In this document: positions 1 to 63,245 of the stretch, one piece after another
How positions within the stretch are numbered: the stretch's first letter is position 1
Layout of the letters: each line of letters opens with the position of its first letter
Notes under the pieces: generated by a model
What the model was told of the DNA's origin: nothing
Seen by the model: only the letters and a program-made list of their open reading frames with translations
Databases searched by the model: none
NCBI GenBank assembly: GCA_002424305.1
Contig: DIQZ01000045.1
Span: 391 to 63,635 of the forward strand
Reading direction: 5' to 3'
Source of the DNA: Firmicutes bacterium UBA5449
GTDB lineage: Bacteria > Bacillota > SHA-98 > UBA4971
Length of the DNA: 63,245 nt
Translations under genes and position numbers: made by a program

Positions 1-214
1 GCCGGAAGACTTTTTTTGTTGTACGCATTTGGCTAGTTCATTTAGCTGGTTTTTAACTGTTCAGCCGTTTGTGTGATGCTCTTTTTTACATCGAACTCAT
101 CAGTGAACATGTGCTTGCAAGTCCCTGGAATCTGGTGCTTCACCGAGAATCGAATGCTTTTCGGGATAGGCTTTGAAACTACGAGGATTAGCAAGACCAA
201 CTGAGACCAAATGC

Positions 215-1096
215 TTACTTACGACGTGCAATAGCCTGCAAAAACTCATGTTCCCTGTCGATGTTCCATCCGGTGCCTACATAAGTTATTATGTCCCCTT
301 TGGCTAGGACAAGTGTGGGCGTATCTGTAAGGTGATACTTGGCATAAGTCGAGGAGTCTTCATCGCATAGCACCGTAAAGGGGATAGGCATGCGCCTGAG
401 TTCGCTTGTTGTGAGTTTCTTCGGTCCAAGAGAGACAACTATTACTTCAGTATCTTGCAAAAGATGAGCATTATTGCCTAGAAATCTTAATGCTTCTCTA
501 CAGGGTTCACAGTTCATTATAGTAAACACGTATAGTAGGTGCGGCCGGATGTTCTTCGTTTTTCTGTAATCTGACAGACTCCATGTTTTCCCTGATACTG
601 AAGGCAGCGTTATGTCCGGGGCATAGTCTCCTACCTTAAGTACTCTAGCCGGATATGACTCAGGAATCTTTCTGCCCTGGGCAAAGGAAGAAACAACTTC
701 AGCAAGACGCTCATTGTGACCGGGGCTGTACTTTCCATGTTTATATACAATCTGATCTTCATCAGTCAAAATGATTGTAGGTACTTCCAGTACGCCAAAG
801 TCATCAAGAAGCCTGCCTTGTTTGTCATAGAATACTTCGGCCACAGCGTTCTTGGCTTTCAGAGACGCTTCAAGCTTTGTCGGGTTGTCAGTTGTGACAA
901 TTATCCACTTGATAGAGGTCATATACTCATGCGACATGAGCGCAATAACTTCAAGAAACTGCTCCGACGCATCACCTTGAAAATCAAAGAAGCAAATCAC
1001 TGCCTTGGGTGCATTGATTAGCGCATAAGCCCTATCTGCCGGCATTTGTGCAAGAGAATGGCAAGACTCAGGGGTACATGTTAGAATAACAGCCAT
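215..1096 (-). CDS. Redoxin (TlpA/AhpC-TSA-like) protein with two thioredoxin-like folds
   Basis: C-terminal domain: APDITLPSVSGKTWSLSDY, CEPC (CxxC), YHLTDTPTLVL. The N-terminal fold (FYDKQGRLLDDFGVLEVPTIILTD) lacks a CxxC. The true start may lie upstream (see findings). Confidence 0.75.
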   Translation of the reverse strand: MAVILTCTPESCHSLAQMPADRAYALINAPKAVICFFDFQGDASEQFLEVIALMSHEYMTSIKWIIVTTDNPTKLEASLKAKNAVAEVFYDKQGRLLDDFGVLEVPTIILTDEDQIVYKHGKYSPGHNERLAEVVSSFAQGRKIPESYPARVLKVGDYAPDITLPSVSGKTWSLSDYRKTKNIRPHLLYVFTIMNCEPCREALRFLGNNAHLLQDTEVIVVSLGPKKLTTSELRRMPIPFTVLCDEDSSTYAKYHLTDTPTLVLAKGDIITYVGTGWNIDREHEFLQAIARRK

Positions 1097-1278
1097 TGTT
1101 GCTACAAGTGTCAGGATTATTAATAAGGTCGGGTATTTAGCGGTGTAGATAGTTATTTTTGATCACCCCCATATTATCTCTCCCGTATTCTTTGTCTCAG
1201 GTGTTTCTTCTTTCTTTGACATGGCTTACGGCAGACTAAGATAGGCGCGAGCGTTCAACATGAACGTCCGACACGATT

Positions 1279-2499
1279 CTATAACATTTGCCACAGCATC
1301 CCGAGTAGATATCCGCCGAGAAGTAAGAACAATAACCCGGTAAGGAGTTTTACCGTTACCATACTTTTTGCTGCAAGTCTTGCTAAAGCCTGGGAGCCCA
1401 TCCCGAAGTAGGCAGCCAGGAAAACTCCTACAGCCGGCACCATGAAAGCCAGGTTGTAGGCAATAAGGTAAAGTATTGCCCTGGGATTGCCGGGATAGAT
1501 AGAGTGAACGTAGACAATCGTGGGTAGATATACCTGGCCTGTGCAGAGAAATTCCATTGCAGACACTAAGAAACCTGTTGTTATCGCCCCAACCAATAGG
1601 GATCTTGGGTTGGCATGTTTCCTAATTGTTGCCCGGACGGACTTTGAAATTCGCTTAGGGAGACCGAGCAGAAATTCGATCTTATCAGGATGGATCGCCG
1701 CTCCCAAAGCATCTACAAGGCTTAACACACCTAGAACTACAGCCAGAAGGCCAACTACACCGCTCAATAATGGCATAATCCATGATATTACTTGAATGCG
1801 CTTAACTACGGAAAGAATCCCTGTTCCGATCGTAAGATACGTCATGAACATTGCTCCACAGAAACCTAATCCTGTGTAGAGCAAGTGTTTTCTACTGCTA
1901 CCTGACATGAGAAGGTATGATACGAGAAAGGTGAGTCCGGCAAAGGCGCATGGATTGATACCATCGATAAATCCGGCACCCAGTACAATGCCTAAGTTGA
2001 ATGAGGCAAACCGTTGCGTGATAGACTCTTTGTCCCCTGACAAAGAGTCCGGAGGTTCTTCATATGAAGCTTCCAGTAGCCAGCCTTCATCTACTGCAAC
2101 CTCCAGCTCCCTTACACCGATGAACCAGGACTGCCCTACGAAGACGGCAGGCACAGCACCTCGTCTCGCCAAGGGGACCTGGTATATGGCGTCAAATCCT
2201 TCGCGCATCTTCATAACGCCGGGTTCAAACATGTTGTGGGGGTGTGTTTCCAGGTGAGGTCGGTTTTCTTCTAACTTGTTTAGAACCTTCTCTGCAAGCC
2301 GGCATTCACCGCAACCGGGTGAATAGAAATAGTGGATTGTCCCTATTGCTTCAGCCCTGACAACGTTTGAGGCGGCTTGCGCCACGCTACATTGCATGCA
2401 TGGATCGATAAGGAGTATTAAGGTAATAACCGGGATAATGGCAACAGCCAAACAAGAGAAAAACCTTGGTTGAGGGTGCATGTCAGTGTGTTGACCCAC
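1279..2499 (-). CDS. CcdA/DsbD-type cytochrome c biogenesis / thiol-disulfide transporter with N-terminal thioredoxin-like domain
   Basis: GTG start with GGAGG RBS; signal/TM segment; FYSPGCGEC CxxC domain; multi-TM region carrying the two membrane cysteines GINPCAF and EFLCTGQVY. Confidence 0.8.
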   Translation of the reverse strand: MGQHTDMHPQPRFFSCLAVAIIPVITLILLIDPCMQCSVAQAASNVVRAEAIGTIHYFYSPGCGECRLAEKVLNKLEENRPHLETHPHNMFEPGVMKMREGFDAIYQVPLARRGAVPAVFVGQSWFIGVRELEVAVDEGWLLEASYEEPPDSLSGDKESITQRFASFNLGIVLGAGFIDGINPCAFAGLTFLVSYLLMSGSSRKHLLYTGLGFCGAMFMTYLTIGTGILSVVKRIQVISWIMPLLSGVVGLLAVVLGVLSLVDALGAAIHPDKIEFLLGLPKRISKSVRATIRKHANPRSLLVGAITTGFLVSAMEFLCTGQVYLPTIVYVHSIYPGNPRAILYLIAYNLAFMVPAVGVFLAAYFGMGSQALARLAAKSMVTVKLLTGLLFLLLGGYLLGMLWQML

Positions 2500-2762
2500 A
2501 TCTCCAGTCCTCCGCCTAACGTTTCCATCGTTTAGAGGTAAGATACAAATCCCTGCCTGAACGCTACCTATATATACGACACCGGGCGCCTAAGTCCTAC
2601 CGGCATGACACCTGCTTTCTGCGGTGCAGTTTGGGATTTAATTGTGTATGTATGGCGCCGGAAGTCCAAGAATATAAAGGATTTTTGAGTCAGCCATATA
2701 ATAAGCTTGTTGAGGCAATATGGTGTTTTCTTTCGAAATACGATGAAACAGGGTAGACAGGT

Positions 2763-3752
2763 GTGTCTTGTCAGATAAATTCTGTTAATACAAAGGATGC
2801 TGATGGTTTGATTCTGACAATCGGAGGCATTACAGCAGACATCATGGTTTTCCCGGAAACCAAGCCAAAGCCGGGGACTGATGTTCCGGCAACTATTCAA
2901 GTACACCCCGGCGGAGTGGCTTCCAACTTCGCGTTCTGGTGTTCACTCCTTGGTCAAGATGTCGGCCTTATTGGCGCAGTGGGTCAGGATGCTCTTGCGG
3001 ATATAGCACTTTCAGGGCTCAGTGAGGCAGGTGTTAATGTTTTCGTAAAATCCCACCGGAGCTTAAGGACTGCATGTGTTGTCAACCTTGTAGGTGCATC
3101 AGGTGAGAAGACCTTTATCACCCAGCGTGGAGCTGACGAGGCAATTCCTCACGAGATTATCACAGATGAACTGATTGCCAAGGCTAAATGGTTACACATA
3201 GGCGGTTATGTTCTCTACAGTGATGTTTCGCGTCCCGCAGCAGAGAAAGCCATGCGACTGGCACTTGCTAACGAAGTTCCGATGTCTATCGATCCGTGTT
3301 CTTGGTATCCTCTTCGTGAGTATGGCATATCACGTTTCTTGAGTACAGCCGCACACTCGACCCTTCTTATTCCCAACTATGATGAAGGGGTGACTCTTGT
3401 GGGAAAGAAGTCTCCTGAGAAGATGGCGTCTGAGCTTTTAAATTATGCTCCGTATGTTGTGGTGAAATTGGGGCGCGACGGTTGCGTTATTGCAGCGGAA
3501 GGCTGTGTCAAGGTTTGTTCCACCGAAGCTGTGGACGATCCGGTTGATACTACCGGTGCAGGCGACTCCTTTAACGCAGCGTTTGTCAGCGAGTTCTTAC
3601 GTTCAGGAGATATGTGGTCTGCAGCATGCTTCGCCAATTCCCTGGCCGGTAGGGTTGTGACTACGGTAGGAGCAAGGCCTGATGTCAGCACTGCTCGTGC
3701 TTGGATTGGATGTCTGGAACAAGAGAGAAGAAAGAGGGAATGTTCCACATGA
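2763..3752 (+). CDS. PfkB-family carbohydrate kinase, probable pseudouridine kinase
   Basis: PfkB signatures GGVASNFA, VGQDALAD, VVVKLGRDG, DTTGAGDSFNAAF; ATGA overlap with psuG. Substrate inferred from context only. Confidence 0.85.
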   Translation: MSCQINSVNTKDADGLILTIGGITADIMVFPETKPKPGTDVPATIQVHPGGVASNFAFWCSLLGQDVGLIGAVGQDALADIALSGLSEAGVNVFVKSHRSLRTACVVNLVGASGEKTFITQRGADEAIPHEIITDELIAKAKWLHIGGYVLYSDVSRPAAEKAMRLALANEVPMSIDPCSWYPLREYGISRFLSTAAHSTLLIPNYDEGVTLVGKKSPEKMASELLNYAPYVVVKLGRDGCVIAAEGCVKVCSTEAVDDPVDTTGAGDSFNAAFVSEFLRSGDMWSAACFANSLAGRVVTTVGARPDVSTARAWIGCLEQERRKRECST

Positions 3753-4669
3753 ACGAATACTTGATAGTCAATGACGAAGTAAGAGATGCTGTGAAAAGCG
3801 GGTTGCCTGTGGTTGCGTTTGAGACTTCTATTCTAACCCATGGCCTGCCTCAGCCTCATAATGTGAATTTGTCCAAAGAGGTCCGGGCAATTGCACGGTC
3901 AAAGGGCGTTGTGCCTGCGACTACTGCTGTCATTGACGGTAAGCTGAGGGTGGGATTAACTGAAGAAGAGATAGAGTTTCTCGGAACTGGTCCCGGTGTA
4001 GCCAAGGCAAGTTATCGGGATCTCGGTGTGCTCCTGGCCACCGGGGGTTCCGGAGGCACAACGGTAGCTTCAAGCATAGTTCTGGCGGAGATGGCGGGTA
4101 TCCGCATTTTCGTAACCGGAGGCATTGGAGGCGTGCATCGTGGGGCTGAAACTACCTTCGACATATCAGCTGATTTATTGATGATGTCAAAAGTAGATGT
4201 AGCTACGGTTTGTGCAGGTATGAAGTCTATCTTGGATATAGGATTAACATTGGAAGTCTTGGAGACTTTGGGTATTCCGGTTATCGGATACGATACTCAT
4301 ATTCTACCTGGATTTCATATAAGGCGGACTGCTCACAAGGTGTTATACACCGCTGAAGATCCTGAAGATGTTGTAAGATTCATGGTGTCAAAGTGGGATG
4401 CAGGCATAAAAGGCGGTTTTCTTCTTGCTGTACCTGTACCGGAAGAAGATGAGGTGGATTCCGGCCTGCTCCGGGATGCCATCAACCGGGCAGTTTGTGA
4501 AGCCGGGGAGAAGGGGATCAAGAGCAAAGATGTGACCCCTTATATCTTGTCTCGTCTTGGAGAGTTGACTCGCGGAGCGACGCTCAAGGCTAACCTGTCT
4601 CTTGTGCGGAATAACACTTGCGTAGGATGTGATATAGCAAAGTGCTATAGTCGTTTACGTAAAGAATGA
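3749..4669 (+). CDS. psuG: Pseudouridine-5'-phosphate glycosidase
   Basis: PVVAFETSILTHGLPQP, GGTTVAS, FVTGGIGGVHRGAETTFDISADL, VCAGMKSILD, GIKSKDVTPYIL. Start placed at ATG 3749 (overlapping the upstream TGA) instead of track start 3701. Confidence 0.93.
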   Translation: MNEYLIVNDEVRDAVKSGLPVVAFETSILTHGLPQPHNVNLSKEVRAIARSKGVVPATTAVIDGKLRVGLTEEEIEFLGTGPGVAKASYRDLGVLLATGGSGGTTVASSIVLAEMAGIRIFVTGGIGGVHRGAETTFDISADLLMMSKVDVATVCAGMKSILDIGLTLEVLETLGIPVIGYDTHILPGFHIRRTAHKVLYTAEDPEDVVRFMVSKWDAGIKGGFLLAVPVPEEDEVDSGLLRDAINRAVCEAGEKGIKSKDVTPYILSRLGELTRGATLKANLSLVRNNTCVGCDIAKCYSRLRKE

Positions 4670-4726
4670 ATGTGATGGCCACTCATGAGTGAACCAGCTG
4701 AGAGCTGAAAATAGAACTCCATTAAC

Positions 4727-4755
4727 TTATGATTACCAACGTATGATAATATAAT
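4727..4755 (+). promoter_or_regulatory. Possible sigmaA promoter for the sensor-kinase operon
   Basis: TTATGA (4727-4732) -17 bp- TATAAT (4750-4755); the -35 is weak. Confidence 0.4.
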
Positions 4756-4825
4756 ACATAAGGACTAGCACTTTTATACTGAAAGCAATCCGGATACGCC
4801 TGGGAGAATCTGTGTATAGGGGGCG

Positions 4826-7129
4826 TTGACCATAAGCGTTGTTACTACGATTAAGGGTAAGTGCAGGGAATGCTATGCATGTGTCCGGAATTGTCCTGTA
4901 AAGGCCATTAAAGTAGAAGACGGCCAGGCAACTGTAATCGAAGAACTGTGCATATCTTGTGGTTATTGCGTAAGGGTCTGCGCTCAACATGCAAAGCACA
5001 TCAGGGAAGATTTGGTTTCAGTTAAGAATGCGCTAAAAACAGGAAGAGCTTGCGCTTTGCTGGCTCCTGCTTTTGCAGTGGAATTTCACGGGGAATTGAA
5101 ACCGGGTCAGGTTGTGGCAGCGCTAAAAGAAATCGGATTTGCCGGCGTGTATGAGGTAGCGTGGGGAGCGGAACGTGTAACCCAGGAGTACATGAGGATT
5201 ATAGAAGGCGAGCACCCGCGCGGTATTATTTCTACGCCTTGTCCGGCCATAGTTAACCTAGTGGAAGTTAAGTATCCTCAACTCATTCCAAGACTTGTTC
5301 CGGTAGTCTCACCTATGGTAGCCGCAGGAAGAATGATAAAGAAGGAACACGTAGGGGCCTATACCGTATTTATCGGACCCTGTGTCGCCAAGAAGAGCGA
5401 GATGTTTGACTACTCAGTTGCTGACGCCATAGATGCGGTCCTTACATTTGTCGAATTGAGGACATTACTGGAGGATGCGCCTACCGGATGGGCAGATTTG
5501 CCTGACATGTCCTTCGACAGAGAAGAAGCATACCTAGGCCGGCTTTATCCGGTATCAGGCGGGCTACTTAGAAGCGCAGCGCTTTCTGCGGATATAGCTG
5601 ATAATGAAATCCTCGTTATGGAAGGTAAGGATAATTGCATCGATTTTCTTGAGGCGTTAAGTCTGGACGAAGACTGTCCGGAGTTTGTTGATATGCTGTT
5701 TTGTGAAGGATGCATAAATGGTCCCATGATGACGACAGAGCTTGACAGCTATGCGCGACGAGTAGTTGCTGTAAATTTTGCCAAGCAATCAGCACATGCC
5801 GGTTCAAGCATAACTCTAATGAAGCCGCAATTTCCTCAAATCGAGGGTACCCGTGGATTTTCACCTAGAAGTATAGACATGCCTGTTCCTGCAGAGGAGG
5901 ATATACAGCGCATACTCCTTGAGCTTAACAAGACCAAACGGGAAGATGAGTTAAACTGCGGTGCATGTGGATATAACACATGCCGAGAGAAAGCTACAGC
6001 AGTATTCCAGGGACTTGCTGAAAACAAAATGTGTCTACCATATTTAGTAATGCAGCTTGAGGTGCACAACATGGATCTGGCAGAGCTTAAAGCATATCAT
6101 GAAGACATAATTGACAGTATTATTGAAGGTATTGTAGTTGTGGACTGTAACATGACGATAACCAGTCTGAACAAATCAGCAGACCGATATTCCACCTCAC
6201 AATCCATTGGCAGAAACATGTTTCAAGCGTTCCCGGAACTGGATATTCCAAGGTGTAGGCATGGTCTTGAGAGAGCCATATCACTGGGTGAGTCAACAGA
6301 TTTAGGAGAGATGGTTTTTCAGCTTGGCGCAGACAAGATTACCTTACACCTTAAGATCAGCCCTCTTAAGAACTATGATGGAGAAGTATACGGAGCAGTC
6401 CTCCTAAGTCAAGATATCACTGAGAAGCGCAGGCTTGAAAACCAGCTCATCCAGTCTGACAGACTAGCTGCTCTAGGGCAACTGGCAGCAGGGGTTGCTC
6501 ATGAGATCAATACACCACTGACTCTCATTCTCGGATATACGGATATTCTCAAGAAGTCTGTGAGGTCGGACAACCTTGAGAGTTCATACCTTAAGACAAT
6601 AATTGAAGAATCAGAGAGGATTTCTGATATTGTCCGTAGCCTTCTGAATTTTGCAAGGCCGACTAACATGTCTGCAGGTAGATGTAAGGTGAATGAGGCC
6701 TGCAGAAGAACCCTTAGGATATTCGGAGGACAAATGAGTCGAAGGGGAATCAAGGTTACTTCGGATCTTGACGAGAGTCAGCCGGAGGCTGCCATTGATA
6801 TCGGAGAATTACAGCAAGTTATCCTTAACATGATCCTCAATGCTATGCAAGCTATGCCTGATGGGGGGCATCTGGGCATAAAGACAGGTACATCCGGTGA
6901 TGTGGTGAAGATTACCATAACAGACACAGGTACCGGAATCGCGCCGGAGAATATGAGAAAGATCTTCAATCCGTTTTTTACTACTAAGGATGTAGGCAAG
7001 GGAACAGGTCTTGGACTTTCAGTAAGTTTTGATATTATAGAAAAGCACGGTGGAACCGTCAAGGTCGAAAGCCAACTTGGCAAGGGTACAGCTTTCATGA
7101 TTATTCTTCCTAAGAATGGAGTGCGGTAG
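4826..7129 (+). CDS. Sensory-type (group C-like) [FeFe]-hydrogenase domain fused to FeS, PAS and histidine kinase domains
   Basis: 2x[4Fe-4S] (CRECYACVRNCP, CISCGYCVRVC); altered H-cluster motifs STPCPAI / IGPCVAKKSE / DMLFCEGCINGP; FeS motif CGACGYNTC...MC; PAS-like segment (EGIVVVDCNMTITSLNKSA); H-box HEINTPL; HATPase N, G1, F and G2 boxes (ILNAMQAM, DTGTGI, FFTTK, GTGLGL). Confidence 0.88.
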   Translation: MTISVVTTIKGKCRECYACVRNCPVKAIKVEDGQATVIEELCISCGYCVRVCAQHAKHIREDLVSVKNALKTGRACALLAPAFAVEFHGELKPGQVVAALKEIGFAGVYEVAWGAERVTQEYMRIIEGEHPRGIISTPCPAIVNLVEVKYPQLIPRLVPVVSPMVAAGRMIKKEHVGAYTVFIGPCVAKKSEMFDYSVADAIDAVLTFVELRTLLEDAPTGWADLPDMSFDREEAYLGRLYPVSGGLLRSAALSADIADNEILVMEGKDNCIDFLEALSLDEDCPEFVDMLFCEGCINGPMMTTELDSYARRVVAVNFAKQSAHAGSSITLMKPQFPQIEGTRGFSPRSIDMPVPAEEDIQRILLELNKTKREDELNCGACGYNTCREKATAVFQGLAENKMCLPYLVMQLEVHNMDLAELKAYHEDIIDSIIEGIVVVDCNMTITSLNKSADRYSTSQSIGRNMFQAFPELDIPRCRHGLERAISLGESTDLGEMVFQLGADKITLHLKISPLKNYDGEVYGAVLLSQDITEKRRLENQLIQSDRLAALGQLAAGVAHEINTPLTLILGYTDILKKSVRSDNLESSYLKTIIEESERISDIVRSLLNFARPTNMSAGRCKVNEACRRTLRIFGGQMSRRGIKVTSDLDESQPEAAIDIGELQQVILNMILNAMQAMPDGGHLGIKTGTSGDVVKITITDTGTGIAPENMRKIFNPFFTTKDVGKGTGLGLSVSFDIIEKHGGTVKVESQLGKGTAFMIILPKNGVR

Positions 7130-7130
7130 T

Positions 7131-8516
7131 ATGGGGGCAATCACCGGTAAGGTGCTTGTCATTGATGATGAAGAGAAAATGTGCGAATTTCTCTCTCTGG
7201 TGCTCTCTCAGGACGGACATAAAGTCTTTACTGCCACAAATGGGGAGCAAGCTTTGGATACTATGCGGTCCAAGGCAAACCTTGACGTTATTGTCACTGA
7301 CCTCATGATGCCTAAAATCAGTGGTATGGACGTTTTAGAAGAGGCAAAACGCTTGCTCCCGGATACCCCGGTGATCATGATTACCGGGTACTCTACAGTG
7401 GAAAGTGCTGTAGACGCCATGAAAGCAGGGGCGTTCGATTATTTACCAAAGCCATTCAAGGTCGATGAGGTGAAACTTGTAGTCAACAAGGCGCTGGACA
7501 GGCGAGCCATTACTCTGGAAAATAAAAGGCTTAGGCGAGAACTCCAGGCAATTCGTGAGCGGTCAGGTGAGATTATCGGCACATCCGAGAATATGCAAGA
7601 AGTTTTCCGGCTCGTTGAGAAAATCGCGAGGACTGATGCTACAACGCTGATTCGTGGAGAAAGCGGGACCGGCAAAGACCTAATCGCCCGCGAGATCCAC
7701 ATGCAGAGTCTGAGAGCCTCAAAGCCTTTCATAAGCATAAACTGTGCTGCACTACCTGAGACACTCCTCGAGAGTGAGCTTTTCGGTCATGCTCGTGGAG
7801 CTTTTACAGGTGCGGTTACGACTAAGCGGGGTCTATTTGAAGAAGCGGACGGAGGCACCATATTTCTGGATGAAATAGGAGACATCAGTCTTGCGCTTCA
7901 GGCCAAGCTCTTGAGGTTTCTCCAAAACAGAGAGTTTATTCGTGTTGGCGAGACTGTTGTGAGATGCGTGGATGTCCGGGTACTGGTTGCAACGAACAAA
8001 GATTTGGAGGCAGCCATCGAGAAGGGAGCTTTTCGTTCCGACCTTTATTATAGAATGAATGTGATAACTATCTACCTACCCACACTCAGGGAGCGTAAGA
8101 AGGATATACCCCTATTGTCTAGGCACTTTGCCCGAAAATTCGGAGCCAAATGTCTGAAAGGTACGATTGCTTTTTCCAAGGAAGCTATGGATGCTTTAGT
8201 TAATTATGCTTGGCCCGGTAATGTAAGAGAGCTTGAGAACGCAATTGAACGGGCTCTGATACTAATGGAAGGCAACGACCTTGAGCTGCATGATCTTCCG
8301 GATGAGGTAATTGAAGCGTACGAAGTACAGAAGTCCGGGAAATGCGACAATACAGACGGTGAATCATTTTATGAAGCTGTTGATGAGTACAAGCGCGAGC
8401 TGATTTCCAAGGCGCTTGAAAAATCTGAAGGCATCCAAGCCGGAGCTGCCCGGATTCTCGGTATTAAACGAACTACACTGAATGAAATGATGAAACGTTT
8501 AGGGATGCTGGGATAG
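7131..8516 (+). CDS. NtrC/AtoC-family sigma54-dependent response regulator (receiver-AAA+-Fis HTH)
   Basis: VLVIDDEE, phosphoacceptor VTDLMMP, YLPKPF, Walker A GESGTGKD, intact GAFTGA loop, FLDEIGD, WPGNVRELEN, C-terminal HTH AARILGIKRTTLNEMMKRL. Start ATG 7131, 1 nt after the kinase stop. Confidence 0.95.
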   Translation: MGAITGKVLVIDDEEKMCEFLSLVLSQDGHKVFTATNGEQALDTMRSKANLDVIVTDLMMPKISGMDVLEEAKRLLPDTPVIMITGYSTVESAVDAMKAGAFDYLPKPFKVDEVKLVVNKALDRRAITLENKRLRRELQAIRERSGEIIGTSENMQEVFRLVEKIARTDATTLIRGESGTGKDLIAREIHMQSLRASKPFISINCAALPETLLESELFGHARGAFTGAVTTKRGLFEEADGGTIFLDEIGDISLALQAKLLRFLQNREFIRVGETVVRCVDVRVLVATNKDLEAAIEKGAFRSDLYYRMNVITIYLPTLRERKKDIPLLSRHFARKFGAKCLKGTIAFSKEAMDALVNYAWPGNVRELENAIERALILMEGNDLELHDLPDEVIEAYEVQKSGKCDNTDGESFYEAVDEYKRELISKALEKSEGIQAGAARILGIKRTTLNEMMKRLGMLG

Positions 8517-8524
8517 GATCAAAA

Positions 8525-8561
8525 CGCCAATAAATTGGACGTAGTGTCCAACTTATTGGAT
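8525..8561 (+). promoter_or_regulatory. Tandem palindromic enhancer (UAS) sites, probably for the adjacent sigma54 activator
   Basis: CCAA-TAAA-TTGG (8527-8538) and CCAA-CTTA-TTGG (8548-8559), 21 bp apart, about 140-165 bp upstream of the predicted transcription start. Confidence 0.6.
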
Positions 8562-8668
8562 CCAATATCCGTCTTGTATTACCGGTGTGATGAGAGTAAA
8601 ATACATAAAAGACCTGCGTAAGGTATGGTTAAAGAGTTCTTCGGAACTCTTGTATTTTTGCTGGAAAC

Positions 8669-8685
8669 CTGGCACGGGACTTGCA
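8669..8685 (+). promoter_or_regulatory. Sigma54 (RpoN) -24/-12 promoter of the hydrogenase operon
   Basis: CTGGCACGGGACTTGCA matches TGGCAC-N5-TTGCA; GG (8671-8672) and GC (8683-8684) are separated by exactly 10 nt. Confidence 0.88.
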
Positions 8686-8787
8686 CCTAATAATGAGTGG
8701 AGCCGGTATTGGGCAGTTGCGAGCGTTAATGACTGTCCATTTCTAATGACCGGGATTGTGAAATTAGGCACAAAGGGGGGGAGTAAC

Positions 8788-8988
8788 GTGTCAGCGCTGC
8801 CGCTAAAAGAAAACAAAGTACAGCGTTGGATACCTCATGGAGTCGATGAGGATTTGGCAGAAGAGTATGTAGAGGCAATGCAGAAGTATGGCCCGGGATA
8901 CCCTGACAGTGGTTGGTTTAGACGAGCTGCGCAACTCGAGAGGCAAATGCATGACGTTCGCCTGGAGACAAAATTTGATGAGAACTAG
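8788..8988 (+). CDS. Small hypothetical protein (66 aa), first gene of the sigma54 hydrogenase operon
   Basis: GTG at 8788 preceded by a G-rich RBS (AAAGGGGGGGAG); downstream of the -24/-12 promoter; stop 29 nt before hydB. The track start (8587) lies upstream of the promoter and is unlikely. Confidence 0.55.
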   Translation: MSALPLKENKVQRWIPHGVDEDLAEEYVEAMQKYGPGYPDSGWFRRAAQLERQMHDVRLETKFDEN

Positions 8989-9017
8989 AGGTTGTAAGCG
9001 CAAGGGGTGATAGTAAG

Positions 9018-10865
9018 ATGAGTCCATTTATTCGTGCACATATACTGGTATGTTCCGGAGCAGGATGTGTATCTTCAGGATGTTATGAAGTATATGATTC
9101 ACTCATGCATGCACTTGAAGATCAGGGAGTCCTGAACGAAGTTAAGGTAATCAAGACAGGCTGCATAGGTTCGTGCGACTTAGGTCCGACTGTCTTGATC
9201 TATCCGAATGGAACCTTCTATCAGAAGGTTACGCCTGAAGATGCCAGAGAGATTGTTGAGGAGCATATAGTCAAAGGTAGGCCGGTTGAGAGGCTGTACC
9301 CTAAACGAGCTACCGGTGAAATGGTCAAAAACATCTCAAGTTTGGATTTCTTCAAGAAGCAGGTTAAGGTGGTTCTCAGGAACTGTGGAGTCATTGACCC
9401 TGAGAATATACATGAGTATGTTGCTCGTGACGGTTATGAAGCTTTAGCCGTAGCCCTTACTGATATGACGCCCAAAGATGTCATTGATACAATAAAACAG
9501 TCAGGTCTCAGGGGACGTGGCGGGGCCGGTTTTCCTACAGGCCTCAAATGGGAATTTGCGCAAAGAGTCAATGCCGAAGAGAAATACGTAGTATGTAACG
9601 CTGATGAGGGTGACCCAGGCGCTTTTATGGATAGGAGTGTTCTGGAAGGTGATCCCCATAGTATTATCGAGGCAATGACTATAGCAGGATATGCAATCGG
9701 GGCGAGCCAGGGATATGTCTACGCTCGTGCCGAGTATCCACTGGCAGTAAGTAGGTTGACCCATGCCATAAAGGAAGCTCACGAATTTGGAGTATTAGGT
9801 GAGAACCTCTTTGGCTCCGGATTTTCGTTTGACTTGGATATTCGAGTTGGTGCAGGTGCTTTCGTCTGTGGCGAAGAGACTGCTTTGCTGGCATCCATGG
9901 AAGGCAAGCGGGGTATGCCAAGGCCCAGGCCTCCGTTCCCGGCAAATGAAGGACTCTTCAAGAAGCCGACTCTTATCAATAACGTAGAGACGTACGCGAA
10001 TATTGCGCCGATAATTCTTAAGGGACCGGATTGGTTCAGAAGCATAGGGACGGAGAAAAGCCCGGGCACAAAGGTCTTTGCTCTTGCCGGGAAAATAAAC
10101 AATACAGGTCTTGTGGAAGTTCCGATGGGGACAACTCTCAGAGAGATCGTGTATGAAATCGGCGGAGGGATTCCTGACGGTAAGGCGTTTAAGGCAGCGC
10201 AGACCGGCGGTCCTTCAGGTGGTTGTATTCCTGAGTCGCTCTTGGATATCAGCATGGAGTATGACACTCTGACTAAAGCCGGCGCTATGATGGGGTCCGG
10301 CGGACTAATCTGCATGGATGAAGACACTTGCATGGTGGATATAGCCAAATTCTTCTTGCAGTTTACTCAAGACGAATCTTGCGGCAAGTGTGTCCCCTGC
10401 AGAGAGGGCACCAAGGTGATGCTTGACATCTTGACGCGTATTACTGAGGGGAAGGGTCAGCCCGGGGATATAGAGACTCTCGAATCCCTTGCGAAGACGA
10501 TTAAGAATACAGCCCTTTGTGGACTGGGACAGACTGCACCAAATCCTGTCCTCAGCTCCATAAGGTACTTTAGAGATGAATATGAAGCTCATATTGACGA
10601 GAAACGATGTCCCGGAGGAGTTTGCAAAGATCTGATCCGGTATGAGATAGATTCAACCAAGTGTAGGGGCTGCAGTCTTTGCGCAAAAGCCTGTCCTGTG
10701 CAGGCTATTCATCCGGTTGCCAGCGAGGCTGAAGTGGCCAAAGCTGCCGGAGGCGAAAGCGGTCAGAAGCCCAAACGCAAAACGTACGAAATCGATAACA
10801 GCGAATGTCAAAAATGCGGCGAGTGCATGAGTGTTTGCCGCTTTGACGCCGTGTCCAGGAGGTGA
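9018..10865 (+). CDS. hydB: NADH/FMN-binding subunit of electron-bifurcating-type [FeFe]-hydrogenase (NuoF/HydB/HndC family)
   Basis: N-terminal thioredoxin-like [2Fe-2S] domain (CSGAGC...GCIGSC); GLRGRGGAGFPTGLKW, CNADEGDPGAFMDR, GAGAFVCGEETAL, ESCGKCVPCREG; C-terminal 2x[4Fe-4S]. Confidence 0.92.
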   Translation: MSPFIRAHILVCSGAGCVSSGCYEVYDSLMHALEDQGVLNEVKVIKTGCIGSCDLGPTVLIYPNGTFYQKVTPEDAREIVEEHIVKGRPVERLYPKRATGEMVKNISSLDFFKKQVKVVLRNCGVIDPENIHEYVARDGYEALAVALTDMTPKDVIDTIKQSGLRGRGGAGFPTGLKWEFAQRVNAEEKYVVCNADEGDPGAFMDRSVLEGDPHSIIEAMTIAGYAIGASQGYVYARAEYPLAVSRLTHAIKEAHEFGVLGENLFGSGFSFDLDIRVGAGAFVCGEETALLASMEGKRGMPRPRPPFPANEGLFKKPTLINNVETYANIAPIILKGPDWFRSIGTEKSPGTKVFALAGKINNTGLVEVPMGTTLREIVYEIGGGIPDGKAFKAAQTGGPSGGCIPESLLDISMEYDTLTKAGAMMGSGGLICMDEDTCMVDIAKFFLQFTQDESCGKCVPCREGTKVMLDILTRITEGKGQPGDIETLESLAKTIKNTALCGLGQTAPNPVLSSIRYFRDEYEAHIDEKRCPGGVCKDLIRYEIDSTKCRGCSLCAKACPVQAIHPVASEAEVAKAAGGESGQKPKRKTYEIDNSECQKCGECMSVCRFDAVSRR

Positions 10866-10867
10866 GT

Positions 10868-12634
10868 ATGATGGGAAATGAAAAAAAGAAGATTAATTTA
10901 ACAATTGACGGAATCCAGGTTGAAGCACATGAAGGAGAAATGGTGCTCGAGGCGGCGCGGCGTGCAGGGATCGATATTCCTACTCTTTGCTACCATCCGG
11001 CTGTAGGCCCGATAGGCTCTTGTAGGGTGTGTGTAGTGGAAATCGAGAATGGTAGAGGCCTCCCTGCTTCATGCGTGACCCCTGTTCGGGAAGGCATGGT
11101 TGTGCGTACTAATACTGAGGCGGTGCGTGAGGCCCGTCGTACTGTGGTTGAGCTTATATTAGCTTCTCATCCCCAGGATTGTCTCCAGTGTGAAAGAAAC
11201 GGCAAGTGTGAACTCCAGGAACTTGCCATGCGTCTTGGGATTCGGGAGAGTAGATTTCATAGAGAGAAAGAGCATAGAGAGTCTGATACGTCCAGCGTTG
11301 CACTGGTGCGTGATCCGGAGAAGTGTATACTGTGCGGCCGCTGCGTGAAAATGTGCAGTGAGACGCAGACTGTAGGTGCTCTGGGTTTTGCATATCGTGG
11401 CACTGATGCTCTTGTAACACCCATGTTTGAGCGGGGACTGGCTGAGTCAAAATGCGTATCATGCGGACAATGCGCGAAAATCTGTCCTGTTGGAGCTATT
11501 CATGAGAAAGAAGAGTGGCAGAAAGTCGCGGACATGATAAGCGATCCTGATCTACATGTGGTGGTGCAGGTAGCACCGGCAGTTCGAGCTGCTATAGGTG
11601 AGGAATTCGGAATCCCGGCAGGCACGCCTGTAACAGGTAAGCTTGCAACGGCTCTAAAGAGACTCGGGTTTGATGCTGTATTTGATACGCAATTCACTGC
11701 TGACCTTACGATAATGGAAGAAGGAACTGAGCTTCTTGAAAGGATGAAGACAAAAGGGCCGTTGCCTCTAGTAACATCGTGTAGCCCTGGATGGATAAGG
11801 TATGCAGAAACCTTCCACCCGGAGTTTATTCCCAACATATCGTCGTGTAAATCGCCTCAGCAGATGATGGGCGCGGTTATAAAGACGTATTACGCTGACA
11901 AGGCAGGCATTGACCCTGACAAGATCGCATCTATTTCGGTGATGCCGTGCACTGCTAAGAAGTTCGAATGTGCCAGACCTGAAATGAACGGATCCGGACG
12001 AAGGGATGTAGATGTCGTCCTAACCACGAGGGAACTGGCGCGTATGATTAGACAGGCAGGTATCAGGTTCGAGGAGCTCCCTGACGGTGAGTTTGATGCG
12101 CCACTTGGAATATCAACAGGAGCGGCGACGATATTCGGTGTTACAGGCGGTGTCATGGAAGCTGCTCTTCGTACCGTATACGAGATTGTCATGAAGAAGC
12201 CACTTGGCAAGGTTGAGTTCTTACAAGTCAGGGGTATGGATGGTATAAAGGAAGCTACCATTGACTTAGGTGGAACGAAGGTTCGAGTGGCTGTAGCTCA
12301 TGGCTTGAGTAATGCAAGCAAGCTCCTGAAACACATTAAGGAGACCGGAGAAACCTATCACTTCATAGAAGTAATGGCATGTCCCGGTGGCTGCATAATG
12401 GGTGGAGGCCAGCCAAGATCCGTTGATTCCGATATTGCTGTTAAGAGGGCTGCTGCACTCTACACAGAGGATAGGAGCATGGAGATGCGCAAGTCCCATG
12501 AGAATCCTGCGGTCGCGCGTCTTTATGAGGAATTCCTGCAGAAGCCGGGTAGTGACATAGCCCATAAATTGCTGCACACTACGTACGAGAGTGTGGATGA
12601 AGCTGCTGCGGCTAGTAGGAAGGAGGCTATGTAA
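10868..12634 (+). CDS. hydA: Catalytic subunit of group A3 [FeFe]-hydrogenase (HydA/HndD)
   Basis: [2Fe-2S] (IPTLC...CRVC...C), His-ligated cluster HPQDCLQC, 2x[4Fe-4S], canonical H-cluster motifs TSCSPGW, MPCTAKKFE, EVMACPGGCIMGGGQP. Start ATG 10868 (or 10871) after AGGAGG. Confidence 0.95.
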   Translation: MMGNEKKKINLTIDGIQVEAHEGEMVLEAARRAGIDIPTLCYHPAVGPIGSCRVCVVEIENGRGLPASCVTPVREGMVVRTNTEAVREARRTVVELILASHPQDCLQCERNGKCELQELAMRLGIRESRFHREKEHRESDTSSVALVRDPEKCILCGRCVKMCSETQTVGALGFAYRGTDALVTPMFERGLAESKCVSCGQCAKICPVGAIHEKEEWQKVADMISDPDLHVVVQVAPAVRAAIGEEFGIPAGTPVTGKLATALKRLGFDAVFDTQFTADLTIMEEGTELLERMKTKGPLPLVTSCSPGWIRYAETFHPEFIPNISSCKSPQQMMGAVIKTYYADKAGIDPDKIASISVMPCTAKKFECARPEMNGSGRRDVDVVLTTRELARMIRQAGIRFEELPDGEFDAPLGISTGAATIFGVTGGVMEAALRTVYEIVMKKPLGKVEFLQVRGMDGIKEATIDLGGTKVRVAVAHGLSNASKLLKHIKETGETYHFIEVMACPGGCIMGGGQPRSVDSDIAVKRAAALYTEDRSMEMRKSHENPAVARLYEEFLQKPGSDIAHKLLHTTYESVDEAAAASRKEAM

Positions 12635-13198
12635 ATGGCGTCAAGTGTTGAAGCAAAACGTAGTAAGCTTGAATCTAAAGGCGGAGAGTGTAAGTGTCAT
12701 GGGAAGCTCCCTGACGATAGGTTTGCCAAGCTCCATGACATAATTGAAGAGCATAAAGATGAACGGGGCTCTCTTATCCCTGTCCTCCATGAAGCCCAGC
12801 AGTTGTTCGGATGCCTTCCTGAAGACGTTCAAAAGCAGGTAGCAAAGGGTCTGGATGTGCCTGAGAGTGAGGTTTACGGAGTAGCTACATTCTACTCGCT
12901 GTTTTCTCTCAAGCCAAAGGGCAGGTGGATAGTGAACGTCTGCCTTGGCACAGCCTGTTATGTGAAGGGGGCAGCCGATTGTCTCGAGGCATTGAAAAAA
13001 GAACTCGGTGTCGACCTCGGTGGGACAAGCAAAGATGGGCTATTTACTTTACAGGGAGTGCGCTGTGTAGGAGCGTGCGCCCTTGCTCCTGTGGTAGTAA
13101 TCGATGATACTGTCTACGCTAAAGTCAAGCCTGAGGATATTAAGAGAATCCTCGCTGAACATGTAGAAGCGAACGCTAAGGAAGCCCATGCTTCGTAG
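12635..13198 (+). CDS. hydC: [2Fe-2S] thioredoxin-like subunit (NuoE/HydC/HndA family)
   Basis: LIPVLHEAQ..FGCLP, VYGVATFYS, VCLGTACYVKG, RCVGACALAPV; starts immediately after the hydA stop. Confidence 0.93.
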   Translation: MASSVEAKRSKLESKGGECKCHGKLPDDRFAKLHDIIEEHKDERGSLIPVLHEAQQLFGCLPEDVQKQVAKGLDVPESEVYGVATFYSLFSLKPKGRWIVNVCLGTACYVKGAADCLEALKKELGVDLGGTSKDGLFTLQGVRCVGACALAPVVVIDDTVYAKVKPEDIKRILAEHVEANAKEAHAS

Positions 13199-13270
13199 CT
13201 TATTGTAGATTCACTCAAGCGACACAATAATCTCCAATTCCACAACTTAGCAAATCCCATATCCAAAGGA

Positions 13271-13303
13271 AAGAGCTCCGGCTGTATGGCCGGGGCTCTT
13301 TCT
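13271..13303 (+). terminator. Intrinsic terminator closing the hydrogenase operon
   Basis: AAGAGCTCCGGC-TGTATG-GCCGGGGCTCTT followed by TCT; A-run on the 5' side. Confidence 0.75.
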
Positions 13304-13421
13304 CTACGTTTTCGAGGCAACCATGCCCGACGTCCGCGCAAAAATGATAATTGATGCTCGCGGTACAAGGAAAAGTCTATAGCAAAAAGAAACAAAAAAA
13401 GGATTCTGAGTACATATGACG

Positions 13422-13445
13422 AATAATACAACCGGTTGCATTATT
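13422..13445 (+). promoter_or_regulatory. LacI-family operator
   Basis: Near-perfect 24-bp palindrome AATAATACAACCGGTTGCATTATT with a central CG, about 80 bp upstream of a LacI gene. Confidence 0.72.
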
Positions 13446-13525
13446 GACTTCAAAAACTACACAAATGGCTGCTACAAGCAACGTAACATAGAAAACAATC
13501 GTTTGATATGCTAGGAGAGGTTGCA

Positions 13526-14572
13526 ATGAGACCCACGCTTCAAGACATGGCAAGTATCTTGAATTTGTCTAAGTCTACAGTATCTCGGGCCCTGGCGGGA
13601 GACCCACGCGTCGCAGAAGTTACTCGCCATAGGATCTTGACCTTAGCTCAACAGATAGGCTATCGGCCTAACCCTGTCGCGCGAGGCCTTGCTACCAGGC
13701 GGACGAATACTATCGGTCTTGCTGTGCCGTGCGGGCCCAGGTCGTTTTCCGACCCATTTTATCTGGAGTTCTTAGGGGCAGTAGGTGATACTGCCATGAA
13801 GTACGGCTACAGTCTATTGCTCTCTACTGCTGACAGTGATGGAGCAGGTGGGTATCGTTCACACATGGAACTTGCAGATTCTGCACGTATTGACGGAATG
13901 ATTCTCACTGAACCCAAAGTCGCAGACGAGCGCGTAAGGATGTTGAAGGAGATGGATCTGCCGTTCGTATTTCTGGGGGTAGCACAAGATCCGAATGTGT
14001 CGTGGGTGAGCGGAGATAACCGGGGTGGTGCAGCTAAAGCTGTTACACGCCTTATTGAGCTTGGGCACATGAGGATAGCCTGTGTTACAGGTCCTCGTGA
14101 CCAGACTGCCTCAGGGGCAAGGTTCGAAGGTTATTGCAGAGCATTAGCAGAGGCGGGTATGTCTCTTGACCGCAATATCGTAGCCGCCGGTGATTTTACG
14201 CAAGCCGGAGGATACATAGCTATGAGATCAATTCTCGAACATGAGAAAGACATCTCCGCAGTATTCGCGTGTAACGATGTCATGGCATTTGGTGTGATGC
14301 GAGCCCTACGGGAAGCGGGCCTTTTGATACCAAATGACGTTTCAGTCCTGGGTTTTGATGGGATACCTCTTGCCAGGTACATGGATCCACCTCTTGCTAC
14401 TGTAAGGCAACCCATTCTGGAACTGGGGACAACTGTTATAGAGGTTTTGGTTGAGCAGATGAATGGAAAAAGCGGATGCCCCATTCACAGGGTGTTGCCA
14501 GTGGAGTTTCAACCTGCCTGCTCAATTGCACCGCCTGAAAGGGCTTCAGGTAGTGTCAGCGGTGCAGTTTGA
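13526..14572 (+). CDS. LacI-family transcriptional regulator
   Basis: HTH PTLQDMASILNLSKSTVSRAL, hinge YRPNPVARGLA, sugar-binding domain (FACNDVMAFG, DVSVLGFDG, LATVRQP). Start ATG 13526 after GGAGAGG. Confidence 0.95.
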   Translation: MRPTLQDMASILNLSKSTVSRALAGDPRVAEVTRHRILTLAQQIGYRPNPVARGLATRRTNTIGLAVPCGPRSFSDPFYLEFLGAVGDTAMKYGYSLLLSTADSDGAGGYRSHMELADSARIDGMILTEPKVADERVRMLKEMDLPFVFLGVAQDPNVSWVSGDNRGGAAKAVTRLIELGHMRIACVTGPRDQTASGARFEGYCRALAEAGMSLDRNIVAAGDFTQAGGYIAMRSILEHEKDISAVFACNDVMAFGVMRALREAGLLIPNDVSVLGFDGIPLARYMDPPLATVRQPILELGTTVIEVLVEQMNGKSGCPIHRVLPVEFQPACSIAPPERASGSVSGAV

Positions 14573-14791
14573 TCTTGTGCGGTTTGTGTGCGTGGTGTCT
14601 TGGTATGTTGATGTAAGCTTATGCAGAAACAAGATGTGCTGTGAAAAACCAATGGTCAAATAGTCAATCTGTACTTTGATAGGGAGGTGATTGCCGGGAG
14701 CTGTTGCCACAAGATACGGTTTTGGGTTCGCCAAGACCTTGTCAGCGAGCCAAAGAGAACTTAAGGAAACTGCTAAAATGGAGGGATTTTC

Positions 14792-15979
14792 ATGAGGCGA
14801 AAAATACTTGTTGTGCTCCTTGTTGCCTTGGTTGCCATCTGCAGTCTGCCTGGAGTAGCCGCTGAGAAGAAACTTACTGTGATTAGTGGATGGTCAGGGC
14901 CGGAGATGGATGCGTTTATGCCGGTTCTTTCGGCATTTGAAAAGGAAACCGGTATTAAGGTGGATTATCAGATTTACAGGGCTGAAGATTTGGCTGTACT
15001 GCTTCCAGCTCAATTTGATGCGAAAACAGCACCCGGCGACGTTATCTTCATGTGGGCATGGTTTGTCGATAAGCATGCCGAGGACGGGCATGTGCTTGAC
15101 ATGACCGGATATTTAAACGAAGCAGACTTTATCCCCGGCGCACTCGATCCTGTTAAGAGCGGAGATAAATTGTATGGTGGAGTATTTACCGGAAAAGTAA
15201 AACCGGGGTTCTGGTATCGAAAATCGTTCTTCAAGAAGCATGGATTATCAGAACCGAAGACTTTTCTCGAATTCATGGAGTTGTGTGGCAAAATACAGAA
15301 GATTTCCGGTATCAAAGCTGCTATTGCCAGCGGAAACGGGGTCGGTTGGCCACTTTCTGATATCGCTGAGCACTTCATTGCCAGCTATGCCGGGCCTGAT
15401 GTGACGCACGCGCTAATCGACAAGAAGATATCATGGCAAGATCCGGTGGTTGCTTCCGTGTTCAAGGACAGGCTTGTCCCACTTCTTGAGGCAGGTTACT
15501 TCAGTGAGCCTGTAGAGTGGACCATGGCTCAAGATCTATGGTGGGGCGGAGACTATGGCCTGTTCTTCATGGGTAGCTGGATTACAGGTATGGTTGATGA
15601 CCCTGATGATTTAGGCGTATTCTCACTACCTGAGTGCAAAGGTATAGTATTTGCTCCTGACTATGCTTTTGTCCCCGCTTACACAAAATATCCTGAAGAA
15701 GCCAGGCAACTTCTGGCATTTCTATCCACAAAAGGGCAAGAGGTTCAAGTAACTACAGGTGGGCATATCGCTACATACACAAAGGTTCCGCTAAGCGCAT
15801 ATCCCGGTGTTGATCGTGGGGTAGCCGCGCTTCTTGACGGTGTTGTCGCGTTACCCGACCTGGATGACACCATAGGTGGCGAGTGGCAGCCTGCTTTTTG
15901 GGATCAGCTCAAATTGCTTTGGGTAAGCCCGGATAGAGTAGACGAAGTTCTGGAGACGCTTCAGCGTAAGGCTAAATAG
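14792..15979 (+). CDS. Sugar ABC transporter substrate-binding protein (CUT1; alpha-glucoside/trehalose-like)
   Basis: Signal peptide MRRKILVVLLVALVAICSLPGVAA; WSGPEMDAF, FEKETGIKV, GFWYRKSFF, FFMGSWI; adjacent permeases. Confidence 0.9.
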   Translation: MRRKILVVLLVALVAICSLPGVAAEKKLTVISGWSGPEMDAFMPVLSAFEKETGIKVDYQIYRAEDLAVLLPAQFDAKTAPGDVIFMWAWFVDKHAEDGHVLDMTGYLNEADFIPGALDPVKSGDKLYGGVFTGKVKPGFWYRKSFFKKHGLSEPKTFLEFMELCGKIQKISGIKAAIASGNGVGWPLSDIAEHFIASYAGPDVTHALIDKKISWQDPVVASVFKDRLVPLLEAGYFSEPVEWTMAQDLWWGGDYGLFFMGSWITGMVDDPDDLGVFSLPECKGIVFAPDYAFVPAYTKYPEEARQLLAFLSTKGQEVQVTTGGHIATYTKVPLSAYPGVDRGVAALLDGVVALPDLDDTIGGEWQPAFWDQLKLLWVSPDRVDEVLETLQRKAK

Positions 15980-16086
15980 AGACAGGTATATACGCTCCGG
16001 GGCGATGTGGTGGCGTGAGACATCGTCCCGGAGCACCTTCATTGCCTTTATTGCCGGCCTTTGGAACCTGTCCGGGAGGTGATAGC

Positions 16087-16959
16087 ATGGGGCAGACGCG
16101 AGGCAGGATCTTTTTTTTCTTGCCTGCACTGGTTTTACTTGCAGTCTTCGTTGTTTACCCGGTGGCGAATACGGTGTGGTTAAGTTTTCAAACCCCTGAT
16201 GGCGAGTTCGCGTTCTTCAGAAACTATGCTGACGTACTCTCTGAACCTGAGATAGTAGACTTACGGGGATTTAAGAGGGGATTTCCTTACGGTGCCCTGA
16301 TTCATAACATCATATGGATTGTCATTCACTTGCCTCTGACTGTCATGTTAGGTTTGATTCTCGCCGTGATACTCAGGGATGTCAAGGGAGGCGTGTTAAT
16401 CAAATCCATTGTTTTTCTCGGGATGGTTACTCCTATGGTTGTCGGCGGGATCATCTTGAGATTCCTGTTTGACGGGAGCGTAGGAATACTCCCTTCATTC
16501 CTTGCCCTGTTCGGTGTCAAGCAGCGTACTCTTACGGCACACCCTGATACCGCTTTGTTTGCGCTGATAGCGGGGTCGCTTTGGCTGTGGACCCCGTTTA
16601 GCATGGTCTTATACTCAGCGGGCTTGGAAACTATTCCTGACTATGTCTATGAAGCTGCTGTAATTGACGGAGCCTCTCCCTTGCGAATTTTCTTCCTTAT
16701 TACTGTGCCCCTGTTAAGACCGGTTACCGGCGTTGTTGTAACTATGACTTTCCTATGGGTCCTGAAGATTTTCGATATTGTTTTTGTGGCAACAATGGGT
16801 GGGCCGGGTGGCGCGTCCAACGTGTTAGCCTTGCAGATGTACATGTACGCGTTCCGTGAATTCAACCCAAATGCAGCAGCGGTTGTGGCGACATTCCTCA
16901 TGATAGTTGCGTTAGTCGTGTCAATTCCTACATTCAGGGCTCTAAGGGGGGATAACTAA
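16087..16959 (+). CDS. Sugar ABC transporter permease (MalF type)
   Basis: Multi-TM protein with EAA loop YEAAVIDGASPLRIFFLITVPLL. Start ATG 16087 after GGGAGGTG (track start 16015 is upstream). Confidence 0.92.
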   Translation: MGQTRGRIFFFLPALVLLAVFVVYPVANTVWLSFQTPDGEFAFFRNYADVLSEPEIVDLRGFKRGFPYGALIHNIIWIVIHLPLTVMLGLILAVILRDVKGGVLIKSIVFLGMVTPMVVGGIILRFLFDGSVGILPSFLALFGVKQRTLTAHPDTALFALIAGSLWLWTPFSMVLYSAGLETIPDYVYEAAVIDGASPLRIFFLITVPLLRPVTGVVVTMTFLWVLKIFDIVFVATMGGPGGASNVLALQMYMYAFREFNPNAAAVVATFLMIVALVVSIPTFRALRGDN

Positions 16960-17801
16960 TGAGAATGGCAGGACGAAGCGTTTCCGCAACTTTCGTTCTT
17001 CATGCAGTTGCCTGGCTTATAGCACTCATTTGGTTGGTTCCTTTTCTAGGTGTATTTATGGCTTCTATTAGTCCACTGTCTGAGGTCAGTCGTGGTTGGT
17101 GGAAATTCGACTCTTTCACTCCTACTTTCAAGAACTACATAGGCGCATGGAATCACCCGGCTGCACCCATATCCCGGGGGATGCTGAACTCTTTGAAAAT
17201 TGCGATTCCGGCTACAATATTTCCCGTCCTTATGGCGTCCATCGCAGCATATGGATTTGCCAGGTTTTCATTCCGTGGTAGCAATTTTCTGTTCATTGTT
17301 GTCGTAGCCTTGATGACTTTGCCACAACAGATGATAGCTGTACCTCTTTTTCGTATCATGAATCAACTGGGTGCAGTTGACTCTTATGCCGGGTTAACTG
17401 TAGTTCACTCCGCCTGGGGTATCCCGTGGATCCTCTACTTCATGAGGAATTACTTCAGTGCCCTACCTATTGAAGTAGAGGAAGCTGCAAAAGTTGACGG
17501 GGCGTCCGACTGGAGAATTTTCCTCCAAATAGTTATGCCAATGGCTCTTCCGGCTGTCGCGTCCTCATCGGTGCTTCAATTCATGTGGGTTTGGAGCGAT
17601 TTCTTTCTTGCATTGATCTTGATATACTCGCCTACAAAGCTCCTTGCCACCCAGCGTGTGCCTTTGCTCCGTGGAGTGTACCATGTGGATTGGGGTATTC
17701 TCGCTGCAGGAAGTATCATTGTAATGGCTGTACCTATTATTGTGTTTGCTCTAATGCAGAGGTACTACATTCGGGGTATGGTCGGATGGGTGTCAAAGTA
17801 A
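16959..17801 (+). CDS. Sugar ABC transporter permease (MalG type)
   Basis: AAYGFARFSFRG, EAA loop VEEAAKVDGASDWRIF, FMWVWSDF; TAATG overlap with the upstream permease. Confidence 0.92.
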   Translation: MRMAGRSVSATFVLHAVAWLIALIWLVPFLGVFMASISPLSEVSRGWWKFDSFTPTFKNYIGAWNHPAAPISRGMLNSLKIAIPATIFPVLMASIAAYGFARFSFRGSNFLFIVVVALMTLPQQMIAVPLFRIMNQLGAVDSYAGLTVVHSAWGIPWILYFMRNYFSALPIEVEEAAKVDGASDWRIFLQIVMPMALPAVASSSVLQFMWVWSDFFLALILIYSPTKLLATQRVPLLRGVYHVDWGILAAGSIIVMAVPIIVFALMQRYYIRGMVGWVSK

Positions 17802-17835
17802 TGATAACAAGAGTTTCTTAGGGGAGGGACTGCGC

Positions 17836-19089
17836 ATGTTTCGTGAAGTGGAATTGCCTAAGAAGTTGCTAAAGGATCAGGTGCCGTCTGCAGGAGGAGA
17901 GGTAGTAAGAGAGATTAGACAGATGGCCCAAGGTATGGAGAACCTCAGCGTGCTCCATGTCAACTCCACTTGCTATGGGGGCGGCGTGGCTGAATTGCTC
18001 TACACCATTGTTCCGTTAATGCGTGATGCAGGCCTTGACGCTCGCTGGTATGTAATGGACAACATACCTACGGAGTTCTTTGAAGTCACAAAGAAAATTC
18101 ACAATTCTCTACAAGGAGCAAAGACGCCGTTAACTGATGAGGAGTGGCAGCTATACGAAGACGTCAACATGGAACTTGCCAAGAGCTTCCCGCGTGGCCC
18201 TTGGGATGTGGTGGTAATTCATGACCCTCAGCCTCTGGCTGCTCGGACTTTTTTAGAGCGTATTCCTGAAAACCGAAAGCCTGTTGTGGGCAGATGGTTT
18301 TGGCGTTGTCACATTGATCTGTCTACACCTTTCATGGATACGTGGGAAAGAGTTGCATTTTACGTAAATCGGTTCGACGGTGTAATACTTACCAGCCCCG
18401 AGTATGCGCGAGAGGAAATTAAGGCTCCTATTACACAAATAACGCCTTCAATAGACCCAACGAGTTCAAAGAATATGATTATATCTGATGAAGAAGCAAA
18501 AAAGATAATAGCTTCGCTCGGCGTGGATCAGGAAAGGCCTCTTGTGGTACAGGTTTCAAGGTTTGATCCGTGGAAGGATCCGTTTGGCGTGGTAGAAGCC
18601 TATCGCATGCTAAAGGTCAAAAGACCTGACTTACAGTTGGCGATGATAGGTTCCATTGCACATGACGATCCTGAAGGGATTGAGCTGCTTGAGAAGCTGA
18701 AAAAGGCGGCTGAGAACGATCATGATATCCATGTGCTTTCAAATGAGGATGGTGTTGGCGCACCTGAGGTTGCTGTCTTCCAGCAGCTGGCTGATGTGAT
18801 TGTTCAGAAATCCATTCGAGAGGGTTTCGGCCTTACGATAACTGAGGCGATGTGGAAGATGCGGCCTGTTGTAGCAGGCGCAGCCACCGGTTGCAAGCTC
18901 CAGATCACAGACGGCGTGGACGGCCTTATCATAAATAGCACAGAAGAGTGCGCAGAGAGGATTGATGAAATACTGCGAAATCCTGATCTTGCTGCCAGAC
19001 TCGGAAGTAAGGCCCGGGAAACAGTGAGAGAGAAGTTCCTTTCCACTGGGCATGTGGCCAACTATCTCAAGCTTTTTGCCCGGCGTTAG
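17836..19089 (+). CDS. treT: Trehalose synthase / trehalose glycosyltransferring synthase (GT4)
   Basis: HVNSTCYGGGVAELL, KKIHNSLQG, HDPQP, WRCHID, QVSRFDPWKDP, KSIREGFGLTITEAMWK. Confidence 0.88.
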   Translation: MFREVELPKKLLKDQVPSAGGEVVREIRQMAQGMENLSVLHVNSTCYGGGVAELLYTIVPLMRDAGLDARWYVMDNIPTEFFEVTKKIHNSLQGAKTPLTDEEWQLYEDVNMELAKSFPRGPWDVVVIHDPQPLAARTFLERIPENRKPVVGRWFWRCHIDLSTPFMDTWERVAFYVNRFDGVILTSPEYAREEIKAPITQITPSIDPTSSKNMIISDEEAKKIIASLGVDQERPLVVQVSRFDPWKDPFGVVEAYRMLKVKRPDLQLAMIGSIAHDDPEGIELLEKLKKAAENDHDIHVLSNEDGVGAPEVAVFQQLADVIVQKSIREGFGLTITEAMWKMRPVVAGAATGCKLQITDGVDGLIINSTEECAERIDEILRNPDLAARLGSKARETVREKFLSTGHVANYLKLFARR

Positions 19090-19112
19090 TAGGATGCTGT
19101 CCTTTTTTCCGG

Positions 19113-19148
19113 ATTCAACCACCTGCAAGATCGGAGGTGGTTGAATTT
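19113..19148 (+). terminator. Probable intrinsic terminator after treT
   Basis: ATTCAACCACCT-N10-AGGTGGTTGAAT followed by TT. Confidence 0.65.
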
Positions 19149-19186
19149 CGGCCGCTCCAATAACATAACATGGAAAATAACTATTC

Positions 19187-19215
19187 TTGAGTTAAGGGGA
19201 AAGATTTGCTACAAT
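19187..19215 (+). promoter_or_regulatory. SigmaA promoter of guaB
   Basis: TTGAGT -17 bp- TACAAT with extended TG. Confidence 0.65.
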
Positions 19216-19249
19216 TGGAACAACATAAGTCCCAGAAGGAGCTCTTTAA

Positions 19250-20734
<1,485 letters not shown>

Positions 20735-20757
20735 AATAAAGAAAGGGGCGGATATAA

Positions 20758-21585
20758 GTGCTGAAGAGTCGTAATAAATGGTTGGTTCTGGGAGTTGCGT
20801 TGTTGATTCTCGTGACTGTGTCGCAGATAGGAGTTGCTGCTGACGAACCACCAGTTAAGCTCTTTATTAATCCGAACCCGAGTCCTGAATTTGGAGCCGA
20901 CGTGTGGGTTGACAGAGGACAAGGGGCTACATACTACCCCGGTGATTCTATAGATGTCTACTACAGATCGACCAAAGACAGTTATGCCTACATTCTCAAT
21001 ATTGACGCAGCAAACCGTTCCAGGTGGTTACTTCCCAGCCAATGGTTTCCCAGCAACTATGTCAGGGCTAACAGAACGTATGTGCTTCCTAATATGCAGG
21101 TAGAAGCACCTTCCGGCACAGAGTATCTGATAATCTTCTCATCAACAGAACCGCTTTCCTTGCCCTATCTTGAAGAAGCTATCAGATCAGGACAACAGAC
21201 ATCGTTCATTGAAGGTGAAGCCAACCTGATTCTAGGGGCTATCCAGGCTAAGATAAGGATATCGCCTCAACGAAACTGGGTAAGCTCACATACATACTTC
21301 CATGTCGGCGGAGGTTATACGATACCTACTCCTAAACCCCCGGCACCTATTTTGCCACCGGCACCAAGGTATGCTGCGATAAATGTATCGACGAGTCCTT
21401 CCAGGGCAAGGGTATTCCTTGACGGGGTAGAGAAAGGTACATCACCTATTCTAATGAAAGACGTTCCTCTCGGATCACATGAAGTTACAGTAGTGTTGCC
21501 CGGTTACTACACGTATACGCGGAAATTTGAAGTTAACCATGTGCAGACTTATTATGTCAGCACAACACTGAAGCGGATACAATAG
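20758..21585 (+). CDS. Secreted DUF4384 + PEGA domain protein
   Basis: Signal peptide; DUF4384-like segment (WVDRGQGATYYPGDSIDVYYRSTKDSYAYIL...LLP); Pro-rich linker; PEGA-like C-terminus (STSPSRARVFLDG...GTSP...VPLGSHEVTVVLPGY). Confidence 0.7.
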   Translation: MLKSRNKWLVLGVALLILVTVSQIGVAADEPPVKLFINPNPSPEFGADVWVDRGQGATYYPGDSIDVYYRSTKDSYAYILNIDAANRSRWLLPSQWFPSNYVRANRTYVLPNMQVEAPSGTEYLIIFSSTEPLSLPYLEEAIRSGQQTSFIEGEANLILGAIQAKIRISPQRNWVSSHTYFHVGGGYTIPTPKPPAPILPPAPRYAAINVSTSPSRARVFLDGVEKGTSPILMKDVPLGSHEVTVVLPGYYTYTRKFEVNHVQTYYVSTTLKRIQ

Positions 21586-21829
21586 AGAGAAATTTAATCA
21601 GGGAGAAACTTAATACAGTAGAGGTTGAGAGATGAACCCAAGCCCAGGTCTTGTCAGTGTAAACATGGCCTGGGCTATGCTGTTTTTCGCGGCTTCTGAG
21701 GATGCTCAGGCTTAGGATGCTCAGGCTATGGCAGGCATGTTCCGGGGATGGTATAATATTAAGGCACAAGGTGTTCCTGTAGAACGTTAGTATCCGTGCG
21801 AATTCTTGTAAGACTGGTGGGATTGCTCC

Positions 21830-23122
21830 GTGCAAAGTATCTGTATCTCCCATGTAGCTGAACATGTAGGTGAAGAAGTTGAGCTTCAGGGTTGGGTGTA
21901 CAATAAGAGATCCAGCGGGTCTCTTGTTTTCCTTATTGTGAGGGACGGGACAGGATTCATCCAGGGAGTTGTCGCAAAGGGCGAGGTTCCTGATGAGGAT
22001 TTTCAAGCATGCGACGAATTGACTCAAGAATCGTCACTTGTACTTCGCGGGATAATCAAAGCCGACAAGAGAGCCCCCAGTGGTTATGAACTTTCCGTAA
22101 CAGGTGTCGAACCTTTGCACATTGCAGAGGAATATCCAATATCTCTCAAGAAGCATGGGGTTGATTTCCTCATGGATTGGAGGCACCTGTGGCTGCGTAC
22201 TCCTAGACAGGCTGCGATCTTAAGGATAAGACATGAGATCATAGGCGCGATCCGAACATTTCTTGACCAGCGAGAGTTTGTGTTGGTTGACGCGCCCATA
22301 CTGACGCCGTCTGCTTGTGAAGGAACGACTACCTTGTTCTCCACAGATTACTTTGACTCCACTGCATACCTCAGCCAGAGCGGCCAGCTTTACATGGAAG
22401 CTGCTGCTATGGCTTTGGGAAAAGTATACTGCTTTGGTCCTACTTTCCGAGCCGAGAAATCGAAGACGAGAAGACACCTAACAGAGTTTTGGATGGTAGA
22501 GCCTGAGATGGCTTGGGTGGACCTGGAGGGGAACTTAAAACTCCAGGAAGAACTGGTCAGTTACGTAGTCCAAAGAGTGCTGGAACAGAGAAGAGATGAA
22601 CTTGTGACTCTGGAGAGAGATACAGGTAAATTGGAGAATATTAAACCCCCGTTTCCACGAATTTCATATGACGAAGCTGTTGAAATACTTAATAAAAATG
22701 GCGTGGAGTTTGAATGGGGAAACGATTTCGGAGGCGGAGACGAGACTGTCTTAGCCGAGCAATTTGGATTACCGGTATTTGTCCATAGATATCCTACGGA
22801 TATTAAGGCTTTCTATATGAAACCTGACCCGGACAGGCCTGAGGTTTGTCTGTCTGCAGATCTCTTGGCACCCGAGGGTTACGGCGAAATTGTCGGCGGT
22901 GGTCAGAGAATCGATGATCCTGAGCTCCTTGACCTTCGCATACGGGAGCATGATCTTCCCAAAGAGGCATACGTATGGTATACGGACCTCCGCAAATTCG
23001 GTTCTGTGCCGCACTCCGGTTTTGGCCTGGGAATAGAGCGCGCTGTTGCGTGGATATGCGGACTCGATCACATTAGAGAAACAATACCCTTCCCAAGATT
23101 GCTAAATAGAATTTACCCATAA
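21830..23122 (+). CDS. asnS: Asparagine--tRNA ligase
   Basis: OB fold ([24 protein letters not shown]), [58 protein letters not shown]. Confidence 0.96.
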
Positions 23123-23135
23123 AGGAGGGGTTCAC

Positions 23136-24671
23136 GTGCCACATCCTAATCGGACTTGGATAACGACGGTAGCTAAGGCGAATTTAGTGCTCTTAATCCT
23201 GATTGCACTTATTTTGTCTTCAGGGAGCCGAGCTGCGGGTATCCCTGGCTCTGATGTTCCTTATGGAATCGAGCCAAGTAATGACATACAGGTAGGGATT
23301 GGCTATTTCCATCAGGGCAAGCTTGAAGATGCAATTAGGGTTTTTTCGCGTATCATTGAGAATAAACCGGAAGGACCTGAAACAGATGAAGTGTATGCCC
23401 TGCTAGGTTACGCCTATCTGTGCAGGGGATGGAATGCTGAGGCGGAGAAGGCTTATTCCGAAGCCCTTCGGCAAACAAGCGATCCTGCTTTGAGGTTCAG
23501 GGCATTGCTGGCGTTGGGTCAATTGCAACTTGACAATGGTAATCATGACAAGGCTGTTTCCCTGTTTAACGATGCTTTGAGGGCTTCTGTCGGGCAGGAT
23601 AAAGCCATCACTTATACTCTGCTTGGGATCGCGAATTATGAGGCAGGTAAGACTGCACCGGCAAGAGAGATGTTTGACAAAGCGCTCAACATCTTTCCTG
23701 ATGATCCCGTACCTGACTATTACATTCAGCTAATAGAATATGATGTGAAGAAGAAGAGTGTGCTCTTTCCTAAGAAACCTCAGTTAGGGAGGAAGGGAAT
23801 AGCCGGTAAGAAAGCTGATACCAAGACCTCTAATCTTGGCGGCGTAGTTTCTATCAATTCCGGAGCTAAGTATACTCTGACTCCTCATATCAAGCTGACT
23901 CTGGGTACCAAGACTAAGATTCCGCCTGAAGGATTTTTCATCTCTGCAGGAGACGACAGTTTCAGGTGGCATGATTGGCAGTCAACGAATATTGAATGGA
24001 GGCTCCGGGGAGATGAGGATGGAGTTAAGAAGGTTAGCGTGGTCTACTATGCAGAGGACTTTCTCGCAACGTCAATTGCAGAGGCATCCATCGCTTTAGA
24101 TAGGAGACCGCCCTGGGGTTCCTTTGAGATCAACCAGGGAGATAAGTATGCTAACAACGCCTTCGTTAACTTGAATTTCAGCACGTATGACAAGCTGAGT
24201 GGAGTTACAGGGGTCTGTCTAAGTAACGACGGTAGGATATGGACCGACTGGATGACCTACCGAAGTACCCTTCATAACTGGCAATTGACTCCCGGAGACG
24301 GTACGAAAAAGGTGTACGCCCGTGTCCATGACGGTGCAGGGAACATATCACGTGTCTTCAGCGCCACAGTCCAATTGGACACAACCCCTCCTCAGCTCTG
24401 GTTTATTAATGTGAAGCATTTAAATCCCACATCTGTGGAGATTACTTGGATGACTGATGAGGACTGTGATTCAGCTGTGGAGTTTAGGTTGGATGGAGAC
24501 AAGAAACAGACTATCACCATAAGTGACGATAAGTTTACTACGTTTCACGTAATCTATCTCAAAGACCTTACACCATCCACTAAGTACCGATTCAAGGCGC
24601 TTTCGCGAGATCTTGCCGGAAACCTCTCTGCCTCACGGGAATATTCCTTTGTTACCAAGGCCTCTGAGTAA
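23136..24671 (+). CDS. Secreted TPR protein with Ig-like and FN3/purple-acid-phosphatase-N-like domains
   Basis: Signal peptide; several TPR motifs; two related beta-rich blocks (VSINSGAKYT / FEINQGDKYA); C-terminal SVEITWMTDEDCDSAVEF...HVIYLKDLTPSTKYRF. Confidence 0.65.
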   Translation: MPHPNRTWITTVAKANLVLLILIALILSSGSRAAGIPGSDVPYGIEPSNDIQVGIGYFHQGKLEDAIRVFSRIIENKPEGPETDEVYALLGYAYLCRGWNAEAEKAYSEALRQTSDPALRFRALLALGQLQLDNGNHDKAVSLFNDALRASVGQDKAITYTLLGIANYEAGKTAPAREMFDKALNIFPDDPVPDYYIQLIEYDVKKKSVLFPKKPQLGRKGIAGKKADTKTSNLGGVVSINSGAKYTLTPHIKLTLGTKTKIPPEGFFISAGDDSFRWHDWQSTNIEWRLRGDEDGVKKVSVVYYAEDFLATSIAEASIALDRRPPWGSFEINQGDKYANNAFVNLNFSTYDKLSGVTGVCLSNDGRIWTDWMTYRSTLHNWQLTPGDGTKKVYARVHDGAGNISRVFSATVQLDTTPPQLWFINVKHLNPTSVEITWMTDEDCDSAVEFRLDGDKKQTITISDDKFTTFHVIYLKDLTPSTKYRFKALSRDLAGNLSASREYSFVTKASE

Positions 24672-24726
24672 GACCGGGGCAGGCTTGTGCTTTTGCGGCT
24701 ATCAAAGAGAGGGAGCGGGTAGGTAA

Positions 24727-26139
24727 ATGACCACAAGAAGAATAGGCGAGTCATATGATGTGATTATTGTCGGCGCAGGCCCTGCAGGCATCTTTTCCGG
24801 ACTTGAACTGGCACGAGGGAGGAACGGGCGAATTAGCATCGCCATAATTGAGAAAGGCCCTGATATTGATGCCAGGGTATGTCCTTCTACTGAGCAGAGC
24901 TCCGCATGTAGGAGATGCGACCCTTGTAGTGTAGTGTCGGGATGGGGTGGAGCAGGCGCATTCAGCGATGGAAAGCTGACCCTTTCAACTCAGGTAGGTG
25001 GGATGCTGGACATATACGCAGGTGAGGAAAAACTAAGAGAACTCATCAGCTATGTGGACAAGATTTATCTTGATTTCGGTGCTCCTCCGAAGGTGTGGGG
25101 TGAAGACGAAGAAGCCATACATGAGCTGGACCGTAAGGCTATCCTTGCTGAACTTAAACTAATCCCTGCGCCAATCAGACACCTGGGCACCGGTAAAACA
25201 AAACAGATCCTGGAAGGCATGAAGGATGAGCTGAAACAAAGCACTGACATTATCCTCGGTGAAAGCGCAAAGAGAATTCTGGTTGAGGATAGCAAGGTAA
25301 TCGGTGTTGAAACATCGAAAGGCCGTGTAATCAAAGGCTCTTATGTAATTGTGGCGCCGGGCAGAGACGGGGCGGAATGGTTGTCAGAGGAGGCTCGCAG
25401 ACTCGGCTTGTCCATGGCTATTAACCCTGTAGACATCGGTGTCAGGGTTGAGCTTCCGGCTGTAGTCGCAGAGCCCTTAACCAATGTTTCATATGAGTCA
25501 AAACTGATCTATCATTCTCGGTCATTTGATGATAAAGTCAGGACGTTTTGCATGTGTCCGTATGGTGCAGTTGTCACTGAGAGTTCAGACGGGCTTATCA
25601 CAGTGAACGGGCATACCCATTCAGAAAGAAAGACTGAGAACACCAATTTCGCCCTACTGGTGAGTAAGACGTTTACTGAGCCATTCAATGATCCTATTGC
25701 ATACGGAAAATATGTAGCCGGCTTGGCAAACCTTCTGGGCAACGGTGTAATTGTGCAAAGGCTTGGGGACCTGATAAACGGAAGGCGCTCCATTGAAGAG
25801 CGAATCGCGAAAGGAATAGTTGTTCCTACGTTGAAGGATGCGACACCCGGTGACCTCAGTCTGGTCTTTCCGTACAGACACCTTGTGAGTATTATTGAAA
25901 TGCTGAAGGCTTTGGATGCTGTAGCGCCCGGAGTCTACGGTCGTAATACATTGCTCTATGGGGTTGAAGTGAAGTTCTATTCATCAAGGCTTTCCGTCAC
26001 TCGCTCCTTGGAAACCCAGGTTAGAAATCTCTTTACTATCGGAGACGGCGCAGGTGTTACTCGCGGACTAATGCAGGCATCAGCTTCCGGTGTCGTGGCT
26101 GCTCGTGAGATCTTGCGCAGACTTGATATCGGAGAATAA
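24727..26139 (+). CDS. Uncharacterised FAD-dependent oxidoreductase (conserved family)
   Basis: DVIIVGAGPAG, Cys cluster CPS...CRRCDPC, GWGGAGAFSDGKL, RTFCMCPYG, LYGVEVKFYS, GDGAGVTRGL. Confidence 0.85.
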   Translation: MTTRRIGESYDVIIVGAGPAGIFSGLELARGRNGRISIAIIEKGPDIDARVCPSTEQSSACRRCDPCSVVSGWGGAGAFSDGKLTLSTQVGGMLDIYAGEEKLRELISYVDKIYLDFGAPPKVWGEDEEAIHELDRKAILAELKLIPAPIRHLGTGKTKQILEGMKDELKQSTDIILGESAKRILVEDSKVIGVETSKGRVIKGSYVIVAPGRDGAEWLSEEARRLGLSMAINPVDIGVRVELPAVVAEPLTNVSYESKLIYHSRSFDDKVRTFCMCPYGAVVTESSDGLITVNGHTHSERKTENTNFALLVSKTFTEPFNDPIAYGKYVAGLANLLGNGVIVQRLGDLINGRRSIEERIAKGIVVPTLKDATPGDLSLVFPYRHLVSIIEMLKALDAVAPGVYGRNTLLYGVEVKFYSSRLSVTRSLETQVRNLFTIGDGAGVTRGLMQASASGVVAAREILRRLDIGE

Positions 26140-26159
26140 GTTAAAAAAATGGGTTCTGC

Positions 26160-26188
26160 TTGACTTGAGCTTAGGCATATTCTATACT
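26160..26188 (+). promoter_or_regulatory. SigmaA promoter of the leader/ABC exporter operon
   Basis: TTGACT -17 bp- TATACT. Confidence 0.78.
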
Positions 26189-26259
26189 CGAGGTGTAAGA
26201 TTCAAGAGGAAAGTCAACCAAGAAAAGGTATTAGTATGAAGAGAAGGGGGGTCGTTCCA

Positions 26260-26316
26260 ATGATCAGAACCATGATTGGATTTTATGTGGAAACAAGACC
26301 CCGCCCTGATTGCTAG
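26260..26316 (+). CDS. Putative leader peptide MIRTMIGFYVETRPRPDC (an in-frame ATG at 26236 would add MKRRGVVP)
   Basis: AAGGGGG RBS 8 nt upstream of ATG; the 3' codons are complementary to the downstream terminator arm. Confidence 0.6.
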   Translation: MIRTMIGFYVETRPRPDC

Positions 26317-26431
26317 CTAGTAAATAATGTCAGGGTCGTGGGTTAGAAACACCCACGCCCTTTTGACTATGATGGACTGCTTATTGTTTCTGTCATTTCA
26401 GAGAGCCGTGGGAATCCCGCGGCTCTTTCTT
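26296..26431 (+). promoter_or_regulatory. Transcription attenuator with mutually exclusive terminator/antiterminator helices
   Basis: Hairpin GGGTCGTGGGT/ACCCACGCCC+TTTT (26333-26364) and AGAGCCGTGGG/CCCGCGGCTCT+TTCTT (26402-26431). Alternative pairings: 26298-26309 with 26330-26343, and 26352-26375 with 26390-26412. Confidence 0.7.
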
Positions 26432-26473
26432 AATCTCTGTGGGTTTGATGTGAGAAAGTGAGGTTTTATCAAA

Positions 26474-27328
26474 ATGCAGTCCGCACTGGAATGTTGTGAT
26501 GCCAGAAAGGTTTTCTACGTGAAACGAGAGAGAAAGAGTACTTCGATGCTAACTCGTCTCTTTGCTAAAGTTATACCTAAGTATGAGCCGGTAGAAGCAG
26601 TAGACAGACTTACTTTTCACGTGAAGCCCGGGGAGATATTTGGTATCCTCGGTCCTAACGGTTCAGGAAAATCGACTCTGATACGATTGATCTCAACGCT
26701 TCTTCTGCCTGATGCAGGTTGCATTACAGTCTTTGGGCATGATGTAGTCAAGGAGAGGTACCAAGTCAGGAAGCTAATTAACAGGGTTTCAGTGGACGCT
26801 GCCTTTTTTAAGGGGCTCTCAGCTATGGAGAATTTAAGCTATGCAGCAAGGCTCTACGGGCTTGAAGGCGGGGCTTGGCAGACTACGGCTACTGACATTC
26901 TCTGCCGTCTGGGTCTCGAAAGCGACAAGCTTCATGAACCGCTTGAGGATTTATCCAGGGGGATGCAGCAAAAAATCGCTGTGGCCAGGGCTCTTCTCAC
27001 CCGTCCCTTGTTGCTCCTTCTGGATGAGCCTACAACAGGGTTAGACCCTGTGTCCAAAAGAGATGTTCAGGATTTTGTCCTGGAGGAAAGAGAGCGTCGT
27101 GGGACTACGGTAGTCCTTACCACCCATGATATGCAGGAAGCTGATAGACTTTGTGACAGGATTGCTGTTATTGACCATGGCAAGTTTGTGGCCTTGGATA
27201 CGCCTGAGGGACTTAAGTCCCTTATATCAACCAATGGTGAGAGCGTAACCTTGGAAGAAGTCTTCTTTAGCTTGACAGGCAAAACATTGAGGAGCTCAGG
27301 AAGATGCGAAAACGGAAATGCAGTCTAG
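26474..27328 (+). CDS. DrrA-like ABC exporter ATP-binding subunit
   Basis: Walker A GPNGSGKST, signature LSRGMQQK, LLLLDEPTTGLD, H-loop TTHDMQEADRLCDR. Confidence 0.92.
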   Translation: MQSALECCDARKVFYVKRERKSTSMLTRLFAKVIPKYEPVEAVDRLTFHVKPGEIFGILGPNGSGKSTLIRLISTLLLPDAGCITVFGHDVVKERYQVRKLINRVSVDAAFFKGLSAMENLSYAARLYGLEGGAWQTTATDILCRLGLESDKLHEPLEDLSRGMQQKIAVARALLTRPLLLLLDEPTTGLDPVSKRDVQDFVLEERERRGTTVVLTTHDMQEADRLCDRIAVIDHGKFVALDTPEGLKSLISTNGESVTLEEVFFSLTGKTLRSSGRCENGNAV

Positions 27329-27357
27329 ATTGCGTATATCCTAATCGGTAGGGAGAG

Positions 27358-28173
27358 ATGGCACCTATGCTGGACTTTAATAGGGAGCTCCGAAGGAGCT
27401 ATGCTTTGGTCGAGCGAAATTTCAATCTGATAAAGAGGTACCTCGGCTGGGAAGTTGTGTTCATGGTTTATACAGTGGTCAATACTTTGACAATAGCGTT
27501 TATCGGTCTATCGCCTGACGGGTCAGGACAAGATAGAGTCCTTTATCTGGTGGTTGGGGCTTTGCTTTGGGGATTCTTGTCTGTTCTTTTCCACGAAGTT
27601 GCTGAATCTGTGCAGTGGGAGCGGTGGGAAGGGACAATTGAATACTCTTTTATGGCGCCTATGAGAAGATTTACATATCTTGGCGGAGTATGCTTATTCG
27701 CTGCCGCTTATGGGGCCATAAGGACAGTCATAGTTATGTGCGCGGTAGTAGGCATTTTTGATCTTGATCTCGGCTCTGCGAACCTTCTTGCCGGGCTTAT
27801 TGTACTTCTTCTGTCGAGCCTGTCATTTATCGGGGTAGGACTCATGGCTGCGACACTTCCTCTAATGTCCCCTGAGAAGGGGTCGCAAGCAGCGCACATA
27901 TTGGAGGCTGCGATTTTATTGGTCTCAGGTGTATATTACGATGTAAGTGTATTGCCTGTATGGATGCAAAGGCTATCCAAAATATCACCTGCTACCTATA
28001 CATTGAGGGCAGCACGGGCAGCGCTTCTGGACGGGGCGTCCCTCTTTGACATAAGAAGTGATTTGCTGGTGCTCTTGGCTACCGGAGCGATTTTGATTCC
28101 ACTGGGATTACTGGTTTTCAACCAGGGTGAGCTCTACGCCATGCGCACGGGAAAGCTGAAGCGGAGTGGGTAA
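27358..28173 (+). CDS. ABC-2 type exporter permease
   Basis: Six TM segments, WERWEGTIEYSFMAP, VSGVYYDVSVLPVWMQ...SPATY. Confidence 0.9.
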   Translation: MAPMLDFNRELRRSYALVERNFNLIKRYLGWEVVFMVYTVVNTLTIAFIGLSPDGSGQDRVLYLVVGALLWGFLSVLFHEVAESVQWERWEGTIEYSFMAPMRRFTYLGGVCLFAAAYGAIRTVIVMCAVVGIFDLDLGSANLLAGLIVLLLSSLSFIGVGLMAATLPLMSPEKGSQAAHILEAAILLVSGVYYDVSVLPVWMQRLSKISPATYTLRAARAALLDGASLFDIRSDLLVLLATGAILIPLGLLVFNQGELYAMRTGKLKRSG

Positions 28174-28215
28174 CATTGTGCCAAGATTCATCTGTTGGGT
28201 ATCCTGTTAAATCAA

Positions 28216-28244
28216 TTGCTGGGGTATAGTGTTTGTGCTATAAT
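28216..28244 (+). promoter_or_regulatory. SigmaA promoter of the rpmE operon
   Basis: TTGCTG -17 bp- TATAAT with extended TG. Confidence 0.7.
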
Positions 28245-28301
28245 ACTTAATTGGCGAGGTTGTGGTTATTAACTGCATAGACTCGCAGGGAGGTGGACTT
28301 A

Positions 28302-28505
28302 TTGAAGAAGGGAATACATCCTGAATACTCTATGACTACTGTTACATGTGCGTGTGGGGAGAAGTTCGAGGTTGGCTCGACTCGTAAGGACTTGAGGGTA
28401 GAGATCTGTTCAAAGTGCCACCCTATGTTCACCGGCAAACAGAGAATAGTAGATACAGGTGGCCGGGTGGAGCGTTTCATGAAGAGGCACAAGCTCAACA
28501 AGTAG
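28302..28505 (+). CDS. rpmE: 50S ribosomal protein L31 (Zn-binding type)
   Basis: [35 protein letters not shown] start 8 nt after GGGAGG. Confidence 0.97.
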
Positions 28506-28533
28506 TCTTAATCTGGTACGGGGGGCGTGCGGC

Positions 28534-29412
28534 TTGAACAAGGAGTTCTCCTACGGCGGTCAGGCTGTGATAGAAGGCGTGATGATGCGAGGCAGGCAAA
28601 GTATGGCAATTGCTGTGAGGAGGCCTGACTCAAGTATCATTGTGGAGAATAAGCCTGTAGGGACGCTGACCGCAAGGTATCCTGTATTAGGATTGCCGAT
28701 TATACGGGGAGTTGTCGCGTTCATTGAAACGCTGATAATAGGATTTAGCGCATTGATGTTCTCTGCGGATCAAGCTGCCGGAATGGATGAAGAGGAGCAG
28801 CTAAAACCGTGGGAACTTGCGTTAACCCTTTTGGTGGCCTTTGCGCTTTTTGTCGGTCTTTTTATTGTGCTTCCTAATGTTGTTGCAATTCAGATTCAGA
28901 AACTCATTCATAATAGGGTTTTGGTTAATCTGACAGAAGGCATATTTAGAATCGCCATCTTTATTGCATATATTGTAGCAGTCTCAAGGCTTGAAGACAT
29001 CCAGCGGGTGTTTCAGTACCATGGTGCAGAGCATAAGGTGATCCATACTTTTGAAGCAGGGCAAGAGCTTTCTGTGGAGAATACTAAACCCTACACAATT
29101 CTTCATCCTAGATGCGGCACTGCATTCTTGCTTATCGTAATGGTTACCATGGTGCTGGTATACTCACTTCTTCTCCGCCCCAACACCCTTGCGATGAGAA
29201 TTCTTAGTCGACTTGCGTTGCTTCCGGTTGTGACTGGGATATCATATGAAGTGATTAAACTTGCAGGTAGGTCTAATCCGCCTAAATTCATTCAATGGAT
29301 AATAGCGCCGGGACTTTGGCTGCAGAAGCTCACCTGCCAAGAGCCGGATGAAGATCAGATCGAAGTGGCAATTACGGCTCTTTCGAGCGTGCTTGAGGCG
29401 GACGGCGCTTAG
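28534..29412 (+). CDS. DUF1385 (YqhQ-like) membrane protein
   Basis: YGGQAVIEGVMMRG, RVFQYHGAEHK, HPRCGTAF, GLWLQKLTCQEP; usual position between rpmE and prfA/prmC. Confidence 0.92.
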   Translation: MNKEFSYGGQAVIEGVMMRGRQSMAIAVRRPDSSIIVENKPVGTLTARYPVLGLPIIRGVVAFIETLIIGFSALMFSADQAAGMDEEEQLKPWELALTLLVAFALFVGLFIVLPNVVAIQIQKLIHNRVLVNLTEGIFRIAIFIAYIVAVSRLEDIQRVFQYHGAEHKVIHTFEAGQELSVENTKPYTILHPRCGTAFLLIVMVTMVLVYSLLLRPNTLAMRILSRLALLPVVTGISYEVIKLAGRSNPPKFIQWIIAPGLWLQKLTCQEPDEDQIEVAITALSSVLEADGA

Positions 29413-29456
29413 AGAAGATATTTGGTATGCCGTTTCCCTCAAGGGGGTGAGATGTG

Positions 29457-30524
29457 ATGCAAAGTAGACTTGATGAGATCGAGCAGCGTTATATTGACCT
29501 CGAGTCAGAGCTTGCGAACCCTGAAGTCGTGACAGATCAAGAGAAGTTCAGGGATATTGCTAAGGCTCATGCAGACCTCGAAGAGATTGTGACGAAATAC
29601 AGGCAGTACAAAAATGTTCAGACAGATCTTCAAGAAGCCAAGGAAATGCTTGAATCAGGCGCTGATGATGAGTTGGAAGAGTTCCTCCATTCGGAACTGG
29701 AGCGTCTCGAGGAAGACGAAGCTAAGCTGGAAGAGGAGCTGAAAATCTTACTCCTCCCTAAAGACCCGAATGACGACAAAGACGTTATTGTCGAGATTCG
29801 AGGAGGGACCGGAGGAGAAGAAGCTGCGCTTTTTGCTGCGGATCTAATGCGAATGTATATGAGGTACGCAGAGCAAAATAGCTGGCAAGTTGAGATTATG
29901 AGTTCAAACCCGACTGACCTCGGGGGGTTCAAGGAAGTAATCTTTGCTGTCCAGGGGCGAGGCGCATACAGCAGACTGAAGTATGAAAGCGGTGTTCATA
30001 GGGTTCAGCGAATTCCTAACACTGAAGCTTCAGGCAGAATTCACACATCAACAGCTACTGTAGCTGTGTTACCGGAGGCAGAAGACGTAGAGCTGGAGAT
30101 AAGGTCTGATGAATTGCGTATTGACGTGTTCAGATCCACAGGACACGGCGGTCAAAGCGTGAACACCACTGATTCTGCTGTTCGAATAACGCATATGCCT
30201 ACAGGAATGGTGGTTACATGCCAGGATGAGAAGTCTCAGATAAAGAACAGAGGAAAAGCCCTTCGCGTTTTGCGGGCAAGACTTCTTGACAAACTGGAAA
30301 GCGAGCAAAAAGCGGAATTGGATGAAGCCAGACGTATACAGGTAGGAACCGGGGAGCGCAGTGAGCGCATACGCACCTATAACTATCCGCAGAATCGATT
30401 GACTGACCATAGAATCGGCCTTACCTTATACAGGCTCGGCGAAATCCTTGAGGGGAATATTGATGAAGTTGTCGATACCCTTATGGTGGTTGAGCAGAGC
30501 GAGAGGCTGAAGAAAATTGGTTGA
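29457..30524 (+). CDS. prfA: Peptide chain release factor 1
   Basis: [32 protein letters not shown] motif ([15 protein letters not shown]), [12 protein letters not shown]. Confidence 0.98.
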
Positions 30525-31404
30525 ACCTATTGGAATTGTTACTGTCAAGGATGCGCTTTTCGCTGCTACTCAGCGATTACGCGAAGCGGGTATTGAAGGC
30601 GCACGATTGGATGCAGAGGTTTTGCTCGCGCACATACTGAGAACCAATCGTGAGTACCTCTACACATATCCTGAAATACGCCTTGACTATAATGAATATG
30701 GAAGATATCAGGCAGCTCTGGAGCGCAGGTTAACCAGGCTGCCTGTAGCTTATATTACAGGTAAAAAGGAGTTTATGTCCCTGGAGTTCATCGTAGATGA
30801 CAACGTGCTCATACCTAGGCCGGAAACTGAGGTTCTTGTGGAAGAAGTCATTTGCCGACTCAGAATCCCTTGTCTTAAAGATAGTTCTGTAATCATTGCA
30901 GATATAGGGACAGGAAGCGGAGCCATAGCAGTGAGTGTTGCGTGGTTTCTAAAGACGGCTGAGGTTATAGCGACGGATATTTCACCGGGGGCACTTATCA
31001 TAGCTCAGGAGAATGCCGAAAGGCATCAGGTAGACCACAGGATAAAGTTCCTCCAAGGCGACCTCATATCCGCTCTTGCAGGGGAGGGGCTGGAACACAA
31101 AATTAATGCAATTGTCAGCAACCCACCATACCTATCAAGGAGAGAGGTGGCCGCTGTTTCGCCGGAAGTGAAACGGGAGCCGGAATCAGCTCTCTTGGGT
31201 GGAGAAGAAGGGCTTGACTTTTCCAAAGCTATCCTTCAAGGTTCCCGGAACTATTTGGCGGCGGGTGGATTTGTCGCTCTTGAAGTAGGTCATGATCAAG
31301 CCGGGCATCTGGCTGAATTTGCCAAGAAGACGTTGGGATACGGTGAAGTTGAAGTCGTGTTGGATTTAGCCGGAATTGAGAGAGTAGTAGTAGCAAGCTG
31401 TTAG
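30517..31404 (+). CDS. prmC: Release factor glutamine methyltransferase
   Basis: [46 protein letters not shown]. Confidence 0.97.
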
Positions 31405-31421
31405 CTTCCAGGAGTGGAGGT

Positions 31422-32495
31422 GTGGAGAAAAGACCCTTGAAAGAGACAGAGATAGTGAAAGTAGATCCAAATGGTCCGGATATTCATGTAATAGAGCGAG
31501 CTGCCTCCATAATCAAGGGGGGAGGCCTTGTCGCGTTTCCAACTGAGACTGTATATGGCTTAGGCGCTGACGGACTGCGTACTGATACTGTGGACAAGAT
31601 ATTTGTGGCAAAAGGTAGACCCGAGGATAACCCCCTTATCCTCCATGTTGCATCCCCTGAAGACGTGTTGCGGGTTGCAATGGAGGTTCCCACTGAGGCA
31701 GAGAAACTCATTCAACTCTTTTGGCCCGGCCCTCTTACCTTAGTCCTTCCGAAGAAACGCGAGGTGCCTGACATTGTTTCTGCAGGCCTCCCTACAATAG
31801 GCGTACGAATGCCTGATAATACCATAGCCTTAACCCTGATCGCTGAGTCAGGGACTCTTCTAGCTGCTCCAAGTGCTAACCTTTCAGGGAGACCCAGCCC
31901 TACTGAGGCAAATCACGTGGTAGCTGACATGTGGGGGAAAATCGACCTCATACTGGACGGAGGGCCTACCCGTATAGGTGTAGAGTCAACTGTTTTGGAC
32001 ATGACTCAGAGTCCTCCTCGAATTCTAAGACCGGGAAGTGTTACTTCGGAGGAGCTTGAGAGTGTGCTTGGACATGTTGATGCGCCAATCCGGAAAGGCG
32101 AAGACAGGTCTTGCCTGAGACAGACAGCCCCGAGCATGAAGTATTCCCATTACGCCATAAACATACCGCTCGTCCTTGTTCAGGGCGAACCTAAGGCCAT
32201 TGTCAGCCGAATACAGGAGGAGGCCGGGAATTGTCGGCGCCTTGGCAAGAGGGTCGGTATCATGAGTTCTGAAGAAAGTAAGGCAGAGTACTTAGAATAC
32301 GCGGATGTGGTAAGGTCTCTTGGCTCAAGATATGACCTTACTCAAGTTGCAGCAAGCCTCTACCGCATGTTACGCAGTTTCGAGACTTGCGGAATTCATG
32401 TTTTGTTTGCAGAGGGGTTCAGTGAAACCGGTCTCGGATTCGCAATCATGAATAGGCTGCGACAAGCTGCAAGAGGGCGGATTATCAATGTATGA
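31422..32495 (+). CDS. sua5: Threonylcarbamoyl-AMP synthase (Sua5/YwlC)
   Basis: VAFPTETVYGLGA, KGRPEDNPLI, FWPGPLT, APSANLSGRPSPT, GVESTV, C-terminal Sua5 domain (APSMKYSHYA). Confidence 0.96.
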   Translation: MEKRPLKETEIVKVDPNGPDIHVIERAASIIKGGGLVAFPTETVYGLGADGLRTDTVDKIFVAKGRPEDNPLILHVASPEDVLRVAMEVPTEAEKLIQLFWPGPLTLVLPKKREVPDIVSAGLPTIGVRMPDNTIALTLIAESGTLLAAPSANLSGRPSPTEANHVVADMWGKIDLILDGGPTRIGVESTVLDMTQSPPRILRPGSVTSEELESVLGHVDAPIRKGEDRSCLRQTAPSMKYSHYAINIPLVLVQGEPKAIVSRIQEEAGNCRRLGKRVGIMSSEESKAEYLEYADVVRSLGSRYDLTQVAASLYRMLRSFETCGIHVLFAEGFSETGLGFAIMNRLRQAARGRIINV

Positions 32496-32552
32496 TGCTG
32501 TATTATGGCAACACGGGATGCATTACTCCTTCCAACAAGGGGGTGTTGTCTG

Positions 32553-33086
32553 ATGAAACCACCGGAGACAATCGTATTGGTTTGTACGGGGAATACGTGT
32601 AGGAGCGTTATGGCTGAAGCTATGTTGAGGCAAGCGTTTGACGAGGCCTTAGGGGATTTCGCCAAAGATGTGAATGTAATTTCAGCGGGGGTTTCCGCAT
32701 GTCCCGGTGACCCTGCGTCTCGCCACGCTGAGACAGCCATGGAAGAGCTTGGGCTTGATGTATCCCATCATCAAGCTTCTCCGGTTTCAGGTAAGACGCT
32801 AAGTGACGCTGATCTCGTATTGACTATGACAATAGCTCAAAAAGATAAGCTGTTGAAAGACTATGCGTTGATTGAAGGGAAGATCATGACTCTTATTGAG
32901 TTTGCCGACTTAGCTGAAGAACTCGGCGAAGACATAGAAGACCCTTTTGGTGGTTCTCTTGAAACCTACCGGGGCAGTGCCCACCAAATCAGCAGAGCGG
33001 TTAAGGTCATAACAAGGAAAATTAAAGATTTATTTGAATCAAGTAGGTTAAGGACAGACAGTCACGAAGATCTGCATGAAAATTGA
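32553..33086 (+). CDS. ywlE: Low-molecular-weight protein arginine/tyrosine phosphatase (YwlE-like)
   Basis: P-loop VCTGNTCRS, DIEDPFG; conserved position after sua5. Start ATG 32553. Confidence 0.88.
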   Translation: MKPPETIVLVCTGNTCRSVMAEAMLRQAFDEALGDFAKDVNVISAGVSACPGDPASRHAETAMEELGLDVSHHQASPVSGKTLSDADLVLTMTIAQKDKLLKDYALIEGKIMTLIEFADLAEELGEDIEDPFGGSLETYRGSAHQISRAVKVITRKIKDLFESSRLRTDSHEDLHEN

Positions 33087-33191
33087 CTGCGTAGGCTTAG
33101 AGATAAGTGAGAGTCTCAAATTGCCGGAAGCCGTCATGCAAGACGGGCAGGCAAAATAGCTATAGACAAAACCGGAAAGGAAGAGGTTCTT

Positions 33192-33821
33192 ATGTCAACA
33201 GTTCACCTAATGGATCACCCACTCATTCAGCACAAGCTTGCTCTCATCAGGGACAAGACTACAGGCTCAAAAGACTTTCGAGATCTTGTAGCTGAGATTT
33301 CCACTCTCATGGCATATGAGGTTACCAGAGACCTACCGCTTGAAGACACTGAAGTCGAGACCCCAATCAGCGTAGCGAAAGCCAGGGTTATCTCAGGCAA
33401 GAAAGTCGGGGTCGTTGCTGTTTTAAGGGCAGGCCTCGGAATGGTAGAGGGTATGCTCAGGCTTATACCTGCAGCTAAGGTAGGACATATCGGTATCTAT
33501 CGAGATCCTGAAACACTGAAGCCTGTAGACTACTACTGCAAGTTGCCTCCGGATGTAGGTGAACGCGATCTCATATTGGTTGATCCCATGTTAGCTACAG
33601 GTGGGTCTGCTACCTGTGCCATAAGATTCCTGAAGGAAAGGGGCGCAACCAACATAAAGCTGGTTGTGCTGGTATCCGCTCCGGAAGGTATCAAGATGGT
33701 ACAGGAGAGTCATCCTGACGTAGACATATATACCGCTGCAATTGATGAATGCCTGAACTCACATGGTTACATAGTGCCCGGACTTGGCGATGCGGGGGAC
33801 AGGCTTTTCGGAACTAAGTAG
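33192..33821 (+). CDS. upp: Uracil phosphoribosyltransferase
   Basis: [45 protein letters not shown]. Confidence 0.98.
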
Positions 33822-33857
33822 GGCTTTTCGCCCTAAGTGGAGAAGGAATGAGTTGAG

Positions 33858-34316
33858 TTGAGCAAGGAGTTTATAAGGCCGTCCTGGGACGAATACTTCA
33901 TAGGAATTGCCAAGCTTGTCGCCGGCCGGTCAACATGCCTGAGAAGGCAAGTAGGCGCAGTGGCTGTGAGAGACAGACGTATTCTGGCCACAGGATACAA
34001 TGGGGCGCCCGCAGGGCTTGCCCATTGCGCAGAAGTAGGGTGTATAAGGGAAGAGAGACACGTACCTTCGGGCGAGCGTCATGAGCTTTGCAGAGGGCTC
34101 CATGCAGAACAGAATGTGATAATTCAGGCAGCTCTTCATGGAATAAGTATCCAAGGGGCTACTGTATATATTACAAACTATCCATGCTCATTATGTGTAA
34201 AGATGCTTATTAATGCAGGCATCCGGGACATAGTCTATTTTGGGGATTACCCGGATGAGCTTGCCTCTGAGATTCTGAAGGAGGCAGGCTTGAAGATCCG
34301 TCAATATATGGGGTGA
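33858..34316 (+). CDS. dCMP deaminase / cytidine deaminase-like protein
   Basis: [34 protein letters not shown]. Confidence 0.92.
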
Positions 34317-34360
34317 AAAGACAGTTACCGACAGGAGCCGGGGCGAAGTTGAGACCAACC

Positions 34361-34389
34361 TTGACATGCCCATATACCTGGGTTAGAAT
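34361..34389 (+). promoter_or_regulatory. SigmaA promoter of tagO-wecB
   Basis: TTGACA -17 bp- TAGAAT. Confidence 0.8.
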
Positions 34390-34491
34390 GTGGACGACAG
34401 TCATAGATATGCTCTTAACCTGCATGATACCTCAATAATCTCAAAAGTACATACACAAGCCCTTAAATTGAGAGGAGAAAGCCGGCCTCAA

Positions 34492-35544
34492 ATGACAGCC
34501 TATGTTCGAATCTTCATCGAAGCATCAATAATATCGCTTCTGCTGACTCCGATTATACGTGAGGGAGCTATTCGAGCGGGGCTTGTATATATGCCAAACT
34601 CACGGACGGTTCATGACCACCCTATGCCTATCATGGGCGGACTCGCTATCTTCATTGCGTTTTTATTCACTGTTCTTCATCATGTAGGTCTCGGCTATGA
34701 TACACTTGGCTTGCTTTTGGGCGCGCTTATTGTGGTATGTATAGGGATTTGGGATGATATCCGAGAACTTCGACCGTTACCAAAGCTCATCGGGCAGATT
34801 CTGGCTGCCTTAGTTGCCATAAAATTCGGTGTGCAAATTGAGTTCATTACTAATCCTTTCGGACCAGGAATGCTTTATCTGGGTTTCTGGGGTATACCCC
34901 TTACTATCCTTTGGATTGTAGGGATGGTGAATGTAGTCAATTTCCTCGACGGCCTTGACGGGCTCGCTGCAGGTGTATCAATAATTGCGGCTTTTGCCCT
35001 CTTTGCAGTAGCATCATCTCGTGGACAAGTCTTCGCAGCTATGCTCGCAATAGCTTTGGCCGGATCTGCCCTGGGATTCTTACCGTATAATTTTAACCCT
35101 GCCAGTATTTTTATGGGTGATGCAGGTGCAATGTTGCTGGGTTTTACGCTTGCGGTGATCTCTGTGGAGGGCGCGTTGAAAGGGGCAGCTACCATAGCAT
35201 TAGCTGTTCCTGTGTTTACTCTCGGTGTTCCTATTTTCGATACGGCTTTCTCCATAGTTCGTCGGGTTCATAACGGTACACCTTTTTACCAGGCTGACAA
35301 AGAGCATATTCACCATCGTCTCCTTAATAACGGGTTTTCTCATAGGGGAGCTGTTGTATTCATATATGCGATCACAGGTTGCCTTGGGATAATAGCTACT
35401 CTTATGGCCAAATGCGGTGTGACACTTACCGGCTATGTTCTGGTCGCCTTGTTTCTAAGTGTTATTTTGGTTTCCATTCGTAAGGTACGGGGCGTGCGTT
35501 CTCATGACAAGCAAAGAGGCGATATTGAAGCTCAACATAGATAA
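34492..35544 (+). CDS. tagO: Undecaprenyl-phosphate GlcNAc-1-phosphate transferase (TagO/WecA, MraY family)
   Basis: PMPIMGGLAI, GIWDD, NVVNFLDGLDGLA, NFNPASIFMGDAG, DKEHIHHRL. Start ATG 34492 (track start 34390). Confidence 0.9.
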   Translation: MTAYVRIFIEASIISLLLTPIIREGAIRAGLVYMPNSRTVHDHPMPIMGGLAIFIAFLFTVLHHVGLGYDTLGLLLGALIVVCIGIWDDIRELRPLPKLIGQILAALVAIKFGVQIEFITNPFGPGMLYLGFWGIPLTILWIVGMVNVVNFLDGLDGLAAGVSIIAAFALFAVASSRGQVFAAMLAIALAGSALGFLPYNFNPASIFMGDAGAMLLGFTLAVISVEGALKGAATIALAVPVFTLGVPIFDTAFSIVRRVHNGTPFYQADKEHIHHRLLNNGFSHRGAVVFIYAITGCLGIIATLMAKCGVTLTGYVLVALFLSVILVSIRKVRGVRSHDKQRGDIEAQHR

Positions 35545-35569
35545 CGCGATACTATGAAAGGGGATTAGG

Positions 35570-36721
35570 ATGCCGAAGAAGAAGGTCATGACAATATTCG
35601 GGACTCGCCCGGAAGCCATCAAGATGGCTCCGGTAGTGCAAGCGTTAAAAGGTGCCCGCGAGCTCTCAACAGTTGTGGTAGTAACTGCTCAACATAGGGA
35701 AATGCTGGACCAGGTCCTTGAAATCTTTGGCATCGCCCCTGACTATGATCTAGACATAATGAAGGATCTGCAATCTCTTTCAGAAATCATTACCCGTACG
35801 TTGATTGGACTCGAGGAACCCATAGAGAAAGAAAAGCCCGATCTGATTCTGGTGCACGGAGATACCGCGACAACTTTTGCAGGTGCACTCAGTGGGTTCT
35901 ACCACCATGTACAAGTCGGTCATGTTGAAGCAGGCCTCAGAACTCATGATAAGTATTCGCCTTATCCTGAGGAGATGAATAGGCGCCTTACAGGGTGTCT
36001 TTCCGACATCCATTTTGCGCCGCTGGGCGCCCATAGGGACAACCTTCTTTCCGAAGGTACGCCTGCCGAGTCAATCCATGTTACAGGGAATACAGTGATT
36101 GACGCGCTCCTTAATGTAGCATCGATCCCGTATGAATTTACCTGCCCCCGCCTGGCATCCATTGACTATCAGAGCAAAAAGGTCTTACTCGTAACTGCTC
36201 ATCGGCGCGAGAATCTGGGCAAACCTATGCGAAGGATATGTCAAGCGCTGAAGACGCTTGTAGCTATGCATTCTGACATAGAGGTGGTTTTCCCCGTCCA
36301 TATGAACCCCGTTGTAAGGAAAGATGTTTTCCAAATCCTCTGTGGTGTGCCGCGTATCCATCTGCTGGATCCTGTGGATTATCAAACTATGGTAGCCATA
36401 ATGTCCGGATGCTATTTGGTTTTGACAGATTCCGGTGGTCTGCAGGAAGAAGCGCCTTCTTTAGATAAGCCTGTTGTGGTGCTGAGGGACGTAACAGAGC
36501 GACCTGAAGGTGTTGATTCGGGCACCCTTGCTCTTGTCGGTACAGACGAGGAGAGAATCATCTCATTTGTGGAAAGACTGCTTGATGATTCGTCAGAGTA
36601 TGAGCGCATGGCTAAAGCCCGGAACCCTTATGGTGATGGACAGGCTGCGAATCGCATTCTTGATGCGATTTTGTGGAAATTCGGCATAAATTCTCTGAGG
36701 CCCATGGATTTCCAGGGGTAA
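35570..36721 (+). CDS. wecB: UDP-N-acetylglucosamine 2-epimerase (non-hydrolysing)
   Basis: FGTRPEAIKMAP, TAQHREML, VHGDT, HVEAGLRT, PEEMNR, TAHRREN, TDSGGLQEEAP, RNPYGDG. Confidence 0.97.
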   Translation: MPKKKVMTIFGTRPEAIKMAPVVQALKGARELSTVVVVTAQHREMLDQVLEIFGIAPDYDLDIMKDLQSLSEIITRTLIGLEEPIEKEKPDLILVHGDTATTFAGALSGFYHHVQVGHVEAGLRTHDKYSPYPEEMNRRLTGCLSDIHFAPLGAHRDNLLSEGTPAESIHVTGNTVIDALLNVASIPYEFTCPRLASIDYQSKKVLLVTAHRRENLGKPMRRICQALKTLVAMHSDIEVVFPVHMNPVVRKDVFQILCGVPRIHLLDPVDYQTMVAIMSGCYLVLTDSGGLQEEAPSLDKPVVVLRDVTERPEGVDSGTLALVGTDEERIISFVERLLDDSSEYERMAKARNPYGDGQAANRILDAILWKFGINSLRPMDFQG

Positions 36722-36767
36722 CCTGGACATAATAGGTATCATAGGTTAGGCAGGAGCAAGTTTCCAG

Positions 36768-36796
36768 TTGAAGCCTAATCTTTCCGATGGTACACT
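36768..36796 (+). promoter_or_regulatory. SigmaA promoter of murA
   Basis: TTGAAG -17 bp- TACACT with extended TG. Confidence 0.65.
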
Positions 36797-36863
36797 GTTG
36801 GTCGAGGTATAACCGGGAAATCACTCAATTTTTTGTTGTTGTGTGTTGAGAGGAGGAAACCGT

Positions 36864-38156
36864 GTGGAGAGTCTCCTCATCCAGGGAGGAGTAAGATTAA
36901 CCGGACGAGTTACTGTCAGTGGTGCTAAGAATGCCGCTTTACCTGCGATTGCTGCTGCGCTCCTTACCGGAGGGACTGTCAATCTTTCGTGCGTACCTGC
37001 ACTTGATGATATCTTCACCATGTGTGAGCTCTTAGAGACAGTCGGCGTTTCTGTAGGCTGGGGTCCGGGATGTCTCACATTGGACGCCGGAGGGGCGAAC
37101 GCAAAAGAGACCTCATATGAGTTAGTCAGACGCATGAGAGCGTCATTCTTGATTGCCGGTCCTATGCTGGCCAGATTCGGTTTTGCGCGTATGCCTATGC
37201 CCGGAGGTTGCGCCATAGGCTCAAGGCCTATTGATCTTCATCTTAAGGCTTTTGCTGCCATGGGTGCGGAGATACTTGTTGAAAGCGGGTGTATTCAGGC
37301 AAAGGCTCCCAATGGGCTGAAAGGCGCTCATATATACTTCGATTATCCTAGCGTAGGTGCAACCGAAAATGCCATGATGGCAGCTTCTCTTGTCAAAGAC
37401 ACTACTATCTTGGAGAATGTCGCCAGAGAACCGGAAATTGTGGATCTGGCAAATCTTTTGACCAAGATGGGTGCTAAAGTAGTGGGAGCAGGCACAGGTA
37501 TTATCAGAATTCAGGGCGTAGATGACTTGGAAGGCACGAACCATACAGTCATACCTGACCGGATAGAAGCAGGAACGTATATGACAGCCGCAGCTATCAC
37601 CAAGGGCGATGTAATCCTTGAGAATGTTGTGCCGGAACACTTAACTGCGGTAATCGCGAAATTGCGCGAACTCGGTGCTTGCGTTGAGGCAGAGGAATCT
37701 ACGATCCATGTTTCTTGCACGACCTGTCCTAAAGCAGTAGATATCAAGACTATGCCATACCCGGGTTTTCCAACAGATCTTCAGGCACAGTTAATGTCAT
37801 TACTGTCATTGGCTGACGGCATGAGTATTGTTACTGAGACTGTATTCGAAAACAGGTTCATGCATGTGGACGAGCTTACGCGAATGGGCGCTAAAATTAA
37901 GATTGACGGTAGGGCAGCAATTGTTGAGGGAGTGGACAGGCTATCAGGTGCTCCCGTTACCGCTACAGATCTTAGAGCAGGGGCTGCTCTTGTCGTTGCG
38001 GGTTTAGCTGCCAATGGAGATACAGAAGTAGTCAATGTGGAACACATTGACCGGGGATACGAGTACATTGAGAAGAAATTGGGTTCCTTAGGGGCAAGCA
38101 TAATTAGGAAGTCTGTTTCGAAAGAGAGAGAAACTTCAGCTGCGACAGCCTCATAG
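36864..38156 (+). CDS. murA: UDP-N-acetylglucosamine 1-carboxyvinyltransferase
   Basis: SGAKNAALP, MRASFLIAGPML, PGGCAIGSRPIDLH, SVGATEN, PDRIEAGT, PYPGFPTDLQ, ATDLRAGAAL. GTG start after AGGAGG. Confidence 0.98.
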   Translation: MESLLIQGGVRLTGRVTVSGAKNAALPAIAAALLTGGTVNLSCVPALDDIFTMCELLETVGVSVGWGPGCLTLDAGGANAKETSYELVRRMRASFLIAGPMLARFGFARMPMPGGCAIGSRPIDLHLKAFAAMGAEILVESGCIQAKAPNGLKGAHIYFDYPSVGATENAMMAASLVKDTTILENVAREPEIVDLANLLTKMGAKVVGAGTGIIRIQGVDDLEGTNHTVIPDRIEAGTYMTAAAITKGDVILENVVPEHLTAVIAKLRELGACVEAEESTIHVSCTTCPKAVDIKTMPYPGFPTDLQAQLMSLLSLADGMSIVTETVFENRFMHVDELTRMGAKIKIDGRAAIVEGVDRLSGAPVTATDLRAGAALVVAGLAANGDTEVVNVEHIDRGYEYIEKKLGSLGASIIRKSVSKERETSAATAS

Positions 38157-38253
38157 CATCATCCGGTTCTAATCAGTCCTTCTGCTGAGTATAGATAAGT
38201 CTATAGAGAGATGAATAGACAAGCAGTCATTTCTTGGCAGGAGGAAAGCTTTT

Positions 38254-39252
38254 ATGGGTCAATGGATTATCATTTGTGTTGGGTTTTGTATTCTCGTTGT
38301 GGTGGTGCTTCCTTCAGTAATTGTGCGAGGATGCAGCTTTAACATTTACCCTCTGACTGAGCAGTTGAGTTCTTTTGACCAGACTGTCAAAGTCTTCATT
38401 GTCGCATCAAATCAACTTCAAGACATGCCGATAGAAGAATATATTAAAGGGGTAGTAGCTGCGGAGATGCCGGCATCGTTTGGCGTTGAAGCACTGAGGG
38501 CTCAGGCCATAGCAGCTCGGACTTTCACTTTGAGACGGATGGTAGCAGCCGGCGGGCCTGGGTGTACCGCGCATTCCGGTGCTGACATATGTACGGATCA
38601 TCGACACTGCCAGGCATGGGTATCACCTGTGTATTCCCGTAAAATCCAAGACGCAGTGAACTCCACAAAAGGATTGGTAGCCACATATCAAGGGGGCTTG
38701 ATAGATGCTTGCTATCATGCTGCGTCAGGCGGAGCCACTGACAACTCAGAAGAAGTATGGTCCAGCGCTGTGCCGTATCTGAAAGGAGTTTCTACCGAGT
38801 TTGAAGCCAAAGAGCCTGATTTTCTCAAGGAAGTCAGCTTCGCCATGGATGAGCTGGAGAAACAGCTGGAAGTAAGCTTGAAGGAGAGGAAGTCTACTAC
38901 GTACAAGGTTGCAGGAAAGGATGTTCATGTTATATCTGAAGAGAGGATGGATAAACCCATCGAAGTTCTTGAAGCCTCGAAAGCGGGTCGTGTTAAGGAA
39001 ATCAGAATCGGTGATAAGGTGTTCAGCGGGTACGCTCTGAGAACCCTCCTCGGCCTCCCTTCAACTAAGATGACTTATAGAATAGCCGATAACAAGGTTT
39101 ACATTACAACTACAGGATATGGACACGGTGTGGGAATGTCCCAATATGGCGCCAACGCTATGGCAGATTCAGGCAAAAATTACGTGGAAATTCTCAAGCA
39201 TTATTATCAAGGAATTGAGGTTGTAGATTATGTGAATGCACAGGTCAAGTGA
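38254..39252 (+). CDS. spoIID: Stage II sporulation protein D
   Basis: EEYIKGVVAAEMPASF, EALRAQAIAART, CQAW, PYLKGV, GYGHGVGMSQYGANAMA, ILKHYYQG; position after murA. Confidence 0.93.
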   Translation: MGQWIIICVGFCILVVVVLPSVIVRGCSFNIYPLTEQLSSFDQTVKVFIVASNQLQDMPIEEYIKGVVAAEMPASFGVEALRAQAIAARTFTLRRMVAAGGPGCTAHSGADICTDHRHCQAWVSPVYSRKIQDAVNSTKGLVATYQGGLIDACYHAASGGATDNSEEVWSSAVPYLKGVSTEFEAKEPDFLKEVSFAMDELEKQLEVSLKERKSTTYKVAGKDVHVISEERMDKPIEVLEASKAGRVKEIRIGDKVFSGYALRTLLGLPSTKMTYRIADNKVYITTTGYGHGVGMSQYGANAMADSGKNYVEILKHYYQGIEVVDYVNAQVK

Positions 39253-39309
39253 ACCCTTGGTCTGCATAGACAGGAAAGAATTGGGGAGAATATTGTCTGG
39301 GGTGATGCC

Positions 39310-40185
39310 ATGGAGAGAAATGCCGGGAAAAGGCGACCACAGTCAAATTCTCCAGCCAAGAGAAAATCCCTGATTTCCAGTGCTACCGCTACATTAAGTG
39401 CAGGTATAAAGTGGACTCATGGAATCTTCGGCAACCTGCGAAACGCTATCCCTCCGTTGAGGGATATCGTTATTGTCATCGCTATCACTACTATCACTTT
39501 TGCGTTCGGGTTTGTTGTTGGAAGAGGAACGGTACAGTCTGTCTTGCCCAGTGATTTTGTGACTATTCAAGAGATTGATATTCAAGGTACAGGCTCTCAC
39601 TTAGCTGACGTGACGGAAGATCCCGGTCTCAAGGACATTGACACTTCGCAAATTGCCAAGGAGGAGGCTGTGACTGAGATCGAGGATGCACCCATAATCC
39701 AAGTAGCTGATGCGAACACAGGAGTCGTAGGCCCTGTACCGACTAAGACTCCGGAGGTCAAATCAGAATCTCCTCCCCCACAAAGGATTGCATCCATTAA
39801 AAAAGAAGAAATGATAATGCCTGTCCAAGGAAAGGTCGTGTCAGAATTCGGATGGAGGAAGCACCCTGTCTACCAGGATTGGAGGTATCATACAGGAATC
39901 GACATCGGAGTGGCTGAAGGCTCTCCTGTGAGTGCGGTTCTTTCAGGTAAGGTCGTTGAGTCAGATAGCAATCGTGAGTTAGGCCGATACATAGTTATTG
40001 AACATCCAAACGGCATCAAGACCAAGTATGGCCATTTGGATTCCAACGCTGTAAAAGGCGGTGACTCAGTGAAGCAAGGACAGACCATAGGAAACGCCGG
40101 TTCGTCCGGCGTGACGTCAGGGTCATATATTCACTTTGAAGTGATTTCCGGTGGTAAGTCCGGCAATCCTGAGGAATTCCTGTAA
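39310..40185 (+). CDS. spoIIQ: M23/LytM-domain membrane protein, SpoIIQ-like
   Basis: Single N-terminal TM; C-terminal LytM domain (HTGID, AVLSGKV, TKYGHL, YIHFEV); located between spoIID and spoIIID. Confidence 0.72.
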   Translation: MERNAGKRRPQSNSPAKRKSLISSATATLSAGIKWTHGIFGNLRNAIPPLRDIVIVIAITTITFAFGFVVGRGTVQSVLPSDFVTIQEIDIQGTGSHLADVTEDPGLKDIDTSQIAKEEAVTEIEDAPIIQVADANTGVVGPVPTKTPEVKSESPPPQRIASIKKEEMIMPVQGKVVSEFGWRKHPVYQDWRYHTGIDIGVAEGSPVSAVLSGKVVESDSNRELGRYIVIEHPNGIKTKYGHLDSNAVKGGDSVKQGQTIGNAGSSGVTSGSYIHFEVISGGKSGNPEEFL

Positions 40186-40270
40186 TACTGCTCTCACATA
40201 AGCACGCCTGACATATCTCGCTGTCCCAAGAATATACATGGTATTAAACCGGGGCAGGGGGGCAGCGGAT

Positions 40271-40528
40271 ATGAGGGATTACATAAGACGTAGGGTGCTT
40301 GATATTGCAGGCCATATTGTTGAGACTAAGTCTACTGTAAGACAGACGGCTAAGCTGTACAATGTCAGCAAAAGTACGGTCCATAAAGACGTAACAGAGA
40401 GACTTCCCATGATAAGTAAGCCTCTCTCGAAGAAAGTAAAGCGTGTGCTGGAACAGAATAAGGCAGAGCGCCATATTCGAGGTGGAGAAGCTACACGTAG
40501 GAAATATAGGGAAAAAAAGAGAAGCTAG
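40271..40528 (+). CDS. spoIIID: Sporulation transcriptional regulator SpoIIID
   Basis: MRDYIRRRVL, TVRQTAKLYNVSKSTVHKDVTERL, NKAERHIRGGEATRRKY. Confidence 0.97.
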   Translation: MRDYIRRRVLDIAGHIVETKSTVRQTAKLYNVSKSTVHKDVTERLPMISKPLSKKVKRVLEQNKAERHIRGGEATRRKYREKKRS

Positions 40529-40671
40529 GCGTCCTAGTTTGGAGGAAATCTTCGCAGAATGTAGAAGAAATTACCTTGCGACGGTTTTTTCTTATTTTGA
40601 CGTTGGATAAGCCTTTAGATTTAGCTCCATTCTTTAAGTGGCCTTCTGAGGCGCCTAGGAGGAATTAGTCC

Positions 40672-41694
40672 ATGTTCGGGCTGTCTGTGGATATTGGAAT
40701 TGATCTAGGAACAGCCAATACCAGGGTTTATGTCAGGGGTAAGGGTATAGTAATCCGTGAACCCTCAGTCGTGGCTCTGGATGCTGAGACTCGTAAGGTT
40801 TTAGCTGTCGGCGGAGAAGCGCGCAGGATGATAGGGCGAACTCCCGGTTCCATATTGGCTGTAAGGCCTATGAAGGACGGAGTCATTGCTGACTACGAGA
40901 TAACCGAAGCAATGCTCCGTTATTTTATAAATCGTGCATGTGGCCGCAGAGCTCTAATACGGCCACGCGTAATCATCTGCATCCCTTCCAGAGTAACAGG
41001 GGTTCATAAGCGAGCGGTGCTGGAGGCGGCTTCGCAAGCAGGGGCGAGGCAGACCTATCTTGTGGAAGAACCAATGGCTGCAGCCATTGGAGCAGGTCTC
41101 AACATATGGGAGCCTTCAGGACATATGGTTGCTGACATAGGCGGAGGGACTACTGATATAGCTGTCATTTCTCTCGGCGGTATTGTTGTCGCTGATTCTT
41201 GCGCAGTGGGAGGCGACAAATTTGACGCATCGATTACCAGATATGTACGGCGAATGCACAATCTTATGATAGGAGAACGGACTGCTGAAGACATTAAGAT
41301 AAAGATTGGGTCGGTTTATCCTCAAGATCAGAGCGAGGTTGCTGAGATAAGGGGTAGGGACTTTGTCACAGGCTTACCCAAGACTCTGAGTTTCTCTTCT
41401 GACGAGACTTGCCAGGCTCTCTTTGAGCCTACCCATGAAATTGTTAGAAGTATCAAGGGAGTCCTGGAGCGCACCCCCCCTGAACTTGCTGCAGACATAG
41501 TTGACAGGGGGATCGTCTGTACCGGTGGGGGCGCGCTGCTTAACGGATTCACAAGTCTCGTGTCAGAAGAAACCGGAATCCCGGTTTATGTTGCAGAGGA
41601 TCCTATGAGTTGTGTTGTACTGGGCGCAAGTAAGATATTTGAATCGCCGAACATGTTCAAAGATAGTTTAGTTGCCGGCGCTAAGTTCATGTAA
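40672..41694 (+). CDS. mbl: MreB-like actin homologue (Mbl)
   Basis: IGIDLGTANT, RPMKDGVIAD, EEPMAAAIGAG, DIGGGTTD, GGDKFD, LERTPPELAADI, TGGGALL; follows spoIIID. Confidence 0.92.
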   Translation: MFGLSVDIGIDLGTANTRVYVRGKGIVIREPSVVALDAETRKVLAVGGEARRMIGRTPGSILAVRPMKDGVIADYEITEAMLRYFINRACGRRALIRPRVIICIPSRVTGVHKRAVLEAASQAGARQTYLVEEPMAAAIGAGLNIWEPSGHMVADIGGGTTDIAVISLGGIVVADSCAVGGDKFDASITRYVRRMHNLMIGERTAEDIKIKIGSVYPQDQSEVAEIRGRDFVTGLPKTLSFSSDETCQALFEPTHEIVRSIKGVLERTPPELAADIVDRGIVCTGGGALLNGFTSLVSEETGIPVYVAEDPMSCVVLGASKIFESPNMFKDSLVAGAKFM

Positions 41695-41841
41695 GTGAGC
41701 CTATCTGTAGGCTTTGGCCTGCTCTTCTCTGAAAATCCCCAAGAGACTCCACTCATAACCATCGTTCTCGCAAGAGGATAGTTGGCTTCTGTATAGAACT
41801 GAAAGATAAAGGTAACCTTGGGAAGGAGGTTCATTGTTTTT

Positions 41842-43434
41842 ATGAAACGTTGCAGGCATTATTTTGCAAATAGCTTGTTCATAGTGATTTTCACTACCTT
41901 TTTTCTCATTAACAGCACTTGCAGTGCACAATGGATCGAGATTACGGAAGGGTCTGCTGTCAGCCAAGGAAAGCTTGTTGTTGATGAGAGCGGAGCTATT
42001 CTACCTGTGCCTGTTATTGCCAAAGGCTCCAACATCCTAATACCCGCGACTTTCGTGGCTGAGACTTTGAGAATCTCAATGAGGTACGACCCTGTCGTAC
42101 AACGCCTTACATACAGTATACCGAGTGGGTCATTTGAGATTCTACTGCATCAGAAGGAGTGGAAGTTGTCGTCAGGTGAGACTCGAACATTTACGGAGCC
42201 GGCGATAAGCCAATCCGGTGTTCCATTTGTTCCGGCAGAGCTTCTTAGAGTGACCGGTGAGTATGATATTTCATGGGATGTACATGCAATGAAACTTCAT
42301 CTTATGAAACCCGGCGGCAAAGTGGCTGCTCTAACCGAGGCAAGGCACGGTATCCATCCTGATAAGGTCAGAATAGTCTTTCATCTGTCAAAGGAAGTTC
42401 CATTCAAGGTCATGCAGATGAAGAATCCCCCAAGGGTAGTTATTGATTTTGAGGATACTCGTGTACAAGGAGCATTTGACTCTTCTATTGCCAACATAGC
42501 CGTTAACGGAGTAAGACTCACTATGCCTGAAGGAAATAACACCAGATGTATAATTGACTTTAACTATGCGCTACCTGATGTCACTACTTTCTGGCTGCAA
42601 GATCCGGTAAGGTTTGTTGTGGACGTGCCCACGATTTATCGGAATCAAGCCGCGCTCACCATAGATCGTGGCATCCGCTATATCTCTATGAATAGTGGCA
42701 CTCCCAACGGCCCTCTCACTATAGATGTGTTGGAAATCGCAGCAACTGATAAGACCATAGCAGTAGAGACTGTGCTTGCAGGACCTGACGGTAGTTTCGG
42801 GTTGGCCCCTGTTAGTGACCTTGTGGCAAGATCTGGCGCGATAGCAGGGGTTAATGGGGTATTCCATGCGTCAGACGGTACCCCTCTCGGTCTTATTATT
42901 ACTGATGGGCGTCTAAAGAGCCTTCCTATTATGTCCAGGACTGCCATGGGGATAACACAAGACGGAAGGATCCTTATGGATAGTGTATCTATAGATGCAG
43001 AAGGAAACTTAGTCCCTGATTGGCTGGAACAAGGGGTCGTCTATGCTGTAGGTGGCGGTCCCAGGCTTGTAAAAGACGGTAAGGTCAACGTAACCTCATT
43101 ACAAGAGCAGTTTAAGGCAGACGTGGCCACAGGCCGCGCACCGCGAACCGCAGTAGGGGTGACCTTCGATGATAAGCTCTTACTGGTTGCTGTTACAGGA
43201 CGTCAGGCGTACTACAGCATAGGGGTAACCTTAGAAGAACTCGCCGATATCATGGTTGAATTAGGCGCAAAGGACGCTATGAACTTGGACGGTGGGGGCT
43301 CCTCCACCATGGTGGTTCGTGACTTTGTCATGAATACTCCATCAGACGGAAGAGAACGGAAGGTCGCTGATGCGATTCTTGTGTTTTCCGGTCCGTCTAA
43401 GACCCCCCCTGTAAGTCCACCGATTGGTCAGTAG
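41842..43434 (+). CDS. Secreted protein: stalk/AMIN-like domains + phosphodiester glycosidase (NAGPA/DUF2233) domain
   Basis: Signal peptide; AMIN-like RHGIHPDKVRIVF...NPPRVVIDF; AGVNGVF, SRTAMGIT, GGGPRLV, APRTAVG, AMNLDGGGSSTM. Confidence 0.8.
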   Translation: MKRCRHYFANSLFIVIFTTFFLINSTCSAQWIEITEGSAVSQGKLVVDESGAILPVPVIAKGSNILIPATFVAETLRISMRYDPVVQRLTYSIPSGSFEILLHQKEWKLSSGETRTFTEPAISQSGVPFVPAELLRVTGEYDISWDVHAMKLHLMKPGGKVAALTEARHGIHPDKVRIVFHLSKEVPFKVMQMKNPPRVVIDFEDTRVQGAFDSSIANIAVNGVRLTMPEGNNTRCIIDFNYALPDVTTFWLQDPVRFVVDVPTIYRNQAALTIDRGIRYISMNSGTPNGPLTIDVLEIAATDKTIAVETVLAGPDGSFGLAPVSDLVARSGAIAGVNGVFHASDGTPLGLIITDGRLKSLPIMSRTAMGITQDGRILMDSVSIDAEGNLVPDWLEQGVVYAVGGGPRLVKDGKVNVTSLQEQFKADVATGRAPRTAVGVTFDDKLLLVAVTGRQAYYSIGVTLEELADIMVELGAKDAMNLDGGGSSTMVVRDFVMNTPSDGRERKVADAILVFSGPSKTPPVSPPIGQ

Positions 43435-43475
43435 TTTGTAGCTTGCGGAGGGCTGTGAAGGGGGAATTTACGATT

Positions 43476-45407
43476 ATGACGACAGTTTCGAAATCCAAGA
43501 GCGTAGTAAAAAAGACGCTTGTGGCCGCTGCTATTACTGTTATCTTAGGCCTTCTGTTAATAGGTACAGGGGCCTTCCTTGATTCTGATGTACAAGCACA
43601 GGCAGATCTTGAATTCATGCCTATTTCAGAGATTACACCCGGAATGAAAGGCACTTCGAAGACTGTCATTTCAGGCACCAAGATAGATACGTTTGATGTA
43701 GAGGTATTGGGGATCTTAAAGGGCGGGGCAGCCACAGGCGACTTCATTTTTGTAAGGGGAAGCGGAGAAGCACTGGAGGCAGCAGGTGGGATAGCAGCAG
43801 GAATGAGCGGTAGCCCTGTTTACATCAATGGCCGACTTATTGGGGCGATAACTCATTCCCTTCGTGACGGCTCAGACCCCTATTTAGCTCTTGTGACTCC
43901 AATCGGAGAAATTCTTCGAGTTCTGGAAGCCTCACAAGGATATCATGTCGGGGCAGCAGAGTTTGAGATTCCGGTCATGGTCGGCGAGGAACTGATAAGT
44001 AAGGATTCTGAGGTACTGCCGGTGATGACTCCTGTTTCGAGCCCTGTGATGATAACCGGCCTGGGAGGACGGGCGTTTCAGCTTTTGGCAGACGGATTGA
44101 AGGATTACGGTCTCCTCCCAATTGCCTCAGGGACTGCACAATCAGGGGAATCTCAGGATAAAGTCGCGCTTGAGCCCGGATCTGCTGTGGGGGTACAGCT
44201 TATTAGGGGGGACGTCTCTGCCACTGTGCTTGGTACGGTAACTTACAGAAAAGGCGACCTGGTAATTGCATTTGGCCATGACGTTCTTCTAAAGGGTGAT
44301 GCCGGCTATATTGCAACAGGAGCTGAAGTTCATCATATTGTCTCCTCAATTCTTAAGCCGTATAAAATAGGAAGTCCGCTGGATGTTGTCGGTACGGTAA
44401 CTCAGGATCGTTCCAAGGGAGTACTTGTGGAAATTGACAAGATGCCGAAAACACTTCCTATAGCTTTGACTGTAAGAGACAAAGATACCGGTGCAGTGAA
44501 GATATTCAGGTCAGATATTATTGATGACGAGTTGCTAATAGGTGAACTTGCATGGTCATTTATCTTGCAGTGCCTTGACTCTTCCATAGATAGGATAGGC
44601 CAAGGAACCAGCAATGTGAAGTTTGAGATTCATACGGAGAACTTCGAAGAACCGATATCCCGGGAAAACATGTTTTTCAGCCCTGTAGATATCTCTGCAA
44701 TTTCCGGAGTCGAGTGTCTTGATATTCTTATGGCATTAGTTGATAATGAATTTACCAAGGTTAATGTGACCGGGATAAAAGTCGATGTTCAAGTTGAGGA
44801 AAAAAGGCAGACAGCCCGTATTGTTGAGGCTGAACCGGCTAAGAAAACCGTTGCTCCAGGCGAGACTGTGGAGGTAAAAGTCAGAGTTCATCCGTATAGA
44901 GGTATTCCTGAGATTAAGGGTATAAACGTGAAGATCCCTGAACATACCCGTCCGGGGACTCTCTACCTAACAGTGCGTGGCGGGGGGGTTATGCCACCTG
45001 AGGATGAGGGGGAGACGGAAGACAGTAAGGCTTCCCAGCGTTCACCTGCTGAGAGTCTGGAGAAGTTAATTCGCGACATGACGACTACTGACAAGAACAA
45101 TGATATTGTCTTGGAGTTCTATCCCGGTGGATTTGAAGAAATTGATGAGGCAAGTCTCATCGAGGAAGGGACTTTGGAAGGTGACAAGTTCCCCATTGGA
45201 ATTCTTCTGTCTCAGATAGAAGCTGAAGCTCCGCCCCGTGTGGAAGAGAAGCCTCCGCGTGTTGAGGATACAGAAAAGGTCAAGGAAAACCGGGTCATCG
45301 ATATAGTAAAGGTCACCTTATCTACAGGCTACGTGATAGAGGGCGAGATAGACTTGGAATTACTTGTTGAAGAATCAACCGCTCAGACACTGCCTGAGAA
45401 CAACTAA
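43476..45407 (+). CDS. SpoIVB-like peptidase S55 domain protein (secreted/membrane-anchored)
   Basis: PGMKGTSKTV..GT, GIAAGMSGSPVYINGRLIGAI, GTVTY, AFGH; long acidic C-terminal extension. Confidence 0.82.
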   Translation: MTTVSKSKSVVKKTLVAAAITVILGLLLIGTGAFLDSDVQAQADLEFMPISEITPGMKGTSKTVISGTKIDTFDVEVLGILKGGAATGDFIFVRGSGEALEAAGGIAAGMSGSPVYINGRLIGAITHSLRDGSDPYLALVTPIGEILRVLEASQGYHVGAAEFEIPVMVGEELISKDSEVLPVMTPVSSPVMITGLGGRAFQLLADGLKDYGLLPIASGTAQSGESQDKVALEPGSAVGVQLIRGDVSATVLGTVTYRKGDLVIAFGHDVLLKGDAGYIATGAEVHHIVSSILKPYKIGSPLDVVGTVTQDRSKGVLVEIDKMPKTLPIALTVRDKDTGAVKIFRSDIIDDELLIGELAWSFILQCLDSSIDRIGQGTSNVKFEIHTENFEEPISRENMFFSPVDISAISGVECLDILMALVDNEFTKVNVTGIKVDVQVEEKRQTARIVEAEPAKKTVAPGETVEVKVRVHPYRGIPEIKGINVKIPEHTRPGTLYLTVRGGGVMPPEDEGETEDSKASQRSPAESLEKLIRDMTTTDKNNDIVLEFYPGGFEEIDEASLIEEGTLEGDKFPIGILLSQIEAEAPPRVEEKPPRVEDTEKVKENRVIDIVKVTLSTGYVIEGEIDLELLVEESTAQTLPENN

Positions 45408-45451
45408 CGATTAGATCAACTACTTGCGTCTCCCATTAATGCCATGAATTG

Positions 45452-45481
45452 GCGCCCTTGCGCGCAGCGTAGGGGCGTTTG
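45452..45481 (+). terminator. Possible intrinsic terminator before tamB
   Basis: GCGCCCTTGCGC-GCA-GCGTAGGGGCGT (with G-U pairs) followed by TTGT. Confidence 0.5.
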
Positions 45482-45538
45482 TCTATAGAGGAATGAAATA
45501 GTCTTTGTCGAACTATGTTTAAGCTGGGAGGGGAGATT

Positions 45539-48500
45539 ATGGCGTCTATGCCCAAAAAGACAAAAGCTCTGGGTGCAGTAATAATCATTGTCATGTCTGT
45601 AGCAATTCTTTGTGTCTACAATAATCTCCTAAAAATCCAAAACGCAATCCTCCTGGCGGCACGAGATCCGATAATTGCAGGGCTTGAAGATGCGCTGGGC
45701 ACTAAGGTGGAAATTGAGTCTATCGCCGGCAAAACCCTCAGCGAAGTGGTGATATCCGGACTATCGGTTGCCGGGTTCGATACAGATGTTCCTGTTCTTT
45801 CTGCAAGGCATGTGGAAGTCAGTTATTCATTATTCGATATTATCACTAAACGTAAGGACATAGCTCATGCCATCACAGGCCTGGTTTTCATTGAACCGGA
45901 GCTTTGCACAGAGCTTCCTTCCGGAACGGGACTTCCGTCAGGGGCGGAAGGTGTTGATTTAGGGCAGGCAGTCGGTGCGTTGGACGGGTTTACAGGCTTC
46001 GTCTCTGTCAGAGACGGGACGCTGAAGGTTTACGGAATTCCCGGACTTGACAGGCCTTTTGCAGCCTGTGGTATCAACGGGGGTGTTTCGCTTAGCCAGC
46101 CGGGCATAGCAGGTCATATTAAGCTGTTCGCAGGGGATGAAAGAAAGATCGGCATTGCGGTGACAGGTGGATATGATCGGCAGACAAAAGCCATAACTTG
46201 CGATACGACTCTATCCGGAGTGATGCCTCAGGCGTGGTTAGGGGAGCTGCGTAGTATCGTAGATTCAGTAACCGTGCCACTACCCGGGGTCACAGAGGAG
46301 TCTATTGCAGGTATAAGGCAGATCCTAAACAGTGTTGACACAGTGGATCTGGCAGGTGGAAAAGTTAACGTAGAGGCTCACGTGAGGCCAAATGCGAAAA
46401 AAGGGCTGATAATTAGGGGAAAGGCCGGCATAGCTGAAGCGGATCTTAATGCGGCTCATATCACACTACCCGATTTCTCCGCTGATGTCGGGCAATTCCA
46501 AGATCTTGACAGTAGCTTGAATCTGGCTTTCGACTTTCAGTTGGATGAGGCAGGCCTGGCCTGCCAAGGCAAGGGTACAGTGTCTGTTGAGCATGTGCAA
46601 TGGATTGACAGTCAATTTGGGTTCTCTGAGGTTGATGCAAAAGGTAGGGTGATAGTCGAATTCTGGAAAGAAGCTGAAGATAAGTTGCTGTCTTTTGAGG
46701 GCAGTTCAACCTTGGATATTCCTTACCTGTCTGCCGGTGAAGCGCTGAAGAATGTTGCAGGGCTTGCAGCCGGCACCTTACAGGTGGAAGGCCCTGTTCG
46801 TGCAAACCTCAGTTTTGCCGGTAAGTCATTAGACAGCATAGAGGCGCAAGGCAGTCTGAAAATGGATAAAGGCAAGGTAGTCGCAGAACATGTCGTATCA
46901 GGGGTCTCCGAAATATCAGGGGATATCGGTGCATTTTTCACGTTTGAGGGAAGAGGAGGAGCTCTTGCCGATTATCAAGGACAGGTAAGACTGATTTCGG
47001 GATCTGTTGATATTGCCTACCCCGGTCAAGGTATTGAGTCTATCCGAGGATGTCTCACCGGCACTGTGAATGTTTCCGGTGGAAAAGATGTGCCTGTTAA
47101 GTATAAGGGAGTCGCCAATCTCAAAGAGGCCGACATAGCCTTAGACCGTATGCAACAGCTAAATCAGTCTTCCCGAGAAGGAGAGTCCTTTGCCGCAATT
47201 CGGGTGTCCAAAGGCACGGCAGACTGTGCAGTCGAGTTTGAGGGTGAGGCTCCCGGGACGGTTAGATATAATGGCATAGTCAACGTGATAGACAGTGCGA
47301 TAGAAGTATTAGGCGCAACGGAGGGCATAAAATCTTCGGTCGGAGAAGGAGAAGCCGGTGGAAACATCTCATTTGGCGGGGAGTATCCGGGTGATGTGGA
47401 ATACGGTGGCAAAATCAGTCTTCTCAGGGGGGAAGCGCGAATCGAAGACGGGCCTCCCTGGCTGAGACGAGCTTTAGGAGAAGTATCCGGTAATTTGGAG
47501 ATTTCCGGGAACTCCGGGGGCGAATTTAGATACAGTGGGGACTTGAGTGTAGCTAATATCGAGATAGACGTGTCTGATGCTCCCGGGGGAATAAAACAGT
47601 TTTCCGGTGAAGGGTCTGCATTTGTCAGTTTTCTCGGCGGAGGAGATAGCGTCCTACAGTATGAAGGCAGTGGTCAAGCAACTCGGGGGAACCTCCTCGC
47701 TACAGAGATTGAAGGGGGTATCCGTCGACTGGAAGGTCCGGTTACGGGCAATGTGGCCTTCAAAGGCGAATACCGGGAGAAGCCGGCTATCAATGGGATT
47801 ATGTCTATTGCCAAATGTGCTCTTGAGGTAGGCGAAATCGAAGGTCTTGTTAAATCCATTAGCGGTGAGGCCGACGGGGAGATTCATTTTTCCGGCTGCG
47901 GGCCGGAGCTTACCGGCTACTCCGGGAGAGGTAAGATAAATAGGGCTGTTTTTGTCTCAGACCAGGTCTATCCGGGCCTTATAGAGGCCGAAGGCTTGGC
48001 TGTTATTGACCTGAGATTCTCTTCGTCAGGTGACGATGACCTAACGTATGATGGAAAAGCTAAGATACAGTCAGCGACGATTCTTACGGAGCGAATTTAC
48101 CCCGGTCTTGAAAGTCTGGAAGGTAACGTAGCGTCTGAGCTTTCTTTTAGCAGCAGTGATGAAGGGGCTAAGTATGAGGGGGTTGCCAAGCTCTCATCAG
48201 GCAAGGTTTTGCTTAAAGACGGGATTCCAGGCCTTGATTCTATGGATGGTGATATATCTGCAAATTTGAAATTCCAAGGTGCGGGAGGCGCTGTGAGTTC
48301 TTTCCAAGGGGATGCAGTAATCTCCGGGGGAACACTGAAAGCAGGGCAAATATTAGGAGGAGTCGAGTCTATTGAAGGGCCTGCTCGCTTAGAAGCAGCG
48401 TTCTCCGGAGGCTTTGACACAGCTCCGACTTATAGTGGAAAACTTGCAATAAATGATGCTTCGTTTAGCGCATCGGACATTCTAGAGGGTGTCAAGAGTG

Positions 48501-51500
48501 TGGTAGGCAATGCCTGTAGTACGATTCAGTTCAAGAGTAATCCTAACGGTCCCATTCTATTTGACGGCACAGCTGTCATGTCAAATGTGTCTTTCGCCGC
48601 AGGCAGGGTTTATCCGGGAATTAAGGAGCTTGGTGGGAACGGTAGCATTAGGCTGTCATTCCAAAGAACTGCAGGCGACGATGTGTCTTACAGCGGGAAA
48701 GTCATGATAGACAAAGGAATTTTGAATCTTGACTCCATCGGTGCCAGGCTTGATAATCTTGCCGCTGAAGTGAATTTTGATATGGAGTCCCTGAATATTG
48801 AGGGAGCGACAGGAAATTTCGGAGCGTCAAAGTTCGAAGCTTCAGGGCTCGTACATTTTGGGAAAAATCCGGAAATAGACATTACGCTGAAGAGTAAAAA
48901 CCTGACCATGGAAGACCTAGGGGAGATTGCTGTAGCAGGTGATGCCTTCACTATTTCAGGTGCTGCTGCAGTGGATATCGGGGTCAGGGGGTTTTATCCG
49001 GATCTTGAATTGAGCGGAGAAGTATTATTATCTAAGGTTCGGGTAGAGCATGCCTCCCTGAAATCACCTGCAGAAAATATTGAAGGCAGAGTCAAACTGC
49101 TCGGGAATAGCGTAAGCTCAGAGGGCTTAACCATGGTTTTTATGGACTCATTTGCTGTGGTTAACGGCTCAGTAAATGATCTGTCTGAGCCTCATTTTGA
49201 TATGACAGTGTCCCTCGCTGATATTGAATTGAGTCGTGCCATGGAAGTGTTTGCTCCGAACATCGCAGGGGGTATGAAAGGGCACGGCGAAGTGACTCTG
49301 AACCTCAACGGGTCTCTTGAGGAACTGTGGGTAGACGGGGATTTTGCATTATCTGAAGTCTCCGCGATAGCTTCGGGGAAATCATTTAGAGCGCCTGAAG
49401 TCAAAGGAAAATTCCGTTACGGGAACAACGCAATAACCCTTAATGACACTGTTATTGCCACAATGGGCGGAGAGATTGATGTCAGCGGTGTTGTGCTGCT
49501 TAAGAAAACGCAAGATGAGTCCGGTGTAAGCTTGTGGACAAGGCTTTCTCTTGACGTCAAAGGAGTCTCTGTGAAAGAAGCAGCTTCATACGTCATATCC
49601 GAAGATATTACTACCTCCGGGGTGTTAGATGCCAAGGCTATGCTTGAGGTTGAGGAGGGTTCTTACAAGGTTGCGGGTTCATGTGCAATAACATCAGGCA
49701 GTATCCGGGATTATTCATTTGATAACCTAAGCGCAGAGTTTAGGGCAGAGGACGGCAGAATAACAATTGACGAGCTTACTTCAGAAGGTCCTGACGGCGA
49801 TCTAGCCGCAAGAGGGGTAATTTTCGATAACGCTGATTTCGAAATGCAGGTGGTTGCAGAGGCTGTTGACCTCAGGAAAGCGGCCAAGTCATTTGGCTAT
49901 GAGGACGTAGAAGGCAGCGCAAGTTTCGTGGGGACCATCTCCGGTAAAGACAAGAACATATCCCTGGATGGGCTTACCGAAATTGTGAGACCTAAAGCCT
50001 TTGGGATTCAGTTGGACTCTGCTGTAGGTCGTATCAAGCTTGATGGCAACACAATCCATCTTTCCAATGCTTCGATTCGCCTGGGGGATGCTGCATGTCT
50101 GGTTGCAGGTATAATAGAACTGGGCAGGGAAGACCCTGGGTTTGACTTGTTAGCAAATATTAACGGGATGCCTGTGGGTGAATTGGCGTCCATAGCAAAA
50201 ATCGGAGAAATTCCTCTAAAAGGGCAGATTTCCGGAAAGGTAGCCATTAGAGGAACTGTACGGAATCCGGAGGCAGAAGGAGACGTTAGGCTTTCGTCAG
50301 GGGAGATATCCGGTATAAAACTGGACGATGTCACCACAGGTTTTACATATGCTGCAGACACGGCTAACATAGAGAACCTAAGCATTGGCATAGGTTCTAT
50401 CAGGGTTAGTGCGTCAGGCAACGTGACGCGTGAAGGTAAACTTGACCTTTCTGTGAACATACAAGATTTCGATTTATCAAAGCTTCCGATGGATATCCCA
50501 AGTAACCCTGTAAGGGGGGGAATAGCCGGTTTTGAGGGTAAGATAACAGGGGAACTTGCCAAGCCTCAAGTGGAAGGGCACGTTGTGGCAAGGAATGTAT
50601 CTGTCATGGATGTACTTCTGCCTGATGTAACTTGTGACCTGAAATGGAGTCAGGGGGAGGTATATGTGAGGCGTGCAGTAATCCATGACGGAACCGGCAC
50701 CGCCGTAGCTGAAGGAAGCATAGGAGTTAATAACGGAAACTCTTTGAATCTTGCAATTACCGCTAGGGAGCTGGACGTAAAAACTGCCCTCGCTATTGTG
50801 CGCCCTGGAAAGAATGACCCTGTGGAGGGTAGAATCAGCGGTAAGGTGGATGTCCGGGGGGATCTGTCCCAACCCGCCATAGAGCTTAAGCTTGATACCA
50901 ATCGTCTGGTTGTAGGAGGAATTTCCCTTGAAAGCGCGTCATTGAATGCCGAAATCGTAGGAGATCATGTTAACTTGAAGCTCTTACGGTTATTCCAGGC
51001 AGGCGACGGCTACTTCGAAGCCACCGGCAGCCTGGGGCCGGGTGCCCCAATTTCTCTTACTGCTTCAGCCAGGCATTTCGATGTCAGTGCCGTATCCGCT
51101 GTGTTGGGATGGAAATATTCATTCAAAGGTACTATGGATCTTGCTATTAAAGCCGAAGGGGAATCAATGGATCCCTCTGTGGCTTTATCGTTTAGGGTTA
51201 CTGACGGCAGCGTGGAAAGGCTCGGTTTTGACTTGCTGGCTGCAAGAATGACATTTCGCGATGGCGTAGTCACCATTGAAGACGGTGAGATTGTTCAGGG
51301 GCGCCACAAAGAGGCTGTTCATGGCAAAGTTCCCATTTCCAAAAAGAGGCTTGAGACGATAGGAATCACGACCTTTGCCCCCGGCGAAGAATTAGATGTC
51401 AGCTTGCAAATGATCAACGGAAAGCTGGAGTTCATTTCCATGTTCTATGATGGAATTGAATGGGCAGAGGGCAACATTGATATAGACCTCCATGTTGCCG

Positions 51501-52621
51501 GAACACTTGAATCTCCAACACTCTACGGGAGCGCTCGAGTGAATGATGGGACGATAAAGCTCTTGCCTGTCATTGATGTGTTCAAGAATCTTAGCACTAC
51601 AGTCAAGTTCGTAGGGACTCAAGCGAATATTGAAACGCTTTCATGTCGTCTTGGGGACGGTGAAGTCAACGTATCAGGCAATGTCATGCTCCTGAGCGGG
51701 CAGGGAACGGGATTGGACTTGAAACTGTGGACACACGGGGCGCGGGTCAATACAGGTATGTTCCAGAGTCTTGTCAACTCCGATATTAAGCTTGTCGGAC
51801 CTCTCAGTCACCCGTTGATTTCCGGCAAAATCAGTTTGGTAAGGGCAATAGTTTCGCCTGATACATGGTCGTTTGGGGGAAGTCTTCCATTTGATGCGGA
51901 TTTAGCCCTCTCTGTAGCTACTGAAGGAGATCTTCGTGTAAGAACCAAAATCATGGATATTCCGGCATCAGGGTCTGTGAAGCTTAGCGGTACTCTCAAG
52001 CAGCCACAAGTGTCAGGTAGAATGGAAGCTCGAAGAGGTTGGTTTGCTTACTTCGGGAACGAGTTTACCATACGGCAAGCCATTGCCGAGTTTACTGAGA
52101 CGCGTGGTACTATGCCTCGGCTCGAAGTGGAAGCGGAAACAACGGTAGGTGCAGCAAGAATATTCATCGGACTTCATGGAGTTTTGCCCGGAGATCTTGC
52201 TCTTGAACTATCGTCAAGTCCCTCTATGACTCATGATGAGATTCTGGCGCTTCTAAACTACCCGGGTGCCTTGACGAGGATACTTACAGGTGATGTTGAA
52301 GGCGCATTCAAAGAGGAAATAGCCAGGATTTTTGAGCAAGAACTTCGTCTTCAGGTATCAGGAGGAATTGGGAGGGCGTTTGAGGCACTTCTGGCTTTAG
52401 ACGAGTTTAGGCTCCACAGAGGTACGTCCAATGAACTGACGCTAAGGGTTGGCAAGTACCTCATAGACAGCTTCTATCTAAGTTATGAGAAGGCATTGGG
52501 CCCTGAATCATATGGGGTTTTGAGGTTTGATTACTTCTATCGTCCGGGCGTCGTATTTACAGGACGGTTTGATGAAAAGGGAGAGAAAATTTTCAGTATT
52601 GAAGCTCGATTGAAATTCTAG
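45539..52621 (+). CDS. tamB: Very large TamB/AsmA-like (DUF490) periplasm-spanning protein, about 2360 aa
   Basis: N-terminal TM anchor; Gly-rich amphipathic beta-strand pattern throughout; C-terminal DUF490-like region (GSVKLSGTLKQP..SG, LSSSPSMTHDEILALL, VGKYL...FYLSY); directly upstream of bamA. Confidence 0.85.
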   Translation: MASMPKKTKALGAVIIIVMSVAILCVYNNLLKIQNAILLAARDPIIAGLEDALGTKVEIESIAGKTLSEVVISGLSVAGFDTDVPVLSARHVEVSYSLFDIITKRKDIAHAITGLVFIEPELCTELPSGTGLPSGAEGVDLGQAVGALDGFTGFVSVRDGTLKVYGIPGLDRPFAACGINGGVSLSQPGIAGHIKLFAGDERKIGIAVTGGYDRQTKAITCDTTLSGVMPQAWLGELRSIVDSVTVPLPGVTEESIAGIRQILNSVDTVDLAGGKVNVEAHVRPNAKKGLIIRGKAGIAEADLNAAHITLPDFSADVGQFQDLDSSLNLAFDFQLDEAGLACQGKGTVSVEHVQWIDSQFGFSEVDAKGRVIVEFWKEAEDKLLSFEGSSTLDIPYLSAGEALKNVAGLAAGTLQVEGPVRANLSFAGKSLDSIEAQGSLKMDKGKVVAEHVVSGVSEISGDIGAFFTFEGRGGALADYQGQVRLISGSVDIAYPGQGIESIRGCLTGTVNVSGGKDVPVKYKGVANLKEADIALDRMQQLNQSSREGESFAAIRVSKGTADCAVEFEGEAPGTVRYNGIVNVIDSAIEVLGATEGIKSSVGEGEAGGNISFGGEYPGDVEYGGKISLLRGEARIEDGPPWLRRALGEVSGNLEISGNSGGEFRYSGDLSVANIEIDVSDAPGGIKQFSGEGSAFVSFLGGGDSVLQYEGSGQATRGNLLATEIEGGIRRLEGPVTGNVAFKGEYREKPAINGIMSIAKCALEVGEIEGLVKSISGEADGEIHFSGCGPELTGYSGRGKINRAVFVSDQVYPGLIEAEGLAVIDLRFSSSGDDDLTYDGKAKIQSATILTERIYPGLESLEGNVASELSFSSSDEGAKYEGVAKLSSGKVLLKDGIPGLDSMDGDISANLKFQGAGGAVSSFQGDAVISGGTLKAGQILGGVESIEGPARLEAAFSGGFDTAPTYSGKLAINDASFSASDILEGVKSVVGNACSTIQFKSNPNGPILFDGTAVMSNVSFAAGRVYPGIKELGGNGSIRLSFQRTAGDDVSYSGKVMIDKGILNLDSIGARLDNLAAEVNFDMESLNIEGATGNFGASKFEASGLVHFGKNPEIDITLKSKNLTMEDLGEIAVAGDAFTISGAAAVDIGVRGFYPDLELSGEVLLSKVRVEHASLKSPAENIEGRVKLLGNSVSSEGLTMVFMDSFAVVNGSVNDLSEPHFDMTVSLADIELSRAMEVFAPNIAGGMKGHGEVTLNLNGSLEELWVDGDFALSEVSAIASGKSFRAPEVKGKFRYGNNAITLNDTVIATMGGEIDVSGVVLLKKTQDESGVSLWTRLSLDVKGVSVKEAASYVISEDITTSGVLDAKAMLEVEEGSYKVAGSCAITSGSIRDYSFDNLSAEFRAEDGRITIDELTSEGPDGDLAARGVIFDNADFEMQVVAEAVDLRKAAKSFGYEDVEGSASFVGTISGKDKNISLDGLTEIVRPKAFGIQLDSAVGRIKLDGNTIHLSNASIRLGDAACLVAGIIELGREDPGFDLLANINGMPVGELASIAKIGEIPLKGQISGKVAIRGTVRNPEAEGDVRLSSGEISGIKLDDVTTGFTYAADTANIENLSIGIGSIRVSASGNVTREGKLDLSVNIQDFDLSKLPMDIPSNPVRGGIAGFEGKITGELAKPQVEGHVVARNVSVMDVLLPDVTCDLKWSQGEVYVRRAVIHDGTGTAVAEGSIGVNNGNSLNLAITARELDVKTALAIVRPGKNDPVEGRISGKVDVRGDLSQPAIELKLDTNRLVVGGISLESASLNAEIVGDHVNLKLLRLFQAGDGYFEATGSLGPGAPISLTASARHFDVSAVSAVLGWKYSFKGTMDLAIKAEGESMDPSVALSFRVTDGSVERLGFDLLAARMTFRDGVVTIEDGEIVQGRHKEAVHGKVPISKKRLETIGITTFAPGEELDVSLQMINGKLEFISMFYDGIEWAEGNIDIDLHVAGTLESPTLYGSARVNDGTIKLLPVIDVFKNLSTTVKFVGTQANIETLSCRLGDGEVNVSGNVMLLSGQGTGLDLKLWTHGARVNTGMFQSLVNSDIKLVGPLSHPLISGKISLVRAIVSPDTWSFGGSLPFDADLALSVATEGDLRVRTKIMDIPASGSVKLSGTLKQPQVSGRMEARRGWFAYFGNEFTIRQAIAEFTETRGTMPRLEVEAETTVGAARIFIGLHGVLPGDLALELSSSPSMTHDEILALLNYPGALTRILTGDVEGAFKEEIARIFEQELRLQVSGGIGRAFEALLALDEFRLHRGTSNELTLRVGKYLIDSFYLSYEKALGPESYGVLRFDYFYRPGVVFTGRFDEKGEKIFSIEARLKF
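46883..48730 (+). repeat. About 14 diverged tandem 43-aa (129-bp) repeats inside tamB
   Basis: Unit starts at 46883, 47015, 47144, 47309, 47444, 47573, 47702, 47831, 47960, 48089, 48215, 48344, 48473, 48602, mostly 129 bp apart. Consensus roughly xx(I/V)xxG(I/L/V)xx(I/L)xGx6-7(F)xGx6-7(Y/F)xGxxx(I/L). Confidence 0.85.
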
Positions 52622-52803
52622 GAGATGTGGGACTATTTGCTGATATCATCAATATTTGGATGGATAGATGGGAAGGATTTACGTGAGGTTGGTAGAAGAT
52701 GATACCCATGTTGTTCTCGAATTTAGTAGGAACATGATCTAAGAAAAACCGTTAGAATTAGAGTAAGTGCATAAGCGTCTGTGTCTAACAAGGAGGGACA
52801 AAT

Positions 52804-54594
52804 GTGAACCTATTATCCGGGCAAATCCAGTTAAATGCCAAGAACATTCGCGCTCAACTCATTCCGATAGCGCTCATTGCTGTCTTAACCATGACTTTTG
52901 CCGGTCTATTATCTCCCTGTGTCCTGGCTCAGGTACCTACAGGTGAGAAAATTATCGCAGTAGAGGTCGAAGGGCTTCAGACTATTCCCTTGGAAGTAGT
53001 CATGGAAGTTGTCAAGGTAAAACCAGGAGATCTGCTGACAGAAGAGGCGGTGAGAGCTGACCTTGAAGCTATTAGTGATACCGGGCTGTTTTTCAATGTA
53101 GCAGCAAGGTTTTATCCTGACTTGGGGGCGATACGACTTGTATATGAGGTCGTAGAAAATCCCAGGATTGCTTCAATTAGTTTTGCGGGGAATGAAGCAG
53201 TCAGCCGCGACAAACTTGAACTGTTGATGAGCGTGCGGCCGCAAGAGACCCTCAACTTAAAGAAGCTCAACGGTGATCTCGAGCGAATTCTCAAGTACTA
53301 CTATAACGAGGGTTACTCTGCCAAGATTAAGGACGTAAATATTTCTGAACAGGGAGATGTCACAATAGAACTGGTAGAACTTCGTGTGTCCGATGTCAGG
53401 ATTGAAGGACACAAGAAGACCAAGGATTACGTGGTGCGCAGATACATCACGGTTGAGCCCGGTGAATTGCTAAACATCAATAAACTCCGCGATGACCAGC
53501 GAAAACTTGGGAATCTCGGAATCTTTGAAAGCATTGACATAAAGCTGGACATGGCAGAAGCAGAGGATGCCTACATAGTAACCTACGTGTTGAAGGAGTC
53601 CAGAACCGGTAGCGCAGGGATAGGTGCAGGGTACAGTTCTGCTGAGAAATTCATTGGGTATATTGAGGTTTCTGAGTCGAACTTCTTAGGAAGGCTTCAG
53701 ACTGTAAATGTGAACTGGCAGTTTGGAAAGGGTCGTAGTTCATATACTATAGGTTTCTACGATCCATGGATTGATGCAAGTCAAACATCCTTCGGCATTA
53801 ACCTGTATAATCGCACTTCAGCAGTGACCAGAAAATGGGATGAGGATAAATTCCAATGGAATGAAGGGGAGCATCCTGCGGAAATCAGATATAATGAACT
53901 CAGAAGGGGCGGAAGTGTATCTTTAGGGAGGCCGCTGAAGCAAGACTTGAGACTGTCTCTATCCCTCAGAATTGACGCGACAGATCTTGTTCCACTCCCT
54001 CAAGAAGGTGGAGATAAGGCCAAATGGTCGTGGATACCCGGGGAGAACCCCAGTGGTGATACAAGAAGCCTTACACTATCTCTTACCAGCGACACACGAG
54101 ACCATTACATGAATCCCACCAAAGGTATCTACTGGCGGGCATCGACGGAAGTGGCAGGCGGCATCCTTGGCGGTAGCTACACATTCTCAAAGTACCAAGG
54201 GGAAGGTAGCGTGTATCGGGAAGTTCGACCTAATCAAGTGCTTGCAGTGAGGCTCTCAGGCGGGACATCAACGGGAGTTCTTCCCTTACATGAGCAATAC
54301 CGTGTTGGAGGCGCAGAAACACTTCGCGGGTACAACTACGGTGAGTTTTATGGCGATAGTATGCTGCTTGCTAATGCGGAATACAGGTTTCAGATACTAA
54401 AGGGGCTTCAGGGTGTAGTGTTTGCAGACACAGGCACTGCATGGTTAAGAGACGAGGAATCCGGCATGAAAGGCCTTTCAACAGGTGCAGGCCTTGGGGT
54501 CAGAGTCGAGACTCCCATAGGGATGCTCAGAATTGACTATGGGATAGGAAAGCAAGGAGGCCAAGCTTACCTCAGTTTTGGTCAGATGTTCTAA
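52804..54594 (+). CDS. bamA: Omp85-family outer membrane protein assembly factor with 3 POTRA domains
   Basis: Three POTRA-like repeats; barrel start RTGSAGIGAGYSS; ESNFLGRLQ, FYDPW, LRGY loop motif, GAGLGVRVETPIGMLRIDYG, C-terminal FGQMF. Confidence 0.93.
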   Translation: MNLLSGQIQLNAKNIRAQLIPIALIAVLTMTFAGLLSPCVLAQVPTGEKIIAVEVEGLQTIPLEVVMEVVKVKPGDLLTEEAVRADLEAISDTGLFFNVAARFYPDLGAIRLVYEVVENPRIASISFAGNEAVSRDKLELLMSVRPQETLNLKKLNGDLERILKYYYNEGYSAKIKDVNISEQGDVTIELVELRVSDVRIEGHKKTKDYVVRRYITVEPGELLNINKLRDDQRKLGNLGIFESIDIKLDMAEAEDAYIVTYVLKESRTGSAGIGAGYSSAEKFIGYIEVSESNFLGRLQTVNVNWQFGKGRSSYTIGFYDPWIDASQTSFGINLYNRTSAVTRKWDEDKFQWNEGEHPAEIRYNELRRGGSVSLGRPLKQDLRLSLSLRIDATDLVPLPQEGGDKAKWSWIPGENPSGDTRSLTLSLTSDTRDHYMNPTKGIYWRASTEVAGGILGGSYTFSKYQGEGSVYREVRPNQVLAVRLSGGTSTGVLPLHEQYRVGGAETLRGYNYGEFYGDSMLLANAEYRFQILKGLQGVVFADTGTAWLRDEESGMKGLSTGAGLGVRVETPIGMLRIDYGIGKQGGQAYLSFGQMF

Positions 54595-54644
54595 GCAATC
54601 CCGAAAGAAGCAGTTGTGGTAAGGTATGCCTCTCCGGAAAATCC

Positions 54645-54673
54645 TTGCGGCTATGTGATACCATTGATATAAT
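54645..54673 (+). promoter_or_regulatory. SigmaA-type promoter of the ompH-lpxD segment
   Basis: TTGCGG -17 bp- TATAAT with extended TG. Confidence 0.6.
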
Positions 54674-54748
54674 GTGCGTGTTGCAACGGGGACATGTTCC
54701 CCTCAAGTTTTAGCAAAGGTGTTAGCGTCGGTGAAAGGAAGTGCAGGA

Positions 54749-55294
54749 ATGTCAAAATTCCAAACAAGACTCTTAGGTTTACTGGTAGTCATTATCGCTG
54801 CTGTAGCAGTTGTCGTAAGTCTCGTCGGAGGCCAAAGTCTTAAGGCGGCAAACGGGGCAGGTCCGGTTGGATTTGTTTATTCATCAAGAGTAATCGCAGC
54901 GGTGGAGAGTTCATCAGAGTATACAAAAGCTCAGAAGTCTTATGAAGAGTTCGCCCAAAAACTTCAGAAGGAATACGAGTCCCAGGCTGAGGGGCTTGAC
55001 GAGGAGAGCAAACGGGTAAAGCTCTTGAATCTTGAAAAGCAATTGACTGAAAAACAGATACAGCTGAATCAGCCCTTCCAAGACAAGATTCAAAAGGCAA
55101 TTGAAGATGTGGCTAAGAACGAAGGTTGCTCTATTGTTCTCAGCCAGCGAGTAGAGTTTGAAGCTCTTGTGCCTCTCCGCGATAGTAGCGCAAGCATTGT
55201 CGGTACGCAAGCCATGCCAATGTCCTTACCTATTGTCGTCACGGGTGGCATGGACCTTACTGAACCTGTCCTCCGGAAGCTCGGGGTGAAATAG
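54749..55294 (+). CDS. ompH: OmpH/Skp-family periplasmic chaperone
   Basis: Signal/TM; VGFV strand; helical coiled coil; IQKAIEDVAKNEGCSIVL...GGMDLTEPVLRKL; follows bamA. Confidence 0.82.
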   Translation: MSKFQTRLLGLLVVIIAAVAVVVSLVGGQSLKAANGAGPVGFVYSSRVIAAVESSSEYTKAQKSYEEFAQKLQKEYESQAEGLDEESKRVKLLNLEKQLTEKQIQLNQPFQDKIQKAIEDVAKNEGCSIVLSQRVEFEALVPLRDSSASIVGTQAMPMSLPIVVTGGMDLTEPVLRKLGVK

Positions 55295-55346
55295 TAGGCA
55301 ACCCATTCTGAGTTAGTCAAAAATGCCAGGCTTTGGCGGGATACTG

Positions 55347-56837
55347 ATGAAGCGATTAGTTTATGGCGTGACAATTGGACTTGTTGGAGTCCTGGCTGTT
55401 ATGGCAGTCAAGCTCCCGGTAACACACGAGGTTTCACTGTTCGGTGATACAGGTGTTGTTTATGGGGGCCTGTGCTTTGATGATTTTCAAAATGAACTTG
55501 AACCTTTAAGGCCCCTCGTTATCAGTAGAGGGGCCCCGTCTCTTCCATCTCCGGCTGCAGAAGAACTCAGATTAGATGAGTCCCCGACCCTCTCTCTATC
55601 CGGTGAATCAGCGTCTTTCAAGTTAGAGTTTATGGATGAACGAAGTGATGTCTGTTCCTATGGGGAGACGGACTTCTCTGGCATAGGCTCTTCTGATGAC
55701 ATAGGCTCTTCTTGCCTTGAGAACGTTTATGGTAACATGGCTGACAGCCTAATATGCCCGGAATATGAGTCTGATGCCTGCATTAATGGCATTCATGACA
55801 ATAAGAGGACAGGGTTTGTCTTGCTAGATGCAGTGATGAAGAGACATCCGCTATGGATGGAAGTACTCCGTATTGAGCGCGAGATAGAGACATGTAGAGG
55901 TCGATGGCAGAGTTATGTGGACGCCTCAGGAATTACCGAGGAAGACGTCTTGAAGTGTTTGGGAATCGCAGAACAAGCGTTAGGCGAGGCGATTTGCGGA
56001 GATCTTGATGAAAATTTCGAGTTTCCTCAGTATAAAGACGTATTGGAGTCCAGACTTAACTTGGTGGAAGCATCTCTCACAGGGGAAGCGGATGCACGTA
56101 TACAAGCCAAGGCAACTGAGCTTGAGGCAGACCTTGAAGATCGGCTTTATGCTGAAAAGGCTCGTCTCAACAATGAATTCGATGAATTGAGAGATAGAGC
56201 AGTCAAGGAGAACTATCTTGCTATTGTGAACACGCAAATGAAATTACAGCTCCTGAAGTTGTCAGATGTTCAGCGAGAGGTCCTGAAAGAGGAGCTTCAG
56301 CACCTCAATGATGAGATTGAGAAGGAACTTTCCGCTAAACAGAAAGCACTGGATGATGTTTACGCGCTTTATGAAGCCGGGGAAACAGCCCAGGCTGACA
56401 GGGAGCTTATGCAGTTTCGGAAGGAACAAGTAGGTTGGGTGTCTTCTCAGCTTCAGCAAGAGAGGGAGAGGTTATCGAAGGAAATCGAAGGTTTCTTCAC
56501 TGACACAGCGCCTGGTAATCCAGATGGTTTTGAGGCATGGCAAGAGGAAGTTTCCAGACGAGGGCGGATTGAGCTTTCATGCAGGCGCGCCCAGATGTCC
56601 GATGAGTTTAAGGAGAGGGAATCTCAGTTCACCGTGGAGCTTGATGAACTTGTGGCCGGTCGGGAGCAGGTTCTGGAGCGCATCAAGACAGACGTATTTC
56701 ACGTAGTATCAAATCTTAGTCATGATACGGATATCCCGATAGAGATAATTGAGGATGACTTAGAACACAGAATGGCTGAATCCTTTGATGTTGACATGAC
56801 GCAGGATGCAATTTTTATTATTCGAAATTACGAGTGA
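55347..56837 (+). CDS. Elongated OmpH/Skp-like coiled-coil protein
   Basis: Signal/TM; acidic linker; GFVLLDAVMKRHP (OmpH-like start); about 300 aa of helical E/K/R/L-rich sequence; OmpH-like end IKTDVFHVV...DVDMTQDAI. Confidence 0.55.
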   Translation: MKRLVYGVTIGLVGVLAVMAVKLPVTHEVSLFGDTGVVYGGLCFDDFQNELEPLRPLVISRGAPSLPSPAAEELRLDESPTLSLSGESASFKLEFMDERSDVCSYGETDFSGIGSSDDIGSSCLENVYGNMADSLICPEYESDACINGIHDNKRTGFVLLDAVMKRHPLWMEVLRIEREIETCRGRWQSYVDASGITEEDVLKCLGIAEQALGEAICGDLDENFEFPQYKDVLESRLNLVEASLTGEADARIQAKATELEADLEDRLYAEKARLNNEFDELRDRAVKENYLAIVNTQMKLQLLKLSDVQREVLKEELQHLNDEIEKELSAKQKALDDVYALYEAGETAQADRELMQFRKEQVGWVSSQLQQERERLSKEIEGFFTDTAPGNPDGFEAWQEEVSRRGRIELSCRRAQMSDEFKERESQFTVELDELVAGREQVLERIKTDVFHVVSNLSHDTDIPIEIIEDDLEHRMAESFDVDMTQDAIFIIRNYE

Positions 56838-56849
56838 AAGTGTGTCAAG

Positions 56850-57884
56850 ATGGATAGAAAGATAACGTTAGGTGAATTAGCAAAGATGATCAGGGGTAAC
56901 CCGGTAGGCGACCCCCGCCTTTGTATTACGGGGATAGCTCCTGTGGAAAGCGCAGGCGCGGGTGACATTGTTTTTGCAGAGAACCCAAAGATTCTTCAAA
57001 TGGCTACCCGGAGTCATGCAGGAGCTGTTATAGCGAAACATGGAGAGAGCCTTCAGGGGAAGCCCGGCATATTTGTGGAAAATCCAAGATTTGCGTTTGC
57101 AAAAGTACTTGGGATATTCGCGCCTGATGTTTCCCATCCCCCTGAGGGAGTTCATGAAGAGAGCAGTGTTGCTGAGAGTGCAGTAATAGGCAAAGGGGCT
57201 CGGATAGGCCCTAACGTTATCATTCAAGCCCATGTAGTCCTGGGAGAAGGGATTGTTTTATATCCCGGCGTTTATGTAGGAGAACATACTAAGATTGGCG
57301 ATGGAACTGTTATTTATCCAAATGCAGTGATACGAGAGCGGGTATCCATTGGAAAGCACGTGGTTATCCACGGAGGGGCTGTGATTGGCTCTGATGGATT
57401 TGGTTTTGTTGCCCATGATGGTGTGCATCATAAAGTTCCCCAGATAGGAACTGTCATAATAGAGGATGACGTTGAAATAGGGGCTAATTCGTGTATTGAC
57501 AGGGCTACGATGGGCGCTACGGTTATCGGTAGAGGAACTAAGATAGATAACCTGGTTCAGATAGGACATAACGTAAGAATCGGCAAGCACTGTATTGTGG
57601 TGGCGCAGACCGGGATAGGCGGATCCAGCGAGATTGGGGAAGGCTCTGTTCTTGCAGGCCAGGCAGGTGTAAGTGATCATGTCAGAATCGGACCCGCAAG
57701 CATTGTGGCAGGCTGCACCTTAGTATCAACAAATCTGCCGCCCGGTGCTTTCGTGTCGGGTAGGCCTGCTCGCCCTCATAAGGAGCAGCTTAAGATGGAA
57801 GCTGCATACCGCAAATTACCGGATGTTGTGGAAAAGGTACGTGAGCTGGAGAAAAGGCTCAGTGAAATAGAAGATAAGGCCTGA
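56850..57884 (+). CDS. lpxD: UDP-3-O-(3-hydroxyacyl)glucosamine N-acyltransferase
   Basis: N-terminal LpxD domain (ITGIAPVESAGAGDIVF, VENPRFAFA), hexapeptide repeats, IGSDGFGF, KVPQIGTVIIEDDVEIGANSCIDR, GTKIDNLVQIGHNV. Confidence 0.96.
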   Translation: MDRKITLGELAKMIRGNPVGDPRLCITGIAPVESAGAGDIVFAENPKILQMATRSHAGAVIAKHGESLQGKPGIFVENPRFAFAKVLGIFAPDVSHPPEGVHEESSVAESAVIGKGARIGPNVIIQAHVVLGEGIVLYPGVYVGEHTKIGDGTVIYPNAVIRERVSIGKHVVIHGGAVIGSDGFGFVAHDGVHHKVPQIGTVIIEDDVEIGANSCIDRATMGATVIGRGTKIDNLVQIGHNVRIGKHCIVVAQTGIGGSSEIGEGSVLAGQAGVSDHVRIGPASIVAGCTLVSTNLPPGAFVSGRPARPHKEQLKMEAAYRKLPDVVEKVRELEKRLSEIEDKA

Positions 57885-58006
57885 GAGCATAGGATTTCGG
57901 TGTTTGATGGGTTAATATGTATTTCAATCATGTTGAGGTTAAAGTAGGAAAACAGGCAACCTCTGAAGAATAATCCTTCTAGATGTTATTAAAGGAGGAT
58001 TATTCT

Positions 58007-58654
58007 ATGGTAAGAAGGATAACTCGCTTAAATCTTATGGCTATTACAGGTATGGTATTAGTGCTACTTGTCAGTATGTCTCACGTGAGCTTTGCAGCCA
58101 CAGCCCAGCAAGGTGTGACCGGACTTTTGCTGGCGCCGTCCGCTGATACGCTAGGACAAGGTAGCTTCGCTATAGGGTATAGCCGATTAGGCATCAGAGA
58201 TTGTGTGTACATAGGTGCAGGAATCATGCCAAATCTTGAGGTAGGGTTAGGCTCAAGAGGGTTCAAGGATGGCGCTACCGTATACCCTATGCTGAAACTA
58301 AGGCTTTTAGGGGAAGCAGCAGATATGCCTGCAGTTGCCATAGGCCTTGAAGGTCAGGCTCTTTATGTGGCTGCCAGTAAGCGTCTTATGTCATCAGGCC
58401 CCAGGGCCCACGTGGGATTTGGAACCGGTAGATTAAATGGGATATTCATCGGTGTGGACCACGTCCTTAACCCGGTGACAATCTCCGGCGGAACCGGATT
58501 TCAAGCCCCTATTACCACTGTGATGGGGGAATACGTCGGAGGTTCATTTAACATCGGAGCACGGTTCGAGTTTTCCAAGGGCCTCAGCTTTAGCATAGGG
58601 TTATTGGATACGAATTATCTGTCAGCAGGAGTATCCCTCACAACGAAGTTCTAA
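58007..58654 (+). CDS. Small outer-membrane beta-barrel (YjbH-like)
   Basis: Signal peptide; GVTGLLLAPSADTL; alternating amphipathic strands; C-terminal Phe (GVSLTTKF). Confidence 0.65.
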   Translation: MVRRITRLNLMAITGMVLVLLVSMSHVSFAATAQQGVTGLLLAPSADTLGQGSFAIGYSRLGIRDCVYIGAGIMPNLEVGLGSRGFKDGATVYPMLKLRLLGEAADMPAVAIGLEGQALYVAASKRLMSSGPRAHVGFGTGRLNGIFIGVDHVLNPVTISGGTGFQAPITTVMGEYVGGSFNIGARFEFSKGLSFSIGLLDTNYLSAGVSLTTKF

Positions 58655-58836
58655 GCAGAGCCATATGCTTGCCAAATTCTGAGCGCCCCCTCATACAAGC
58701 ACCGATAGCCTCACACGCCCTTAGTCTCTTGGCCAAGGGCGTATTGCTTTTTTTGGATACTTTTACCCTTCCCGCATTCAAGAAGGGATTTAGACGGGTA
58801 CAGCGAAAATACTATGCGGGAGGAGAGGGGGAGCTA

Positions 58837-59772
58837 ATGGCAAGACCAGGCAAGTACGGTCTATGCTTTATATTCATAATTATTGCTACTGTGATTATGC
58901 TTTTTGCTTTTGCAGATATGCCTGCGTTGGCCTGTGTCGGAGCGAGGCAGATGGCAATGGGGGGCACGTTCGTAGGGATCGCAGACGATCTAAGTGCCGT
59001 GTATTGGAATCCTGCAGGCATCGCCATGCTGGAGCAGAGGGGGCTTCACATCACTTCAACGCTAAATAACAGGGATACATTTAACTATGATGACTTTCTA
59101 GTATATGTTTCCCCTAAACACGGCGACCTTAGTTTGGGTCTTAGTTTTATCCGAGAACATATGGGAGAGCCGGACTGTATAGGTGAGTATCAGGCAGGGA
59201 ATTGGTTTACTTGCTCTGTCGCTGCGTTAGTCATGGAAGGGCTTTCAATTGGGGCAAACATAAGATATGAAGCCTATTCCCAAAAGGCTTTATGCGGAGA
59301 TTTTGCATCCGGATCCCGGTGGGGGTTAGACTTAGGGTTCCTATGCCAGGTAAGTAGCAAGGTCTCACTTGGTTGTTTGATTCAAGATGTAGGCCTTTCC
59401 AAAGTGCAATGGACTGACGGAAGCAGCGAGGCGAGACGAATCAATGTCCGTCCCGGAATTGGGTATAGACCGAATCCGTACACTTTGATTGCTTGTGATA
59501 TATACGACTTTGACGCACTAATCGCATCAAGAGGAACCTATGAAGAAAGCCGTTTGTGTCTTAGACTTGGGCTCGAGCGGTGGCTCACTCCGAATCTCGC
59601 TGCCAGATTCGGTTATTACGGGATCAAGACACGCGAAGGAGCTGTAACCTACGGAATCGGACTACGCAAGGGGAGATACACTCTGGATTATGCTTATCTG
59701 GATGTTGCTACAGTTCCCGGGCACTCCGGCCTTGGAGGCACTCATCAGATAGGAGTGACGGTCAAGTTCTGA
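58837..59772 (+). CDS. PorV/PorQ (UPF0164, FadL-like) outer-membrane beta-barrel
   Basis: Signal peptide, then GARQMAMGGTFVGIADDLSAVYWNPAGIA; GLRKGRYTLDYAY; HQIGVTVKF. Start ATG 58837 after GGAGAGGGGG (track start 58669). Confidence 0.78.
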   Translation: MARPGKYGLCFIFIIIATVIMLFAFADMPALACVGARQMAMGGTFVGIADDLSAVYWNPAGIAMLEQRGLHITSTLNNRDTFNYDDFLVYVSPKHGDLSLGLSFIREHMGEPDCIGEYQAGNWFTCSVAALVMEGLSIGANIRYEAYSQKALCGDFASGSRWGLDLGFLCQVSSKVSLGCLIQDVGLSKVQWTDGSSEARRINVRPGIGYRPNPYTLIACDIYDFDALIASRGTYEESRLCLRLGLERWLTPNLAARFGYYGIKTREGAVTYGIGLRKGRYTLDYAYLDVATVPGHSGLGGTHQIGVTVKF

Positions 59773-60869
59773 AAATCATTGATCGGTACATATCAAAGGA
59801 GTTTGTTCTGCCTTTTATTGGATGCATAGGAGGCTTCGTGCTGATAATCCTGGCGAGCCAGTTGTTCTGGCTCGCTGAGCTGATTATTGTGAAAAAAGTT
59901 GCCACAAGTACAGTTGTACAACTGCTGGTCTATAAGCTTCCTGATGCCATAGTCCAATCTATCCCTGTATCTACGCTTTGTGGTGCACTGTTGTCTCTTA
60001 TGCGTCTCGGTAAGGATAGCGAACTTGCTGCTCTCCGCACCGGTGGAGTCAGGGCTTTGCGAATTATTTTGCCTCTTCTTATCTTAGGCCTTTTGGCCAG
60101 TATTGCCACGTTCGTTTTCAACGAACATGTAGTTCCGTGGGCTAACCACGAATTCGAGAACATAGTCAGGAGGATTGTCCTTCAAGAGACTCTTCCGACT
60201 GCAGAAGAAAACGTATTCTTCAGAGGTACCGGGGACAGGTTCTTTTACATACGGAAGGTAGATGCAACTTCACAAGAACTACGTGATGTTCTAGTCTATG
60301 AAGCACAGAAGGAAGGGCTTCCAAGGATTATTACCGCCAAGAGCGGAAGCGCAAGGGGGACCACATGGACGCTCTCTGACGGTGTGGTACACGACTTGGG
60401 TCCTGAAGGTTATGTGGTTTACGAAGCTAAATTTGAGAAAATGAATCTACGTATGGACGAAGGATTTGAGGCTTTCTTTGGGCAGCAGAAGACTCCCGAT
60501 GAGATGAGTAGGAAAGAGTTGAAATCGTACATTGATCTATTCCGCGCAAGTGGTGTGAGTGTAGACGCGCTCATCGTAGATTATCAGCTAAAACTTGCTC
60601 TTCCCCTTGCTGCATTCATTTTTGTCTTAACCGGAGCCCCCATAGTTGTCAGCATTGTGAGTCCTAAGACAGGTAGGTTTCTTGGTGTAGCGTTGGGAGG
60701 TTGTATTGCTTTTCTCTACTACGCGCTTTCTTCCATATTCCGTTCTCTTGGGTGTTGTGATGTCTTGCCTCCACTTGCCGCGGCATGGACAGGTAACATC
60801 ATATTTGCTCTGGTCGGAGTCGCACTGGTTGTCCGTAGCGAGCAGGCACGACGAGGTGGCAAACTGTAG
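59769..60869 (+). CDS. LptF/LptG-family LPS export permease
   Basis: KIIDRYISKEF, LMRLGKDSELAALRTGG, ARGTTWTL, PDEMSRKELKSYI, KLALPLAAF, LPPLAAAWTGNI. The start is most likely CTG at 59769 (no nearby in-frame ATG/GTG/TTG). Confidence 0.88.
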   Translation: MKIIDRYISKEFVLPFIGCIGGFVLIILASQLFWLAELIIVKKVATSTVVQLLVYKLPDAIVQSIPVSTLCGALLSLMRLGKDSELAALRTGGVRALRIILPLLILGLLASIATFVFNEHVVPWANHEFENIVRRIVLQETLPTAEENVFFRGTGDRFFYIRKVDATSQELRDVLVYEAQKEGLPRIITAKSGSARGTTWTLSDGVVHDLGPEGYVVYEAKFEKMNLRMDEGFEAFFGQQKTPDEMSRKELKSYIDLFRASGVSVDALIVDYQLKLALPLAAFIFVLTGAPIVVSIVSPKTGRFLGVALGGCIAFLYYALSSIFRSLGCCDVLPPLAAAWTGNIIFALVGVALVVRSEQARRGGKL

Positions 60870-60871
60870 AT

Positions 60872-63097
60872 ATGAGTGAAAAGGCATTCAAGAAGAGACG
60901 TGTTGCTATAACGTTATGGATATTACCGGTAGTATTGGTGTTCTCCGTGTACTGTGTCTTTCTATCGTCTAACAGTGAAGCTACCGGTGCAAGTGAACCT
61001 GTCAGACTCACAGGCGATGCTCTGAGCGTTGATTTGGACAGGCGGTTCGCCCGCGCTGAAGGCAATGTGGTTCTGGAATACAAGGACATTACGATTACCT
61101 GTGATCTCTTGGAGATAGATGTTACTTCAGGAGCGCTTACCGCTTCAGGAAATGTAGAGTTTCGCGATGATGAAGATGTGGTGAAGGGCAAGAATCTTAC
61201 ATATGATTTGACATCGAAGCACGGGGTTCTGCGATCAGGGAATGCAACCGTGCAGGGTGATCGTATGGAAGGCCCCATGTATGTGGCTGGATGGGAATTC
61301 CGCGCTGAACCCGGTAAAATACAGATAGAAAGCGGAAGTCTTACCACGTGTGACCTGGACGTGCCTCATTATCGGATTGAGGCACGCGAGATAGACATCT
61401 ACGTGGGCGACAAGATGGAACTCAGGCAGTTGTCTTACTGGGAAGGCAAATTCTGTGTACTCCGTTGGCCATACCTTGTCATTCCTCTCAGAGAAGAGAA
61501 CAGATTTGATATGCCCCAGGTAGGATACGGCGCCCAAGAAGGCTGGTTTGTGAAGACCACTTACAATTACTACAGAAATCCTTCATTCCGCGGTTTCCTG
61601 TACCTGGACTATTTTAGCAGGCTAGGCCCGGGTTTAGGTGCAAAGCATCTTTATGATTTTGGAAACCTGGGAACCGGGTCTTTGTACATATATGAATTAA
61701 TGAACAGAACCACTAATCATGTGCAATCCAAATTGGAGCTTGCCCACAAAGTCCCAATGGGTTTAAATACCACCTGCGCCTTGGATTTTAAGTATTCTGA
61801 TAGCTTGTCTCTGGCAGGTGTCCTTAACACGCAAGTTTCCGGTTCAGCAAGGGTTCAGTATAACGATGCCATGGGATCTGCAGAGCTTTCCATGGACAAA
61901 GTATGGAAAACCGGGTTATCAGCATCTGACGAGACAAAGGTAGCGCTGACAGGAAGGTGGAGGGCTGAGGAAGGTCCGTCGCTTTCGGGGAATCTCAGGT
62001 TCTTTCAGCGTGAAGTTACGGACGGGTTTTTGAGGGACGATAAATACTTAAACTACCGGCTTGAAGCAGCAAACGATTTTGGAGCTGCTTCTGCCCGAGC
62101 CATAGTTGAGCAGTATGTCAAACCAAAAGAACGGCGGGAGAAGGAAGAGGAAGGTGAAGTGGATCCACTTCCTTATGAAGCTATAGGACGGACTCCGGAG
62201 ATAATTATTGAAGGTCATCCATTTACAGTAGGTGATTTTCCACTAAGACTCCAATGGACTGTAGGCTTTGGTCGGTACGCTGAGAAAGCTTCTCTATGGG
62301 TGGGTGATCCTATAATTCAAGCCTGTAAGGTTAATGCAGGGATTAATACGGTGGAGCGGTCATATCGTCTTGGGAGTGCATCGAAGGCAACCTTATCCGC
62401 GGGAGCGAACTTTGACAGTTATACCACAGGCGACAAGCGATATGTGCTTCAAGGTGTGTTAGGCCTGGAGATGCGGGCTTTGGATAATGCTGTTTTAATT
62501 CAAGGTAAATATGATTATTGCGGGGTATTCGGAGAGACCCCGTTCGCGTTTGATAAGAAAGACCGAAAAGGGCTCTTGACAGGGAGATTAGCTCTGACTA
62601 AGGGAATGTTCACTGCATCAATTGACGGAGGGTACGATTTTTACACGAAAACTTATCGGAACATTACAGGGACGGCCAAGATTTCACCGGGCAAAGCCTG
62701 GGCAGTGGAAACCTCTGCTGCCTATGCTCCTGAGTCTGCACGTATGCGCGATGCCACAGGCAAGCTGGAAATAGCTGCATCAGAAAGATGCCTTGTTAAG
62801 TTGGGGGCCAGATATGATTTTTCCCGAGAAGCCTTGGATAGAGTGGAAAGTCAAGTCGCGCTCCGGGTATCTGACGCATGGGGGCTGGAATGGACGCTGG
62901 TATATGGAGGGACTTCAAAGAGCAAGCCCAGAGGCATTCTGCGTGGAGATGTAGCACTCACTCGAGACATGCATTGTCGAGAGCTTAGGGTTTCGTATAG
63001 TTACACTGAAAAGCAAGTGTGGCTTGAATATAGAATCAAGGCTTTCCCCCACGATAGCGTTAAGATGGGGCTTGGTGACGAAGGCGTTCTGTTTTAA
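60872..63097 (+). CDS. lptD: LptD-like LPS-assembly outer membrane protein (OstA N-domain + barrel)
   Basis: Signal/TM; OstA-like ARAEGNVVL...ITCDLLEID..TASGNV; SLTTCDLDVPHYRIEA; WPYLVIPL, PQVGY, GWFVK, LDYFSRLGPGLG; beta-rich C-terminus. Confidence 0.82.
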   Translation: MSEKAFKKRRVAITLWILPVVLVFSVYCVFLSSNSEATGASEPVRLTGDALSVDLDRRFARAEGNVVLEYKDITITCDLLEIDVTSGALTASGNVEFRDDEDVVKGKNLTYDLTSKHGVLRSGNATVQGDRMEGPMYVAGWEFRAEPGKIQIESGSLTTCDLDVPHYRIEAREIDIYVGDKMELRQLSYWEGKFCVLRWPYLVIPLREENRFDMPQVGYGAQEGWFVKTTYNYYRNPSFRGFLYLDYFSRLGPGLGAKHLYDFGNLGTGSLYIYELMNRTTNHVQSKLELAHKVPMGLNTTCALDFKYSDSLSLAGVLNTQVSGSARVQYNDAMGSAELSMDKVWKTGLSASDETKVALTGRWRAEEGPSLSGNLRFFQREVTDGFLRDDKYLNYRLEAANDFGAASARAIVEQYVKPKERREKEEEGEVDPLPYEAIGRTPEIIIEGHPFTVGDFPLRLQWTVGFGRYAEKASLWVGDPIIQACKVNAGINTVERSYRLGSASKATLSAGANFDSYTTGDKRYVLQGVLGLEMRALDNAVLIQGKYDYCGVFGETPFAFDKKDRKGLLTGRLALTKGMFTASIDGGYDFYTKTYRNITGTAKISPGKAWAVETSAAYAPESARMRDATGKLEIAASERCLVKLGARYDFSREALDRVESQVALRVSDAWGLEWTLVYGGTSKSKPRGILRGDVALTRDMHCRELRVSYSYTEKQVWLEYRIKAFPHDSVKMGLGDEGVLF

Positions 63098-63235
63098 GTC
63101 TTGTCCTAGGTAAATTCAGTGGAGAGGTTGCCGGTGTTGCGTTCTCGACGCCCCCTCACTGTAAGCGCCGGCTACCTGGCCACGGTTAGGACAAGGAGCG
63201 CGAATTAATGGTGTCATGCTTGGGAGGTGCAGGTA

Positions 63236-63245
63236 ATGTCGAGAA
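63236..63245 (+). other. Start of a further gene, truncated by the window edge
   Basis: GGGAGGTG RBS followed by ATG TCG AGA A. Confidence 0.5.

Follow-up and report, generated by a model that had tools for sequence, protein, structure and literature searches.

How does a hydrogenase-like sensor pass its signal on to transcription, and which genes does it control? Sensory [FeFe] hydrogenases have been under spectroscopic study since 2018, and reviews still describe them as "putative". A search of the literature found no defined output pathway for these enzymes. A locus in an uncultured anaerobic bacterium, contained in a 63,245-nucleotide stretch of DNA (the window), speaks to this question. 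Between positions 4826 and 13303, a sensor kinase, an activator, paired palindromes, a promoter, a small open reading frame (ORF), the hydrogenase genes hydBAC and a terminator follow one another, all co-oriented on the + strand (Table 1). Every element listed in an earlier sequence-only reading lies where that reading had placed it; the ORFs are complete and their catalytic motifs present. The locus is a genuine, conserved circuit, of a putative kind that had been suggested before.

Table 1. Features of the sensor-activator-hydrogenase locus (window coordinates)
Feature	Position	Strand	Basis
Sensor histidine kinase	4826..7129	+	Pfam, translation, alignment with window HydA and family members
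NtrC-type response regulator / sigma-54 enhancer-binding protein	7131..8516 (alternative ATG 7116)	+	Pfam, motifs, PDB relatives
Candidate enhancer (UAS), two 14-bp palindromes	8526..8560	.	motif scan, conservation
Terminator-like hairpin and T-run	8632..8660	+	terminator prediction, compensatory change
Sigma-54 promoter TGGCACGGGACTTGCA	8670..8685	+	motif scan, conservation
Rex-operator-like inverted repeat TTGTGAAATTAGGCACAA	8756..8773	.	consensus match; tentative assignment
66-aa protein, undescribed family, first gene of the sigma-54 unit	8788..8988	+	homologues, substitution pattern
hydB, NuoF-like FMN/NADH subunit	9018..10865	+	Pfam, NCBIfam
hydA, catalytic [FeFe] hydrogenase subunit, NADH-dependent bifurcating type	10862..12634	+	NCBIfam, PDB
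hydC, NuoE-like [2Fe-2S] subunit	12635..13198	+	Pfam, NCBIfam
Intrinsic terminator closing the operon, 16-bp stem	13268..13303	+	terminator prediction

The concept is not new, since hydrogenase-like sensors on kinases and enhancer-binding proteins (EBPs) have been proposed before. The sequence-only reading named the [NiFe] systems and HydS as precedents and left three others uncited. HydDB lists a class C1, "histidine kinase-linked (putative)" (PMC5037454), and Fe_hyd_lg_C sensor domains are listed in Clostridiales EBPs by Nie et al. 2019 (PMC6615313). In Geobacter sulfurreducens, the small gene hgtR lies beside a hydrogenase-like EBP, is induced by H2 and depends on RpoN; its start site has been mapped and is of the RpoN type (Ueki and Lovley 2010; PMC2817479).

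The sensor is a protein of 767 residues in which Pfam recognizes two Fer4 domains, Fe_hyd_lg_C (E 2e-46), an FeS domain (PF04060), PAS, HisKA and HATPase_c. Two [4Fe-4S] ferredoxin motifs (C13-C23 and C42-C52) form the N-terminus, and the hydrogenase domain is followed by a Cx2Cx4Cx16C cluster (C378-C403) that exactly matches the description in PMC8163306. The PAS domain (430-536) then leads into the kinase, with H559 in the phospho-acceptor box HEINTP of HisKA and the N and G boxes of the HATPase present. Alignment of the hydrogenase domain in 12 sequences (window HydA, the window sensor and ten family members, covering all three architectures) identifies C139, C186, C293 and C296 as candidate H-cluster ligands. 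The four cysteines (CpI C300, C355, C499 and C503) and the equivalents of K358 (K189 in the sensor) and P231 are conserved in all 12. CpI residues C299, M353 and M497 are replaced by P138, G184 and L291, which are sensor-type substitutions; among sensory enzymes, proline occurs at 299 in about 10% and glycine at 353 in about 51% (PMC10055695).

The four cysteines and the lysine, the residues at 299, 353 and 497 and an M2f architecture (two [4Fe-4S], Cx2Cx4Cx16C, PAS) place the sensor in group C by sequence. It shares with the putative sensory enzymes of group C (HydDB class C1, TmHydS and TamHydS) the M2-type N-terminus, the four-Cys H-domain, the sensor-type residues and the Cx2Cx4Cx16C motif ahead of PAS (PMC5037454, PMC10055695, PMC8163306), as well as a gene position adjoining a group A bifurcating hydrogenase. 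Unlike TmHydS and TamHydS, it is fused to its kinase in a single polypeptide; kinase domains have been noted in both C1 and C3 entries (PMC11406978). It also differs in its L3 motif, FCEGC, which has an unusual Cx2C spacing in place of the canonical Cx3C, and it is only 30% identical to a classical PAS-type HydS-like protein. Such a protein in one related locus (L089) retains Cx3C in L3. In view of the Cx2C spacing, H-cluster binding in the sensor clade is a candidate property only.

The activator begins 1 nt downstream of the sensor gene, as the sequence-only reading had noted, at an ATG with GGAG 8 nt upstream. It comprises REC, Sigma54_activat (E 3e-71), AAA_lid and HTH_8 (Fis-type HTH) domains, with Walker A and B motifs and the GAFTGA loop, whose integrity the translation bears out. 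The receiver aspartate is D62, numbered from the alternative ATG, and the closest PDB relatives are NtrC1, ZraR and NtrC. Kinase and regulator thus have the sequence features of an NtrB/NtrC-type two-component pair, and a -24/-12 promoter with upstream activator sites accompanies them. Two palindromes stand behind the activator gene, GCCAATAAATTGGA at 8526-8539 (gCCAA-N4-TTGGa) and TCCAACTTATTGGA at 8547-8560 (TCCAA-N4-TTGGA). Their starts are 21 bp apart and their centres lie at about -164 and -143 relative to the predicted +1 (about 8696). The promoter places its GG at 8671-8672 and its GC at 8683-8684. The palindromes are the sole two matches to their motif in the window at up to one mismatch, and TGGCACGGGACTTGCA is the only -24/-12 match even at one mismatch, counts that alone are no more than 63 kb would yield by chance (expected numbers 2.4 and 2.8 at up to one mismatch). 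What goes beyond chance is that the motifs cluster in one 270-bp intergenic region and keep the same offsets in relatives. In the close relatives L001-L005 the half-sites are kept at the same offset around variable spacers. Similar palindromes occur in L080, L083, L085, L088 and L089, and none is recognizable in L082. The promoter is retained in all five close relatives and in L080, L082, L083, L085, L086, L088, L089, L090 and L093.

Ten nucleotides upstream of the -24 element sits a terminator-like hairpin that is likely to stop transcription coming from the sensor and activator genes and to insulate the sigma-54 promoter. In L002 it carries a compensatory change (GTTC/GAAC to GTCC/GGAC), and the same order of hairpin and promoter is found in L082, L085, L086, L088 and L093. 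Downstream, the 5' leader contains the tentative Rex-operator-like repeat, the window's best match (two mismatches) to TTGTGAA-N4-TTCACAA (consensus from PMC2883068). It ends 2 nt ahead of the first G of the G-run of the ribosome-binding site (8776-8782) and is retained in L001-L005 and L082.

The first gene of the unit starts with GTG at 8788 behind a strong ribosome-binding site. In comparisons with relatives, its substitutions favour third codon positions (e.g. 14/6/28), and homologous ORFs stand in the same place in L001, L002, L004, L005, L080, L082, L085, L086, L088, L090 and L093. The encoded protein has three invariant residues, Y34, W43 and N66 at the C-terminus, and two nearly invariant ones, Y27 and F44. 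It has no match in Pfam or NCBIfam; an AF2 model shows a two-helix hairpin (pLDDT 68). Homology to HgtR was considered and rejected, with an hhalign probability of 0.1 for the family against HgtR (sequence from L087); the small ORF and hgtR are alike in location and length alone.

The genes that follow encode an electron-bifurcating HydABC (group A3/A6), with H-cluster motifs in HydA, a NuoF-like HydB and a NuoE-like HydC in one operon. HydA scores 899 bits against NCBIfam NF040763, 'NADH-dependent [FeFe] hydrogenase, group A6' (cut-off 765), its top PDB matches are the bifurcating HydA1 structures 8a6t (E 1e-196) and 7q4v (E 1e-194), and its L1 motif, TSCSPGW, is identical to that of the solved A. 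woodii HydA1. HydB has a thioredoxin-like [2Fe-2S] domain at its N-terminus and two [4Fe-4S] motifs at its C-terminus.

Comparison with relatives strongly supports the wiring proposed by the sequence-only reading (sensor kinase to NtrC-type activator to enhancer and -24/-12 promoter to hydBAC), together with the anatomy of the locus, and shifts its target. In all ten related loci that have a PAS-kinase sensor and extend far enough, the next gene is a REC-sigma-54 activator, followed by a -24/-12 promoter. One-component activators of Moorella carry the same sensor domain directly (54% identical) on an AAA+/HTH part 63% identical to that of the window, and in their loci a palindrome of similar form accompanies a sigma-54 promoter insulated by a terminator and a small-ORF homologue. 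These Clostridiales/Moorella Fer4-Fe_hyd_lg_C-FeS EBPs, whose domains are listed in PMC6615313, differ in dispensing with a phosphorelay and in having no hydBAC behind the promoter. Because the Moorella loci share them, the sensor, the sigma-54 promoter and the small protein form the conserved unit. The small ORF, not the hydrogenase, is the predicted conserved target of the sensor family, and hydBAC is attached to the module in the window's lineage only. Across relatives whose sensors are 82-84% identical to that of the window, promoter, UAS and small ORF show purifying selection. The PAS-less kinase relatives L084 and L091 have a different output, without an EBP.

The preferred reading, to which we assign a probability of roughly 60%, is that the locus represents, in two-component form, a regulatory module conserved among anaerobic Firmicutes, in which an H2-set sensor acts through the activator on the small protein and HydBAC. 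The input of the cytoplasmic kinase would be its group-C-like [FeFe]-hydrogenase domain, flanked by two N-terminal [4Fe-4S] clusters and the C-terminal Cx2Cx4Cx16C cluster. H2 at the H-cluster would set the redox state of the domain, which may be relayed through the Fe-S/coiled-coil linker and PAS to H559, setting the kinase/phosphatase balance towards D62. The phosphorylated activator would then bind the two TCCAA-N4-TTGGA sites and remodel sigma-54 RNA polymerase at the promoter, shielded from read-through by the upstream terminator. The predicted transcript would encode the 66-aa protein, as the module's invariant target, and in this lineage the NADH-linked HydBAC. We infer H2 as the signal, and likewise the direction in which it acts and any connection with interspecies H2 transfer.

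The circuit might be real and its input different: the hydrogenase-like domain, Nar1-like and without a [2Fe] subcluster, may sense redox (reduced ferredoxin, or O2, CO or NO) through [4Fe-4S] clusters. The Cx2C spacing of L3, the proline at the proton-relay position and the leucine at M497 are in keeping with such a site, and three accessory [4Fe-4S] sites could trade electrons with ferredoxin. In Hydrogenedentota, C1 enzymes were reported to be without recognizable motifs, P1-P3 being hardly traceable in them (PMC11406978), and the CpI M497L variant was reported without a properly integrated [2Fe] cluster (PMC10055695). TamHydS, however, has leucine at the M497 position and still binds cofactor (PMC8163306), and the retention of the four cysteines and the CN-binding lysine through three architectures is difficult to reconcile with an ordinary [4Fe-4S] site. 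The module also adjoins hydrogenase genes repeatedly among relatives, and Geobacter hgtR responds to H2 (PMC2817479). On balance a redox sensor of this type is rather unlikely.

The output could likewise be read differently, with the small protein, as a downstream regulator or modulator, being the product that matters, and hydBAC merely lying downstream and expressed mainly from another signal (e.g. Rex or a sigma-A promoter). The small ORF stands alone behind the sigma-54 promoter and is followed by a terminator in Zhaonella, Moorella and Thermanaeromonas; in L083 and L089 a terminator also follows it, with the hyd cluster further downstream, and the leader of the window holds the Rex-like operator. 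Against this, the small ORF and hydB are separated by 29 nt in the window, and no terminator is seen in this gap there or in L001, L002, L004, L005 and L082. Since the upstream terminator blocks read-through, the -24/-12 site is the only evident hydBAC promoter, which makes this alternative improbable. A remnant that has decayed or fallen silent, lacking a functional sigma-54 or an active sensor, is a highly improbable reading given that every ORF is intact with its catalytic motifs and that its promoter, UAS and small ORF show the selection described above. No rpoN lies within the 63-kb window. Metatranscriptome contigs cover the region at a depth of only 2, and their breaks fall at SNPs, not at a start site.

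Among known systems, the Geobacter EBP/hgtR pair is similar in coupling an [FeFe]-hydrogenase-like sensor domain to a sigma-54 activator, with a downstream -24/-12 promoter and a protein of about 60 aa; hgtR ends in a terminator, as does the small ORF in the Moorella and Zhaonella relatives. In contrast, the Geobacter protein is a one-component regulator with the sensor fused to AAA+, whereas the window pairs a PAS-histidine kinase sensor with a receiver-bearing AAA+ protein. HgtR is a ribbon-helix-helix protein to which the window's small protein is non-homologous, and the window's predicted transcription unit includes the hydrogenase operon. The [NiFe] systems HoxBC-HoxJ-HoxA of Cupriavidus necator and HupUV-HupT-HupR of Rhodobacter capsulatus follow the same order of hydrogenase-type H2 sensor, PAS-histidine kinase, NtrC-family regulator and hydrogenase genes. 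Their sensors, however, are non-homologous, have an unrelated metal site and are separate heterodimers instead of being part of the kinase polypeptide. Because HoxA works in its unphosphorylated form and HupR with sigma-70, neither the sign of control nor the sigma factor can be transferred from these systems. For TmHydS and TamHydS no output pathway is described, whereas in the window the DNA itself reveals its parts (activator, sites, promoter and small protein).

It is conceivable, if somewhat doubtful, that the 52-93-aa family (Y-x6-Y-x8-W-F ... D/E-Q/E-N-COOH) acts as universal effector in Firmicutes [FeFe]-sensor/sigma-54 modules, an H2-response factor playing the role of HgtR with an unrelated fold, and that the one- and two-component forms are fused and split versions of one ancestral H2 switch. 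Such an effector might bind HydABC, Rex or RNA polymerase, re-routing reducing equivalents as H2 accumulates. As a conserved target, the small unannotated protein may be what actually couples redox metabolism to the partial pressure of H2 in the fermenters, acetogens and syntrophs that live in digesters and fermentation pits. The locus and its relatives offer a complete, clonable set of parts: sensor, receiver-activator, two 14-bp sites, promoter and first target. Cultured species also possess this output module, namely Moorella/Neomoorella, Thermanaeromonas toyohensis and Zhaonella formicivorans, and H2 sensing by group C enzymes and its targets are therefore directly testable.

The 8.5-kb stretch from the hydrogenase-like histidine kinase to the terminator of the hydBAC operon holds all the elements listed for it in the sequence-only reading, with every domain, motif, ORF and terminator found, all on the forward strand. 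Sequence and conservation together establish the parts and their order, the candidate binding sites, the predicted promoter, its apparent insulation by a terminator and the presumptive target genes.

Features of the sensor-to-hydrogenase locus and of the remainder of the window
Feature	Position	Strand	Remarks
PfkB-family kinase and indigoidine synthase A-like (PsuG-type) protein	2763-4669		directly 5' of the sensor gene
Sensor ORF, 767 aa	4826-7129	+	two ferredoxin-type [4Fe-4S] motifs, PF02906, PF04060, PAS, HisKA, HATPase_c
NtrC-type activator	start most plausibly ATG 7131	+	REC, sigma-54 interaction domain, GAFTGA, Fis-type HTH
Two 14-bp palindromes, GCCAATAAATTGGA and TCCAACTTATTGGA	270-bp intergenic region		candidate enhancer; starts 21 bp apart
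Sigma-70-like TTGTAT-17-TAAAAT	8573-8601		between enhancer and hairpin
Hairpin followed by T-run	8632-8660		270-bp intergenic region
-24/-12 sigma-54 promoter candidate, TGGCACGGGACTTGCA	8670-8685		270-bp intergenic region
Leader hairpin (GGGCAGT...ACTGTCC)	8710-8739		followed by invariant ATTTCTA
Small ORF, 66 aa	8788-8988	+	strong RBS; 29 nt 5' of hydB
hydB, then hydA and hydC	29 nt 3' of small ORF (hydA 10862-12634)	+	HydB NuoF-like, HydC NuoE-like
Terminator, 16-bp stem	13268-13303		ends the operon
Sporulation and outer-membrane biogenesis genes	38254-63097		includes a 2368-aa ORF at 45515-52621

The sensor carries an [FeFe]-hydrogenase large-subunit domain (PF02906, E = 2e-46) and PF04060 as its small Fe-S domain. 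Its H-domain was aligned with HydA of the window, which runs at a constant offset of 8 from CpI, the reference [FeFe] hydrogenase, at all three H-cluster motifs. In this alignment the sensor retains four candidate H-cluster cysteines (C139, C186, C293 and C296), the proline of the APA/S motif and, as K189, the conserved counterpart of the lysine that hydrogen-bonds a CN ligand. At CpI numbering, the proton-relay residue Cys299 is replaced by Pro, Met353 by Gly and Met497 by Leu. These are the substitutions published for putative sensory enzymes, about 10% of which have Pro at 299 and about 51% Gly at 353 (PMC10055695); Leu at 497 is found in the sensory-type enzyme TamHydS (PMC8163306). The C-terminal cluster of the sensor, Cx2Cx4Cx16C, is the exact motif that has been placed between the H-domain and PAS (PMC8163306). 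The L3 cysteines have an unusual Cx2C spacing (FCEGC) rather than Cx3C, common to 10 of 10 aligned kinase- or EBP-linked relatives, whereas a classical PAS-type HydS-like protein in the hyd cluster of a relative, with only 30% identity, retains Cx3C. Because of this spacing, [2Fe] subcluster binding in the sensor clade is putative; the H-domain would hold an H-cluster and read H2. The HEINTP motif in the HisKA domain suggests a bifunctional kinase/phosphatase.

The activator most plausibly begins 1 nt past the sensor stop codon, as the sequence-only reading had it, with GGAG 8 nt upstream of its ATG. Its sigma-54 interaction domain was matched at E = 3e-71 and the GAFTGA loop is intact. The palindrome pattern has only its two matches in the 63-kb window, and the sigma-54 pattern has a single match there even at one mismatch. 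A first scan of genome contigs returned mostly unrelated kinases, with full-length relatives confined to five MAG loci (L001-L005) from digester-type samples, whose sensors are 82-84% identical to that of the window. All five have the same promoter, and gene order is also shared by those loci that reach far enough. Across the intergenic alignment, half-sites of the palindromes are conserved and their spacers vary, the intergenic hairpin shows a compensatory change, and the -24/-12 element is invariant except for its spacer. The offset of the palindromes from the -24 element is identical in all six sequences. Within the sigma-70-like element, TTGTAT is invariant and TAAAAT is retained in five of six close relatives. 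An active promoter here would yield a transcript of only about 50 nt that stops at the intergenic terminator; alternatively, the stretch could serve as an AT-rich region for DNA bending.

More distant relatives, at 50-70% identity, were retrieved singly. In every PAS-kinase locus that reaches far enough (close relatives L001, L002, L004 and L005; distant relatives L080, L082, L083, L088, L089 and L090), an activator gene follows the sensor gene, and PAS-kinase loci have a -24/-12 promoter 3' of the activator gene. This synteny bears out the proposed wiring of kinase, activator and promoter. Behind the hydrogenase-like kinases without PAS (L084, L091) come genes for a single-domain receiver and for a REC-HisKA hybrid kinase, with no sigma-54 activator. 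These kinases adjoin hydE/G/F, and L091 also has a [NiFe] HoxH-like enzyme. Theirs is a different phosphorelay output.

Searching with sensor residues 1-420 returned more than 7,800 proteins, and the best 120 fall into three architectures: PAS-kinase, kinase only, and direct fusion to a sigma-54 AAA+/HTH module. The direct fusions come from Moorella humiferrea, a second Moorella/Neomoorella genome and Thermanaeromonas toyohensis, and their genes sit just 3' of a hyd cluster. Behind every fusion gene come, in turn, a like palindrome (TTCAA-N4-TTGAA in L085), a hairpin of terminator type, a -24/-12 promoter, a 52-61-aa ORF homologous to the 66-aa ORF of the window, and a second terminator. Across AAA+ and HTH, the activator of the window shares 63% identity with the Moorella fusion, and the recognition helix is nearly identical. 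The shared small-ORF homologues and this AAA+/HTH identity argue that the conserved unit consists of sensor, sigma-54 promoter and small protein. On these grounds, the two-component and one-component forms are variants of one module, and hydBAC has been put behind the small ORF in the lineage of the window. The hydrogenase was proposed as the target of the circuit, and hydBAC does lie behind the promoter here and, next to a small-ORF family member, in L082, L088 and L090. The core target, however, is the small ORF, which in Zhaonella formicivorans (L080) is the sole gene behind the promoter.

The small ORF shows a third-position substitution bias and is thus a real coding gene. Its family comprises 28 proteins in 9 clusters at 50% identity, annotated only as hypothetical, and two proteins (P0131, P0132) are intermediates that join its two subtypes. 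Three residues never vary (Y34, W43 and the C-terminal N66), and two more, Y27 and F44, hardly do. No match was found among Pfam and NCBIfam families, Fe_hyd_SSU included. AF2 predicts a two-helix hairpin at modest confidence (pLDDT 68), for which Foldseek returned no structural match. In L083 (12550-12753) and L089 (11991-12188) the small ORF behind the sigma-54 promoter belongs instead to a second, unrelated family (65-67 aa, MNKDLVRLEKRRSMLLDRWL...). There a terminator comes next, and further 3' lies a large hyd cluster with DRTGG, HATPase, HydS-like, PHP, HydC and a HydB-GltD fusion.

The assignment of the operon to a bifurcating hydrogenase holds: HydA scores 899 bits against the NCBIfam family "NADH-dependent [FeFe] hydrogenase, group A6" (cut-off 765), and its closest solved relatives are electron-bifurcating HydA1 proteins (PDB 8a6t and 7q4v). 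Its L1 motif (residues 305-309) reads TSCSPGW rather than TSCCP, with Ser at the position of CpI C300 in a straight alignment. An inactive HydA was considered on this account and rejected; the motif is no argument against activity, since it recurs in A. woodii HydA1, whose structure is solved (7q4v). The HydA proteins of L001, L002, L005, L082, L084, L085 and L086 carry it too.

Reading of H2 by the H-domain would modulate autophosphorylation of H559 in the kinase and transfer to D62, with RpoN presumably present in the host. The closest functional precedent is the Geobacter hgtR system. In G. sulfurreducens this gene encodes a 62-aa repressor, its RpoN-type start has been mapped, a terminator lies behind it, and expression is stronger with H2; hydrogen sensing by the neighbouring hydrogenase-like EBP was suggested by the authors (PMC2817479). 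By analogy this precedent suggests induction by H2; if the enzyme confurcates and produces H2, repression by H2 would be just as sensible. HgtR, its sequence taken from a metagenome contig found with a published primer as search pattern, shows no recognisable similarity with the small-ORF family and was rejected as a homologue; the Geobacter resemblance is thus one of design, not descent. Further published precedents also amend the sequence-only reading: kinase domains on group C enzymes are recorded in Hydrogenedentota (PMC11406978), and the sensor domains that Nie et al. catalogue for EBPs of Clostridiales include Fer4, Fe_hyd_lg_C and FeS (PMC6615313). In 2024 group C enzymes still went by the name of putative sensors (PMC11216029), and no paper was found that sets out the wiring from kinase through activator and promoter to hydABC, or that describes the small protein. 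As a system for testing sensory [FeFe] hydrogenases the locus is complete and clonable, and cultured relatives carry the same output module.

A Rex-like operator is conserved in the leader: TTGTGAAATTAGGCACAA departs at two positions from the consensus TTGTGAA-W4-TTCACAA (PMC2883068) and ends 2 nt before the G-run of the RBS. It tentatively hints at a second, NADH-dependent input. The leader hairpin is preserved in all four of the close relatives that were aligned (L001, L002, L004, L005), which are too similar to show covariation, and the leader has no Rfam match. The locus is present in two metatranscriptomes. Contigs of run X5 have a depth of 2 and break at single polymorphic positions (8348, 8700 and 9314); the break at 8700/8701, 4-5 nt from the predicted +1 at about 8696, was rejected as a transcript start, being an assembly artefact at a SNP. 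One contig of run X2, whose library may contain DNA, spans the promoter.

Elsewhere in the window, the gene pair 5' of the sensor probably serves pseudouridine catabolism. Sporulation genes (SpoIID, SpoIVB-like peptidase) lie beside genes for outer-membrane biogenesis (BamA/Omp85, LptF/G), so the host looks like a diderm, spore-forming Firmicute.

Follow-up and report, generated by a model that had tools for sequence, protein, structure and literature searches.

The stretch of DNA analyzed here (the window, 63,245 nucleotides) carries a sensor histidine kinase gene in which a hydrogenase-like module precedes the signaling domains, and downstream of it lie genes for an NtrC-type response regulator and for HydB, HydA, and HydC. 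The features on which the analysis rests are as follows, with hydrogenase residues given in CpI numbering.

4826..7129, + strand: sensor histidine kinase of 767 aa with a TTG start, in which a hydrogenase-like sensor module precedes PAS-HisKA-HATPase (ORF list, translation, Pfam)
4862..4981, + strand: F-domain with two ferredoxin-type [4Fe-4S] motifs (C13, C16, C19, C23; C42, C45, C48, C52) (Pfam Fer4 families)
5051..5725, + strand: H-domain (Fe_hyd_lg_C), aa 76-300 (Pfam, E = 2e-46)
5231..5251, + strand: motif 1, STPCPAI, aa 136-142; P138 corresponds to C299 (the proton-transfer Cys position) and C139 to cluster ligand C300
5375..5401, + strand: motif 2, GPCVAKKSE, aa 184-192; G184 corresponds to M353, C186 to C355, K189 to K358, and E192 to E361
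5690..5713, + strand: motif 3, DMLFCEGC, aa 289-296; L291 corresponds to M497, C293 to C499, and C296 to C503 (the bridging Cys)
5957..6034, + strand: C-terminal Cx2Cx4Cx16C motif (Pfam FeS, PF04060), an additional [4Fe-4S] site of the kind usual in group C/D sensory hydrogenases
6113..6433, + strand: PAS domain, aa 430-536 (Pfam PAS_4, E = 8e-11)
6473..7114, + strand: HisKA (H-box VAHEINTPL) and HATPase_c kinase core (Pfam; 153-bit match to the ZraS kinase core, 9jfj)
7116..8516, + strand: NtrC-type response regulator with receiver, sigma54 AAA+ (GAFTGA), and Fis HTH domains (Pfam, NCBIfam)
8527..8559, + strand: two CCAA-N4-TTGG palindromes, starts 21 bp apart, candidate activator sites (regular-expression search of the sequence)
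8670..8685, + strand: sigma54 -24/-12 promoter, TGGCACGGGACTTGCA (consensus match)
8788..8988, + strand: 66-aa ORF between the promoter and hydB
9018..13198, + strand: hydB (NuoF-like), hydA (group A, NCBIfam A6), and hydC (NuoE-like), the likely regulated operon

Residue equivalences were drawn from HMMER alignments to solved [FeFe]-hydrogenases (HDCR HydA2, DdH, and T. kivui HydA) and from a 261-sequence MAFFT alignment anchored on the HydA of the window, where the CpI number equals the HydA index minus 8. The equivalences are positional and more than motif look-alikes. All four Cys residues that ligate the H-cluster (C300, C355, C499, and C503) are kept, as C139, C186, C293, and C296. Deletion of G501, a one-column gap, leaves motif 3 with CX2C spacing (CEGC) instead of the canonical CX3C. 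The group A proton relay is gone from the kinase module (C299P at P138, E282R at R124, S319V at V158, and R286G at G128), and Tyr (Y241) occupies the F417 position.

A sequence-only reading had set the three kinase motifs against those of the neighboring HydA (TSCSPGW, MPCTAKKFE, and EVMACPGGC), and translation and coordinate checks confirmed both sets. Alignments to the solved hydrogenases bore out the differences that it listed, namely Pro for the proton-transfer Cys, Gly for the motif-2 Met, Leu for the motif-3 Met, and a motif 3 one residue shorter; the ligating Cys residues and the motif-2 Lys (K189) are retained, as it had stated. Since the HydA of the locus has Ser at C300 (TSC-S-P), retention of that Cys is judged against the canonical TSCCP and not against the neighboring protein. 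Ser at this position is common, being found in 45 of 66 HydA motifs of related loci, and it also occurs in A. woodii HydA (PDB 7Q4V), for which the structure paper describes a Ser ligand and normal spectra; sequencing error and novelty were both rejected as accounts of it on these grounds.

Structure prediction, proposed earlier as a check, returned a confident hydrogenase fold for the sensor module (AF2 pLDDT 95.3, pTM 0.94). In a Foldseek comparison to the PDB, the best matches of the H-domain model were DdH, CbA5H, TkHydA, and CpI (TMq 0.63-0.70, E ~1e-20), and the best 50 listed matches were [FeFe]-hydrogenases without exception; no solved structure of a group C/D sensor was among the search results. 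With both a significant profile match and the hydrogenase fold, the H-domain falls within the [FeFe]-hydrogenase superfamily (PF02906).

Several features support placing the module among the putative sensory (group C) [FeFe]-hydrogenases. It combines the N-terminal 2x[4Fe-4S] domain, the C-terminal Cx2Cx4Cx16C motif described in PMC8163306, and the PAS domain by which that study defines the group, and it has lost C299 and the group A proton-transfer residues while carrying a small residue (G184) at M353. Among sensory sequences overall, Pro is found at 299 in ~10% and Gly at 353 in ~51% (PMC10055695). HisKA and HATPase_c lie in the same polypeptide as the hydrogenase module, in keeping with HydDB subgroup C1, listed there as "histidine kinase-linked (putative)... 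may sense H2" (Sondergaard, Pedersen and Greening 2016, PMC5037454). Membership in C1 is suggested by homology to Hydrogenedentota proteins of a type that PMC11406978 assigns to C1, which have HATPase_c and lie next to A3 genes; two Hydrogenedentota loci in our homologue set (L039 and L064) show 41-45% identity. Like the kinase described here, C1 proteins join a hydrogenase-like module to histidine kinase domains, are proposed to sense H2, and often lie beside group A3 hydrogenase genes, and we find no demonstrable difference from this class, which is defined only bioinformatically. The stand-alone class of TmHydS (M2f; probably HydDB C3) does not match a 767-aa protein with a kinase and CX2C spacing. 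Group D (M2e, TamHydS-type) was considered for Leu497 and rejected, as position 353 holds Gly instead of Ser/Thr and a PAS domain is present (criteria from PMC8163306).

The family is large, with more than 7,800 word-search matches and at least 581 species genomes, from many phyla, and 259 relatives (184 CX2C and 75 CX3C sequences) were compared. The four H-cluster Cys residues are invariant in both sets and in a 149-row alignment; the four Cys residues of the Cx2Cx4Cx16C motif are likewise invariant across 149 sequences. CX2C-type relatives carry G353 in 182/184, L497 in 175/184, and the CX2C spacing in 183/184, and position 299 is variable among them (P in 115, A in 34, T in 15, and S in 8 of the 184). 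The Pro/Gly/Leu/CX2C pocket is therefore a hallmark of the whole fused-output clade (HydDB C1/C2-like) and nothing special to this kinase gene, which is an ordinary member. Conservation was also ranked over the H-domain columns of 79 representatives at ≤50% identity. Position 299 falls at the 39th percentile, the least conserved column of the pocket; Pro138 was rejected as a specific tuning residue on this basis, and Pro at 299 looks like relaxed constraint rather than design. The diiron-pocket residues K358 (0.91), S323 (0.99), P324 (0.94), P231 (0.94), E361 (0.97), and G506 (0.99) lie between the 88th and 96th percentiles, with A230 (0.82) at the 78th, and all eight F-domain Cys residues are ≥95% conserved in the same representatives. 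The earlier proposal that the domain is tuned for sensing thus stands in part. Group C membership, loss of the proton relay, and the wiring to signaling (fused PAS-HisKA-HATPase, sigma54 response regulator, sigma54 promoter, and hydBAC) speak for it, but the substitutions are clade-wide and are not a tuning of the kinase protein.

A quick maximum likelihood tree of 160 rows, from which TmHydS and TamHydS themselves are absent, places the kinase module among HydS-type proteins and apart from group A; the six group A rows are split off with a support of 100. When the tree is rooted on group A, the kinase module nests within stand-alone HydS-like proteins, which form a grade below the fused clade. 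CX2C maps to the basal branch of a single clade (SH-aLRT 96), in which 78 of 81 members have the short spacing and every classifiable member is fused to an output, be it a kinase, a sigma54 ATPase, GGDEF, or MCP. Of the sequences tabulated for this association, 180/189 CX2C proteins are fused and 75/78 CX3C proteins stand alone, and the stand-alone PAS-only type (~570 aa) retains CX3C. This signature, and the finding that it goes with fused outputs, come from the present analysis and were not found in the literature consulted. A tentative and rather unlikely reading is that CX2C arose once, when kinases, sigma54 activators, GGDEF proteins, and MCP proteins took up the HydS module as a plug-in input, and that it may mark a structurally different metal site, either an H-cluster with altered cubane-diiron coupling locked in one signaling state or a site without [2Fe] re-purposed as a redox or gas sensor. 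If so, the many fused proteins would together represent a separate, uncharacterized type of metallosensor and not simply "HydS with a kinase."

A characterized relative differs at exactly this loop. TmHydS of Thermotoga maritima was absent among the retrieved proteins, and its three motifs were read from published mutagenesis primers. Stand-alone HydS proteins of its class (M2f, Fer4x2-H-FeS-PAS, ~570 aa) share the module order and the Cx2Cx4Cx16C motif, and the kinase module is 35-43% identical to stand-alone HydS-type proteins over the whole 410 residues. TmHydS has also lost C299 (Ala), has Gly at M353 and Tyr at the F417 position (Y223), and is similar in motifs 1 and 2 (TTACPVV and GPCIAKKS). 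It differs in its canonical CX3C (C-Y-G-S-C), in Ser at 497, and in not being fused to a kinase, so that the HydS analogy is incomplete at the bridging-Cys loop. The shorter motif 3 is not shared by TmHydS, the one characterized group C sensor for which the spacing was read. TamHydS of Thermoanaerobacter mathranii (group D/M2e) shares Leu at M497 and a C-terminal [4Fe-4S] cluster, it too lacks C299 and the proton relay, and its gene likewise lies upstream of bifurcating HydABC (PMC8163306); in contrast, group D has Ser/Thr at M353 and no PAS, and its kinase-like ATPase is encoded by a separate gene. That replacements of this kind make HydS enzymes slow was only partly upheld: both characterized sensors are slow, but the properties of seven TmHydS variants, the A131C and G177M reversions among them, were mostly altered only subtly (PMC10055695).

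The low activity that both sensors retain, together with the full set of cluster ligands and the F-domain clusters, would be compatible with a catalytic hydrogenase with real turnover, whose fusion to a kinase is incidental and gives it a moonlighting role. This is very improbable, given that the proton relay is absent (C299P, E282R, S319V, and R286G), that the protein has signaling domains and no small-subunit-like C-terminus, and that a dedicated HydABC is encoded next door.

A less improbable rival is that the module binds its [4Fe-4S] clusters without the diiron subcluster and signals to the kinase how reduced the ferredoxin/NADH pool is, or that O2 or NO has caused damage. The shortened CX2C at the bridging-Cys loop is confined to the fused clade, and position 299 is Pro or variable; both favor such an Fe-S-only sensor, as does the CxxC spacing, which is typical of plain ferredoxin clusters. 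A survey of Hydrogenedentota hardly found P1-P3 motifs in C1 proteins and doubted both their H-cluster binding and H2 sensing (PMC11406978). However, K358, S323-P324, A230-P231-S232, E361, P354, and G506 are among the most conserved columns across phyla; these residues hold [2Fe] and its CN ligands in catalytic enzymes, and a cubane-only site would not need them. Moreover, the clade is nested in proteins of a type shown to bind the H-cluster. Nar1/NARFL-like Fe-S proteins are described as having a hydrogenase-like fold with the cubane Cys residues but without those of the [2Fe] pocket; in the kinase module, the pocket residues K358, S323-P324, P231, and E361 are kept. The earlier remark that the domain could bind only [4Fe-4S] thus describes something possible, against which conservation of the diiron-pocket residues argues, and we consider it unlikely. 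Fe-S-only sensing would still make sense for the control of a bifurcating hydrogenase.

Conservation of the diiron-pocket residues, set against the variable position 299, indirectly supports retention of [2Fe]. In the related TmHydS, [2Fe]adt is incorporated and the spectra are those of an H-cluster (PMC10055695); for members of the CX2C fused-output clade, we found no report of purification or maturation in the literature. Counted against retention are the position of the G501 deletion, in the loop carrying the Cys that bridges the [4Fe-4S] and [2Fe] subclusters, and the poor [2Fe] incorporation of the M497L variant of CpI (cited in PMC10055695), although TamHydS naturally has Leu at 497 and yet binds the cofactor (PMC8163306). 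The presence of HydE/F/G in the genome is implied only by the neighboring HydA.

The surroundings of the gene point to its likely target. An H-box and ATPase, a receiver with AAA+ (GAFTGA) and HTH domains, and a -24/-12 promoter make this an NtrB/NtrC-type sigma54 system, and the promoter is the sole match to the sigma54 consensus in the 63-kb window (0.11 expected by chance). The 66-aa ORF had no family match, and a 53%-identical copy lies at the same place in another locus (L002). HydA (10862-12634) matches T. kivui HydA (8a6t) with 658 bits. In the 51 loci with ≥5 kb of flank on both sides, HydA and HydB lie within 10 kb of the sensor gene in 37, from many phyla, and HydA often ends <200 bp from it.

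We therefore favor, with a probability of roughly 60%, a reading in which the kinase belongs to HydDB class C1, senses H2 (or H2/redox), and drives the sigma54 activator of the adjacent bifurcating hydrogenase. The N-terminal 410 residues would form a sensory [FeFe]-hydrogenase module with two ferredoxin-type [4Fe-4S] clusters, the H-domain, and the C-terminal Cx2Cx4Cx16C cluster, and the H-domain most likely still holds a complete H-cluster ([4Fe-4S] and, presumably, [2Fe]). As the group A proton relay is absent and no electron-draining partner is evident, H2 would set the redox and ligand state of the H-cluster and not be turned over. That state may reach the HisKA-HATPase core by way of the C-terminal Fe-S/PAS region, although the proposed route is weakened by the C-terminal cluster of TamHydS, which gave no response to H2 (PMC13104023). 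The kinase would then phosphorylate the adjacent NtrC-type regulator, which, bound at the upstream palindromes, would work on the sigma54 promoter at 8670 and so raise or lower transcription of the 66-aa ORF and hydBAC (HydABC-type, NADH-linked, bifurcating-type).

The physiological signal read by such an H-cluster might also be something other than H2, such as CO, O2, or the H2/H+ couple weighed against redox poise through the F-domain clusters. Group D TamHydS has unusual CO and O2 reactivity (PMC8163306), the fully conserved F-domain clusters could exchange electrons with ferredoxin, and the occurrence of the same module with GGDEF and MCP outputs suggests that the cue is a general metabolic one. 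We regard this as quite unlikely: the tight, widespread hydABC linkage is most simply explained by H2 feedback, and the sequence has no feature that specifically indicates CO or O2.

The proposed H2-sensing arrangement has counterparts elsewhere. The regulatory [NiFe]-hydrogenase system HoxBC-HoxJ-HoxA (HydDB [NiFe] group 2b) follows the same logic, from a crippled hydrogenase through kinase and regulator to hydrogenase genes (PMC5037454), but its metal site and fold are unrelated, and sensor and kinase are separate subunits there and one polypeptide here. The same sensor module occurs in sigma54 enhancer-binding proteins with Fer4/Fe_hyd_lg_C/FeS input from a Clostridiales survey (PMC6615313); it is fused directly to the sigma54 ATPase in these one-component proteins, whereas here a kinase and receiver are interposed. 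In the Moorella and Thermanaeromonas sigma54 proteins, the module is 50-54% identical and has the same STPCP/GPC/LFCxGC motifs.

To our knowledge, nobody has linked H2 binding to output, which is why sensory [FeFe]-hydrogenases are still "putative," and the characterized TmHydS and TamHydS have no built-in transmitter. With sensor and kinase in one chain beside the response regulator, promoter, and target operon, proteins of this kind offer the most direct system for testing H2 signaling; the pocket of the present kinase does not stand out from those of its clade. Hydrogenase chemists would also find in the clade-specific CX2C loop a naturally occurring variation on the Cys bridge. Because such sensors abound in anaerobes from many phyla, usually with a bifurcating-type hydrogenase alongside, they probably govern how H2 is made and consumed in digesters, sediments, and guts.

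The sensor kinase gene is followed by genes for an NtrC-type regulator and a hydrogenase, arranged as follows (window positions unless marked as kinase residues).

4826-7129, + strand: sensor kinase ORF, TTG start, 767 aa
kinase ORF: two ferredoxin-type 4Fe-4S motifs (Pfam)
kinase aa 76-300: Fe_hyd_lg_C (Pfam, E=2e-46)
kinase aa 136-142: motif 1, STPCPAI (coordinate check)
kinase aa 184-192: motif 2, GPCVAKKSE (coordinate check)
kinase aa 289-296: motif 3, DMLFCEGC (coordinate check)
kinase aa 376-405: 'FeS' domain (Pfam)
kinase ORF: PAS, HisKA and HATPase_c (Pfam)
7116-8516: NtrC-type regulator with receiver, AAA+ (GAFTGA) and Fis HTH
8527-8559: two CCAA-N4-TTGG palindromes after the regulator stop (starts 8527 and 8548, 21 bp apart)
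8670-8685: perfect sigma54 promoter, TGGCACGGGACTTGCA, sole match in the window (0.11 expected)
8788-8988: 66-aa ORF with a strong RBS and no Cys, between the sigma54 promoter and hydB
downstream of the 66-aa ORF: hydB, hydA and hydC
10862-12634: hydA, motifs TSCSPGW, MPCTAKKFE and EVMACPGGC

All three motifs were found in both translations, and the sequence-only comparison of the kinase with HydA proved accurate. Residue equivalences were taken from HMMER alignments to solved [FeFe]-hydrogenases and from a 261-sequence alignment that used the window's HydA as anchor (HydA number = CpI+8 along the whole length). These alignments upheld the retention of the H-cluster cysteines and the motif 2 Lys (C139 = C300, C186 = C355, C293 = C499, C296 = C503, K189 = K358; CpI numbering), as well as the changes of Cys to Pro (P138 = C299), Met to Gly (G184 = M353) and Met to Leu (L291 = M497). 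Motif 3 is indeed one residue shorter, as G501 is absent between C293 and C296, and E192 corresponds to E361. The group A proton relay is lost (E282R, S319V, R286G), with E279 retained. An AlphaFold2 model of kinase residues 1-411, built from a 149-row alignment, had a pLDDT of 95.3, motif 3 loop included, and a pTM of 0.94. Its best 50 Foldseek PDB matches were all [FeFe]-hydrogenases (DdH, CbA5H, T. kivui HydA, CpI; TM 0.63-0.70, identity 20-24%); no group C/D structure was found in the PDB searches.

Relatives of the sensor module are widespread. A word-indexed search with kinase residues 1-420 matched at least 7,887 significant proteins, 1.84 billion cluster representatives, searched exhaustively, yielded 976 matches at E<1e-30, and scanning a single genome for each species placed relatives in at least 581 genomes, including Bacillota, Ignavibacteriota, Planctomycetota, Spirochaetota, KSB1, Hydrogenedentota, Actinomycetota, Armatimonadota, Bacteroidota, Myxococcota and Acidobacteriota. 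Among 184 short-motif relatives, all four H-cluster cysteines were present in every one, Gly occupied position 353 in 182, Leu occupied 497 in 175, and G501 was a gap in 183; position 299 varied (P 115, A 34, T 15, S 8). The domain had been described as tuned for sensing. Assignment to a sensory family stood, but the substitutions are common to that family and are its signatures rather than features of the window's kinase gene.

Conservation percentiles were computed over H-domain columns from 79 representatives at ≤50% identity. Position 299 fell at the 39th percentile, while residues that hold the diiron subcluster or its cyanides in catalytic enzymes ranked high (P231, S323, P324, P354, K358, E361 and G506, 88th-96th; A230, S232 and A272 lower, 77th-84th). 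Published 'sensory' sequences carry Pro in ~10% and Gly in ~51% at the corresponding positions (PMC10055695). Because of these rankings and the precedent for Pro, Pro at 299 seems to reflect relaxed constraint at a site without its former job, whereas the diiron pocket is still under selection. The main rival reading, though unlikely, is a redox sensor binding only the cubane; the CX2C loop speaks for it and the conserved diiron pocket against it. The most likely reading (probability roughly 0.6) is that the kinase senses H2 as a HydDB C1-type protein.

The short motif 3 is characteristic of a single clade. When 270 relatives were sorted by Cys spacing and output domain, they divided sharply: 180 of 189 CX2C proteins carried a fused histidine kinase (some also with PAS, GAF or receiver domains), sigma54 AAA+ ATPase, GGDEF or MCP signaling domain, with examples of these types verified by Pfam. 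CX3C proteins lacked any tested output domain in 75 of 78 cases; full-length ones were ~550-630 aa, and two scanned by Pfam had at most a terminal PAS domain. A quick maximum-likelihood tree, whose deep branches need caution, was built from 160 sensor modules with group A HydA as the root; one of its clades held 78 of 79 CX2C sequences (SH-aLRT 96). Three CX3C sequences, every one output-fused, were nested deep within this clade, and stand-alone CX3C proteins formed a grade beneath. By its domain partners, the CX2C module behaves as a portable input domain. In other organisms, P0128, P0132, P0143, P0172 and P0179 join it to GGDEF, MCP signaling domains, GAF-GAF-kinase and hybrid kinase-receiver.

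At the locus, the kinase gene overlaps the start of the regulator gene. The sigma54 promoter has the palindromes ~110-140 bp upstream, a placement that fits candidate binding sites of this activator. HydA passed the NCBIfam threshold for 'NADH-dependent [FeFe] hydrogenase, group A6', and it matched bifurcating T. kivui HydA at 658 bits. Its TSCSPGW motif (11774-11794, HydA aa 305-311) places Ser at the [4Fe-4S]H ligand position C300, a common variant found in 45 of 66 HydA motifs from 80 related loci; A. woodii HydA (PDB 7Q4V) has the same motif, and a Ser ligand and a normal H-cluster infrared signature are reported for it (PMC10021017). The 66-aa ORF had no Pfam or NCBIfam match. Locus L002 (sensor module 70% identical) shows the same layout in full, down to a 53%-identical copy of this ORF in the equivalent place (10142-10339); no copy was detected in the other 79 related loci.

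HydA and HydB lay within 10 kb in 37 of 51 related loci with 5 kb or more of flank on each side, and in many of those HydA ended <200 bp from the sensor gene. In most of L018, L024, L026, L027, L030-L033, L035, L037, L038, L043, L044, L056 and L061, mostly Ignavibacteriota/Melioribacteraceae with a few labeled only Bacteroidetes or 'bacterium', the sensor kinase is flanked by two different hydCBA-type gene sets and is itself followed by a second kinase-like gene; one sensor may serve two hydrogenases there. Some genomes carry a tandem pair of paralogous sensor-kinase genes of this family, 41-43% identical to the query (L034, 5305-7386 and 9491-11821; L039; L053).

For an H2 sensor at this locus, H2 would set the H-cluster state, because protons and electrons alike would be unable to exit quickly; that state would modulate the fused kinase, which would act through the sigma54 activator on hydBAC transcription. 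Binding of the cofactor, the nature of the signal and the direction of control are all inferred in this scheme.

Published mutagenesis primers give the motifs of TmHydS, the best-studied sensor, as TTACPVV, GPCIAKKS and I-E-A-S-A-C-Y-G-S-C-L; therefore motifs 1 and 2 are shared with the window's kinase, whereas TmHydS retains CX3C. The C-terminal cluster of TamHydS is unresponsive to H2 (PMC13104023), and a genomic survey could hardly find H-cluster motifs in C1 proteins (PMC11406978). Since HydDB C1 already catalogues the hydrogenase-kinase architecture (PMC5037454) and the pocket substitutions lie within published variation, the kinase is a member of a known but uncharacterized kind, not a new architecture; enhancer-binding proteins with Fe_hyd_lg_C inputs are likewise catalogued (PMC6615313). 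No report of a purified CX2C clade member with fused outputs was found in the literature searched. The clean tie of the G501 deletion to the fused-output clade may be new, and existing HydS biochemistry therefore does not extend to that clade.

Follow-up and report, generated by a model that had tools for sequence, protein, structure and literature searches.

In Bacillus subtilis, the bmrCD genes are preceded by the bmrB leader, which combines a promoter, a translated leader ORF and a series of anti-antiterminator, antiterminator and terminator structures (PMC4191407). Translation of this leader is needed for inducible read-through into the ABC exporter genes, the ribosome acting as the sensor of translation inhibitors, and a start-codon mutant showed lower expression and was non-inducible (PMC4191407). 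Layered control with a short uORF near the 5' end was also described for the vmlR leader of B. subtilis (PMC9226507) and for msrD (PMC10314930). For vmlR and the ARE-ABCF genes, a ribosome stalled in the first codons favours an antiterminator over the intrinsic terminator, and NusG-dependent pausing and (p)ppGpp effects are known for the vmlR and msrD leaders. The attenuators of trp, his, leu and pheL rely on a leader peptide and a chain of alternative hairpins, in which the position of the ribosome decides whether the terminator forms, and an untranslated leader terminates. The chloramphenicol-inducible cat and cmlA leaders, on the other hand, operate by translation attenuation, unmasking the ribosome-binding site of the resistance gene, and do not work through terminators.

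The leader described here lies in a window of 63,245 nucleotides, which is the whole stretch of DNA analysed, from Firmicutes bacterium UBA5449. It occupies an intergenic gap of 334 nt before an ABC ATPase gene, with a FAD-dependent oxidoreductase gene (24727-26139) on the other side. The element is very probably a ribosome-mediated (leader-peptide) transcription attenuator gating the ABC ATPase and ABC-2 permease operon. Its assignment, as an uncatalogued member, to the known class of ribosome-sensing transcription attenuators is well supported by sequence comparison: it has its own promoter, a conserved uORF, terminators before the gene, and a mutually exclusive antiterminator strand overlapped by the uORF. 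The layout would consist of six successive segments, S0 to S5, each complementary to its neighbours, with S1 being the last sense codons of the uORF. The features, all on the + strand, are as follows.

26160-26188, + strand: promoter of sigma-70 type, TTGACT (26160-26165), 17 nt, TATACT (26183-26188)
26243-26251, + strand: strong Shine-Dalgarno sequence GAAGGGGGG, 8 nt upstream of the uORF start
26243-26255, + strand: segment S0, putative anti-antiterminator strand, made of the Shine-Dalgarno sequence plus spacer, with the pairing part at 26246-26255
26260-26316, + strand: leader uORF of 18 codons, peptide MIRTMIGFYVETRPRPDC, stop TAG at 26314-26316
26295-26310, + strand: segment S1, uORF codons R13 to D17, pairing with S0 or S2
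26329-26344, + strand: segment S2, 3' strand of the putative antiterminator S1:S2 and 5' arm of T1
26333-26364, + strand: predicted terminator T1 (S2:S3 plus UUUU), GGGTCGTGGGT (26333-26343) with ACCCACGCCC (26351-26360), then TTTT (26361-26364)
26351-26366, + strand: segment S3, 3' arm of T1 or partner of S4
26369-26396, + strand: spacer hairpin ATGATGG...CTGTCAT between T1 and T2
26398-26412, + strand: segment S4, putative second antiterminator with S3, or 5' arm of T2
26401-26434, + strand: predicted terminator T2 (S4:S5 plus UUCUUAAU), GAGAGCCGTGGG (26401-26412) with CCCGCGGCTCT (26416-26426), then TTCTTAAT
26474-27328, + strand: controlled gene 1, ABC ATPase (ABCA/DrrA-like nucleotide-binding domain, Pfam ABC_tran), with its own ribosome-binding site
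27358-28173, + strand: controlled gene 2, ABC-2 type permease (Pfam ABC2_membrane)

The general arrangement is shared with bmrB, and by analogy the leader would be off without translation as well as under unimpeded translation, as in bmrB-bmrCD. The two systems differ in several respects. No sequence similarity was seen between them; the single bmrB terminator lies inside a 54-codon ORF, whereas here the uORF ends before two terminators that are relay-coupled through S3:S4; the anti-antiterminator strand is here the uORF's own Shine-Dalgarno region; and bmrCD encodes an ABCB heterodimer, while the present exporter is of the ABC-2 (type V-like) kind and its control is predicted from sequence. 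The vmlR and msrD leaders resemble this one in their short uORF and layered control, but their uORFs are only a few codons long and they control ribosome-protection ABCF proteins, not membrane exporters. The trp, his, leu and pheL attenuators share the chain of alternative hairpins read by the ribosome; here, however, regulatory codons do not occur in a run, the genes under control are those of a transporter, and two terminators are present in place of one. An amino-acid-sensing attenuator of the trp/his type was ruled out, the uORF holding no cluster of regulatory amino-acid codons.

The consensus promoter of the original prediction is present, agreeing with the consensus at 10 of 12 positions, with TTGAC and TATACT invariant across 16 aligned leaders, and it is followed by a 5' UTR of about 55 nt before the uORF region. 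Between T2 and the ATPase start, no conserved separate promoter was found by a promoter scan and in the aligned leaders. The exporter had been predicted to be DrrAB-like, a description that stands at the level of the broad Pfam families ABC_tran and ABC2_membrane and fails at the NCBIfam cut-offs, which were missed both by the ATPase (TIGR01188, drrA; score 243 against 312) and by the permease (TIGR01247, drrB; score 54 against 223). Searches of the PDB returned only generic ABCA-like nucleotide-binding domains for the ATPase and no match for the permease. Among the class members the permease is 69-93% identical, and the gene order of TPR protein, oxidoreductase, leader, ATPase, permease and DUF1385 is kept in both main genera. 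Between the first two beta strands of the ATPase there is an insertion (YVKRERKSTSMLTRLFAKVIPKYEP, window 26474-26600), which in the sister genus (L016-L023, L105, L108) grows to roughly 60-100 low-complexity residues rich in Ala, Pro, Gly, Ser and Lys. Downstream of the permease, a gap of 360 nt (28174-28533; about 1 kb in the sister genus) precedes the DUF1385-prfA-prmC genes, and no Rfam family matched within it. Across the whole 63-kb window no Rfam family reached its gathering score, with only tRNAs at most.

The same leader stands before the same ABC ATPase and ABC-2 permease operon at 21 loci of one uncultured Bacillota class, whose members come from digesters and fermentation pits, and six further species of the genus carry it at 72-77% DNA identity. 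With a covariance model trained on 16 leaders it was detected in 18 of the 22 class genomes, always before the operon and in a single copy save in one genome (G021), where two copies each precede a paralogous ATPase and permease pair. Two genomes missed by the model have the operon with a divergent but clearly related leader, and the remaining two have neither operon nor leader. A second copy in the window's own genome was sought and not found. When the model was run on 400 genomes of the window's phylum, only weak matches were obtained outside the class; two of them (L109, L110) were inspected and showed no likeness to the leader, L109 looking like an ordinary pair of terminator hairpins. In the second leader of G021 (L108, 1354-1527) the uORF reaches 57 codons and includes a tandem insertion in frame, GVYGVYGADGADGVY; 5 extra nt separate its stop from S2, and all helices are kept.

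The uORF is present as predicted, and its start, ribosome-binding site and frame are conserved in all 21 class leaders, with GGGAGG or GGGGGG 7-8 nt ahead of the ATG or GTG start. An in-frame ATG at 26236, which would lengthen the uORF, is confined to the window's strain and lacks a ribosome-binding site. The uORF is 18, 23, 28, 38-42 or 57 codons long in the class, the differences all being multiples of three, and 17 nt separate its stop from the T1 core in 17 of 19 leaders measured; at this fixed position TAG, TAA and TGA all occur within the window's genus. Since start and ribosome-binding site are conserved, length changes stay in frame, the stop position is fixed and three stop types are used, the uORF has, by its sequence features, the character of a translated ORF. 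The peptide itself is another matter: variability at the three codon positions is nearly flat (genus, 0.35/0.32/0.32; sister clade, 0.23/0.27/0.32), and because the three positions vary almost equally, most of the peptide appears not to be under selection. The exceptions are Ile2, Thr4 and an Arg-Pro pair six and five codons before the stop.

Several other readings of the coding region were set aside. The longer uORFs (38-57 aa) have a hydrophobic middle, and a lipoprotein or signal-peptide reading of them was rejected, the Cys not being conserved. A monitoring peptide of the SecM, MifM or RAPP type was ruled out because an 18-residue chain never leaves the ribosomal tunnel; moreover, an ABC-2 pump lies downstream and the motif is R-P-x-x-x-x-stop. 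The R-S-A-P of Chloroflexota relatives merely resembles RAPP. A +1-frame mini-ORF, MRGLTLPxSW, overlaps the 3' end of the uORF (L019 1949-1981) in 9 of 12 sister-clade leaders, with its own GGAGGG 11 nt upstream, and ends at the conserved CUGGUAG that follows the uORF stop. The other 3 of 12 lack the ATG, and the mini-ORF is probably a by-product. A link with release factor 1, suggested by prfA downstream and by the TAG that ends all sister-clade uORFs, was rejected because the window's genus uses TGA, TAA and TAG, and because a stall at the stop codon would give OFF, the wrong direction for RF1 feedback.

The conserved residues bear on whether the peptide acts in the sensing. The conservation of Thr4, Met5 and the R-P six codons before the stop suggests sequence-specific sensing, for which a generic model has no need. 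The original prediction had pointed to R-x-R as a macrolide-arrest motif, and as the sensing motif it did not hold: RPR occurs in 4 of 7 same-genus uORFs and is replaced by RPD or RPE in other genera, and a stall there would cover S1, the OFF position, so that a macrolide-sensing +x+ arrest leader was ruled out on both counts. A different arrest peptide can be envisaged, rather unlikely in our estimation, in which the same RNA relay operates with a stall that occurs only in the presence of a particular small molecule, either a drug of the peptidyl transferase centre (PTC) or a pump substrate. Its conserved residues would be an N-terminal M-x-x-(Thr/Ala)-Met and the R-P at a fixed distance from the stop, an identification held with equally low confidence. 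Thr4 is written with all four ACN codons across the class; residue 4 is Ala, Ser or Thr in 13/21 class and 22/42 other-phyla leaders (background 0.25), residue 5 is Met in 8/21 and 18/42 (background 0.018), and R-x(0-2)-P falls within the last eight residues in 21/21 and 34/42, counts that come from related sequences and hence are not independent. Chloramphenicol-type arrest needs Ala, Ser or Thr as the penultimate residue (10.1101/2021.06.17.448903), and a stall at codon 5 would fall inside the expected ON window. The Thr or Ala penultimate to the early stall site in the short cat and cmlA leaders provides a lead here, M-x-x-T/A-M resembling their pentapeptide type. Against the arrest peptide stands, besides that non-independence, the nearly flat codon-position variability; the R-P codons, in turn, belong to the S0:S1 and S1:S2 helices, so RNA constraints could explain them, and an R-P stall would occupy S1, again the OFF position.

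The RNA features of the original prediction are all present and go far beyond chance. The two U-tailed hairpins that had been predicted were located at T1 and T2. Segment 1 (26298-26309) is complementary to segment 2 (26330-26343), 13 of the 15 positions of 26352-26366 pair with 26398-26412 when G-U is counted, and the inner ATGATGG/CTGTCAT hairpin was likewise found where predicted; its place is taken in other genera by a hairpin of different sequence. The duplex energies in the window are -21.9 kcal/mol for T1 and -26.3 kcal/mol for T2, the mean energies of the five duplexes are similar (-24.5, -24.0, -25.8, -19.7 and -23.3 kcal/mol), and the fold of the free leader gave z = -3.0 against shuffles. 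A simple terminator scan of the window listed neither T1 nor T2. Their U tracts are short in the window's strain, with only four U in T1, and longer in relatives. In DNA and RNA contigs from three runs, other strains carry the genus consensus of G at 26319 and A at 26358, and the latter turns T1 into a perfect 10-bp stem; the window's strain thus has two derived leader changes. The loop of the S1:S2 hairpin (26317-26329; CUGGUAAAUAAUG / CUGGUAGAU..UGG) is strongly conserved in all relatives with no pairing assigned to it, and AAAUAAU is also seen after the uORF stop in Chloroflexota leaders.

A covariation search upstream of orthologous exporters, proposed together with the original prediction, was carried out on 19-21 leaders and revealed compensatory changes in each helix. 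Pairs were counted on alignments of 16 and 19 leaders, with one strand slid by 1-3 columns as the control. For the 19 homologous leaders, S1:S2 plus S3:S4 were paired at 93.9% (32-48% with the partner slid) and T1 plus T2 at 97.5% (38-59% with the partner slid). By helix, S1:S2 was 95.5% paired with three pairs changed on both sides, and its lower part was predicted by RNAalifold without any hint; S3:S4 was 92% paired, the paralogue L108 altering both arms yet retaining the helix; T1 (S2:S3) and T2 (S4:S5) were 96% and 99% paired in the 19 leaders, each with two pairs changed on both sides. These comparative data bear out the two predicted states, namely 1:2 + 3:4 for read-through and 2:3 + 4:5 for double termination.

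The prediction of five segments has to be extended by a sixth, since the Shine-Dalgarno region of the uORF forms a further strand, S0, which pairs with the 5' half of S1 (the Arg-Pro region) in all 21 class leaders. Three different sequence solutions realise the pairing: the window's genus has GGGGUCGU:ACGACCCC, the sister genus GGUCGCGC:GCGCGGCC and the two divergent genomes AGGCCGUACC:GGUACGGCCU. Overall, S0:S1 was 82% paired against 30-45% when slid, with four pairs changed on both sides. In alignment A2, column 246 has one partner in S0 and another in S2, and it covaries with each of them. S0:S1 measures 7-11 bp in the 20 other leaders, and the window has its weakest form (6 bp plus one; -15.6 kcal/mol, z = -1.3). 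Mutual exclusion between S0:S1 and the lower S1:S2 helix is not strict. At minimum energy, the free leader folds into S0:S1, T1 and T2.

From this arrangement we infer that the switch depends on the ribosome, in which direction it works and what its signal is. The OFF state would consist of S0:S1, S2:S3 (T1) and S4:S5 (T2), and it could be reached in two ways. With no ribosome on the leader, S0, being the Shine-Dalgarno region, would capture S1, so that termination is expected when the uORF is not translated; failed initiation, which had been expected to turn export on, should for this reason leave it off, as the free fold and the presence of S0:S1 in 21/21 leaders indicate. With a ribosome at the end of the uORF, S1 would be covered; at the stop codon the ribosome extends over S1 and leaves S2 free, and therefore T1 would form. 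The latter agrees with the original proposal that such a ribosome masks segment 1 and favours termination, which the comparative data on helices and uORF support.

A ribosome held back at the start, or no further than about the eighth codon, would bring about the ON state, with S0 occupied and S1 naked. S1 would then pair with S2, stripping the base of T1 beside its U tract, and the loss should be enough to disable T1 because the lower S1:S2 helix takes the four T1 base pairs that abut the U tract. The freed S3 would pair with S4, T2 could not form, and RNA polymerase would transcribe on into the pump genes. When a stretch the size of a ribosome, reaching from the Shine-Dalgarno sequence to codon 9, was blocked in the folding, S1:S2 formed in 19/19 leaders tested once S2 had been made. 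Under the same block, about half of the leaders go to S1:S2 plus S3:S4 with neither terminator at full-length equilibrium, and since only about half of the early-blocked leaders fold ON at equilibrium, the outcome of the switch would have to be kinetic. As for the signal, the likeliest is that translation slows or stops early in the uORF, for example under a ribosome-targeting compound, which may itself be exported by the pump.

RNA data are available from metatranscriptomes. In the biogas metatranscriptome X13, the uORF region of the relative L019 is present as two strain variants, with word depths of 283 and 327, compared with 35 and 64 for the upstream flanking contigs and 70 for a 5.5-kb downstream contig, which begins in the 3' part of the uORF and runs through the pump genes. 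The leader is thus about 6-9 times more abundant than its flanks in this relative, as read from coarse contig depths from which 3' ends are unreadable, and depth climbs downstream of the equivalent promoter. These depths fit an active leader promoter with partial read-through. The window's own leader RNA was found in two metatranscriptomes, only as low-depth contigs (2-20x). Coverage for the window itself is 2-4x, and a contig break at 26413/26450 carries no information on termination.

Leader RNA far more abundant than operon mRNA would also be seen if the uORF were an independent small-protein gene with tandem terminators, the pump being expressed from elsewhere and no switch existing, and the hydrophobic middle of the longer uORFs could be read in the same way. 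Such a gene is nevertheless extremely improbable: its product is barely constrained in sequence and shrinks to 18 aa in the window's genus, the stretch between T2 and the ATPase holds no conserved promoter from which the pump could be expressed, and S1:S2 and S3:S4 covary, although a plain gene with terminators needs neither helix.

Beyond the class, the leader was followed through 66 loci of other phyla encoding an orthologous ATPase (55-68% identity). A uORF of 17-35 codons preceded by a Shine-Dalgarno sequence lies just upstream of the ATPase in 52 of the 66, and the model built on the Bacillota class finds matches immediately ahead of the ATPase at more than 20 of the loci, the best with an E-value of 3e-9. 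The matched leaders carry the same GGYCGUGGGC/GCCCACGRCC stems, usually twice, and the Chloroflexota leader peptides share Ala/Thr4-Met5 and the C-terminal R..P with those of the class. S0:S1 is not general in the other-phyla leaders, and no conserved neighbours of the pump were found outside the class. In some Chloroflexota loci (L043, L046, L062, L029) 0.4-1.2 kb separate the model match from the ATPase downstream of it, and another gene probably intervenes between leader and pump. Judged by these sequence matches, the leader family recurs in Bacillota and Chloroflexota and follows one exporter across at least two phyla. Rfam covariance models gave no family matching the leader, even at a permissive threshold, or 11 related loci, and a literature search found no paper describing this leader family.

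Conservation of the T1 and T2 stems from Bacillota to Chloroflexota is unusual for plain terminators, and could be taken to mean that the two near-identical hairpins (GGYCGUGGG / CCCACGRCC) are sites for a protein or other trans-factor controlling termination, the uORF being incidental or serving for tuning. We regard this as quite improbable. The frame, start and stop position of the uORF survive many indels, no regulator gene is syntenic across the phyla, the hairpin loops are not conserved, no Rfam family matches, and the possession of two pairing partners per segment can alone freeze the sequence. The peptide features that cross the phyla lend themselves to a further and doubtful proposal, that the leader peptide is a new arrest sensor in which M-x-x-(Thr/Ala)-Met would stall at codon 5 with a PTC-binding natural product, both terminators would be turned off through the relay, and the compound would be exported.

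Ribosome-mediated attenuation, the reading preferred here, furnishes a testable regulatory model for a widely conserved and uncharacterised ABC-2 exporter that occurs in uncultured anaerobes of digesters and fermentation pits. Three aspects stand out, namely the coupling of two terminators to one uORF, the recruitment of the ribosome-binding site of the uORF as a strand of the switch, and the distribution along with one exporter over at least two phyla. Through the six-segment relay, the position of one ribosome could control two terminators in series, and the two partners of each strand may explain why the hairpin stem sequences are near-frozen across phyla. The family is absent from Rfam, and the alignments made here could supply an entry. 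If the pump is turned on by stalled ribosomes, it would be a candidate intrinsic defence against ribosome-targeting compounds in those communities.
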